DNA of 64,000 bases, from the NCBI GenBank assembly GCA_949358305.1, contig OX442314.1:11160001-11224000 (forward strand), in the 5' to 3' direction. The notes beneath the pieces were generated by a model. The model made no database searches. It worked only from the letters and a program-made list of their open reading frames with translations, and was not told the origin of the DNA. The DNA is from Strigamia acuminata (lineage: Eukaryota). Below, piece by piece: positions 1-64,000 of the stretch (the stretch's first letter is position 1; each line of letters starts with the position of its first letter). Made by a program: the position numbers and the translations under genes.

Positions 1-3000
1 GCGAGTTCACCGAAGCCAAAATTTGCTTCCAGAATGCAATTGCGGTTAATCCGATTCATGTGAAGTCGCTGCAACATTTGGTGATTTTTTGTTTTTTTTG
101 GTTTTTAAAGTTTTTGATTGTAATTTAAATTTTTTTCTTTTCTTTTTCTTTTTTATGTTTGTTTAGGGAATGGTTTGCCATTATTTAGGCGGGAGTCATT
201 TAGCTGAGAAAACATTAAGGGATGCTGTGAAAATCGACCCGATGGCTCACAAATTGTGGTAAGTTCCATGTATATCGTGGGTTTATGTGCGTTGGAGCCG
301 TAGAGGCCGGAAAATTTGTGATGTATGAGAAGGAAAACTTTTTTATATGGATTTTAGGATTTAAAATAATCATGTTTTTCATGTGATGACTCCTTTAAAC
401 GGATTTTGTGATGAAAAATTTCGTCAAAAACGGATTTTGTGATGAAAAATTTCGTCAAAAACGGATTTTGTGATGAAAAATTTCGTCAAAAACGGATTTT
501 GTGATGAAAAATTTCGTCAAAAACGGATTTTGTGATGAAAAATTTAGTCAAAAACGGATTTTGTGATGAAAAATTTCGTCAAAAACGGATTTTGTGATGA
601 AAAATTTCGTCAAAAACGGATTTTGTGATGAAAAATTTCGTCAAAAACGGATTTTGTGATGAAAAATTTCGTCAAAAACGGATTTTGTGATGAAAAATTT
701 CGTCAAAAACGGATTTTGTGATGAAAAATTTCGTCAAAAACTATTTTTGTGATGAAAAATTTCGTGAAAAACGAATTTTGTGATGAAAAATTTCGTGAAA
801 AACGAATTTTTTGACTAAGCATTTCGGCAAAAGCGGAGTTTGTGACGAAAAATGTCTGCAAGAACGAATTTTATGTCGAAAAATGTCTGCAAGAACGAAT
901 TTTATGTCGAAAAATGTCTGCAAAACGAATTTTATGTCGAAAAATTTTGTTTACAACGAACTTTGAGTCGAAATGTTTAGGTCGAAACGATATTTTTGTC
1001 GAAACACGTCGTTAAAACCGTATTTCGTGAGTAAAATTTCACGAAACACGAATGTTTTAATCATTGAATTAATCGGTCAACGCACTTTATTGCCCGACCA
1101 AATTATTAACGCGAATTTAAAATTCGCCTGTCTGGCTCCAAAAAGCAAAGTTTGTTTTGCTTTTATTTCCCAACCAGAGCGCGAAGTAAGAGCAATTAAA
1201 GTGCTTTACGTGTCAAGCTTGAAGGATCAGTCTTTATAGGGCAAGCATTGCAGAACACGGTGTTGCAGTGGTAGAAGAGAGCCGCAGAAACCTGCAGAGT
1301 TGATCAATAACAGCAGTGCGGAGCTGGAATATTCCACTATGCTCCTCCGCGCGCTTCTCCCCGAGTTCTGCACCATTCTCCCGTTCCACCCTCAACTAAA
1401 AGCACCGATTCACTTGAATTTCACTAAAAAAAAAAAAAAAAAATTTCCACTTCCAGTGGTCAAATGAAACAACATTTTGCGCCTTTATTATTATTATTAT
1501 TATTATAAAAAAAAAAAAAAAAAAAAAAAAATATTATCAAGTTTGTCTCTTGCAAGTCATTTTCGAGCTTCCCGGAAATGTCGGTTGGAGATTGGCCAGA
1601 AAGGACCGCCCAATATTTCAATTTACAAGTACCACTCACCTTTTTTTTTTTTTTATTATTTTTATTTATTTGTTTTAATTGCTTCATTTCCTTCTCAGAA
1701 TGAGAGTGACGTCATTTTAATGTCGTTTGTTGAGGAATTTTGTTTACGTTTTACTTGAAAGTTCGATAAGGATGGATTAGCGAATTGCCCATAGGGTTAT
1801 ATTGGCGCTATGAAGACATTAGAGTGGGCGGTGCAATTGGCCAAGCAGACTTGGCAAGAGGATTTGTCCTCGTCTTTTTCGAGCAATTGAATCAAATGTT
1901 GTGTGTTTGTGGCTTAGGGATGTCGGCAAATATTGAAAATATTGCAGTTTTGACGTGTTTGCAAAAGTAATTGTAGAAATGTCTCTTGTTTGTGGAAATT
2001 TGTGCAGTTTGATGCGGATTGCGGACGAATGTTGATGTTGATAGCTCTGGGATCGATTTTTCTAAATAGAGCTCTTTGGTTTCTTGCTTCAGATTAAAGT
2101 GTATATCTACCTACAGGGTTGGAAATGAGGCTTTAGACTCTTTGGGGAGTTTTCAATTTTGAGGATGGATTTGTTTGTCATCTGTCACAGTGTGAGAATG
2201 ATTTCCGAAAGAGTTGCAAAATGTTGCGGCAGCGGGCGCTTTTTAATCACTTAGTGGACAAGTAACGGCAGGGGCGGGTCGTGGGGGCCATTGGGGTGTC
2301 ATTGGCCACTCCCTGGAAGAAACATTTAATTTTGGACCAGATACATTTAATTTTGGACCAGATACATTTAATTTCAGACCAGATACATTTAATTTTGGAC
2401 CAGAAACATTTAAGTTTGGACCAGAAACAATTAATTTTTTAATTTTGGACCATAAACATTTAAGTTTGGACTAGAAACATTTAATTTTGGACCAGATTCA
2501 TTTAATTTTGGACCAGAAACATTTAATTTTGGACTAGAAACATTTAATTTTGGACCAGAAACATTTAATTTTGGACCAGAAACAATTAAATTTTTAATTT
2601 TGGACCATAAACATTTAAGTTTGGACTAGAAACATTTAATTTTGGACCAGATTCATTTAATTTTGGACCAGAAACATTTAATTTTGGACCAGAAACATTT
2701 AATTTTGGACCAGAAACATTTAATTTTGGACCAGAAACATTTAATTTTGGACCAGAAACATTTAATTTTGGACCAGATTCATTTAATTTTGGACCAGATT
2801 CATTTAATTTTGGACCAGAAACATCCGATTTCCCGTGATTTCCCAAGATTCCGTACGCCAACTGCAGCCAGTAAATAAGTTACCATCGTAATACATATAT
2901 ATATTGTATGATCTTTCCACCTAGCATTGCCTTTATTAAATAAGGGCTCCATGTTTGTTGTAGCTTATGGTACCGCGATAATAAATCCAAGCCTGATTTC

Positions 3001-6000
3001 AGTCCACTACACAGACAGCAACGACTAAACCAAAAACCCACAGAGTAAACACAATAATAAGACCATTAAACTGAAAGCAACAAACAAATCACGGAAGAAG
3101 TAAAAAAAAAACACCAATAGTAAAACCCGCCAAAAAAAGACGAAATAAACTACCCGAAAAGCAACAAACCCAGCTACTGAACGGAAAGCAATAAACAAGT
3201 CACAATTCTATGAAAATCCGAATTCTACTTTTCTGGAAAACTGATCATGTAAACATACCTGTTTTGCGCAAATTTTATTTGCACGAGGTAGGTTTTTGGT
3301 GTTAGCGCAATCGCCATTTGCTTAACCAATAAAATAAAATTCTATTTTTCACTTATCTGGAAAACTATGTGCGTGTAAACCCGGTAAATGGTGGCCCCTT
3401 AGACTGGCACCCGGGAGAGGGGCATTTGCCCCCTATGATCCTCCATTTGTGCTCTTCGGTCCATAAAAGTAAAAGCCACGGAGCAAAAAGAGAAACGCAT
3501 GAAGGAAAAAAGAAAGAAAGGAAGGAAGGAAAAGGACATGGAAAGATACGTGTTTTTTGTTCGATTTTTATTCACTTCACCGTTTAGATGTTCTTGGCGC
3601 TTACTCGGCTTTCCTGTACACTTTTACGGCTTTTTCACGTAACGAAAGGCTAAAATAGTAACGATTATACTTGTTTGTTTTGTGTAAAGATGGCGCGGCA
3701 TAAAGATATATGTGGGAGAGAAAGTTTGTTAGTAAAATTCAAACGGCATTAATCAGCAAAATACATTCAGTGCGAGATTAATAATCCTTCATTGCACACA
3801 GGTGTTTGCAGGTACTCAGTCGTTGTGCACACGGTGTTTTTGGCGCTCGTCCAAGTCGGATTGAAAATTAATGGCGCTGTCAGTGAAAGCGGCCAATGTG
3901 ACCATCGTTTTTCGGTCGGATTTGCGCGCGAACAAACGGACGGGTGTGGCTAATGCACTATCAATCAATCACTCGATAGCCATCGGTTATGCATTCTTTT
4001 TTTTATTGTATGCGATAAATGAGACAAATTAGGAATGCAAAAGGGCGGAGAAATTTCTATTTTATTCTTTTGCTCCCATTTTTTCGCATTTAAATTAAAA
4101 TATGGATTTCTTCTAGCGAGAACTTCGACTTTTTTTTAGCGAAAAGTCAGAGGCGCATCATCGTATTTCCAGGGGCCCCATTTCAGTTGACCAATGAACC
4201 AGTAATAAGTAGACCCCGGATAAATGCATAAATGCATACAATATATTTATATTCAATAAAATAAAATATAAAGATTTGCTAAATTACTAGACTTTGACCG
4301 ATATCCATATTTTACAATATCGCCGATTCCGATAAAGATTCTGTAGAAATTCTAAGGTTGGCGTCCGACGGCATGGACGGTAGCGGAGGCGTTCGAGCGC
4401 GCACGGGCCCTGCTCGTAGCGGCACTGAGACTGTTCTGACAGTTGCTCGTGGTGTAAAGTCATCTTAAACACCGGAAATAAACTGGAACTTTTATGTCCA
4501 CCAAACAAAATTCATTAGAATGGCCCCGATTACGGCTCAAAAAAAGGGTTCGTGAAGGGGCCTAGATATTAAATCAGCCTCTGGGGCCTCGAGTGGTATA
4601 AATGTGCCACTGAGGATTATTTCTTCAGTTTTCGACCGCTGACGTCATTGCAAGAGCCAATTACTCTATTCTTACATGAGAAATTACCATGAGAAAAAAA
4701 CGGGTGATTAATACTGGCTCGGTTCTGCTATTTTTACCTGAGGAAGGAAAAGATTGAGTTGGGAGCTTACTATACTAATCATAATTACCTACGTCATTCC
4801 TCTATTCCCTTCCCGCCCTCATTGGGTTAACAATTAAAAGTTGATAAGAATATAAAAACAATAACAAGGTGGTTGCTGGGGATTACCTTCTAATTATTCC
4901 TCTCTTCTCCTAAATAAGGATCTATAAATTAATGTTGCCAGCAGCAACTACATGTCGCATGTGGCATGTCACAAGATAACAAGGTATATGACTACCAATT
5001 AGAAGCTAGGTATGACTAAAGAAAGAAAAAGCTGGGAGAAGTGGAGAAGGAGCGGCAAAGGATGGCTGGAAGAGGAGTTTCGTATCTTTTCTGGCTTGAC
5101 TAATGCATAAGCTGTTGGTTTTCTAGCGCTGAACAGCTGGATGGAGGTAGAGTTGGACTTTAATGAGTGCTAGTTGTATTGGGCTTTCGCTTTGCGGTAG
5201 AAGTTGATAATTAATTATTTGTTGGGAAGGTATTTCTCTTGATATTTAGTGGCGAATTTAATTATTTAATTACTGCCTGGCCAATTTTGTAGATGTTTTT
5301 GGCATAAATTAATAAACCGTAAAAGCGACTTAATGAATCGAAAATCTTACTAATAATTTGTTGACTGGCAGTTCGTACGTCACGCTAAGTTCTGGTAGGT
5401 CAAAGTGGATCACGTGATGTGTTAGCACCGTCTGATAATGGGAAAGTTTATACATTTATAAATTGAATTGAATGTTATAGTACGACACAATAATGCTTCA
5501 ATGCTAAAGTTTCGTTTCGATTCGTCAACAGTTGTGCTCGCCACGATTTTTCGAAAAATAGTGGTTGTCTACCCTTTTACGTAGCTCCATTATGACTTTT
5601 TTTGAGGGCCTTGGAGATCCATATATCCAATTTAGAAAAGTTTTCTGAGATATAGACGGTCTCAAATCTGTTTAGTTTTTAATTTTATCTCATTCTGTTT
5701 ACAAGTTATGAGAAATATTCTAAATAGTCCCTTTTTGGAGTTTTTAATTTTTTTCTCTTTAACTATTCATTTTTTTCCAAAAAACTTTTAACGAAATGAT
5801 AGCTCTAACAATCCTTTAAATCCTCCTAAAACCATTTTTACTTGTGAGAAATAGTTTCTGAGAAATTTCAAATATTAAAAGTTTCAAAAATAGGGTATGC
5901 CATTTTTTTGGCAAGGAGTTGTATAGTAACGTCTGAGTCTGAACTACCAATTGATTCAGTTAGGGCTGGACATACGGAGGATATGTGACTTTCCTTTCTG

Positions 6001-9000
6001 TATCAAGTGTACCTAATGTGAGAGGACTGCCATTCAAATGCACTGTGAAGAGTTATGGCATGAACACTAGCCAGGGCCGGAAGACTACCACATGCTTGGT
6101 TTGCTCAGGGGCTTGCATCTAATGGGAAGCCTGGGCCTGGGAAGTATAGATCTCTTTCTGCAGTAAGAAATGAAGCTATCATCTTGAAATTACATTACAA
6201 AATAACACTGAGTTCCAGCAGTTAGATTACGCAGCTGCTATATTAGAAATGACATCTTTAACCTTCAACTCTTGTTCAATCACAGTGACTCTGGTAGAGT
6301 TGAAACAGTATGTGTTCTGCATCTGGTGATGTTGGCTGTTAGATATTTTTGTGTTATGGCGAGCAGACAGAAACGGCAATAAACTGACCTTATTATCAGC
6401 TCACTAGTTTACTATGTCATCAATTCATGTGTCATGGCGTTTGGTCGTTTATAACATTCACCAAGATAGCACTAAAAGTAATGTACAATACACTAAAACA
6501 CAGTTAATGGCAGGTAGTTTATCTGCATTAGGGAGTTAGCAATTTTTTGGGAATATCTCCCAAACAACCAATGTTCAACTTTCAGTCAGTGAGGCCCCGG
6601 AGCACAACCTGATTTTGAAGCCCCACCCACTGGAAAGATTTTAAATTTTATTTTTTAAGGATGGGAAACAAAAATCGTTTTTGTTGCCCTAAGCGCTCGC
6701 TTCCTGCACCTGTGCGGTGATCTGCCACCACTGTTTTATCTTCAAGACCAAAAATTCATACTTAGACCAAAAAAAATCATTTTAGGCCGAAAACAATCAT
6801 TTTAAAGCTGAAAACAATCATTTTATGCCAAAAACAATAGATTTTAGGCCAAAAACAATAGATTTTAGGCCAAAAACAATAGATTTTAGGCCAAAAACAA
6901 TAGATTTTAGGCCAAAAACAATAGATTTTAGGCCAAAAACAATAGATTTTAGGCCAAAAACAATAGATTTTAGGCCAAAAACAATAGATTTTAGGCCAAA
7001 AACAATAGATTTTAGGCCAAAAACAATAGATTTTAGGCCAAAAACAATAGATTTTAGGCCAAAAACAATAGATTTTAGGCCAAAAACAATAGATTTTAGG
7101 CCAAAAACAATAGATTTTATGCCGTAAACAATCATTTTAGGCCGAAAACAATACATTTTAGGCCAAAAACAATTATTTTAGGCCGAGGACAATACATTTT
7201 TAGTCCAAAACAAAGAAAAGTTAAACTCCCTTGTATGTTTTCCGGGGTCTGCCCCTGATTTAGTTAAATTGCAAATGTTGGTCCACATTTGTAGTTTGTT
7301 GCTTAGTTGTCAGACAAAGCCTAGGGAGGCAAAATAAGAGGCAACAGTTGCATCGAATGTGGCCACAAAAAGTCAGTTATTACTTGGGCGTGTTCAATTG
7401 GAAATGCAACACAGTCCAGAGTTAGTTTGTACACAAACAACAAAGAAAACTGTTGGAGAAGAACAATTTTATTTCTTCACTTTCTTGCAAACTTTTTTAG
7501 ATACCCCACTAGGTTTTGCATAACCTTATGCCAAAAGTTCCACTAATATGTTTTTATGTGTCACCAAACTAGGGAGGAAAACAAACTCATCTCACCATGA
7601 AGCACTGGGTGCACTTAATTTTTAATTTTCTGATACCGACGCCTTTTTAACCCCTTTAACATGGAGATGTGGGCCAAAGTCCAAATTGTTATGCGTTGGA
7701 GGGTTATATGAGTTAATTTACATCATGTTTTAATGAATTTGCCAGAATGACATGTAAAAGTGACACGCAGAAGAAACTCCCTCTTGCAAGGTGGTCTACC
7801 ATTTTGGAAGTCCTCGACAGGCTTGGTTTGTCGGTAGTCTGTATAAAAGAGAAAATCAATTTTTTTAAAGGTTTTGGAAGAAGTAGCTTCATTTTGAAGA
7901 CATTTTAATGGTTTGATAGTAAAGTTGCTCTAACTGCTTTATGTGTGTGCAGTTGGCAACGGCTGGATCTCGCAAAAGTCATTTGGATATACACAAAGCT
8001 GTAAATTCAATGTTCCTTTCTACTTCAAACATATGTAAGAAAATGCTTTTATGAATGAACATACTTAAATTGTAGTCACATGGTTCAGTTTTGCTAAAAG
8101 AAAGAAAAGAAACGTTTTTTAAAAATGTGAGTAAAGGCATAATTATGCACAAACAGGTTAGTTATACTCTGTCCCGATACAACGTTGTTCTATTTCCCAA
8201 TTGGTTGAAACGGATTATGCCTAACTGTGGACTGTGCTCTACTACGCGAGAAAAGTAGTTCTGTTTATTATCAATGAATTTTCGTGTAAAAAGTGATTAT
8301 ACTCGAGTTGCACTCAAAAAGGCACCTCACAATGTGTACTCCCATTGGTCGAGCCAGTTTACTACTAACTCCAGACTGTATACTACTACTAGGAGAAGTA
8401 GTTTTGTGATTGTTATGACTAATTTAGTTTGTTATTTTGATTTTATTTAATAAAAAATGTTATTTCCACCATTAAAATGAAGTTTCACACATTAAAAAAT
8501 GTCAAACTCATGTTTGTTGTGTTTATTGCTTACATCGTCTGGAAGTTTGAATTTTAGGCTGTTGCCTAGACAATTGATTACAATGTCTGTACATTGTAAT
8601 GCAATTCTGGTGTTTGGGTCTACTTTTCCGGATCACTACACCAGTAAACTGGCTCGACCACACATTGTGAGGTGCCTTTTTGAGTGCAACTCGAGTATAG
8701 AAGGATGGATTTTATTATTTATTTGGTAATAAAATATTTATTTCATTTGCTAAAAGAAGCTTTTTCCCCTTTTAATCAATCAAACAATGTTAGCATAGTT
8801 TGTTGGTTTCTTTTGGCAGGTAAACAAAGGTTTAGTTTTTTATTGGTTGTTTTGCCTAGTTAGATAGCAATTCTGTGCCACTACATAGCATAAGACCCAA
8901 AAAAACTACACTATAAAGACGCCCAAAAACGAACAGAGTCACAGTTACGCAAGTTTTTGCCTTCTGTTTTTGCTGTTTATAAAAACACCAAAAACTACAG

Positions 9001-12000
9001 AAACAGAAACTTTGAATGCCCCTATAGGTTTCTTGCTGCAGCCATTAGAAAGTTGAATTGAATCCTACTTTCTTTTCGCGTAGTTTGGGTTTTTTTTTAA
9101 GCAATGATTGCTTTAACGGTCATGTATTCGTAAGCAACAAAAGGGACTTTTCTTTATCTAAATTTAACACAAATGGAAGGAAATCTATTTTCACTCAAAC
9201 AAGACTGTAAGAAAAAAAAATCTTTTAAGAAGTTCTTCTAATTGAAGTTGGATTTCATTGTTTGATTTGATAATCAATAACTGAACTGGACATTTCCTGC
9301 TTTTTGAGGAGGAAAAAACACATTGACGAAAGTGGTGTTTCTAGCCAGCATGTCAACAATAATCACTGTTTAATACGATGACCATGAAACGCCGTTATTA
9401 TAACTGTAAAGCCTGCAAGCTGCAACACTGACAATAACACTGTGTCCGCAAGCCACAGGAAGAGCTCAATTGAAAGGCTGATCATAAAGTGAAACAAGGT
9501 CGTGCAAGATCATAGGTGAAGGTTGGTGGTTTGATGATTAATTTAATGTCTGCTCAGTTGTGTTGAGAGGCTAAGGTCAAACACATGCCAGGAAGGGAGG
9601 AAACCACTACACCACCTTCCTGGAACTTTTGCCCATCAACATAAGTTTGCTTTTGAAATGTCTTCTTTAACGTGAGACATCAACGAAGAAAATCACAGAA
9701 AAAAATGGAATATTGGTAATGATAACGCCAGACTTCCTATTTCATGGTTAATAAATGATTTCTTTACTTGGGTTTAAAAGGCATTGTTGGGTCCAAATTT
9801 GCAACAAAATAATGAATCTTCATGGTGATCTACAGGCTGGCTACGCGGTGGCGCCACTGAAATATGACGTTTTTATGACATTCTTGAGCCTCAGCAACAT
9901 CAAAGGAACCGACACTGGGTTGTCATTCTGTATGTTTAATGCTGGGCGCAGACATACCGCGATTTCGCGTCGCGTTGCAATCGCGTTGCCATTGCGCATG
10001 CCCAGATGACGTCATTTCCTTCGCGCCGGTTGGAAATAGTACTTGTCCCAAGTACTATTTCGCCCGCGATTCGTGTTGCAGCCAATCCCGTGAGCTGTGT
10101 GAAATGACGTCATTTCATTAACATTTTTGGTTGCTGTGTGAATGCTGTGGAATGACGTCATAAGTTTGAATTCGCAGAGCTGAAATAGCTACATGTGTGT
10201 AGCACTGCGTGCGATTCACAGCGCGATTTCGCTAGCGAAATCGCGACGCGACGCAAAATCGCGGTATGTCTGCGCCCAGCATTATTCTGTGGCACATGAG
10301 CCTCTCAAAATGACGTCACTTCCTGAAAATAATGCAGATTTGGTGCGAATTTTCGAAAAGAAACATTTTCTATTCGAGAGATTATTTTGTATTCAAGGTC
10401 GATCAGCGCCCGGTGCGATTGTTTTTGTGCGCCCCGTCGTTCATTGTTTTCAGTGCTTGTTGGTGAATTTTGGGCGCATTAATGCGTTGTATTTGTCTTG
10501 GTGCCCAGTGCGGTTGCACCACTCGATCGCTTCTTGATACTGCTCTGGATAGCACATCTTTGTTTGGCCAAAACCCGCTGTAGGTATGAACCCCTAAACA
10601 ACTATTTTGCAGTAGTGATGGCCACATATCTGCAGCTTATACGCATGTGTGAACCAGCCTTTAGAAGAAGCAGGAAGAAAAAAACACCTATAACTTAACT
10701 TTCCCATAGCCATGGGGAGGTCAGAAAAATTGCAAAGTAGTAAAATAACCATAACTCTTTATTACCTGAAAATTAATTTATGGGACCAATTTTAATTCTT
10801 CTGAAATTTTTTTTTATAATTTTATAATGACTGAAGGTGTCAACACAAGGGAGCGGGTAAAATTCCAAAGCTTGCTAGTAGTAGCTTGACTCGCTTTTGG
10901 CTTACCAGCTTAACCGACAAACTCAAGTTAGCTAGGTAGCTAGCTAGCTGGCTGCCAGAAATTTCCGCCAAAATCTCCTCAAGAATATCCTCACGATTCT
11001 GATTGGCTGTCAAAGTCACATGACCAAAACACCAGCAAGCTTGAAGCTGGTAAATCAAACTCAGTTTGATCGGAGCGGGTAAGTACAAGCGCCGAGCCGT
11101 ATCACTGGTGTAGTGATCCAAAAATGTAGACCCAAACACCAGAAATGCATTACAATGTACAGACATCGATTGCCTAGGAAACCGCCAAAATTTCAAAATT
11201 GTTTGCTTTCCAGACAAAGCAACCAATAAACAGAACAAACATGAGTTTTACATTTACGTGTGCATAAAACTTTATTTCCTAAATGGAAATAACATTTCTT
11301 TATAAAAATAATCAAAATTATATCAACTTAAATGGTATTAGCAATCACAAAACATAATAAAAATAAACACTACTTTTCCTAGTGGTATTAATTAATACAG
11401 ACTGGAGTTAGGAGTAATGTGGTTCGGCCAATGGGAGAAGGCCACCCTTTTGAGTCGAACAAGAGTATAATAATTATTTTTAGCTATAACAACTGTGGTG
11501 TCCATAACCCTTTAATAAACTGGCTTTTGCAAAATTCGAACATTGTAGCAAGATCTTTCTCTGTAGGCTTAGATTGACCGAGGCCTTAATTGCATCGCTG
11601 GAAGTAAAATTGACCAGTTATTAAAGGCCAATTGCACCCAGCAGAAGAAAAACGTTATTAGCCAGCTTATTATAGCTGCAGATATTAACTTTTTCAGTGA
11701 AATGGTGTGTCACAATTTCCACTGAATATAATTCTGCAAAGTGTTTCAAAGGCACACACACACTTGCATTGCATGTGTAGTGACAATCAATCACTGAAGC
11801 ATGCTTACTGCTTGGTGTAGATTATTATCAATCAACCACATTTCACCTACATAGTTTATAAATAAATATACTTCTGGCATTTACTAATTCGTTCATTATA
11901 TCAGCTTTAAAGAGGCTAGATTAAGTTAAGCAAGTTTGGATGAGCTTCAAGTGCTATCACTTCGAGGTAACATTAAAGATTAATGTCCAGTGATGTCTGG

Positions 12001-15000
12001 AAGATGAATTTGACCATTTATCAGTGTGAACAGTTTAGTCCAATATACTACATACTATGCTACATTTAAGGATGGCCAAGGTATTGCAATAGGGGTGTCC
12101 AATTATATGTTTCAACCGTGATGGCCTTAAGGTGCATTTTCATTAGCGAGAGAAATGTTTGCTACTCTAAAAACTGCATGCGGGTTCAGGCTCTTCTAAT
12201 TGGTCCCAGACAGTCATGTGGTCAACATATCGCAGGGATTTGGACGCACGCGACAGACTTAACCACAGTAGAGGGAGAGAGACAGTAGCGCAATATACAC
12301 TAATCCCCATAGACATGTGTTCATTGCGCATGCGCATATTCTCTCTGGTGGTCTGAAGATAGTGATTTGTTGCTTTTAATGTAAGTGTAGGAAAAGGTGC
12401 CAACGAAAGGCGGGAAAGATTACTACAGAGCGTAAAAGACGATTTCATTTATTAAAATTGTTTTTATTTAAGAAATATGAGTACTAACTGAATTACCTAC
12501 TTGAATAATTATGTTGAAGGTACTTCGGAGCTTGCGGCATGCAGTTTTTCCTTATAATTTGCTGTAACGAGAAAGCGGAAAAGTTTTCTTTGCGAAGTGG
12601 TTCCGGTTACCAAACAAACTAACATTTGAAATCCAAAATAGAAGATGCTTTTCAAGCAAAGACAACTTGCTGTTTTTATGGCTTCTAAGCTTAAACAATT
12701 CTGGGTTATTGCAATTTGAAATGCATTTACAGATGAATGGAGAAACGGGCAATTGACCTTTGGAAAATCTGTTGAAATTCATGTAAATGTGCTGAAATCC
12801 TTGCAAATATGCTTAAATCTTTACAAATTCATGCAAATCTGCTTAGATCTTTACAAATCCATGCAAATATGCTTAGATCTTTACAAATCCATGCAAATAT
12901 GCTTAGATCTTTACAAATCCATGCAAATCTGCTTAGATCTTTACAAATCCATGCAAATCTGCTTAAATCTTTACAAATCCATGTTGTTGTAACCTGTTTT
13001 AACTTAATTATTCCTAACTAATTAAACTAAGCTACAAGCGGTTGCCACACCGGATATTATCAAAACTAAGCAGAAAATATTAATAAGAGATTAATGTTTT
13101 CTCAAATCAAACACGTAAATAATTTATTCTGGGATTAGAATAAGTTTAACACAGTTTATATGAAATATTTGGATACATTCTTTGATACTGAAATTATACA
13201 TTGAATATATTAATAAACTGAACTGTGTTAATGAATGGAAAATGATACGTAAAATGACGACGGCGATGGCTTGTCGACGTCGGTGTGTGTCGCGATGGCT
13301 TCTCGTGACGATAATCGATCAATTTTGGCCCGAAATAATTCGGTTCTCTTCACTTAAAAAATAACGGAAAATATTCCGAAATCTTATCTCTACTTCTACT
13401 CACAAACTGCACGACGACAAACAATTCGTGGCGACTTCAAGCAATTCGGGACCTTTCTCGGCTTGGGCGGCACAATGAGCTCCGTAGGTTGCGATGATGT
13501 CGACTTTTGGTTTCTACTTCACAAGCGCTTGACAAGCTCAAGGCTAGGCTAGGGTCTCAGCTCAATTTAGTTTTGACTGAGCAAAGAATAACTCTCACAA
13601 CAAGGATATTTGTTGCAAGAAAGCTTTCACTAACTGTGAAAGGAGTCTAAATTATTGGCAAAGTAGTCACAAATTACTGCGGTGAATTTTGTGTTTCAAG
13701 GAGCAATTTCTGGGTGACTTTTCATGACAATGGTTTGGTTTAAACTGCCTTCTCAGAGACATAGGGGCTTGTAGGCCTGTTGCCCTGGCAACGACCTAAT
13801 TGTTCATGAGAACCAACTTTTTTGGATAAAATAAAAAATGATAAACAGAAATAATTCTGACAAAATAAAATATATATTTCCAATAAATATTTTTAGTTTT
13901 AGTTTTGTCCTAGAAAATGAGAAAATGAGATAAATAGTAAAATAGAAAAACGGACAAAAAGAAAAATTGATGCGTATTTTGGATTTAAATTTGGAATTGA
14001 TGATGTCATTACACCACAATAATTCAAAATGGGTGTTAATGGCTGCGATGACGTCATTGGCTGTCATTGCTACAGCATGGATTTGAGAACTGATGTCATT
14101 TTGCGAAAGTTGCAATTTGATCGATTTTGACCGATTTTGACTGATTTTGATTAAATTTTTTGGTGCTTTTTATTATTTCACTTTTATACGGAGCAGCTGG
14201 CTGCGGGTGAACAGCTAGTGAAAGCTATTGTTGCCAATGCTGGCCATGACAGCCAACGTACACAACTTCTGGTTTCACCGGAAGTAAATCCGTTTTTATT
14301 TCCCGTCGACATCCGACGCCATAATCAAAGGAACTCTGAACGTGATAACGTCATACTCGTATGATGCGTCACAATGTAAACAAAATTCCATGGTGGGAGT
14401 TGCGCAAAGAAATTATATTTTTTTTTGGATACAAAATGAACCCTGCAGCTCGGCTTTAATACAAGTCTCCATATTAAATTATATAATTCATTTGACTTTT
14501 ACCACTTTACGATGTAACAAGAAAAATCACAGAAGTGATCCCCATGAAAAAATAAATTTAAAAATAAATAAATCCTATTAAAGAATATAATAATTCTATT
14601 GAGTGGATGTAACCAAACACTTTAGATGGTGATGTCACCGTCACAAATGGCTGAAGAATGTAGGAAGTACTTGGAAAGTTTAGTCATGTTTGGTCATGCT
14701 GATTTCTGACGCAGATAAATAAATAAATAATGGCGATTAACCAAAATGAAAATTTAGCAAATTTTACTCACAATTTTTCAACTTTCTTAACAATTTTTTC
14801 ACATTTTTTTACGTTTTTTTCGAGTTTTTTCATTTTTTTTCGAGTTTTTTTCAAATTTTTTCGAGTTTTTCATGTTTTTTCGAGTTTTTTCACATTTTTT
14901 CGAGTTTTCTTCACATTTTTCGAGTTTTTTCATGTTTTTTCGAGTTTTTTCATGTTTTTTCGAGTTTTTTCATTTTTTTTCGAGTTTTTTTCAAATTTTT

Positions 15001-15646
15001 TCGAATTTTATCACATTTTTTCGAGTTTTTTCATGTTTTTTCGAGTTTTTTCAAATTTTATCGAGTTTTTTTTATTTTTTTTCGAGTATTTTTTAATTTT
15101 TTTTCGAGTTTTTTCAAATTTTTTCGAGTTTTTTCATGTTTTTTCGAGTTTTTTCACATTTTTTCGAGTTTTCTTCACATTTTTTTTGGTAAAATTAAAT
15201 TTTAAATGAAAAAGGTGTGTGAAATGCGAGTACCCCCCCATATCCCGCCCCGCGAGCTTGACTGGATGTGATTTTCATAATCCTTTCTAGTGCAGGTCGC
15301 AATGCAGTTGTTTCAACTCGAGAATTTTATAAAATATTGACCAATTTAGTCGCAGTGCGAAAATCTCACATGTGCGCATAATTTGAATGATTTTTAAAGA
15401 GAAAATATCATTTACAGCGTGATAATATTAGTTTAGACTTTTAATGTCGCTGTTAATGCGTGAACGGACTCGGGGCTCAAGGTTTTGTAATTCTAATGGG
15501 ATTTCCATTGCAGGTACAACATGAGTCGCGTGTTACAGGCGGTCGGGGAATTCGAGTTGGCCAGTGACTGTATGGCAACGGCGATTGACCTAGAGGCCAC
15601 TAGTCCTATCTTGCCATTTTCTGTCGTCTCAAGGAGTTTGGAATAA
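1..15646 (+). CDS. TTC7: Tetratricopeptide repeat protein 7 (TTC7A/B-like, PI4KA scaffold), 3' part; exons <1-80, 167-258, 15514-15646
   Basis: Splices at GT-AG sites to EFTEAKICFQNAIAVNPIHVKSLQHL|GMVCHYLGGSHLAEKTLRDAVKIDPMAHKLW|YNMSRVLQAVGEFELASDCMATAIDLEATSPILPFSVVSRSLE*, matching the recalled TTC7 C-terminal TPRs and the EATSPILPF tail. The phase-2 junction TG|G is compatible across the 15,255-bp intron. Confidence 0.88.
397..960. repeat. 31-bp minisatellite (ACGGATTTTGTGATGAAAAATTTCGTCAAAA)n, degenerating rightwards
   Basis: About 11 near-perfect head-to-tail copies, then decayed copies. Confidence 0.95.
1227..1376 (-). CDS. Candidate 49-aa small ORF nested antisense in the TTC7 intron
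   Basis: Minus strand: long poly-T tract plus AG acceptor (1424-1443), ATG at 1376, MVQNSGRSARRSIVEYSSSALLLLINSAGFCGSLLPLQHRVLQCLPYKD*, AATAAA about 60 nt after the stop, locally GC-rich. No homology recognised. Confidence 0.3.
   Translation of the reverse strand: MVQNSGRSARRSIVEYSSSALLLLINSAGFCGSLLPLQHRVLQCLPYKD
2269..2823 (+). repeat. 21-bp minisatellite (GAAACATTTAATTTTGGACCA)n preceded by a CAGGGGCGG terminus
   Basis: More than 20 tandem copies at 2320-2823, with CAGGGGCGGGTC at 2269. Confidence 0.9.
6745..7257 (-). repeat. 21-bp minisatellite (TTTTAGGCCAAAAACAATAGA)n ending in TCTGCCCCTG
   Basis: About 14 perfect plus several degenerate copies; the reverse complement begins CAGGGGCAGA. 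Confidence 0.9.
8300..8697. mobile_element. MITE with about 37-bp TIRs and TA target duplication (Tc1/mariner-type signature)
   Basis: TA|TACTCGAGTTGCACTCAAAAAGGCACCTCACAATGTG ... CACATTGTGAGGTGCCTTTTTGAGTGCAACTCGAGTA|TA, non-coding interior. Confidence 0.85.
9939..10282. mobile_element. MITE with about 37-bp TIRs, TA flanks
   Basis: TA|ATGCTGGGCGCAGACATACCGCGATTTCGCGTCGCGT ... ACGCGACGCAAAATCGCGGTATGTCTGCGCCCAGCAT|TA (one mismatch). Confidence 0.85.
11090..11469 (-). mobile_element. Diverged, inverted second copy of the 8300-8697 MITE
   Basis: CTGGTGTAGTGATCC...GTAGACCCAAACACCAGAA...CATTACAATGTACAGACAT is the reverse complement of about 8583-8644; ends in the decayed TIR TTTTGAGTCGAACAAGAGTATA. 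Confidence 0.75.
12781..12983. repeat. 30-bp minisatellite (ATGCAAATATGCTTAGATCTTTACAAATCC)n
   Basis: About 6 tandem copies. Confidence 0.9.
13779..13792. promoter_or_regulatory. RFX X-box-like palindrome GTTGCCCTGGCAAC
   Basis: 13/14 match to GTTGCCATGGCAAC, about 200 bp from a minus-strand TCAGT initiator-like motif near 13578. Confidence 0.4.
14795..15190. repeat. T-rich degenerate tandem repeat with a TTTTTCGAGTTTTT core, about 21-bp period
   Basis: TCGAG recurs every 20-23 bp. Confidence 0.9.
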
Positions 15647-16179
15647 CACGTTCTAATCTTATCATAACGATATCCAAGCGGAAAATTCTTTGTTAGATTG
15701 TGTTATCGAATGTTTAAGTATTTATTGTAAATAAATATATATTGTATATCGGAGGTGTAATTTTGTGTTATATGGAAAATTTATTGGTTTTTGTTGTTTT
15801 TGTTTTTCTTGTAAATATTACTGGTAAATATCGATTTAAAAACGGAATAAATGTGCGAAATTGTACGAAATCGTTAATAAAGTGAAAAATGTAATGTTTT
15901 TTTGGACCAATCAGCAGAAAGAATTGATTTTCAAGGTTAAAAGTTTATTTTTTATCAATAAATTTTCACGTGATATAATAAGATTTTTACTTCTACTTTT
16001 TTTTAATGAGAAGAAAATTATTATTATTATTACTAATTTTGTTTTTTTTTTAAAAATGGAAAATAAACACTTTGTTGATGAATTTTTATATTTTTTAATA
16101 TTGGCTGCAATAGTTTAGCTCCTATTAACCAACTACAACACCAAAAACAAATTCTATTGCACAATTATTGTCAACAGTG

Positions 16180-16477
16180 GCAAAAATTCATAATTAGGCC
16201 CAAAAATTCATAATTAGGCTCAAAAATTCATAATTAGGCCCAAAAATTCATAATTAGGCCCAAAAATTCATAATTAGGCCCAAAAATTCATATTTAGGCC
16301 CAAAAATTCATAATTAGGCCCCAAAATTCATATTTAGGCCCCAAAATTCATACATAGGCCAAAAATATCCAATTTCAGATCAAAACAATCCAATTTCTGA
16401 CCAAAACCATCCAATTTTTATGTGAAAAATCGAACCAAAATGGCCACCCTCTTGTACTTATTCTGGATCCGCCCCTG
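16180..16477 (-). repeat. 20-bp minisatellite (CAAAAATTCATAATTAGGCC)n ending in CTGGATCCGCCCCTG
   Basis: About 9 copies, then decayed units; the reverse complement starts CAGGGGCGGATCCAG. Confidence 0.88.
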
Positions 16478-19400
16478 CCTGTAACTAACTTTCACTCAAC
16501 TTCTCCTTTCCATAAAACCTGTTTGATTTGTTTACAGTGATCACACTGGCAACCTTAATACAACAAGATAAATAAACTTGGAAAAAAATTTATTTATTTA
16601 TTTTTTTTTTATTTTTTTTTACCATAAAAACGACAAAACGACTGTGTTTTGTGTTTAATATTTAAATCCACTGGTTGCAATTTAGCATAAGGAAGGAAAT
16701 TAGCAACAGCATATGTGAAAATGAGTTAATTTGTTTGTACCGCCGCCAACATCACTTCCTTTCATTGTATTTCATGTTCCATCCACACACATCCACACCC
16801 TTTGATGACGAAAAGCAGAAATTATTGTTGGCTAAATGCCTACTGGAAATCCCACAACTTTTTTGTCTCTTCTTTTCATTTTTTTTATTGTTCTCTTTAA
16901 GCTTCATAAACACGATTTCTGACGCCTTTCTTTTCCTAATGAATTGACATTTTTTCTTCCTGTAACGTATACAAGTCGTGACAAAGCGTTTTCATGCCTC
17001 TTTAATGGAACCACGGAGGTACAATAATAAGTCACTTCCCTATTTCGAACAAAATCCTAATTATGAATAGCAAACTGACCTTGAAAAAACAAAAAAACAA
17101 TTGCACACAATCAAAGGATGATATTGCCATGCGCATGCGTCAGAAACGTCTCAATATTGCGACCCCCGATGCTGTTAATCGATAAATTCCAAGAAAATAA
17201 AAATTTTATTTTGTTTTATTTTATTTCGAAAAATCAATCATTATCATTCGTGCTAATCTGCGCAGCAAGAATGGAATTTGTGATGGAAAAATTTCAAACA
17301 ATGTTATCTGATATTACGAAAGCAAAATACCAAGAAACAAACTTTTTCCTCGATTAGTTAAACGAAAATTTATACCGTAAATGGCATAAATTAACGTATT
17401 TTAAAGTTTTAATCAACTAAAAAGCATCAAAAACCGAAGATTTGAGCAACTAAACATCAAAATAAAAGTAGGCTTAACTTCTACATATTTATTACGTCAT
17501 CAATTATCGCTTATTCCACTGTTACAATTAAACGAATGACATCTTAAGTTTGAATTAAGCGGGAAGCCGACATTTTATTGAGTTTTCATTGTGTATTGGT
17601 CTGTTTGTAGGTGAATGAGGTGTCAGTCTTCAGCTATCCAGCATTCATGTATTTTTCTCACTTCTAATTGGTTTATTTCACATAATTACAAGTTAATTAC
17701 ATTGATCATTTATTTCCTGTTGTAATAATAACAGGTCGTTTATTTTAATCTACGGTGTGGTAAACGAGTCTTGCAAGGTTTCCTTTCAGTGTTGTTAACA
17801 AGCCATTGAGAGAGCGGAAATTAGGGCGTCATCACCTACCTTTTGCTTTCCCCTTTCCGCACTATTAGTCGAAAAGTTGCGGCAATAATACGATGCTTTT
17901 CTTGATTGGCAACATGCCAATAGCGATGCGCTCTTGATTAGGGCCGGGATTTGAGCCTTCTGTCTGATTACTCCTCTTTTGACCGGCCACGTTCGAGTCT
18001 CGCGAGATTTCGTCCTGGTCACAAAGCTAAACAAGGCCTCCTAAATGAGGTCTCTCGGATTTTTCGTGTCAAATCGATTCCACCCACTAAACCCATACAA
18101 TCCCACAACTATATATCATTTATTTCTTTCAAAATAAAAAGTAATCAAAGATTTATATAATGTATCAAATTATATTTAATTATATAAGAAATAAATAACA
18201 ATAATTAAACAGTTATGACGTCATTGTCACAATAGGGTTAGGCCAATATGGCCGCCAAGTCGATATTTTCTGTTTATGTGTTTTTGTTGGAATAAAAATT
18301 GATTTTTTTGTATTAATATTTTGGAAATGAATAAAATTTTATATTTCTTGGGACTATGTTCTGTGTTTTTTGTGAGATATCTTGTGGGGAACCTTCAGTA
18401 CTGATTTAGGTGTTGAAACAGACTGATTGACAAATAGATATCGATTTCTTCCTAGTGTCACTTCATTCCCAGTGCAGAAAAAGAAAAACCTTTAGTATAG
18501 ATAAGGTTTATCTTGCTTTTAATCATGGTTTTCCATTTGATTAATGCATTTTTTTTATTATAAATATTTATCTGCTCTTTTTTTAGCATTCATTTGTGTC
18601 CATTTATAAATGAGCATTTTATTTTTCTATATATAAATAAAAAATTTACGAGTTGGATGTTTATTTTTACTGTTCTTCAATTAATTGCACAGTGTTTTAT
18701 TGATGAATTATAAAATATTAAACATATTAAAAAAAAAAAAAAACATTTCTGCAAATACAGAGAAAAAAGTTCTGGGAAATGCTTGTTGCAAAGGACGTAA
18801 AATTTGGTGCAGAAGACTGGAGTTTGTAAAATGTCATGCGATTGGTGGAGCTTTGCTGCGTTATGTCGAGGTAGTAAAAGTTATTTCTATCACATTTTAC
18901 AATACGTACAATTTGCCAAATACGAAGCCATTAACTCTGACTTTGATGAGGCTCGATGTCCAAATCAATAATTTAAATTATTTCAACTTTTTTCTTATTT
19001 ATTTATTTATTTATTTCAAAACATGTTAAGCAGACGGCAAAAACATAAATCTTCCTCCAAAAAATCAATTTAATAATTCCATTTAATTTATTTAAACACC
19101 TTACAATTTAAAAAATTATTTTAAAAAAAAATACAAACAAATCTAAAAAAAACATTTCACTTATAAAATAAAAATCTACGGAGTATTTCAACACAAACCA
19201 ATTAAAACTGATAATAAAAACAAAAATTATCAACAAATCAGAAATAAAAATTCTAAAAAAAAAAAAAAAACCACTTCCACCCATAACACTCATAATACAA
19301 TATAAAAAAACATTATATAACACGACCATTTCCATGAATGGTTAGAAAGAAAAAAAAATATTTATTTCTAGTTCCCCTTTCATATCCACAATGAAATGTC

Positions 19401-21344
19401 ATTCAATTATTTCCGTGTCCAACCCCCTTTAGTTGCATTGCAAGGTGGTGCATTGGGTTAATGACGATTGATTTCGATCATTATCTAAAGTACAATAATA
19501 ATAATAGTAAAAACAAACGTTTGAATGACACGCAAACACACAAAAAAACACAATTTTCAACTTTTCCCATCGCCTAGTACACTATCCACCACTTGATCCA
19601 TTTCGTTCCATCCTCCCTCACGTATGGACGGGGCCTGTGGTTGAGCAGACGACCTAATATCCGCAAAGCAGGGCGGCTTGCCTGCAATGCAGAAAACTGC
19701 AAGATGCCCATCTTACCTTCCACGCCGTTCCAATGCGGTCAGGAAAACTGATATTTTTTTATACGCACACCCTAGAATAAATATTTACCCAACAAAATAT
19801 TAATAATAAATATTAATTTTGCAACGGGTTATATTTATCTGTTTATTTTCCATTAGATTTCGGTAAATAAATTCATTCTTTCGTAGTTTTTCGTTGTTTT
19901 TTTCTTGTTTTTTGCGTTTTCGGTGGAAGAGTCGTCTTAAACTTGTTCAAGGTAAGAGTTGTTAATGCGGCTGAGTTATTTTTGGCATGACGCACGCGTT
20001 TGTCGTCCAGGTAACCGAGCTACACGTGTTGGCTTCACGTATCTAGCCATGCGTATTTTAGAGAAAACGTTTAGTTTTGTTGGAAAATTGATTTATTAGA
20101 TTCCGATCGTGTCTCGCTCTATCTTTGCATATCCAATCGAGCAATATCTATCGAGGGGTTTATAAAAATGGCGGGCTGTGGTTTAATTTTTTTATTTTAT
20201 TTTTTTTTTGGCTTTTTGGTCACCCAAACGCAACAGGTTCCACGATGCTTATTATAGTCGAAGAAATTGATGGTGTGTTAGTGTTATTGATTGGAAATCA
20301 ACAGGCGAACGAGTTGTGCGGTTCTGCCATCGATTTATTTTTAAAAACAAAACGAAAATAGTGGAAAAAATAGAAAATAGAAAATGAGAGGAAAAAAAAA
20401 TGGAAAAAAAAAACAATTTAAAGATAGGAGGGGAAATATTTTATATTTTATTCTATATACGATGTGTACGAGTCGTTTCTATAGAAACTGAAAGCGGCCC
20501 GTTGGTAAGGCTTCGGTGCAGAGCTTAATGCAATACGCTTTCGGTTTCTCAAGGTCGCTGTTATTATTGAGGTAATAAGAGAAAATATAGAGATGAATGA
20601 GATATCTGAAGCTAAAAATCCACCCGAATCATTTATTCAATTATTAAAGATGTATATCGTAAGATCAGAGTTTTATTTTGGATAACGAAACGTCGAAACC
20701 AAACGAACTTCATTTATTGTTGATATTTTGAATAAATATTATTGAATCGGTTTGAAAATTTCACCAGATATTATTTGAATACTATATTTAATTCTCCTAA
20801 AAGGATAATTAAATTAATTAATTTTTTCTATTTTTTTTTCTTTTAATTCTGCGGACTCTTACGTGTCGATCAAAATGGCGGCTCGTTGTTTACTTTCGTT
20901 GTTTATAGTGTGAGGGTGACACGTTGACACGAATATAACACACACACACACGTTATTTTTCGGGAATATTTTTCTGTTTTATTTTTATTTTTTTAATAGC
21001 GTAATAAATTATAATTTTTATTTTTTTTTATTTTATATATATTTTTTTGATGGGAGCTATATCGATATTCTTTAACTAGGCCATTTTTGCAGCCATTCGG
21101 TCGATGTGTTTCTGCATAGCGAGTGTATTGCACTTGACTGCAGTCTAGTTCGTCATCTTCAGTCACGCAGATCTCATTTTCATCTGGTCTTTTGCCAGAA
21201 TTCCTTCCACACAAACGGCCGTTGCCCATTCTAAATTCGGTTGTTTTGTGCATCACCCAATTCCAAAAAAAAAATAAAATATATATCCCGGACATCCAGT
21301 TCCATCAAACATCCAATCACGTGCTCAAAAAAAAAATCCATTCA

Positions 21345-21377
<33 letters not shown>

Positions 21378-23594
21378 GAATAAGTCTAATCACTTTGCTT
21401 TTCAACAAATTACAAATTGGAAGGTGGGGAATGGGTAATGGTAAAAGGTGGGATAGAGGGCGTGTGGCCTTGAAAAATTGCTATGGCAACAGCCTCCGAG
21501 TAACGATAGAATCGTCCTCCTTTCCCCACTGCAGCAAGATTATCGATCGACTAGTAACAGCTGCTGTGAGGGGTGCTCACGGGGACTGCATCGCGGCATG
21601 CAGCTGTCGGCCGATGCCCTCTCTGGTCGCCCACCCGGTCCCACCCCGTCCGCCATTTGGGTCGTCGTTGCGACCGACGTTTTCCTCCTCTCGTTCGCCG
21701 CGTTTATTAAAACTTTTAGTACTGAATCAGTGCGATATCCACTGAAACGAAATAACTGTTAGTTAATAGAGTTTCGATTTCTATTTATGCTGCATTAAAT
21801 TGCTGCTTTTTTACAGGGTTTCCCTTCTATTCATTTATTTTCCGTTCGTTGTTATCATTTCGGGTTTTCCTATTGTTGGTTTTCGCTTCTCCGGCTGTGG
21901 CCTCGGAAATGAGATATACAAGCTGATTTAATTCGGATAAATTCGGTGGTGACGTCGTCTTTTGTGAAATAAAGTAGAAAGTATTATAATTTAATTGATC
22001 TTTATGACATTTGCATTGCCAGTAGTAAAGCGAAAGTTAAAGATTTTGATGAAAACCTCGCGAGTTTCGATTGGCTGTGCCCAGACTTTGATTAAATGTA
22101 ATTGTTTTCATTACGTCTGGAGCTTGTTTACCTTTTCTTCGTCATTCCAGTCGTTTTATCCCCATAAAGATACCGAGAACTTATGAAAATCTATTCCTTC
22201 ATGGCTCGTTAGAGCTTCTATCCGTAGGTTTCAATTTGCTCGAAAGGATTTGTTCGATGGTTAATGAATTGAATGAGAAGAAGAATAAAGATTCAATTGC
22301 ATCAAAACCCGATTTCATGATTTTGAAAGCAAATCTGTGTTGAAAATTTCATTTAATCGTTAATCTCGCCGCTAGAAAGCTGCAGAACTGCACTGCGTTT
22401 AATACTTTTAAAGCGAAACCAATATCCCTAATGTTTTCAAACTGCAGTATTTTATAATGAGGAGTCGTACAAGCTCATGATAATATCTGCCCGATTCCTC
22501 TCGTAAATCATAATCACCCGCATTCCCTTAAAAACACACATAACGAGTTTTCAAACCCGGAAAAAAATAATAAATAAAAATGCAAATTTCCAAATACTGC
22601 AGTACTTAATTTTGTGATAAAAAATAAACAGAAATACTACCAACTGCAGTATTTTATTTTATAATAATGAACAAGTCGTACAGATTGTTAGTAATCTGTC
22701 CGACTCCTCGTGTAAATAAATCACCCGCATCGCTTTATGCAGTAAATTCTTCATTTTGCTCAAAAGTTTGCAGAAAAATAGAAATAAAGCGAACAAAAAC
22801 GATTTTAAATTATTTTTAATGAAATTTAATTTGATTTATTCAATTTTTTGTGTATACAAATGGCGAAAATTGCAAAAACTGTCCATTAACAAGCGATAAT
22901 GCCAAACTATGAGGACATTACCTTCTTCCTATTCCTCCGCATTGCTGTTTCCAACAATTACCGCAACGAACCACGTGCTTTTCCGGCCCGTACGTTTGAA
23001 TAACCCGTTCATTCAAAATTTAAGATAAAAATAGAAATTATCAATCAAACTCTAATTGAACATCCGATTTATATAAAAAAAATTAAATGGCAAAAAAAAT
23101 TAAAAGAAAATAGGTCGTAGAGTGGAAAGACATGCGATACAAGCGGCTGCACTTACGTTTCTGCATCAGAAAGACACATAAACGAGTACTGAAGGATGAC
23201 GCATTGCAGGTGCGCAACCGCCAATCAAAACCCGGTTTGCAAACTACCTTTGAGAATAGCCATAGTAAACACAGCATGGCGAGCTGCTATAAAACCGAAA
23301 CCATGCGCAAAGGAAAATAGATCGTCCTTTCGCACTTGAGAAACAAACACCAAACATTTTTCTTTCGCATCTGCTCCACATTGCCGCATTTTACACCCGT
23401 GTTGGAGTACTGGGAAATTACTAGTGGTGTTTGCTGATCAATAGGTTACGAAACACCGAGTTGAAATAGTGCGGAGAAATACATGCGTATATTCCAGTGA
23501 TCATTTACGTTCTAAGTAGTGGGACATTGTGGCCGCTGTGCGGAATCAGTTGTGGATACTCGTCTGAAGCTAAGGAATCCAGATCCGAAACAAA

Positions 23595-25156
<1,562 letters not shown>

Positions 25157-26208
25157 AGATGTAAAAGGCCTAACAGAATGGGATGTAATTATATGAATGG
25201 TTATGATTTTTACTTGCATTTTCTGCTTTCCATTTTTACTGTTTAAAAAAAAAAATACATTGGTGAGACGTAGTTTAAAAAAAATAACCAAAAACTCGAA
25301 AAAAAAAATTTGATTGGTTCTGGAAAAAAGTGTTGCTTTATGTAAATTTTTTGTACCATATTAACTTGATTCCTGCCCCTTAAATTACCCCTTTTAACCC
25401 CCTTAAATAAATTAACGACTAAGAAATTAATTCTGCAAAATGAGTGTGACTTTGTCCTAAATCCTAATCCTGTGTTCGTAAAACCGATTTAAGAAAAAAA
25501 AATGTATTAAAAAAATGAAGAAAAAAAAATTTAAGAAAATTTTCTTGTTCCGCGAAATTGAATTTGTCTTTCTAAATGACAATTGCTAGTTCTTTAATTG
25601 TTTTTACTATTTAAATTTTAAAACAACTTGGTTATCCATTAGGAGTCCGCTATTGATGTGCAAATCGGTTCGGTGCAGGAAATTGTGAACATTCCTGACG
25701 TCTTTTTGTACGTGAGACCGACTGGTAGCGGACATACTGTGGATAGCTTCGTAAACATTACAATTTATCACATTAGTTTGGGATTTAGGTATTAAAAAAA
25801 TTTTTTTCTTTAATATTTTTGGCACTAGTATCACGCAAATCCAGGATTTAAAAAGAAATGTATTTAAAAATATAAGAAAAAATAATAAAAAAAAAAAATA
25901 TAAAATAAATAAATAAATAAAATACAATACAGCAGGAAATGTAAAACGTATTTTTGTTAGGGATGAACCATTATTCCAAAACTTTTGTAAAACAAATCAC
26001 GTTGTACACCACCATTGTCCTCCTTGCATAATCAAAATTTCTAGTGAAATGAAATTTAATCCCTCTTTTTGCAGATGGTTCATCCTTGTATTTTATATGA
26101 ATTCCGACCTCATGTTTATGAAATTGAAACCAATAAAACTTAAAAAAAAAATTCGGTTTTTGTGTGGGTTTATTTGGTTTGTTTTTTATTTTTCTTTTAT
26201 AAATATTT

Positions 26209-27644
26209 TTATGCGTAACTTGTGATTACATTGAAGAAATGGTAGACTTCGTTCTGATCGTACATTGCTACTTCGGTGTTGCAGACGTCGCATTTGACTG
26301 CGTGGTAGGTTTCGCTGGGTGGTGGTTGTGGTGGCTTTTTGTTGCTTCGTTTTCGGGTTTTTATTGGGTATTTGAGGGTTTCGGCGAAGTTGACGGAGCA
26401 GTTTTGGACGAACATGGCGCGGTATTGGTTCGCGTAGAGGTCGTGTCTGAAATGATTTGAAAAAATTTGCAATTTTTGCATTGATTTAGTTGGAAATTTG
26501 CACTTTGCATAGATTTCGTTAATAATTTGCACTTTTTGCGTAGATTTCGTTAATAATTTGCAATTTTTGCGCTGATTTCGTTAATAATTTGCAATTTTTG
26601 CGCTGATTTCGTTAATAATTTGCAATTTTTGCGCTGATTTCGTTAATAATTTGCAATTTTTGCGCTGATTTCGTTAATAATTTGCAATTTTTGCGTAGAT
26701 TTCGTTAATAATTTGCACTTTTTGCGTAGATTTCGTTAATAATTAGCAATTTTTGCGTTGATTTCGTTAATAATTTGCACTTTTTGCATAGATTTTGTTA
26801 ATAATCATTAAATTTCTTGGAAAAATTAGCAATTTTGTTAAAAAATTGGTAATTTTCTTGATATTTACCTTTGGCAGTCTAAGCAGAGTTGTGACATACA
26901 AGCCGGACAGTTGAGAACTGCATCACTGCTAGGTAATTTTTGTGTTTTAGACGTCGTCGCGTTCGCCTGAGGTTGACACGAGCGCCGGTAATCATCGACC
27001 CACTTCTGATCCGCATCGTCCATATCCGGATCGTAGAACAAGTCTTCATCCGTTGGAATTGGATGTTTCCTTTTCTTTGTCTTTTCACCTGCATTTTTTG
27101 GTGGCTTCTCGGCTAGAATGTATTAAAATTAAATAAAAATATAATTGAAATGTGAATAGTGAAAAAATCGCACCCGAATTTTCGTTCCCACTGTCTGAAT
27201 CGTCCGAATCAAAGTATATATCGTCGTAAAATTGTGTCTCTGATGAAGTTTGACCTCCTTCTGGTTTGGGTTTATCCGGAATACTTTCCCCACGATTGTG
27301 CGCTGAAAAAATTAAACTTTTAAACTTAAAAATCATTTTTTTATTTTTTATTTTATTATTTTCTAAACACCTTCGACTCCTGCAACAGTTTCGTCCAATT
27401 CTTTGCTCATTTCACTCAAAAAATCATCTTTAGCCTTCGTTTTGTCCAGTTTCGCCAAGTATTTACTGAATTGCTGTTCGTCATCGTCGTCTTCGGAACT
27501 GGAGAAAAATAAAAATAAAAATAAAATAAAAATTTAATTCAATTTGACTAGACTTTACCTGCACGGATTCCAGTCGTCGTCACTTCCTTCGTCTACCAGA
27601 TAGCCAGCATTTGCATCGTCTTCTAATAAGTCTGAAAAATGCAT
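26209..27644 (-). CDS. EAPP: E2F-associated phosphoprotein; exons 27644-27559, 27498-27371, 27302-27174, 27112-26869, 26446-26209
   Basis: Motifs SSEDD, YDDIYFDSD, DLFYDPDMDDADQKWVD, SDAVLNCPACM..LCLDCQRH..Y.NQYRAMFV.NC and YH.VKC..C.TEVA.YD..EVYHFFNV; GT-AG phases are consistent. Confidence 0.93.
26465..26810. repeat. 31-bp minisatellite (GATTTCGTTAATAATTTGCAATTTTTGCGCT)n in the last EAPP intron
   Basis: About 10 tandem copies. Confidence 0.92.
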
Positions 27645-28413
27645 ACTATAGCTGTGATAATCAATGGTTCTGAACAAATGTAAACAACGTATTTTATTCG
27701 TGCAAAATGGCGTCGAAGTCAATCCCGCACACCAAAAAATCTCGACGAAAATCTAAAATTATAATATTCAATAAACATTATTGCATACAAAATTCATAAA
27801 ATATAAAATATAATTATAGCCAAATAAAACAACGTAATTTAATTTAAAAATAAAAACAAAAATTTGGTTTACGTCGCGGTATTAGCATAGGGGGTGTTGA
27901 TAGCAACAGTTGTCAAGGTTATATATCCCAGTTACATCGAACAGTTTGATTCTTCAGCTGTACGAATAACGAATACAGATTTTACATCAAACGATACAAA
28001 ATCTAAGACAAATTAACACCCACAACTGCAACGATATTGAAGCAAAATGCATAAAGGCAAGGTAGATATATGGATCGAAAAAAACAAAGTAAAATCCAAA
28101 AAAAGATTATCGTATCTAAAACCAAAATTTAATCAATCCAAAAACAACAATAAAAAAATCCAAAACTACAAACTAAAATCAAAAATAAACCGAAAAATAT
28201 GCAAAGTTTATCGTTTTCTTTCCACCGAAGCGCCGCCGCCGCCGTGCAAATCACATTGTGCGCATGCGCGACCTTCAGGAACGGGGCGAAATAAACGAGC
28301 TCACTTTCTCGCAGCTCATGACAAGTTTTCACCCACTCGTCGCAACTGTCACTTAAGGAAAACATAAACTTCGCATAATACCTTCGGTTAGCTATCTCTA
28401 ATAACTTGGTACC

Positions 28414-33088
<4,675 letters not shown>

Positions 33089-33485
33089 AAATGAAGTTTA
33101 ACTTGTTAGTTAATTATTGTTGTGTTGTTAATCAACTTTAATTTCCAATTTAATTAAATATTTTGAAAATCTATATATTTTTTTGTTATTTCTAATTGAT
33201 AAATATTGAATACATAAAAATTGAAACGATTGTCGGAATGGATTGTTTATTTTCTTGTGCAATTGAAATTTTGAGAATTTTTGGAAAGCGAAATTTGTCG
33301 TGAAAACTGCCATTTAATTTGCTTATTGTAATAACGATGTCGAAATGAATTTGTGAAATTTATCGTGTAAATTGTTTATTATAATAGCAAAAAATAACAA
33401 TTGTTACATATATATTTGTTATATTGAGAAAATAGTTTATATTAAAGTTGAATACATTAATTATGAACGAAGGTTTTGTTAAATT

Positions 33486-34826
33486 TCAGTCGATCATCAA
33501 CGATCGGACGAATACGTCGCCGCCGACTCGGAATCGATCGATTTGAGAATAGGACAATCTGTGTTGATAATTGCACAGATATTGTCCGTTGACGAAAACT
33601 ACAAAATGGTTACTCTCGCACGTGATCTTCAAATCGAAATTGGTGTTTGGCTCGAACACAAACTTGAACAAATCACGCTCTTCTACGCCCCAAGTGTTAT
33701 TAATCTTCGTGTTCCTAACGACCGCTTGTTCTGGGAACCGAACACTGATGTGAAGAGCAATGTCTCCAGCTCGTCCGAATTCACCGCCGAAAAATAAATC
33801 GATATTAAACCTAAAAATAAAGAAAACGATCAAAAAATGACAAAAGATAATAAAAAAGTACAGTAAAAACAATCAGAAATGACGTAAACGATCAAAAAAT
33901 TACAAAAACTATAAAAAATATAAACATCCGCCATTTTACCAATGGGCCTTTGAGTTAGGCCTAGCAGACATGTAAATCATGGTTCCCAGGCGCACCGTAC
34001 CTCCTCGAATTGGAGTTTCAAAAGGCACTGTCTAAGAATAAACATATTTTTTCCAATAAATATCAATTTTTAAGGTTTCATTTTATTTTAAAAACCAAAT
34101 TGTATTTAATCGGTGAAGGCTTTTGCGGTTTTGGCAGTGGTGGTGACTTTGGCAGGGAGTATTGTCCTTCGTGTAGCATAATCCTGTCAACAACCACATC
34201 TTTTAACACCTGCAAAGTGTCGACTCGTTGGTAAGGAATTCGATGTTTGTACTCAATGTAATGTTTTTCATTCACAGCGACCTAAAAAACAATGATATCT
34301 TGACATTTGTTTGTTAATCGTTATCAGTTACTCGATATACCATGTAACTTTCTGACTTGATTAAAATCATTATTTCAAACGCTTGTCCTCTTTGGAATGG
34401 AAGAATTGAATTTGGATTGCTCTTTTCTTCCGGGCCCCAACCATTTTGGAACGTATTTAGCGCAGTATAATTTTGGTACATACGTGGGTTGAAGTGAAAG
34501 GCGACCGCCGATCTTTTATCTGGTATTTCGTAGTTTGGACCTAGTGCAAAGTTGATTTCAAATCTGAAACCAAAACCGAAACCGAATTTTTACTTTTGGG
34601 ACGTTTTTTATTGGAAAAATTCTTTTTACTCTTTAGCTGATGGTGGTATTGAGCCGTCGATGACTATCATGTTGCCTGGATATAATTCATTAAGGAATTT
34701 GTCTATAAAAGGTTGCGCCTATGTTGTGTGGAAGAAAAATTAAACCGTTAGAAAGTTGAGTATAATTTACTGTTTGTTTACGGCTGTAATTACGGGTTTG
34801 AGGATTGGTTGCGTCGGGACCAGCAT
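33486..34826 (-). CDS. Tandem-repeat (two-CRD) galectin, copy 1, 315 aa; exons 34826-34794, 34718-34630, 34563-34341, 34281-34096, 34031-33940, 33810-33486
   Basis: N-CRD AFHFNPR...NT...WGPEEK, Pro-rich linker, C-CRD IALHISVRF...VVRNT...WGVEER; exon phases sum to 948 nt. Confidence 0.93.
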
Positions 34827-35973
34827 ATTGTATCGGAATGTTTCTGGTGGGAGAAAATATAAGTGTTAAAGCGGGAATTTGTTGAAAATTGTAGTAGTGT
34901 ATACCGTATGGGAAGATAACACGAACTGAGCATTCCTCACAATCGTAATCACGTGTTGCAGAACCAATAAGTTTTGACTAGCATCAGACCTACACTGCAA
35001 CATTTTTTGTTTGTTATAGTTATAATTAAGTTACAGGTATTTTTTATAGTCGGAATTTTATTTTAATTTAAATAAATTTCTTAAAATGCGGTTTATTTTT
35101 CTTAAATGTGGTTTTAAATATTTAAAATTTTTAAAATTTTGCCGTTGGTTTAGGTCTTCTGTTAGAACCACATAAGTTGTTTAAAATATAAAACTTTTTT
35201 TTTCTTAATATTAATAATTTTTTGATTGAAGACCCAGGTTTTACAAATTGACATTAAAAACAAAGCGATTTTTTCAAAAATTTTAGTTTTTGATATTTAA
35301 TCAAGTACGGATACGGATTAATCAACCGGAAGTTAGCAGTTCTCAAAAAATTAATTTCGTTCATTAAAAAAAAAATTAATTTCGTTCATTAAAAAAAAAA
35401 TTAATTTTGTTCATTAAAAAAAATTAATTTCGTTCATTAAAAAAAATCAATCTTTACAAAAACATCCTGCACAGACGTATTTTTGGTGTCTAAAGACTAA
35501 AATGCTCTTTTTAGATAACAGAAGTGGTCAACTTTTGGAAAAAATGTACGGTACGTATAAAAAACAATAGTTTTTAATTTAATTTTGTTCCATTGATTTG
35601 GCATGTGAAGATACAATAATACTTTTTTTTAGTGGAAAAATGTTTATTCAGGAACGAAAGAAAAGCAAAATAATTTTTGAAACAATAAAAATACGAAAAA
35701 TTTTAAACGGCCTGGCTGTAAATTTTACAAATCCTAGTACAGTTTTGAAGACAACTTTCCCTCTAATATTATCATCTTCAATTCACAATTGAACTGGAAT
35801 TGGTATATTTACGATTTTCTCACAAAATTCGATCACAATCACAAAAAAAATTCATTCATTTTGAAAACAATTATAAAAATATAAACTTTACAAATCGGTG
35901 TAGGTCTTCTACTAACCCCCCCCAAAAAAATTCGATTCGAATCTATTAACTTTCTGAAACAAAATTTCTAGTC

Positions 35974-36590
35974 TCAAGTCGGCAAACCAACCAACCCAAG
36001 ATAGTCATCCATTATCGTCGCGATCGCGAACACTTCATTCGCTTCGATCCTAATCCCAAACAGCCTGACCCGAATTTCGTCAGATTCATTAATGACAATA
36101 TCTTCGGTTTTGGTCTTGAAACACGGCGGATTGCTCACAGCATCGTATTGCAAATCCTCCGGCATTGACCGATACGATACGAAACATCTGAGCGGGCCTA
36201 TTTCGGCGAAAATGCCGATCTTGGTCACTTGAGTGACCACCGCATCCGAAACTTCGCCTTTGAACGGTTTCAACACGATCGCTTTGTATTTAACGGGATA
36301 AATAACGAATCCTCTTCCAGGTCGAATGAATCCCACTCCGATATTATCGATGGCCGTGATCGCGATCACAATTCCGTATCTCCCGGAAGTGCTGCCTTCG
36401 ACTTCACTGTACAATTTTTGTCTCACAGTCTCCAATAATTGTGGGCCGAAGTAGCGCGGATGAACCATCACTTCGTGCTCCAGCGAAATCTACATAAGAA
36501 AAAATTCGGCAAATATTAAAAATCGAGAATTTTCAATAAATTTTTCATTTTTTTCAATTAAATATTTAAATAACTTACGTGGTAGAACAT
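35974..36590 (-). CDS. POLR2G: RNA polymerase II subunit RPB7 (divergent); exons 36590-36579 and 36489-35974
   Basis: [20 protein letters not shown]...PFKGEV...EIGPL...SNPPC...MDDYLGL, with the conserved intron after MFYH. Confidence 0.95.
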
Positions 36591-37309
36591 TGTTTTCGTT
36601 ACGGCGGTGGCTAATTTGATGGAATTGGAAACAAACAAAAAAGAGTGTTTTCTTAATTTTTAAATCGGCGCACTTTCAATATGGCGACGATTCAAATTTT
36701 ATTCCCAACCCAAGTATTGAAACTTGGAAATATATTTATTTCTTTTTCAATACGAATTGTCCAGACTCCAGACTGATGATGGACTAATTTATTGCTAGTT
36801 GAAATTCACAGTGGACCTTGCGTTACGACGATAACGTTGTATTTGCGTAAATTCGTAATGTTACGTCACGATCAGATGTGGGCTGATCCTGGCGGTAATT
36901 TTTGAGGATTTTTATAAAAACCATTTTTTGTTGTTTTTATTTGCAAGACATATCAAAAAAATCTAAAAATTCATGTACGTAATATGTGACAGTGTATTCG
37001 TGTCCTCTGCATTTAGCACCAAATTCAAATTCGTGTCTGTCATCGATACTTCATGATACTGATGGAGCGCGGCGAGTCCATCTTCGTTGGTCGAATTAGG
37101 GTTGACTCCATTTAAGCAGCTCCAAGCAGAAATAAATAAAACATGATTTGTTTTCCGTTTTATTCAACCAACACTTGTTTAACATATATTACACAAGAGT
37201 TATTGGCTGTAGATTAATTTTATCACGCATTTACGTATTTTTCAAATGGATTTAATCGCGTGATAACAAATGGTGCGAGAAAATGGCCGAACGAATGCAC
37301 CAAACGAAA

Positions 37310-38540
37310 TTAAGCGAAAGTGATGCTGTCGATGTCGACGTCGCCAAGAATTCGCATATTAGTAGCTTGATTGTACGGTAGTCGATGTGGGAAGTAACAA
37401 AAAAGCTTATTGTTCGTAGAAATCGTGTAGTAATCCTGTTCGCAGGCAATTTTCAAACTAAATCGTGATTCGGGCTCAAAATGACAAAATGGCGTCTCGT
37501 TCTGTTCTTCGCCCCACCTTCCGCCGACGAATGCATTCCGCACGACAAATCGTTTCGTACCAAAACGCGGATTAAAATGTAATAAGATGTCGCCCGTCGT
37601 TTTATTATACAAATCAACGTGAAATCTACGCAAAAAAGAAAACCCAAAATTTTATAATTTTGAAATATAAATTAAAATAAATAATTAAACCGCTCGGGAT
37701 TCGTTTTCGGATGTCCAACAATCGTTATCTCTCTTCCGAGCCCCATCCAGCTGTGAATTGGGTAATCGAATGGTATCGGCTAAGTATCATTAAAAACATT
37801 AAATTTTTTGTTAAGAATTCATTCCTAATTTAATAAAAAATTAATTTCAGACCGGGAAATTGAAATGCGGAGGTGCGGTGTGCAAGAGCACTTTCTCAAT
37901 TATGACGTCACCGATGACTTGCAGTGTGTTTATGTTTTCATACGGCAAGCGATGCACATAGTCGCAGAAATGATGTCCATTTACACCTATCTGTAGTGAA
38001 TTCGGAAAAGAGAGAATTGAAATTACCAACACGAGCAGCCATACGGTATAAATTATACGATATATATACAAATTCATATTTACCTTGAATTCGTGCGGTT
38101 CCAATAGAAACGTCAATTGAAATTGATGGTCTCTTTCTAAAGTCATAGTTCCGTTCCGTTCTTCTTCTCCCCAACCGTGTTCAGGTGAATACGAGTTTCT
38201 GCAAATCACATTCACGTGAAAGCGAGGATTGAAGTGAAGCGCCGTTGCTGAGCGGTTTTTTTCGTCGTGATTCGGTCCAGAAGCAAAATTAACTTGAAAT
38301 CTGGCTCCAAAATAGCAATTATTAACAAGTTTTCTATTTCTTTCATTTTATGTTTTACCCTTCAGCATAATTTGGTACAGATCCATCGATAGTAATAAGG
38401 AATTCTGGCTGCAGAGGCGATTCGAATGTGCCAACGTATGGAACTTCCTGTCGAGCAATGCAAATAACTATGAACTTGCCAGGTGTTGTACACGTTTAAA
38501 ACCAACTTACTGGGTGAATAACGGGCTGAAAAGGTCGCAT
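37310..38540 (-). CDS. Tandem-repeat galectin, copy 2 (six coding exons)
   Basis: MRPFQPVIHP first exon; N-CRD ALHFNPRF...RNS...WGEEER; C-CRD LLHFNPRF...VVRN...WGEEQ; same exon layout as copy 1. Confidence 0.93.
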
Positions 38541-40257
38541 TTTTATTTATTTTGTAAATTTGTTTTTAATTATGTTTTTTTCTTGTGTGTTCTGTGTTCA
38601 CTTAAATAATTCGACTTTAAATTTGGAGTTATTTTGATGAGCAGAGACGATGGGAGACTCCGCTTAAACTCCTGCAGCACAGAACCGTGTTCCAGTTGCA
38701 GGTTTGTTTATATTTTTATACAATAGGGTTTATTTATACAATACCTCCGCAATTATCGCATCATAATTCTTGCAGATGATTGTTCCAGACAACACCACTT
38801 TACTACCATAGAATTTGTTTGATTCTTCTCTATTCTATCTTCTCTATCCTTCTCACGCATTTGACAAGCCAGGTTCGTGTTGTCGATATCCGATGGGCGG
38901 CTTGAGTATTGCCCAAACAAATGGTGGAACATGTGGCTTGCAGAAGTTATTGTCCCTCTGATTCCTGCCGCGAGTGGGCGCTCCATGGCCAGGTTGTACA
39001 CTACAACCCGATAGTTTCATGTGGCATAGTAAACAACAGTCCCACAAACCCCACAAGTCGCATACCACTATAAGAACACACAAAAGCATGTCGCGCGCAC
39101 GTTAGCAGACGATGCGAGTTGCCATTTTAAGCCACAAATGGCCAAGGCTACCAGAGCGCCAAAGCTGTCAAATGTTTTTTGTCAACTGAAGTGCTTCTTA
39201 GGCTGCAAGCGTGGACCCAGAGTCTGAAATGTTGTACAAACACTACACGAACGAGAAGTGAAAGAGCCCGACCGAGATGTGAGTGTTTGGACGGACGCCA
39301 CGTAGTCAGGGGAGGGCCACAAGGCGCGGGATGCAACACACACAGTGAATCAATTCACGAAATACACAAAAGACACAAGTTTAGGTTTTGGTTATTGCTT
39401 TATTGTTGTCTAGGGGTATGATGGTGTCTCAAGGTGTATTTCCCAATTGTAATGGCTGCCTAGCAGCCATTCCTGATCGCCATGACACACGAGGTCGTTT
39501 TAATGCAGTACGGCCGCGTCGTCGTAACGTTCTTAAGAACGTACGACGAACACGGCGTCTTGGACGCTCAGGTCCCGATGGGTGACAGAGTCGCCACGCC
39601 GATCGTTCGGGTTGCTCTTGCAATTAGTCGTGGAGAGACAGTTGGGATGCGACCGTTCGTCACGCTAATCCAGAATTAACTGCCTGGGCCACTGCAGGGC
39701 CCACTCACTTCCGGGTCCCTATTGGTCAAGCCAACGGCCCACAGCTCCTCCTGATTGCGGGGAACCGCAACAGGTTGCACGAGACACACATGATGTGCGA
39801 GAGCTGTATTGGGTGCCTTGTGTTGCAGGCAAGTGATCAGCCTGCTCGGGCAGCTGGTCACAAAGAAACCAACCCCAAGAAGCGACCCGATGTGCTTTCC
39901 ACGAAATTACGAATTGAACAAACCAATAATGTCCAGAATAAGCAAATTTCATGTGTTTGTATGTCTCTATAGGTGAATAAGTGCAATTAGTGAATTGTGG
40001 GCATTTTATATGCTGAACGGGCGAAATACCTCGTAAGTATACATTCAATTTGCTTATGGCAGGTAGAAAAAATTTAGTATTGTATAATTCTGGTTGTTTA
40101 AAATTGTGAAATTTTGAATAGAAGTTTGGAATATATTTCGGATTTTATTTCACTAACAGCCCATATACTTAACTAGACACTAAATAAACTGGTTGATTTA
40201 TTCGCGAAATGTAGCGAGAAAATGGCCGAAAAAATGAGGCAGCAATCACAATGACAA

Positions 40258-41544
40258 TTAAGCGAAATTGATGCTTTCGATGTCGACATCGCCAACAATT
40301 CGGATATTAGTCGCTTGATTGTACGGCAGTCGATGTACGAAGTAACAAAAATGTTTCCCGTTCGTAGAAATCGTATAAAAATCCGCCTCGCAAAGAATTT
40401 TCATAGTAAATAGCGCATCGGGCTGAAAATTGCAAAATGGCGTTTCGGTCTGTTCTTCGCCCCACGTTCCGTCGATGTACGCATTCCGCGCAATATATGG
40501 TTTATCGCCAAAATACGGATTGAAGTGCAACAGGATATCGCCTGTTGATTTGTTATACAATTGAACGTGAAATCTATAAACAAAAAAAATCATAATTTTG
40601 AAATAATAAATTGAAATAAATAGACAAACCGCTGGGGTTTCAATTTCGGACGTCCGATAATCGTTATCTCTCTTCCGAGCCCCATCCAGCTGCGAATTGG
40701 GTAATCGAATGGTATTGGCTAAGTTTCATTAAAATATTTGTAATTTTTTGCTAAAAATCATTTTCTAATTTTAAAAAAATATTAATTTTTAGAACCGGGA
40801 AATTGAAATGTGGAGGTGCGGTGTGCAGAAGCACTTTCTCGATTGCAATGTCACCGACGATTTGCAGCGTGTTAACGTCTTGATACGGCAATCGATGCAG
40901 ATAGTCGCAGAAATGATGCCCATTTATGCCAATCTGTTGCGAATTCGGAAATTACCAACACAAAATAATAATTTATTTTTATTTTTATTTTTACCTTGTA
41001 GTCGTACGATTCCGTGAGCAACGTCATTTGAAATGGACGGTTTTTTTCTATAGTCATAGCTCCTGTCCGTTCTTCGTTCCCCCAACCGGTTAAGGGTATA
41101 TACGTGTTTCTGACAATTTCTTTTTTTTTAAAACTAGTTTTAAAGTGAAGCGCCGTTAGTGAGCGGTTTCCCTCGTCAAAATTCGGTCCGGAAGCGAGAT
41201 TAACCTGAAATCTGGTGACAAAATTATTAACAAGTTTTCTATTTTATTTCTGCATTTTCTTTTCTACCCTTCAGCATAACTTGGCACAAATCCATCGATT
41301 GTAATTAGTAATTCTGGCTCCAGACCCGCTTCGAGTTTGGCAACAAATGGGATTTCCTATCAAGTGTCGAACAATAGACAAAACTTTGAATTTGCTTAGT
41401 TGTATAAGTTTAAAATCATCTTACTGGTTGAATAAGGGGCTGAAAAGGTTGCAGTACTTTCGGTATTGACATAGTTGACTCCGTTGTCGCTATCGACGTT
41501 AACGTTGTTAACGAAATTGTCGAAAATGATCTGTATTTCGTCAT
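40258..41544 (-). CDS. Tandem-repeat galectin, copy 3, with altered binding motifs and an N-terminal extension
   Basis: MTKYRSFSTISLTTLTSIATTESTMSIPKVLQPFQPLIQP| then N-CRD ALHFKTSF...VRNT...WGNEER and C-CRD LLHFNPYF...ARN...WGEEQ. The start could be the second Met near 41472. Confidence 0.88.
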
Positions 41545-42494
41545 TTAGCTGGTAAGAGAAGAAATGATTTAAGAAATTAGTGGGATTACAATATACTACA
41601 AAGTATTTACGCTTTATTTTTTGTATCCAGATATTGATCATAGTTTTTTGCTCCGATACGTGTTTACTTCGATAATTCGACTCTAAATTTGGAGTTGTTT
41701 CGATACGTGTTTACTTCGATAATTCGACTCTAAATTTGGAGTTGTTTCGATGGCCTGAGATGGGAGTCTCTGGGCCGCTCAGAACCGTGTGTTCCAGTCG
41801 CAACCGCTTTATTTTCTAGTTTGTTTATATTTTTGTACAATTGGATTTAGTTATACAATGCAGTAGTTTTCTCTAATTATCGCATTGTTATTCTCGCGGA
41901 TGATTGTTCTAAATAACACCACATTATTGCTTGAGAATTTTAATAGATTTGTCTCTTTTCAGGTGCAGAAAAGGTATCTTCGACTCATTTGACGCATATA
42001 AACGGTGTGGCCATTTTGGTTTAATTTTTTTACACACAGAAATTGACTAGGCGCGCATTTACAATTTTTGTTTATGTCGTTTTTGACGTTTGTAAATACA
42101 GAATGTACACTAAAAACAAGCACCAAAAACCGCTCGCACACTGGAGTTGTTTTTGAAGTGGTTCATGTCGGGTTTTGGTTTTGGCAACTAAACTCAAAAT
42201 GGCTGCCACAAAAGTTACATCGCTTTCAGGCGATGCATCCACCTTCTAAAACGTGAGTAAATGCGTTAATGTGCCTAATTAGGCTTAAAGGGGATAATAA
42301 AACCATAAAGGAGGGTTATAAATCTCCTTGAGAGCAAGGGTGACAAGTAAGGTCAAGAATCTGTCTTGACCATCCACAGTCGGGTGTTGTTGATCATGAT
42401 GAACAACACCATCTAGTGAAAAGTAAACAAGAAGTTGGTTTCCCTGCTGAACAAATCCAACATGGCGACTGACTTGACTTTAAGATTTATATTT

Positions 42495-43309
42495 AACAAG
42501 TAAACATTTGTAATGCAGGGAAGCATTACATATTAGACTTCTAAACCACTTCTACACTTTTCTGTATAGAAATATATCTGTCTGTCTGTCCCTAAATTAA
42601 ACACCAAAATAAAATCACACAAATAAGATCGATTTTTGCTAATAAAAAGTCAAACGTTAATCCGATCGAAAAGTTATTAGCACCATCGTTTTCAGCGGCA
42701 AAATCTACACAGGAAACTTTGTTTAAACATTCTAATCGGTCCTTTTTTCAAAATATTGGGTTTTTTCTTGGTCGATTCCAAATTTTTTCAAAAATTTCCT
42801 ATTCGATCGCCCGCTAAGATCGCCCGAATCGGTACTTTTTCACGACCGAATCGCAATAGAAAAAATACAGGCTTGTGCGGAATTGTCCGCTCTTCAAAAT
42901 GAGCTTGGTTTCAGAATTTTTGGACCTCATTACGACATAGAAAACATCAAAAAACGAATTGCGACGAACATTTTCAAATTTCCCCCTGAATTTCCCATTC
43001 GATCGCCGACTTTGGTGGATTGTAATGCTACTTTTTTTCGACCAAATCAAAATCAAAAAAATACAGGGTGATGCAGATTTTGATTTCCAATCGATTGTGC
43101 TTGGTTCCAGAATTTTTGGACCTTATTTCGATACAGTAAACATCAAAAAACCTATCAGGATGAACATTTCAGCATTCATTGTAGCAAACGGAATCCGCCA
43201 GGTGGCGCTCCGGTTTGTCAAAATGAAGCCGGAAGTGCGCGGACGGACGGACGGACGGACAGAGCCGTTTCATTAGACTTTCTAAACATCAGGTTTAGAA
43301 GTCTAAAAA
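42495..43309 (-). mobile_element. Non-autonomous Helentron-associated (HINE/DINE-1-like) element
   Basis: Minus strand: TTTTTAGACTTCTAAAC sub-TIR forming a 5' stem-loop, (GTCC)n microsatellite, distal sub-TIR GTTTAGAAGTCTAA, short palindrome TGTAATGC-TTCCCT-GCATTACA, CTTGTT end. Inserted in a T-run without TSD and absent from the paralogous site near 61375. Confidence 0.75.
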
Positions 43310-43541
43310 GTACTTATGGCCACGGGTTAATAAATCCACATATATGCCTATGACACGTTAATGACAAATATAGCCTCGAAGCAAGACTTTATTGATACTC
43401 AAACCTTACATGGTGAGGTCGGGGACGGATCACGAAGAAATTTCAAAATAACTATTTTATTTTTATTTTTCTATAATTACTTTTATTGAACCAACAACTG
43501 TTTAACATAATTGTACAGGGGTTAGTGGCTTTAAATTGCTT

Positions 43542-44504
43542 TGTGGTGATCTCAAAATATTCACCAACTTAGAAGATTAAATTAATTATCTTCTAATTAA
43601 TTTGACTGTGGCACACGCCAAGTCAGATCATGTGACCGAGGGGAGAAATCCTCTCTAGGCACATATCACCCCAGGTTGTCCGGGGTGAAAACGGTTATTA
43701 GCCGTTATGGTGCAATATGGTGTAATAACCACTAGTTGCACCCATTTGAGCTAAGTGCGCAGGTTTTCTGCGCAATATTGAAGCGTGCTGGGCTCGCGTC
43801 TTGGCTCAAATCGGGACTCTGAAAAATACAACAACAACCTCAACATCACTGCGATATTTGCTCCGACAATACGTATTGATAGAGGACCGTTGTAACTCAG
43901 TTTCATCTGCTATCTTTGTGTCATCCAAAGCACAAAGCCAGCAATTCAGCTTGAATTAGCCGTCGCTAATTCCAGCTATCGAGAAGAAGAAGTTTCCTGA
44001 TCCAAGTGAACCATCGCCATCGTTGCCGCGCGAACGGCAACCATCGCCATCGTACCTGGACCAGACGCCTACAGCCGTCAACCACCGCCGCCGAGCCGTC
44101 GCACGAGCCGTAGAAGAAACCCACGAGAACCATCGTCTTCGACCATCGTTCGTGAGTTTGCCGAGAACGAAGACATTTGCCTTCGATCAACAACATCTCG
44201 TTGTTTAAGCGCCATTTCTGACGCTTTGTAGCTTGCAACAGTCGTTGCAAGCCCTTCCTTTGTTCCCGCTCATTTATTCTTGCGACTTGTCGCATTCTGT
44301 GATATTTCCATCGTTTTTAATATATATTGTAATTTAAAGAATAAATATTTGTGTGATTTTTATTACCATATTAAATTGTGCCTTTATTTCCCTAAACTTA
44401 ACCCTAGACAAGTTTCGGCCGCGATATAAGTCTTGTAAAGCATTCACCTGCGGTTTCTGCTTAATTTATTAGAAATTAAGTGGATAAAAACCCGGATCGC
44501 AGCA
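43542..44504 (+). repeat. 5' LTR
   Basis: TGTGGTGATC...GATCGCAGCA; no difference from the 3' LTR found by eye; AATAAA near 44340. Confidence 0.97.
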
Positions 44505-44506
44505 CG

Positions 44507-44524
44507 TGGGGGCCCGTCCGGGAT
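44507..44524 (+). promoter_or_regulatory. Primer binding site, tRNA-Pro
   Basis: TGGGGGCCCGTCCGGGAT, one base different from the MLV-type tRNA-Pro PBS TGGGGGCTCGTCCGGGAT. Confidence 0.85.
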
Positions 44525-44615
44525 AGTCATTGTATAACTTTGTTAGTTAAAATTTACCCGCCATTTTTATCTTGCTTATCTTTCTTCTCTATCCTTTCTA
44601 AATCCTCATTGAAAA

Positions 44616-47600
44616 ATGGCGACTCCTTCAGAGAAGAGACCGAGAGGAAGGCCGGCGAAGAGACGAGTGGCGATCGATCTACCAGTCGTGGATCAAGAAG
44701 TGACTGAGTCACAAGAATTGTTTGAAGCCATGGATCAAACAGCTAACTGTAACTCGGCACAGTTAATCGTGAATGAATTCACGCAAGCGTTGGAGCGACA
44801 ACAGCCATCCCCGCCAAGCGGCCAGTTGGACTTAAACAATCCAACTGGAAGTGGCCGTTCCAAGTCGCAAAACGATGATTTGAATTTACGAATTCAATCA
44901 TCAAGTGCGGAGCACTCGCTGAATTCATCACCGGTTCAAGGTGCAGCACAACAAGATTCTGAGAACTCCAATATGGAAGTTTCTCATTCTCCCGTGCGTG
45001 TTACCATGATGGACGCACTCCGTGAGCAAGCTAGGCTCGAGGGAGTAAAAGTCACTAGCGAAATGACTGTGGAACAAATCCACAAAGCTATGGTTCGCAA
45101 ACAAAGCCAAAAAGACGTTGAAATCGTCAGAACAAGCTTGCAAGCAGAGTTCGAGCGAATGCGTGCAGAAATGCATCAGCAAAATGCCGAACTAAAACAA
45201 CAACGTGCGAATGACCATGTTAAGTTGTTACAATTAGAACAGGAAAAAGCTTCCTGGCTAATTACTGACGAAGAGCAACAACAAAGGCTCGAGCAACTAA
45301 ATCAAGCCCAAAAAGATTTAGAAATTGCTAATGAAAATTTGAGATTGGCCAACGCAAATTTGCGAGAAGCCAACACAAATTTAATGACTGCCGAACTAAC
45401 CGCCCCAGTTCGAGCGAGGGAAGTAATTCCCTCCACTTCTCGAAATTACGAGAATCATGCTGCAGAGCAAGCAGCAAGAGCTAAGAGATTAGCACAACGA
45501 GAAAACGAAGTATTTCTCGCTCGACAGCAGTCCGTAATTGATGCTGGTCTAGCCGCCAAAAGTCAAAGTACTGCAGAGCAGTTATTACGTGCCGACTTAG
45601 CTGCGCAAGCTCGTGAAAACGAAATTCTTCGCGCAGATCTATTGACGGTACAAGAGAACTTTGCAGTAGTAGTACAAAAAGTACAAGACGTTTGTGGCGA
45701 AGATAATTTTGCAAAGCCAGCCCCAGTTTTGCAAAAAGGTGCTTCCAAATCACCTGAGTTGATTGATTTAACATCAGCTAAACCAAAAGTCAGTCGACAA
45801 TCAAGTTGGACTGACAGTGATGACTCACGCAGTAGTCGTGGAAGCCGTAACAGTCATCACAGTCGCAAAAAGCGAAAGCGACAACCAGACCCGACCGAAT
45901 ATCATTCCCCAAAAGTTACGCAAGATTCGGATCGATTCTTTAGCAATAGCGACCGATTAATCGGAATGCTAGAGAAAAAGAATAAAGAACGTGAGAAACC
46001 ACACGATCGTGGACGGTCACACGATAATCCGCGAGAAGGCTCACCAAAACGAGATTGTCATAACGACATCCGTGATGGGCCGAGATACCGTGGAAATCCG
46101 CCAGGTGGTGACCCACCAGGTGGAGATAGTTCAGATGGACATGGAGGTGGCCACTCACGTGACCACAATTCGAATGGCAATCGAAATGGAAGGGGACCAC
46201 CAAATGGAGACCGTCGTCCGCCAGATGGCGACGATCCTCCGGACCCTGATCCGCCGCCAAATCCGAATCATGAATCTGCGTCAGATACAGATTCCTCACG
46301 TCCCAGTGTGAGAGGGCGATCTCGTCACAGAACACGTAGTAGAACTCAAAGACCCGATTTCTACACGAAAGATGAGATTGACCAGTTGTTGAGGCAAAAT
46401 GCTCAACAACAGCGAAAAAGCAGAAGGGATAAAATTATTTTGCAAAAAATAAGTGAATTTACTTCTGATAAATGGACTCATCAAACAACAGATGAAAAGT
46501 TCATTAGATGGGATCGAGTTATCCCACATGCCTATAATGGAAATTGGCAAGCAGGGTCAAACCTCTTGCTGGAAATATTCGAACTAGGCAAAGTTCACAG
46601 TTTTAGCTGTGAAGGTGCATTGGCCCATCTAGTACCAAGAATACTAGTTGGCGGTGTCAAGGAGTGGTTTCGCAGGAAAGACTTCACGAAGTGGGATGAC
46701 TTCGTTAAACAATTTATGTTTAAATTTGGTGAATCGAGCGAAGACATCAAAACGCTCTGGAGATGTCTTAAGCAACGAAAAGGCGAAAGCTTACATTCGT
46801 ACATGCTAAGAGCAGAGAATCTGCTTGGCAGAATGCCACATGCTGTTACTGATGCAACAGCAGATGATCAGTTTAGAGCTGGCCTCACAGAATATAGTAA
46901 AAATATTCTGATGATGTCGGACGCTCCCGACCCGGGGAAATTCTCCGAGTTAAACGAATTCATGGAAGTCAATCAATTGCGCATTGACGAAAAGTACAAA
47001 GCTTATCTTACAGAAGCCGAAAGGTCAGCGTACTTAAAGCGAGAGAAAAGACTCGCTGAGCAAAACAATGAAACCTTTAATGGTTTGAAATTGTTGCAGC
47101 CACCTAGTTACGAAGACTTTCTAGACGAAGTGGATGAGAAGAGTTCGAAAAAAGAATCTTCCAAAAAGGACGTCAAAAATCCTCATTCAGTCCCTAAGTT
47201 ACACGCAAATATAACTGGAGCTGAAACTCCGTCGTCTGAAGCTGAAGAAGCTGAAGAGGAGGAGGAAACAGGAGACGAGACGATGGCTTTATTGGCCAAA
47301 GCAGCGGCGTTGTTAGCAAAAAATAACCCCGTTGCGGGCAAATGGAAGCCAAGGATGAAACCAAAAAATGTTTCATTTGACGCATCAAAGGTGAATACCG
47401 AAAGGAATTCAAAGTCACCTGCGGTGTCGCCAGAGCGCCGGTCTGACGCTCGTTCTCGTTCTGCCTCGCCAGCAGCAACGAAAAAGAAATCGCCTGCCAC
47501 TGATCCATGCAATTTATGCAAAAAATTAGGGCATTGGCAAAAAGACTGCCCTTCCTCTAAAAAGGACAAACCAGTGTCAACAGCTGAGTTTGAAAAAGCA

Positions 47601-47639
47601 GTCAAGATCATAACTGACATGTTTCGAAAAAACTTGTAG
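44616..47639 (+). CDS. gag: Gag, 1007 aa (N-terminal RPRGRP, coiled coil, low-complexity linker, capsid-like region, CCHC knuckle)
   Basis: W..F...F..KF...LKQRKGES capsid-like motif; CNLCKKLGHWQKDC knuckle. Confidence 0.93.
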   Translation: MATPSEKRPRGRPAKRRVAIDLPVVDQEVTESQELFEAMDQTANCNSAQLIVNEFTQALERQQPSPPSGQLDLNNPTGSGRSKSQNDDLNLRIQSSSAEHSLNSSPVQGAAQQDSENSNMEVSHSPVRVTMMDALREQARLEGVKVTSEMTVEQIHKAMVRKQSQKDVEIVRTSLQAEFERMRAEMHQQNAELKQQRANDHVKLLQLEQEKASWLITDEEQQQRLEQLNQAQKDLEIANENLRLANANLREANTNLMTAELTAPVRAREVIPSTSRNYENHAAEQAARAKRLAQRENEVFLARQQSVIDAGLAAKSQSTAEQLLRADLAAQARENEILRADLLTVQENFAVVVQKVQDVCGEDNFAKPAPVLQKGASKSPELIDLTSAKPKVSRQSSWTDSDDSRSSRGSRNSHHSRKKRKRQPDPTEYHSPKVTQDSDRFFSNSDRLIGMLEKKNKEREKPHDRGRSHDNPREGSPKRDCHNDIRDGPRYRGNPPGGDPPGGDSSDGHGGGHSRDHNSNGNRNGRGPPNGDRRPPDGDDPPDPDPPPNPNHESASDTDSSRPSVRGRSRHRTRSRTQRPDFYTKDEIDQLLRQNAQQQRKSRRDKIILQKISEFTSDKWTHQTTDEKFIRWDRVIPHAYNGNWQAGSNLLLEIFELGKVHSFSCEGALAHLVPRILVGGVKEWFRRKDFTKWDDFVKQFMFKFGESSEDIKTLWRCLKQRKGESLHSYMLRAENLLGRMPHAVTDATADDQFRAGLTEYSKNILMMSDAPDPGKFSELNEFMEVNQLRIDEKYKAYLTEAERSAYLKREKRLAEQNNETFNGLKLLQPPSYEDFLDEVDEKSSKKESSKKDVKNPHSVPKLHANITGAETPSSEAEEAEEEEETGDETMALLAKAAALLAKNNPVAGKWKPRMKPKNVSFDASKVNTERNSKSPAVSPERRSDARSRSASPAATKKKSPATDPCNLCKKLGHWQKDCPSSKKDKPVSTAEFEKAVKIITDMFRKNL

Positions 47640-47673
47640 ACGCAGATCCATCAGGTCTAGTGGACGCTGCGTC
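47627..47673 (+). promoter_or_regulatory. -1 ribosomal frameshift signal: A AAA AAC plus downstream hairpin
   Basis: Heptamer in gag phase (cgA AAA AAC); 5 nt later GACGCAG-ATCCA...TGGA-CG-CTGCGTC; pol is in the -1 frame and open from the heptamer. Confidence 0.8.
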
Positions 47674-50600
47674 ACCTCCGAAATCGGAATCAGAGAATGA
47701 AAATCTGAAGATAATGGAAGATGTTGGAGAAGTTATTGATGAATTAATTCGTCAAACAGAACTAAAAGAAAAAGGATCTCTTGATGTAAAAAAGGAGATT
47801 GTCGGCGAAACCCCGACTGAAGAAGACACTTCCAATATTCAAGATAAAGTCGAAGTTAAAGACGATAGACCAAGCTCAGTTCCAGAGACACCTGGAATTG
47901 AGGAGTGCATTAAGTTATTTGCAGCTACAACTCTTGATACCAATGAGTTATTAGATGAATTGCCTTTGGAGCCTCCAATTACAGTTCCTCATAAATTGCG
48001 CAAGTTTGAGTGCAAAGTGGCTGGAATACCAAACAGCCAAGACCTTCCGACGTTAAAGTTAGAAACGTTAAAAGGTGTAATAACCGGAATGTTGGACTCA
48101 GGAGCAAATAAAAGCTTCCTAGCCACTTCAGTTATTAATCAACTAGGTCTAGAAAAATATCTACGACCTATCGGACCTGGTGTCAGAGTTACGACGGCAA
48201 GTGAAGAAGTCACTCCAGATGGAACCATCCATCTTTCATTTCGATGGACACATGGCACGTTACGTCATCCGTTCATCGTAATACCAAATAAGTATCCAAT
48301 GGTACTATTGGGTTGCGATTTTATGAATAAATTAAAAATCCAACCTAATCCACAGACGATGTCTTGGAATTTCACGCAACCTATGGATGCAGATTTACCC
48401 TACATTCCACAAGCGTTGCTGGATCGTTATTTGGAGAAAATAGAGGAACCCGATTCCTCATTTATGACCTTTGCAAAAGCTTACGCTGCAAGTGTAACTC
48501 AAGGCAAAATTGATGAAGAGAATTTCATCCAAAAGTTAGTCGAAGAAGCTAACTTAAATTTGGAGCAATCCAAATTATTAGAAAAGATGTTATCCAAACA
48601 TAAAAGGATTATTTCTAAAGATCCAGGTAAAACACACCTGGTTAAGCACAAAATTGAGCTTGACACGGAGAAACCCATCCGTGTCCCCTTTAAGAGCATA
48701 AACCCTCAAAAAAGGGAAATAATCAGACAACTTTGTCAAGACATGATTGACAAAGGCGTAGTCGTCAAAGCTGAAGGCGATTACGGAATGCGGCCAGTCC
48801 TAGTCATGCGACCAGGAAACGACCCACGCTTGTGCATTGATTTTCGCCCCATCAATACACATACTAAGTACAACCCACCTCAAATGCCAACAATTGAGGA
48901 AATTCTGCGAGAAATCGGAGAATTCGAATGGGTCAGTACTATAGATCTGACCAAGGGATATTGGCAGATAGAATTGCGACCTGAAGACAGAGAAAAAACT
49001 GCCTTCTGGAGCCCAATGGGAAGACTAATGTTTTTAGTCATGCCTTTCGGATTAGTAAACGCACCAACTACTTTCCAAGAATTGATGGAAAAGGTTTTGG
49101 GTGACGTTTACAGAAAATTTGCATGGGCATATTTGGATGACATAATTGTTGTATCCAAATCGTTCGAAGAACACATTAAACATTTAGATATAGTGTTTAA
49201 AAAATTGGCAGAAGCTAATTTACATGCGCACCCTGGCAAGACGCATCTCTGTAGAAAGGAATTAATTTTTCTAGGCTACAAAGTAGGAGTAGAAGGACTT
49301 GCAGTAGACCCTAAAAAAGTCGCTGCAATTACGCAATTTCCGGCTCCTACCAATCTTAAGGAATTACAAAGATTTCTAGGCATGGTGAATTTCTTTCACC
49401 GCCTAATCAAGAATTTGGCCACAGTGGCAGAACCACTAAGGCCTCTCTTGAAGAAAGATGCGGAGTTCGATTGGGAACTGCATCATCAGGCAGCATTCGA
49501 CGCAATAAAAGACTTGCTTACGAATGCTGAAACAATGAAGATGCCTGACTTGTACATGCCATTTATTGTTCATACTGACGCCAGTAAACAAGGGTTGGGT
49601 GCAGCCCTTACACAAAAGAAAATTGTGGATGGCCAAGAAGTCGAAATGCCATGCGTGTATGCAAGCAGAAGCTTGCAACCCGCTGAAAAGAATTATACTG
49701 TGACAGAATTAGAATGTCTCGCAGTAGTATGGGGATTACGCAAATTTCGCCCATACTTAGAGTACACTACATTCACTGTACAAACGGATCACCAAGCACT
49801 TAAGTGGTTGATGTCGTTATCTGACCCGTCGGGCAGATTAGCTCGTTGGCAAATGGAGCTGATGGCGTATTCGTTCGAAATACAATACGTCAAAGGTCCG
49901 CTAAATGTAATAGCAGACGCATTGTCACGTGCACCTGTCAGCGCACCTGACGAACCAGAAGACGATGGCGATAATGATGATTTATTATCATATTGTCCAT
50001 CTCCTTGCCGAAGTTGGCAAATGGGAAAATTGAACGAATTACCCAAGTCAATAATAGTTAATGACGACGATCAAGCATTAATTAATTTTTGTATTAACAT
50101 GCATGATCCGTCAGGAACCCCTGACGTCGAATTAAGAGCTATGATGGCTAAAAAATTCGAGCTGCCAACAACAAATGTTTTAATTAAAGCATTTGCAGCT
50201 AAAATTGCTAAGCAATTAGAATGTGATCCTCCAACGAGAGATGACATTATTGCGGCGCAAAAAGCAGACCAATTTTGCCAACATATTCGCAATTACTTGT
50301 TAAACAAGCAATATCCAAGTTACATAGTAACTCGTCTTCAAAGAAGAAATTTTGAAAGACACGCGAGTACTTATCTCATTGAAGAAGATATGTTACTCCA
50401 TTATCATCCTACCTCTACCGATGAATTAGGAGAGGATGGTAGGGCACTTAAAGTTGTTGTGCCAAGAAAATTGATTTATAAAATCATTTGGTTGATGCAC
50501 GGACATCCACTGTCCGGCCACCCAGGCATTGCGAGGACAATGTACCGAACTCGAAGAGTTTATACCTGGAAAGGTATGAAACGTGATATTACACGTTTTA

Positions 50601-51886
50601 TTCAACATTGTCAAGGATGTCAGGCATGTAAGCCGAGATCAAAGACCGAAATTGAAGGCGCTCAAATTGGACCATTTGGACCATTTGACTGCCTCAGTGT
50701 GGATTTGTCTGGTCCCAAACCAAGAACCAGAAAAAACAATACCCACATTTGCGTCATCATAGATGTCGCTACACATTGGCCCGAATTATTTCCAATGTGT
50801 AATCCAACGGCAATAAAAGTTGCCAACACAATTTATCACTTATCAATGACTTTCGGATTTCCGAGACAAATCATAAGTGATAATGGACCACAATTTCGAT
50901 CACAGGTCTATAAAGAATTTTGCAAAAAATTCGACATGTCGCGAACACCGACATCGATTTATCATCCACAAAGCAATCCTGTGGAAAGAACCAATCGAGA
51001 TATTAAATATTTAGTTTCGATTTATTTAGATATTCATGACCAATGGGATGAGTATCTACGCGAATTTGCATTCAGTTTGAGAACAACTGTAACAAGAGGC
51101 AGAGATTATTCTCCTGCTTTCTTAAATTTTTTCCGAGAATTAAGAATTCCTTGGGATCCAAGAATTCCGGAAGGAATTTTAGTCATTGATCCAAAAAATC
51201 CGCATTTATATGTTCAGAAATTAGAAACAATAATTGCAGAGACGTATCAGCATATGATGTCTCACGTCTTAGATTTGAGACGCCGTGTCGAAGCTGAAAA
51301 ATCAGATAAGAAATTCGACAACTTCAGACAAAATGATTTAGTCTGGCGAGAGTCTCATATTCTCTCAAATGCCGCTAAAGGAATAGCAGCAGGCATTTCA
51401 CCGAAAAGGAATGGGCCTTATGTAATTATCAAAAGGTTACAAGGAGGCGCCTTTCAACTTCGACGGCTGAGTGATAATAAAATTTATCCAGCTGTTCACG
51501 GCACTGAATTAATGCCGTACTTTCCCGTTTTCAACCAAGAAATTTGGCTGGAAGGGGAGGAAGTGGGTCAAAAAACAAAAAATATTGTTAATACCTTGGA
51601 TGATGCTAAATTATCCAAAATTCCTGTCGAAAACACGGAATCGAGTAAAAAATCGAAACTCAAAAATAACGAAGTCGATGAAATAAACCAGCGACTTGAA
51701 AATGTTTCTCTTGATGAAAATCTAGAAAAGGAAATGTTTTTAGAAAAAGAGAAAATTTCAAACAATGAAGTATATAACTCATCTGACATTGGAGACGATG
51801 CTGATGACAATCTAAACAAGTTGGATTGTACTTCGCGAAAGTCAAAGTACAACTTGAGATCTCGCGTTCCGCGAGCCAAGACATAG
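47633..51886 (+). CDS. pol: Pol polyprotein: protease, RT, RNase H, integrase (probably made as a Gag-Pol fusion)
   Basis: LDSGA; RLCIDFR, DLTKGYWQI, MPFGL, YLDD; TDAS, ELECLA, TDH, ADALSR; H..P.SGHPG..C..C, SDNGPQF, NPVER, GPY. Confidence 0.98.
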   Translation, partial: LVDADPSGLVDAASPPKSESENENLKIMEDVGEVIDELIRQTELKEKGSLDVKKEIVGETPTEEDTSNIQDKVEVKDDRPSSVPETPGIEECIKLFAATTLDTNELLDELPLEPPITVPHKLRKFECKVAGIPNSQDLPTLKLETLKGVITGMLDSGANKSFLATSVINQLGLEKYLRPIGPGVRVTTASEEVTPDGTIHLSFRWTHGTLRHPFIVIPNKYPMVLLGCDFMNKLKIQPNPQTMSWNFTQPMDADLPYIPQALLDRYLEKIEEPDSSFMTFAKAYAASVTQGKIDEENFIQKLVEEANLNLEQSKLLEKMLSKHKRIISKDPGKTHLVKHKIELDTEKPIRVPFKSINPQKREIIRQLCQDMIDKGVVVKAEGDYGMRPVLVMRPGNDPRLCIDFRPINTHTKYNPPQMPTIEEILREIGEFEWVSTIDLTKGYWQIELRPEDREKTAFWSPMGRLMFLVMPFGLVNAPTTFQELMEKVLGDVYRKFAWAYLDDIIVVSKSFEEHIKHLDIVFKKLAEANLHAHPGKTHLCRKELIFLGYKVGVEGLAVDPKKVAAITQFPAPTNLKELQRFLGMVNFFHRLIKNLATVAEPLRPLLKKDAEFDWELHHQAAFDAIKDLLTNAETMKMPDLYMPFIVHTDASKQGLGAALTQKKIVDGQEVEMPCVYASRSLQPAEKNYTVTELECLAVVWGLRKFRPYLEYTTFTVQTDHQALKWLMSLSDPSGRLARWQMELMAYSFEIQYVKGPLNVIADALSRAPVSAPDEPEDDGDNDDLLSYCPSPCRSWQMGKLNELPKSIIVNDDDQALINFCINMHDPSGTPDVELRAMMAKKFELPTTNVLIKAFAAKIAKQLECDPPTRDDIIAAQKADQFCQHIRNYLLNKQYPSYIVTRLQRRNFERHASTYLIEEDMLLHYHPTSTDELGEDGRALKVVVPRKLIYKIIWLMHGHPLSGHPGIARTMYRTRRVYTWKGMKRDITRFIQHCQGCQACKPRSKTEIEGAQIGPFGPFDCLSVDLSGPKPRTRKNNTHICVIIDVATHWPELFPMCNPTAIKVANTIYHLSMTFGFPRQIISDNGPQFRSQVYKEFCKKFDMSRTPTSIYHPQSNPVERTNRDIKYLVSIYLDIHDQWDEYLREFAFSLRTTVTRGRDYSPAFLNFFRELRIPWDPRIPEGILVIDPKNPHLYVQKLETIIAETYQHMMSHVLDLRRRVEAEKSDKKFDNFRQNDLVWRESHILSNAAKGIAAGISPKRNGPYVIIKRLQGGAFQLRRLSDNKIYPAVHGTELMPYFPVFNQEIWLEGEEVGQKTKNIVNTLDDAKLSKIPVENTESSKKSKLKNNEVDEINQRLENVSLDENLEKEMFLEKEKISNNEVYNSSDIGDDADDNLNKLDCTSRKSKYNLRSRVPRAKT

Positions 51887-52075
51887 TGTTGTCTTTCACC
51901 TTTTGGGTTTACCCAAAAGATCCGAGAAAGCAATCTCGTGACGTCATTCGTAGTACCCACTCGAATGACAACGTTAATCATACGTTATAATTAGTGACGT
52001 CACAAAGCGTCTCTAATCCAAGTTCGTGTTTGCAATCAACGAACTTAGTCACTTTTTCAAAAGTTTCGAGAGTGT

Positions 52076-54868
52076 ATGCATCGCATCGCCTACGTTACGA
52101 CCCGAATAGTTCGACAACCTGATCGTAAGTAATTTTTCTGTATGAAAAATTTGATAAAACATAAGATTTATGTATTATTTCTCTTTCAAGACGAAAGAAT
52201 TTCCGAAATTACCGGAAAACGAAAGAGAATGGACGAGGAAGCGATCCAACTCCAGGCGGACGGAGAAATGCCCATGGAAGGGGCAAATGAAGACGTTCAA
52301 TTGACGCTTCAACAACGGGTAAATTATTAGAATAAATTTTTACCAAGTGTTTAAGTCAGAAAAATTGAGTAATTTCACTTTTCCTGACTTCAAACACAAG
52401 CCGCTAAAAAATAAAAATGGCGGCTATAAAAGTCACGTGCTTCAAGCATGTGCGAAGGGAGTTGCCATGACAACCAACATCCCTTAGTGACTCACAGCCA
52501 CAAGCGCTAAGCTTAAAAAATATTTCAAATAAGAAATTATTTGTTTATTTTTAAATAAACTAATTTATTTATTTTTCTTCGAATACAGATCGAGAGGGAT
52601 CGAGAAACGCCATTCGCGCTTCCCGATCACGTGCCGACTCAGCACCCGCTGATTTTTCGAGCGGCATTGCCCGAAAAAATCAGAAGACTGAAGACGGCAA
52701 ACAATACCTGGTGGAAGTTGCGCCACGACTTCAGCAGATCAGCGCTGCAAGGATTTGGTGCAAAAGGAAGATTCATCGAGCGCCTTCACGTGGACGGTGT
52801 CGACGAAATCGAGTGGACGCTCGACGAGAGCCCCCCAGGACCGCTTGCAGCAGAGTTGCTGCACAACCAGTGGCCAGTGACGCCACGAGAGCGTCACGAG
52901 CGCAGAAGAGCGCTAAAGAGTACCGGAATTAATTACGGTGCTCTAACCCAATTGAGGAAGAACCTCAAGACGACACAACGCGAAGTCGTTAAACGGTATC
53001 GCAAATCCGTTCGTGACGGGAACCCACAACTTCCCGTCACACAAACCGAGCTCCACCAGTTGGCGCTCGCCGGGTGTTTTAACGATTTTCCGGGATTTTT
53101 CCCGTCCAAAGCACTCAGAGCTGCCGCGGTGCAGCTTCGCGTCGACGAAAATCGACAACTGGCTCGAGAACACGAGGCAGAGGAGCAAGCGCGTTGCGCT
53201 CTCCCTTTTTATCAAGAAGATGAAATTCCGGCCCCAGCGGCCATCAATCCTCCGCCGCAAGACGAGGATTTGAGGGTGGGGCAACTCCCTCCGCCGGTTC
53301 CAGTCCGACCGATGTTCCGCGAATCAAGCCGCGATCGAGAGGAACGTCAGAAGCGATCACGCCCATATTCGACTGACGCGCAGCCATCACGCCCGCAGTC
53401 GCGACGAGGACGGACACCAGAGTCGTTTGGCTCGTCGTCTTCGCTGAGTTTTGAATCGGACTCCACAATTAAGTCCGCCCGAAGTAGCCGAACCGCCTCC
53501 ACGTTCAAAGTGGACAACTCGGCTACTCCATACGCCATGAGACGTGTTGTCGGTGATATTTCTCCCGACTGTAGCGTGCCAGTACCTGGACATGCTAGCC
53601 GCTTGCCCGAACAAGGATATGTTTCCCGCTTGCCGGCTGGAGTTAGCAACCTGCAACTCCGGCCATTTTTTAGTGAGTCATTCGGCCCACAATGGACCTG
53701 CTACGAGCAGCAACCCATTAGAGCACAGCAGGAAGTGCTCCAGAAGCTGGACGCATACCAAAGCGCCCAGATCGCCGAGTCGCAGAAGGACTGGCAGAGA
53801 CTAGCTGAAAGGCTAGAAGTCTCCGACATCAATACCATTGATGATCCCCGTCTGATGGATTTTCAGCGTCAGCTAATTCCGGGGATGACTAGGGTGTTGT
53901 ACCCTGGTGTTCTTCCTTCGCCAGGACAGGCGTTAGCGGCCATAACGTACCTTTGGACCGCGCCGATGGGCCTGTCGGAGAAGAAAGTCGAGCTGTGGTA
54001 CCACCTCAGGCTCGACCCGCCTACGATCTTAGCCGAGCTAATAAAGCAAGTCGTAGCAAACGGTGAGACCGAAGAAGAGGCCGCCGTTCGGTTGCGAACC
54101 GAGTGGTCCTTTGCGAAGGCCACGGCGCGAATGACCGGAAGACCACCGCTTCCAGTTACAAGCGCCACAGCAGCTGCGTCACTGGCTGTTTTCCAGTCGG
54201 CCCAAGAGGGCGCTGGATGTTCATTTTGGCCAGAGAACGCCGGAAGTTCTCAAACTCCAGCCGGAGTTCAACGGGTAGTCAAAACCCGTCAGCTCCCCGG
54301 TATGGGTCGAGCACCGGGACGAGGCGTCACACCCTCGTCAACCTCCGCACCCGCGTTGGTTTTCTTGGGCCCGCAGTGCCAGTTTGACGATGCCACGACG
54401 GAAGACTCACGTCCGCCGCCGCCGCCAGCCAAGCCGGAGACGAAGGTCAAGCCGCTGAAAAAAGAGTCGGCTTTCAAGACCCTAATGCGCCTGTATCCGC
54501 ACTTCTATTTGACGCCGGATACGCGAACACTGCTTAGCAACAACCACAAGTTGTCGAGGCAGGTGTTTATGTGGCTCGAGGACCACATCCGGGTGTTAAG
54601 CCCACCATCGGTGCTCCATGATCGACTCCTGAGAGCACGATTAGCGCCAGAGGATCCAATCGAGTTCGCGGCGCTAGGATGCTTCAACCGAGCGAACTCG
54701 GCAAGAATCATCCAGGTTTGGCTTCATGTCAACCCTGGAATGGTCTCCGGACCAAACGCAGGTCGCGACCTGTGTACGGTTAACGAGCGGTCCAACCCGA
54801 GGGACGACACCACGGATATGATGCGCCCGTTGACGCCTGAGCGAACTCAGACCATGGACGAATCATAA
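52076..54868 (+). CDS. Third gene of the LTR element, unknown function, spliced: exons 52076-52124, 52191-52318, 52589-54868 (818 aa)
   Basis: ATG at 52076; donor C|GTAAGT; acceptor TTTCTCTTTCAAG|AC (phase 1, restores CAC); donor CGG|GTAAAT; acceptor TTCTTCGAATACAG|ATC (phase 0) in frame with the 745-codon ORF, which has no early ATG of its own. Confidence 0.78.
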
Positions 54869-54907
54869 ATTGGTTCGTTCATTTTCTCTCCATGTAAGAT
54901 TCGTCTT

Positions 54908-54920
54908 AAATGGGGGGATG
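54908..54920 (+). promoter_or_regulatory. Polypurine tract
   Basis: AAATGGGGGGATG directly before the 3' LTR. Confidence 0.8.
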
Positions 54921-55883
54921 TGTGGTGATCTCAAAATATTCACCAACTTAGAAGATTAAATTAATTATCTTCTAATTAATTTGACTGTGGCACACGCCAA
55001 GTCAGATCATGTGACCGAGGGGAGAAATCCTCTCTAGGCACATATCACCCCAGGTTGTCCGGGGTGAAAACGGTTATTAGCCGTTATGGTGCAATATGGT
55101 GTAATAACCACTAGTTGCACCCATTTGAGCTAAGTGCGCAGGTTTTCTGCGCAATATTGAAGCGTGCTGGGCTCGCGTCTTGGCTCAAATCGGGACTCTG
55201 AAAAATACAACAACAACCTCAACATCACTGCGATATTTGCTCCGACAATACGTATTGATAGAGGACCGTTGTAACTCAGTTTCATCTGCTATCTTTGTGT
55301 CATCCAAAGCACAAAGCCAGCAATTCAGCTTGAATTAGCCGTCGCTAATTCCAGCTATCGAGAAGAAGAAGTTTCCTGATCCAAGTGAACCATCGCCATC
55401 GTTGCCGCGCGAACGGCAACCATCGCCATCGTACCTGGACCAGACGCCTACAGCCGTCAACCACCGCCGCCGAGCCGTCGCACGAGCCGTAGAAGAAACC
55501 CACGAGAACCATCGTCTTCGACCATCGTTCGTGAGTTTGCCGAGAACGAAGACATTTGCCTTCGATCAACAACATCTCGTTGTTTAAGCGCCATTTCTGA
55601 CGCTTTGTAGCTTGCAACAGTCGTTGCAAGCCCTTCCTTTGTTCCCGCTCATTTATTCTTGCGACTTGTCGCATTCTGTGATATTTCCATCGTTTTTAAT
55701 ATATATTGTAATTTAAAGAATAAATATTTGTGTGATTTTTATTACCATATTAAATTGTGCCTTTATTTCCCTAAACTTAACCCTAGACAAGTTTCGGCCG
55801 CGATATAAGTCTTGTAAAGCATTCACCTGCGGTTTCTGCTTAATTTATTAGAAATTAAGTGGATAAAAACCCGGATCGCAGCA
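54921..55883 (+). repeat. 3' LTR
   Basis: Direct repeat of 43542-44504, followed by the GCTT TSD. Confidence 0.97.
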
Positions 55884-55976
55884 GCTTTTATCATATGTTT
55901 ACGTATTTTCAAGCAGAGTTATTCGCGTAATAACAAATGTAGCCAGAAAATGGCCGAAGAAATAGACCAATCGCAA

Positions 55977-58017
55977 TTAAGTGAAAGTGACGCTGTCGAT
56001 ATCGACGTCGCCAGCAATCCGGATATTAGTCGCTTCATTGTACGGAAGTCGGTGTCCGAAGTAACAAAAATGCTGTTCGTTCGTAAAAACCGAGAAGAAA
56101 TCTGGTTCGCAAGCGATTTTCAAATTAAATCGTATGTCGGGCATCAAATTAAATCGTGTGTCGAGCATCAAATGCATAAACGGGGTGTCGATCTGCTCTT
56201 TGCCCCAATTTCCGCCAATGCAAGAATTCCGCACGACATATCGATCAGGGTTAAAACGAGGATTGAGGTGGAACAGGATATCGCCTGTCGTTTCATTATA
56301 CAAATCAACATGAAATCTATACACAAAAAATAAAAAAATTCAAGTGTCGTACATTTGAAATAATAAATCAAAATAAATTGAAATAAATTCTATTTTTACA
56401 CTGTAGATATGTTCCAGAAAAAACTACCAGTATATAAATATAAGCATAAACATGTAAAAAAAGACTAGAGAAATTCCCTAAATATTTGGTAGAAAATATT
56501 TTTCCTTAATATTTTAAAAAGGCAATTTTTTTAAATCACATAAAAACGGAAATTGAATTTATTTTTCTAGACACTAGCTGCATTCAAAAACTAAAATATT
56601 TTGTGTTTTACTTCAATTTTAAACCAAAAATGACATCATTTCCTGTTTAAACCCATGTTAAAACTTAAAATACACTTAAACTAAAATTGTTATTTTACTT
56701 TTTGAATGCAGCTAGTGTTAAATAAAACTAAAAATCGTGAGTACTGCTTGGGAAACGACTTCGGACTGCCGACAATCGTGATCACTTTTCCGGGCCCCAT
56801 CCAGCCGCGAATTGGATACTCAAAAGGTAATACCTACATAAGATTGAATGTTTTATTTTATTTTACGTTATTTTATTTTTAAATTTTATTTTTTAGACCG
56901 GGAAATTGACAGGTGGTGGTCCGACGGTTTGTGCGCTGTCGCCGTGCAAGAGCACTTTATCGATCATGACATCACCGACGATCTGCAGGGTGTTTATATC
57001 TTGAAATGGCAAGCGATGTGCATACCCGCAGAAATGCTGTCCATTTATTCCGATCTGTCGTGATTTGAAACGAAAAGAAAAAAAAAAGGAAATGTTAGGA
57101 ATTTTACTCGTGGGCTGGTCGCTGCCCCCAACTTTCCTGCCGAGCACTGATGGCAAAAATAAAAATAATTTATTACACCACAAAAATGGCGTGAAAGGAG
57201 AAATTTAATTTGTGAAAATTGAGAAAAATACCAATTAAAAATAACAAAAAAAACCGGAAATCCAAATTAAACTCAACTCCAAGGTCCCAAATCAAACAAA
57301 ATCTAATGGAAACAGCATGTGGACAGCTGCCGTTCTTACAAATTGCTCTAAACTACGAATTAGATCGATTTAAGGATTTTCTGCTCCAATTTAATAAGAA
57401 AGAATCTCGCCCTAGCTGAGATTCGATCATCTTAAAGTAGATGTAATAGCCCTAATGGGAGTGTTGATCCAACCCAAGCACAAGGCTATTCCATAGCGTA
57501 TAATTTAAGCGGTATACAAATTTATATTTACCTTGAATTCATTCGGTTCCACGAGAAACATCAATTGAAATGGACGGTTTCTTACTATGGTCATAATTCC
57601 CGAATGTTCTTCATGTCCCCAACCGGTCGAAGGTGTGTAGGTGTTTCTGTATATTTCATTCTCGTTAAAACGAGGGTTAAAATGAAACGCTGTTGGTGAG
57701 CGGATCTTTTCGTCAAAAATCGGTCCAGAAGCAAAATTAACTTGAAATCTGGTTCCAAAAATAGAAAATATTAATATAACACTATGAAAGAATCTTTTCC
57801 ATATCTTCTACTACACCGGTAAGCATTATTCGGTACAAATCCCTCTATTGTAATGATGCATCCTGGCTGCAGACCTGATTCAAATCTGTCGACAAATGGA
57901 ATTGCCTATAAATAAATAAATAAATAAATAAATAAAGGTGTTAAATAAACATTTTCCAGGTGTTGTAGAACATTAAAATGTAGTTACTGGTTGGATAACT
58001 GGCTGAAAAGGTCGCAT
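55977..58017 (-). CDS. Tandem-repeat galectin, copy 4
   Basis: MRPFQPVIQP first exon; N-CRD AFHFNPRF...RNT...WGHEEH; C-CRD LFHLNPRF...VVRNS...WGKEQ with an in-frame 7-aa duplication. Confidence 0.92.
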
Positions 58018-58801
58018 TTTTTGTTGTAGTTGAAGGTTTTAAAGGGACACACCCAACTATGTGCAAATCAAGGTAACTTGAATCTGGTAGACATTGTTGA
58101 TGGCTTTCAGCTAGTCATTCCACTGAAAGAACCAATGGAAAATGTACCTAAAATTATCTGCTGACTTGTACTGTTTCGATACGTGTTTACTTCGATAATT
58201 CGACTCTAAATTTGGAGTTGTTTCGATGGCCTGAGATGGGAGTCTCTGGGCCGCTCAGAACCGTGTGTTTCAGTCGCAACCGCTTTATTTTCTAGTTTGT
58301 TTATATTTTTGTACAATTGGATTTAGTTATACAATGCAGTAGTTTTCTCTAATTATCGCATTATAATTCTTGCGGATGATTGTTCCAAACAACAACTCAT
58401 TATTCCTTGAGGATTTTAATAGATTTGTCTCTTTTCAGGTGCAGAAAAGGTATCTTCGACTCATTTGACGCATATAAACGGTGTGGCCATTTTGGTTTAA
58501 TTTTTTACACACAACAGGCGCGCATTTACAATTTACGTTTGTAAAGACAGAATGTACACCAAAAACAAGCACCAAAAACCGCTCGCACACTGGAGTTGCT
58601 TTTGAAGTGGTTTATGTCATGTTTTGGTTTTGGCAACCAAACTCAAAATGGCTGCCACAAAAGTCACATCGAGGGGTCACACTTTCCAATCGTCGTATTG
58701 CTTTCAGGCGATGCATCCACCTTCTAAAACGTGAGTAAATGCGTAAATGTGCTCAAGCAAGTGAGCCACAATTCGTTAGTTGATTGGAATGATGGAATTT
58801 T

Positions 58802-60761
58802 TGTTGTGTTTTTCCGTGCTTGTTGTAGTTGTATTTTGAAGTGTAGAAATATAAAGAAAATGGACAGAGGGTTTTAGCACATGCTCACTGCTCGAGCTCT
58901 ACTACCTCACTGCTTTATTGCTTAAGTTTTAACAAGGGAGTGCCCCACATATGGTGGCCTCACAGATAACATCAAACAAAAACACACTCATAAAATTTGG
59001 GGGTTGCAGAACACCCCTATATCCCCTCAATTACAAACACAGGGAGCAATTTAAGGAGAGCAATTAAAACATGAATAACAAACAGTAAAGTAAAATGTAA
59101 AGGAATAACACTAGGATTGAAAGTATAGAAAAAGAACATAGAAATTGAATCATTGTAATTGAACACATTGTAATTGAAATAAATTGTAACACTGGAATAG
59201 TAGTGCAAATAGTTGCACGAATTTGTGGTACACCTTGTAACACACTCGAAGTTGTAACATTGTGGAAGCAGTGCAAAACATTGCACGAATTGTAAAGGTA
59301 GTGCAACACATTGCACGAATTGTAAAAGTAGTGCAAAACATTGCACGAATTATAAAACAATTTGTAAATCAAATCAAAACAACTTGCATTAAACATTGAA
59401 GCAAGAATTGGAATGAACACTGAATAAAATGAAATACAAAACGAATGAATAAAACTGAAATCATTAGAAAAAGTACATTGTAATTCATTGAAACAGATGA
59501 GTTAGAATAACTCTCCCCTCCCCCAAAAGAAGCTGGAAACAGCTAGTAGAAATCTAGAACATGGGTTTCAGTGACCACAGTGTTAATGGCGGCCGACGTA
59601 GCTCCAGACGGCATGGCAGCAGACCAGCAGGCGACCTGAATTTGGCCTGTTTTGCCGCACGCATGGCACCTGGCCTGCCGAAACTTACAATCTTGTCGGT
59701 GATGGTCTGTGGCGCCACACGAGAAGTATTTCCCCCGACCATCATGTGGTTGCTGTTGGAGACTTGCTGGGTCCACTGGGCGCGACTGACCTTGTGAAGA
59801 AGGGCCGGAACCTTTGTGGTGGTTATTTTGCTGTTTTCCACCTTCTTGTACTTTAAAAACATCAGCTGCTTTCTAGGCCGGAGCCGACGCAAATGCTGAA
59901 ACCGCCTTTGAAGAAACTTCGGCAGCAGAAGCAAAAGCCACCGCTGTTTCGAAGGTTAGATCGGCCTGAAGTGTCAGCGAGTGTTGAACATGTTGGTTTT
60001 TCAACCCACACACGAACTGGTTGCGAAGTTCATTGTTTAAATTGTCCCCAAAGTTGCAGTGCTTCGTCAATGCCTGCAATGCATTGGAGAATTCCGCGAC
60101 CGTTTCTTCTGGAGCACGTGTTCGAAAACAAAATGTAAAAATTTCCGCCATTACAAGCGGCTTCAAGCGCGTACGCGTTTCCATTAAAGCAACCAAGTCG
60201 TTGTATTTTAATGACGATGGCTCTTTTGGCAGTCATATTTGTCAACAAAGTAAATGCTGGCATTCCCACATATGACAGGAGTGTATGAACTTTCTCCTGG
60301 TCGCCCACAATTTTGTTGCATGCGAAAATTGACTTCATACGTGAAATATACGTGGTCCAATCGTCCGCCAAATCAAACTCACGCGGCGTTCCTTTTAGGG
60401 CAGCCATGGTGCACAGAACAATGGAGGGATCGAAAAAAAAAATTTCACTTTTAAAACTCACAAAACAGGAGAATAGGCCTCGCAACTGGAGTGGAATGGA
60501 TGGATTTGAAGCAGCGTGAATTCGTGTCGTACCTCGTCGCCAATTGTTGTGTTTTTCCGTGCTTGTTGTAGTTGTATTTTGAAGTGTAGAAATATAAAGA
60601 AAATGGAAAGAGGGTTTTAGCTCGTGCTCACTGCACGAGCTCTACTACCTCATTGCTTTATTGCTTAAGTTTTAACAAGGGAGTGCCCCACATATGGTGG
60701 CCTCACAGATAACATCAAACAAAAACACACTCATAAAATTTGGGGGTTGCAGAACACCCCA
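58802..60761 (-). mobile_element. Non-autonomous, internally deleted Gypsy (Mag-like) LTR element, 1,960 bp
   Basis: 217-bp LTRs (58802-59018 and 60545-60761, about 6 differences), ATTTT target duplication, PBS TGGCGACGAGG, PPT GAGGGGA; gag only. Confidence 0.9.
59543..60407 (-). pseudogene. gag: Frameshifted gag of the small LTR element
   Basis: MAALKGTPREFDLADDWTTYISRM... then a frame change to EETVAEF..AL..L..HCNFGDNLNNELRNQFVCGL, and two degenerate knuckles (CGATDHHRQDCKFRQARCHACGKTGQIQVAC). Confidence 0.85.
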
Positions 60762-61707
60762 ATTTTTAATCGCCATTTTCTTTCAAGACGACAAAACCCC
60801 AAAACTACGCCACGAACCGGCTCAAAAACGAATACATTCACAATTAGGCAAGTTTTTGCCTTCTGTTTTTGCTGTTTATTAAAACACTACACTCTACACT
60901 CCACTGATGGCACTTGAGGAGTGTTTATGCTTCTTGTCAAGACATCAGCGAGTCTTACTCTTACTAGTGGATAGAAACGTGGAACACGTGGCTCGCAGAC
61001 GTTATTCAATATTGGTTGTGACGGGACGGGAGTAATTATTGAGGGACATAAGGTCTAATATTAACACACATTATGGGGTAGTTAGAAGGCTGCACTGCAA
61101 GGCTTCTTGCAAGTCAAGGCTCTGAAAAGGAGGTTTTAGAGTGGCAGGGGGCCACTCCTACTTCTGGAATGTCACTTGAGGAGTGACAGCAAAGGGATAT
61201 AAATTTCTTTGAGGGCAAGGGTGACAGTAAGGTCAAGAATCTGTCTTGGCCATCCACGGTCGGGTGCTGTTGATCAACAACACCACCTAGTGAAAAGTAA
61301 ACAAGAAGTTGGTTTCCCTGCTGAACAAATCCAACATGGCGACTGTCTTGACTTTAAGGTTTATACCGGGTATTTAAAAAGTACTTATGGCCACGGGTTA
61401 ATAAACCCACATGTATGCCTATGACACGTTAATGACAAATATAGCCTCGAAGCAAGACTTTATTGATACTCAAACCTTACATGGTGAGGTCGGGGACGGA
61501 TCACGAAGGAATTTAAGAATAACTATTTTCTTTTTATTTTGCTATAACAACTTTTATTGAACCAACAACTGTTTAACATAATTGTACAAGGGTTAGTGGC
61601 TTTAAATTGCTTTTATCATATGTTTACGTATTTTCAAGCAGACGCAGAGTTATTCGCGTAATAACAAATGTAGCAAGAAAATGGCCGAAGAAATACACCA
61701 ATCGCAA

Positions 61708-63621
61708 TTAAGTGAAAGTGACGCTGTCGATATCGACGTCGCCAGCAATCCGGATATTAGTCGCTTGATTGTACGGAAGTCGGTGTCCGAAGTAACAAAA
61801 ATGCTGTTCGTTCGTAAAAACCGAGAAGAAATCTGGTTCGCAAGCGATTTTCAAATTAAATCGTGTGTCGGGCATCAAATGCATAAACGGGGTGTCGATC
61901 TGCTCTTCGCCCCAATTTCCGCCGATGCAAGAATTCCGCACGACATATCGATTAGGGTTAAAACGAGGATTGAGGTGGAACAGGATATCGCCCGTTGTTT
62001 CATTATACAAATCAACATGAAATCTATAAACAAAAAATAAAAAAATATAAATGTCGTACATTTGAAATAATAAATCAAAATAAATCGAAATAAGTTGAAA
62101 TAAATATTTTTCCTTAATATTTTAAAAAGGCAATTTTTTTAACCGTGTTAAATCAAAAGAAATCACGTAAAAACGGGAATTGAATTTATTTTTCTAGACA
62201 CTACCGGTAGCTGCATTCAAAAACTAAAATATTTTGTGTTTTACTTCAATTTTAAATATAAAATGACATCATTTCCTGTTTAAACCCATGTTAAAACTTA
62301 AAATACACTTAAACTAAAATTTTTATTTTAATTTTTGTATGCAGTGTTAAATAAAAATAAAAATCGTGTGTACCGCTCGGGAAACGACTTCGGACTGCCG
62401 AGAATCGTGATCACTTTTCCGGGCCCCATCCAGCCGCGGATTGGATACTCGAAAGGTAATGCCTACATAAGATTGAATGTTTTATTTTATTTTACTTTAT
62501 TTTATTTTTTAATTTTATTTTTTAGACCGGGAAATTGACAGGTGGTGGTCCGACGGTTTGTGCGCTGTGCAAGAGCACTTTATCGATCATGACATCACCG
62601 ACGATCTGCAGGGTGTTTATGTCTTGAAATGGCAAGCGATGTGCATACCCGCAGAAATGCTGTCCATTTATAGCGATCTGAAGTGATTTGAAACGAAAAG
62701 AAAAAAAAAAGAAAATGTTAGGAATTTGACTCGTGGGCTGGTCGCTGCCCCCAACTTTCCTGCCGAGCACTGATGGCAAAAATTAAAATAATTTATTACA
62801 CCACAAAAATGGCGTGGAAGGAGAAATTTAATTTGTGAAAATTGAGTAAAATACCAATTAAAAATAACAAAAAAAACCGGAAATCTAAATTAAACTCAAC
62901 TCCAAGGTCCCAAATCAAACAAAATCTAATGGAAACAGCATGTGGACAGCTGCCGTTCTCTAAACTACTTATTAGATCGATTTAAGGATTTTCTGCTCCA
63001 ATTTAATAAGAAAGAATCTCGCCCTAGCTGAGATTCGATCGTTTTAAAGTTGATGTAATAGCCCTAATGGGAGTGTTGATCCAACCCAAGCACAAGGCTA
63101 TCCCATAGCGTATAATTTAAGCGGTATACAAATTTATATTTACCTTGAATTCATTCGGTTCCACGAGAAACATCAATTGAAATGGACGGTCTCTCACTAT
63201 GGTCATAATTCCCGTATTTTCTTCATGTCCCCAACCGGTCGAAGGTGTGTAGGTGTTTCTGCATATTTCATTCCCGTTAAAACGAGGGTTAAAATGAAGC
63301 GCTGTTGGTGAGCGGTTCTGGTCGTCAAAATTCGGTCCAGAAGCAAAATTAATTTGAATTCTGGTTTCAAAAATAGAAATTATTAAGATTACACTACGAA
63401 AGAATCTTCTCCATATCTTCTACTACACCGTTCAGCATTATTCGGTACAAATCCCTCTATTGTAATGATGCATCCTGGCTGCAGACCTGATTCAAGGCTG
63501 TCAACAAATGGAATTGCCTATAAATAAATAAATAAATAAAGGTATTGATTAAATGTTTTCCAGGTGTTGTAGAGCTTTAAAATGTAGTTACTGGTTGGAT
63601 AACTGGCTGAAAAGGTCGCAT
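61708..63621 (-). CDS. Tandem-repeat galectin, copy 5 (recent duplicate of copy 4)
   Basis: Near-identical exons, introns and flanks to copy 4; N-CRD ALHFNPRF...WGHEEN; C-CRD LFHLNPRF...WGEEQ. Confidence 0.93.
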
Positions 63622-64000
63622 TTTTGTTGTAGTTGAAGGTTTTAAAGGGACACACCCAACTATGTGCAAATCAAGAATGCAGCAGTTAAAGTGTTAACTT
63701 GGATCTGGTAGACGTTGTTGATGGCTTTCAGCTAGTCATTCCACTGGAAGAACCAATGGAAAATGTACCTAAAATTATCTGCTGACTTGTACTGGCACTC
63801 AGCCAGTCTGAACATTTTTATTTTTTTATTTCATTCTCTCTTTTTAAAGACCTTGACCATATATTTCTAACCAGACAATAGAATTGAATGAATTTATTTA
63901 CATTTTAACTTTTTTTTTCAAATGGGTCTTATTGATTTGTTAAAAAAAAATTAAAGTTGCTTTAATTGATGTAAATTTTCAACTGATGTTATGTAATGTG

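Follow-up and report, generated by a model that had tools for sequence, protein, structure and literature searches.

Between the pol gene and the 3′ LTR of a retrotransposon in the genome of Strigamia acuminata lies a long open frame without recognizable relatives, and the locus raises the question of whether this frame belongs to a genuine, spliced gene of the element and, if so, what such a gene would do there. The window, i.e., the whole stretch of 64,000 nucleotides that was analyzed, is animal DNA with intron-rich phosphorylase, calmodulin and galectin genes, and the parts of the element found in it are as follows.

43538–43541 and 55884–55887: target-site duplication GCTT, 5′ copy and 3′ copy
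43542–55883, + strand: complete LTR element, Ty3/Gypsy
43542–44504, + strand: 5′ LTR, TG...CA, 963 bp, same sequence as the 3′ LTR
44507–44524, + strand: primer-binding site, recognized from sequence
44616–47639, + strand: gag, 1008 codons, with a C-terminal zinc knuckle
45022, 45991 and 47391: in-frame candidate splice donors within gag (the first two in phase 1, the third in phase 0)
47618–51886, + strand: pol, 1422 codons, PR-RT-RH-IN in the order given by Pfam, overlapping the end of gag
51887–52075, + strand: spacer between pol and the third gene, 189 nt, an array of hairpins in which TGACGTCA palindromes occur twice (51939 and 51995)
54908–54920, + strand: polypurine tract
54921–55883, + strand: 3′ LTR, with AATAAA at 55719

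The insertion is intact and very young, and the element belongs to Ty3/Gypsy. Its LTRs, which a first-pass annotation of this DNA had called apparently identical, agree at 963/963 bp (43542–44504 vs. 54921–55883), and an empty site with a single GCTT is present near 61609 in a 96% identical galectin repeat of the same window. The features by which Ty3/Gypsy elements are recognized are all found, namely the PR-RT-RH-IN order, TG...CA LTRs, primer-binding site, polypurine tract, target duplication and a gag with a zinc knuckle. Neither a second copy of the element nor a solo LTR occurs within the 64-kb window, and the insertion lies ~90 nt beyond the stop codon of one galectin copy. The sequence AAAAAAC at 47627–47633 suggests a −1 frameshift between gag and pol. 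The C-terminus of pol (about 51848–51883) reads KYNLRSRVPRAKT, with similar pol ends in the Gypsy loci L024 and L040, and we take this stretch to resemble the chromatin-binding stretch of foamy virus Gag. The primer-binding site is presumably of the tRNA-Pro type. Elements of the Osvaldo lineage in Culex use a tRNA-Lys primer (PMC3286476; this and the papers cited below by PMC number are drawn on as extracts).

Downstream of pol and its spacer, the third gene is predicted to be composed of three exons.

52076–52124, + strand: predicted exon 1, with a start codon in weak context
52125–52190, + strand: predicted intron 1, 66 nt, GC 0.20, GTAAGT...AAG, with an in-frame stop
52191–52318, + strand: predicted exon 2, with KRKR followed by an alternative ATG at 52229 in strong context
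52319–52588, + strand: predicted intron 2, 270 nt, GC 0.31, with a GC-rich hairpin island (52419–52512) and TATAAAAG at 52425
52589–54868, + strand: exon 3, 759 codons, an orphan

The two AT-rich introns of 66 and 270 bp, their compatible phases, the 818-aa product and its N-terminus had been proposed in the first-pass annotation and were all reproduced in the DNA, since the three exons join through GT-AG introns in phases 1 and 0 into 818 codons with zero internal stops. Exon 3 alone provides 759 open codons (P about 6e-13 from composition), and the remaining five frames over it contain 17–32 stops. The 241 codons ahead of its first Met (residue 242) are all open (P about 1e-4), from which a further exon upstream is to be expected. 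In exon 2 only one frame out of three is open, that required for joining, and intron 1 is not readable through owing to its in-frame stop.

The splice sites were scored with matrices derived from 15 phosphorylase introns of the host (43–399 nt, GC 0.10–0.39). By these matrices the acceptor at 52190 ranks first among the 798 AG dinucleotides of the element and the donors at 52125 and 52319 take ranks 12 and 14 among 546 GT; the acceptor at 52588 ranks 24 of 798, its score of 2.7 lying near the bottom of the leave-one-out range for host sites (0.4–19.3), and an out-of-frame GT at 52129 scores above the donor at 52125. Both predicted introns match the 15 host introns in length, GC and splice sites, intron 1 falling within the short host class (43–77 nt). 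Blind GC segmentation of 52000–52900 places breaks at 52125/6 (fits of 5, 7 and 8 segments) and at 52319/20 (fits of 6 to 8 segments); the fit with the best BIC, in 3 segments, picks out the AT tract ahead of the second acceptor and nothing else. Donors of the form GTRAG are depleted in the internal region of the element (8 seen vs. 18 expected), and GTAAGT is not below chance there (1 vs. 1.64 expected). From this sequence evidence the predicted introns are likely real, and the reading of the exons and open frame as a real, non-env accessory gene borne by the element is supported.

Since the gene occupies the env position, a highly diverged envelope or fusogen has to be considered, and one R-x-K-R site (exon-3 residue 253) would suit it. 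The properties of the predicted protein make this reading extremely improbable. Over a 19-residue window the hydropathy of exon 3 reaches 1.0 at most, and the 9-residue maxima are 1.33 for exon 1 and −0.12 for exon 2; with such low maxima neither a membrane span nor a signal peptide is predicted, and the hydrophilic exons 1 and 2 agree with the earlier description of a protein lacking both. Exon 3 has 8 scattered Cys, no CxxC and a single N-glycosylation sequon in 759 aa. Search of Pfam with exon 3 returned 0 families at E<=1, though the same library detected Baculo_F in 3/28 third ORFs of other loci (L008, L017, L035). The gene resembles the errantivirus env genes (F-type, gB-type) in following pol within an intact Ty3/Gypsy element and differs from them, as far as extracts of PMC13524379 describe these genes, in the lack of a signal peptide, a membrane anchor and a fusogen domain. 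The classification of the gene as non-env was upheld by the absence of membrane features and of Pfam families.

Two single-sequence structure models of the protein, both poor (pLDDT 41 and 43), consist of helix and coil only, which also speaks against an envelope. Three helical patches are predicted (about aa 84–203, 375–538, and 628–699), linked by disorder rich in Pro, Ser and Arg, in accordance with the Arg/Ser-rich and Pro-rich disordered middle noticed before. An internal repeat (LAGCFN/LGCFN) was considered and rejected, as self-alignment did not recover it.

The protein family had not been recognized at first sight, and the product proved to be an orphan in all sequence, profile and structure searches. 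Homologs of exon 3 were found neither by phmmer among 1.84 billion representatives nor by a word-indexed search covering proteins of length 417–1329; no match was obtained in the ESM Atlas for the whole of exon 3 or for residues 365–545 (recognition 1024, low), in viral and metagenome contigs, or in PHROGs, and PDB sequences yielded 0 matches at E<=10. A tBLASTn check of exon 3 against all 143 loci gathered for this work gave no match. Foldseek found none at E<=0.001 in PDB or BFVD, a result that with models of pLDDT 41–43 does not imply a new fold, and the best VIA-align score (Z 6.0 across 44–55 residues) concerns generic helices only. With the same low-pLDDT models no DNA-binding fold was detected by Foldseek or VIA-align, and no nuclease or enzyme domain such as the bdelloid DEDDy or GDSL domains emerged from Pfam or, at E<=10, from PDB sequences.

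Third ORFs other than env are already known. Those of the bdelloid elements Juno and Vesta also follow pol and encode DEDDy exonuclease, GDSL esterase, coiled-coil and TM proteins, i.e., mostly recognizable enzymes or membrane proteins (PMC5408684), whereas the present gene has no known domain and two predicted internal introns (the word “intron” is absent from the main text of that paper). Plant Retand/Tat elements carry additional ORFs (TRP28) in antisense orientation, unlike the sense ORF of the animal element described here (PMC11963269).

The transcript of the element is predicted to be folded along its entire length, the third gene and its introns included, far beyond what shuffles or host DNA show. 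In a scan of 188 windows of 120 nt in five element parts, the mean folding z was −2.5 for the LTR, −2.1 for gag, −2.7 for pol, −3.0 for the spacer with exons 1 and 2 and the introns, and −1.8 for exon 3, compared with −0.1 to −0.5 in four host control regions and +0.2 for shuffled pol. The predicted folding is stronger in the sense than in the antisense strand, five selected strong windows gave z −3.4 to −6.4 with a second independent tool, and the spacer window 51942–52061 has a z of −6.35. For gag, pol and exon 3 alike, the real sequence surpasses 12/12 synonymous-codon shuffles in predicted folding, so that the protein sequence does not explain the folding excess. An excess of predicted folding that extends over the entire genomic RNA and its coding regions has likewise been described for flavi-, picorna-, calici- and coronaviruses; here it is a prediction and concerns a clade of LTR retrotransposons. 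The idea of hairpins that hide the splice sites found no support, the 4 element sites being no more base-paired than the sites of 14 host introns. A search of the element against Rfam gave two chance hits only.

Such an RNA brings in the possibility that the protein counters host silencing by small RNA or chromatin rather than controlling splicing, with the dense RNA structure as a second shield. Ordered RNA structure at genome scale has been proposed to protect the RNA of viruses against cell defences (PMC9784701), and an orphan, fast-changing and mostly disordered protein would be typical of genes in conflict with the host. No nuclease or enzyme domain of the kind present in the bdelloid DEDDy ORF3s was detected by Pfam in the protein, and an anti-silencing role is considered unlikely.

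The relatives of the element are distant, the closest RT identity in the collections being about 47%, with no near relative. An RT-RH tree (32/105 rows, with long branches) groups the element with P0041, L010, L024, L056, L071 and L078 (100/97), and a FastTree of 121 rows adds L007 to the clade (0.99). When the RT-RH regions of 75/80 metagenome Gypsy loci were compared with their shuffles, the median folding gain was 2.9%, against 33.8% for the element. The loci of its clade rank 1, 2, 3, 4, 6 and 34 of 75 (36.9, 29.9, 27.1, 20.0, 16.7, and 3.1%); L078, L071, L056, L007 and L024 share the excess (ranks 1–4 and 6) and L010, with ordinary RT folding (3.1%), is the exception. As these loci are kin, their folding excess counts as about one inherited event. 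The excess in the RT region (34% vs. a median near 3%) is nevertheless a cheap computed marker of the clade, and it raises the question of whether retrotransposons resist splicing, decay or small-RNA silencing by means of global RNA structure.

A hydrophilic third ORF begins after pol in 4/6 DNA loci of the clade (L007, L010, L024, L056), the contigs ending before the 3′ LTR in 5/6. In L007 this ORF overlaps the end of pol, in L010 (263 aa) it abuts pol, in L024 its ATG directly follows an AT-rich acceptor-like AG, and downstream of pol in L056 a TATA box and GTAAGT...AG (53 nt) precede the ATG; the sequences of L071 and L078 end past a TATA box and donor-like sites. None of these clade ORFs is similar to the third gene of the element, so they may be unrelated genes. 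Plus-strand ORFs of at least 200 codons are also present in 23/35 Gypsy loci with at least 1.5 kb beyond the integrase core, and these 23 include three F-type env and some ORFs from neighbouring elements.

Several minor observations were made among these loci. An Ulp1 protease, two deoxynucleoside kinase and ankyrin ORFs lie 3′ of Gypsy integrases at L006:3586–4674, L076:9155–10971 and L065:6591–7790. One family of post-pol ORFs is common to L014:6249–6995, L020:4047–4916 and L023:4807–5409 (E 1e-7 to 1e-10) and another to L064:2794–3495 and L074:2626–3369 (E 1e-43). In L010 an ORF of 122 codons (L010:259–625) lies ahead of gag.

The composition of exon 3 leads to another alternative, namely that a host or viral gene was recently captured together with its introns and is carried as a passenger without a role for the element. 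The third gene is richer in GC than pol (0.57 vs. 0.40), as noticed in the first-pass annotation; its fourfold-site G+C (0.56 in exon 3) is unlike that of gag and pol (0.34–0.35) and nearer to that of the host phosphorylase (0.53), and the predicted introns are host-like. Set against this are the lack of homologs among the 1.84 billion representatives, the presence of third ORFs in the relatives, GC-rich in L056 and L024, and the folding excess of the element, which exon 3, the introns and the spacer carry and the host gene does not. As exon 3 and the introns share this excess, the third gene has likely long formed part of the packaged RNA. A passenger is accordingly a very improbable explanation; judged from sequence and predicted folding, the third gene appears to be an old constituent of the element, and the reading held with good confidence is that of an accessory gene that is functional, is spliced and has long resided there.

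The point at which the protein starts is less clear. The ATG at 52076 is in a weak context (T at −3, C at +4), and that at 52229, just past KRKR, is flanked by the same bases as the starts of gag and the host gene (A at −3, G at +4). The NLS-like KRKR noted earlier is present in exon 2, yet it belongs to the protein only if the weaker start at 52076 is used and would be absent from a product that starts at 52229. Possible origins of the transcript are an internal promoter, the donor at 44152 in the LTR and the in-frame donors in gag. Two of the latter, 45022 and 45991, are in frame with the acceptor at 52190 and the third, 47391, with that at 52588, each match having a 1-in-3 chance. The gene had been described as self-contained, which was not established since these donors permit a fusion to Gag similar to that of CERV, a protein made from a spliced mRNA of Cer1 (a Ty3/Gypsy element of Caenorhabditis elegans) and needed for export of the genomic RNA (PMC10309623).

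The exons would in that case represent the 3′ part of a Gag-ORF3 fusion, with a particle-associated or nuclear accessory Gag as the product. The weak start at 52076 and the example of CERV, which has exons 1–3 in common with gag (PMC10309623), are in favor of a fusion. Apart from the modest value of each frame match, the short AT-rich intron 1 with its GTAAGT donor implies a genuine upstream exon (52076–52124), and in L056 and L024 the ATG comes directly after the acceptor, which makes the fusion improbable. It concerns the transcript and could be compatible with an export, a transactivator or an anti-silencing role.

The spacer (51887–52075) may possibly serve as an internal promoter or leader. 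A transcriptional transactivator that activates the LTR in the manner of foamy virus Tas, and that has an internal promoter located between the end of pol and the 3′ LTR, would fit the two TGACGTCA palindromes of the 189-nt spacer (0/20000 shuffles had two), TATAAAAG at 52425, the acidic exon 2 and the Pro/Ser-rich middle of the protein. It would also fit the finding of a TATA box with a donor-like site within 400 nt past the pol stop in 3/5 clade loci vs. 1/44 others, for patterns chosen post hoc (L007, with too short a tail, was left out, and the element itself has no TATA in that span). The palindromes may merely reflect selection for hairpins, however, TGACGTCA is frequent in the host DNA of this region (11 in the window vs. 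0.8 expected), the TATA of the window lies within intron 2, downstream of exons 1 and 2, and no DNA-binding fold was found. The combination of Tas and an internal promoter is a known layout, and foamy virus tas/bel-2 is, like the third gene, an accessory gene that adjoins the 3′ LTR, possibly with an internal promoter (PMC7828637). Foamy viruses differ in that they are Retroviridae with env, there is no sequence similarity, and the internal promoter is a candidate only in the present element. A transactivator is on balance an unlikely role. Nine of the TGACGTCA copies are in host DNA within 1707–37903, four of them in 10007–10311 amid inverted repeats.

The introns themselves point to another function. 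A new copy of a retrotransposon that still bears introns must derive from unspliced RNA, and this young intact insertion retains both predicted introns. Since introns kept in new copies mean that the packaged RNA was unspliced, the element must export RNA that contains introns. The two introns would be removed from a subgenomic mRNA, originating from an internal promoter, the LTR leader or a gag donor, and would persist in new copies only via packaging of the unspliced RNA. A spliced product that can be made before the genomic RNA is exported, and that binds structured RNA, would be a natural candidate for the export factor. The preferred reading, by analogy and with a probability of about 0.4, is that the third gene encodes a nuclear regulator similar to CERV or Rev that aids the export of the full-length, unspliced, hairpin-rich RNA; granted a functional, spliced and long-resident accessory gene, the chances of an export role would be about even.

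The closest precedent for such a regulator, again by analogy, is CERV; the first-pass annotation named neither this protein nor the RNA structure along the element. Cer1 makes a spliced mRNA as well as the unspliced genomic RNA (PMC10309623, PMC3315495). Both CERV and the third gene product are orphan accessory proteins of invertebrate Gypsy elements with an NLS candidate (KRKK-type in CERV, KRKR here) and three folded patches joined by linkers (predicted in the present case); CERV derives from a multiply spliced mRNA and the genomic RNA of Cer1 must skip the splice sites. The two differ in that the first exons of CERV are shared with gag, whereas the predicted exons of the third gene are wholly 3′ of pol; in that CERV has a Cys loop (possibly a C4 finger); and in length (517 aa in CERV, up to 818 aa here). 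CERV also has a G-protein-like domain; the present models, without beta sheet, are at pLDDT 41–43 of too low a quality to judge such a domain by. Evidence against the export reading includes the absence of a CERV-type CxxC loop from exon 3 and the fact that NES-like motifs (5 vs. 6.3 in shuffles) and Arg-rich motifs (best basic window 7/15, matched by 29% of shuffles) are no commoner than expected.

Export of intron-containing genomic RNA has been explained for few LTR elements, CERV being the invertebrate example found, and a separate intron-bearing orphan gene in a young element would provide a second, independent and testable case. In a broader and more doubtful extension of the analogy, the element might be the first member seen of an invertebrate Gypsy clade organized like complex retroviruses without an envelope, with end-to-end hairpin RNA and an intron-bearing 3′ gene that licenses its export. 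If true, this would add a new protein family, encoded by a self-contained 3′ gene, and an RNA folded as in persistent RNA viruses.

With regard to novelty, non-env third ORFs (bdelloid and plant Retand elements) and a spliced accessory gene (Cer1) are already known. New here are the orphan of up to 818 aa, its two predicted internal introns wholly 3′ of pol and the clade with extreme predicted RNA structure. At the level of titles in the open-access literature, no paper was found that deals with RNA structure across the genome of an LTR retrotransposon, with a third gene interrupted by introns of its own, or with the combination of an orphan intron-bearing 3′ gene with extreme RNA structure; extracts of PMC5718144 and PMC2774666 contain nothing on third-gene introns.

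The host surroundings provide some further observations. The glycogen phosphorylase gene (28414–33088, + strand) has look-alike tandem exons at 29904–30038 and 30082–30213, which are likely to be mutually exclusive; with the first of them the gene comprises 850 codons and no stop. The galectin genes form a tandem array (33486–42000 and 55977–63500, − strand), and a long frame inside it (35974–36489, − strand) is presumably RPB7-like. At 60030–60641 (− strand) a remnant resembling gag, from a second LTR element, was recognized by eye, with no Pfam match.
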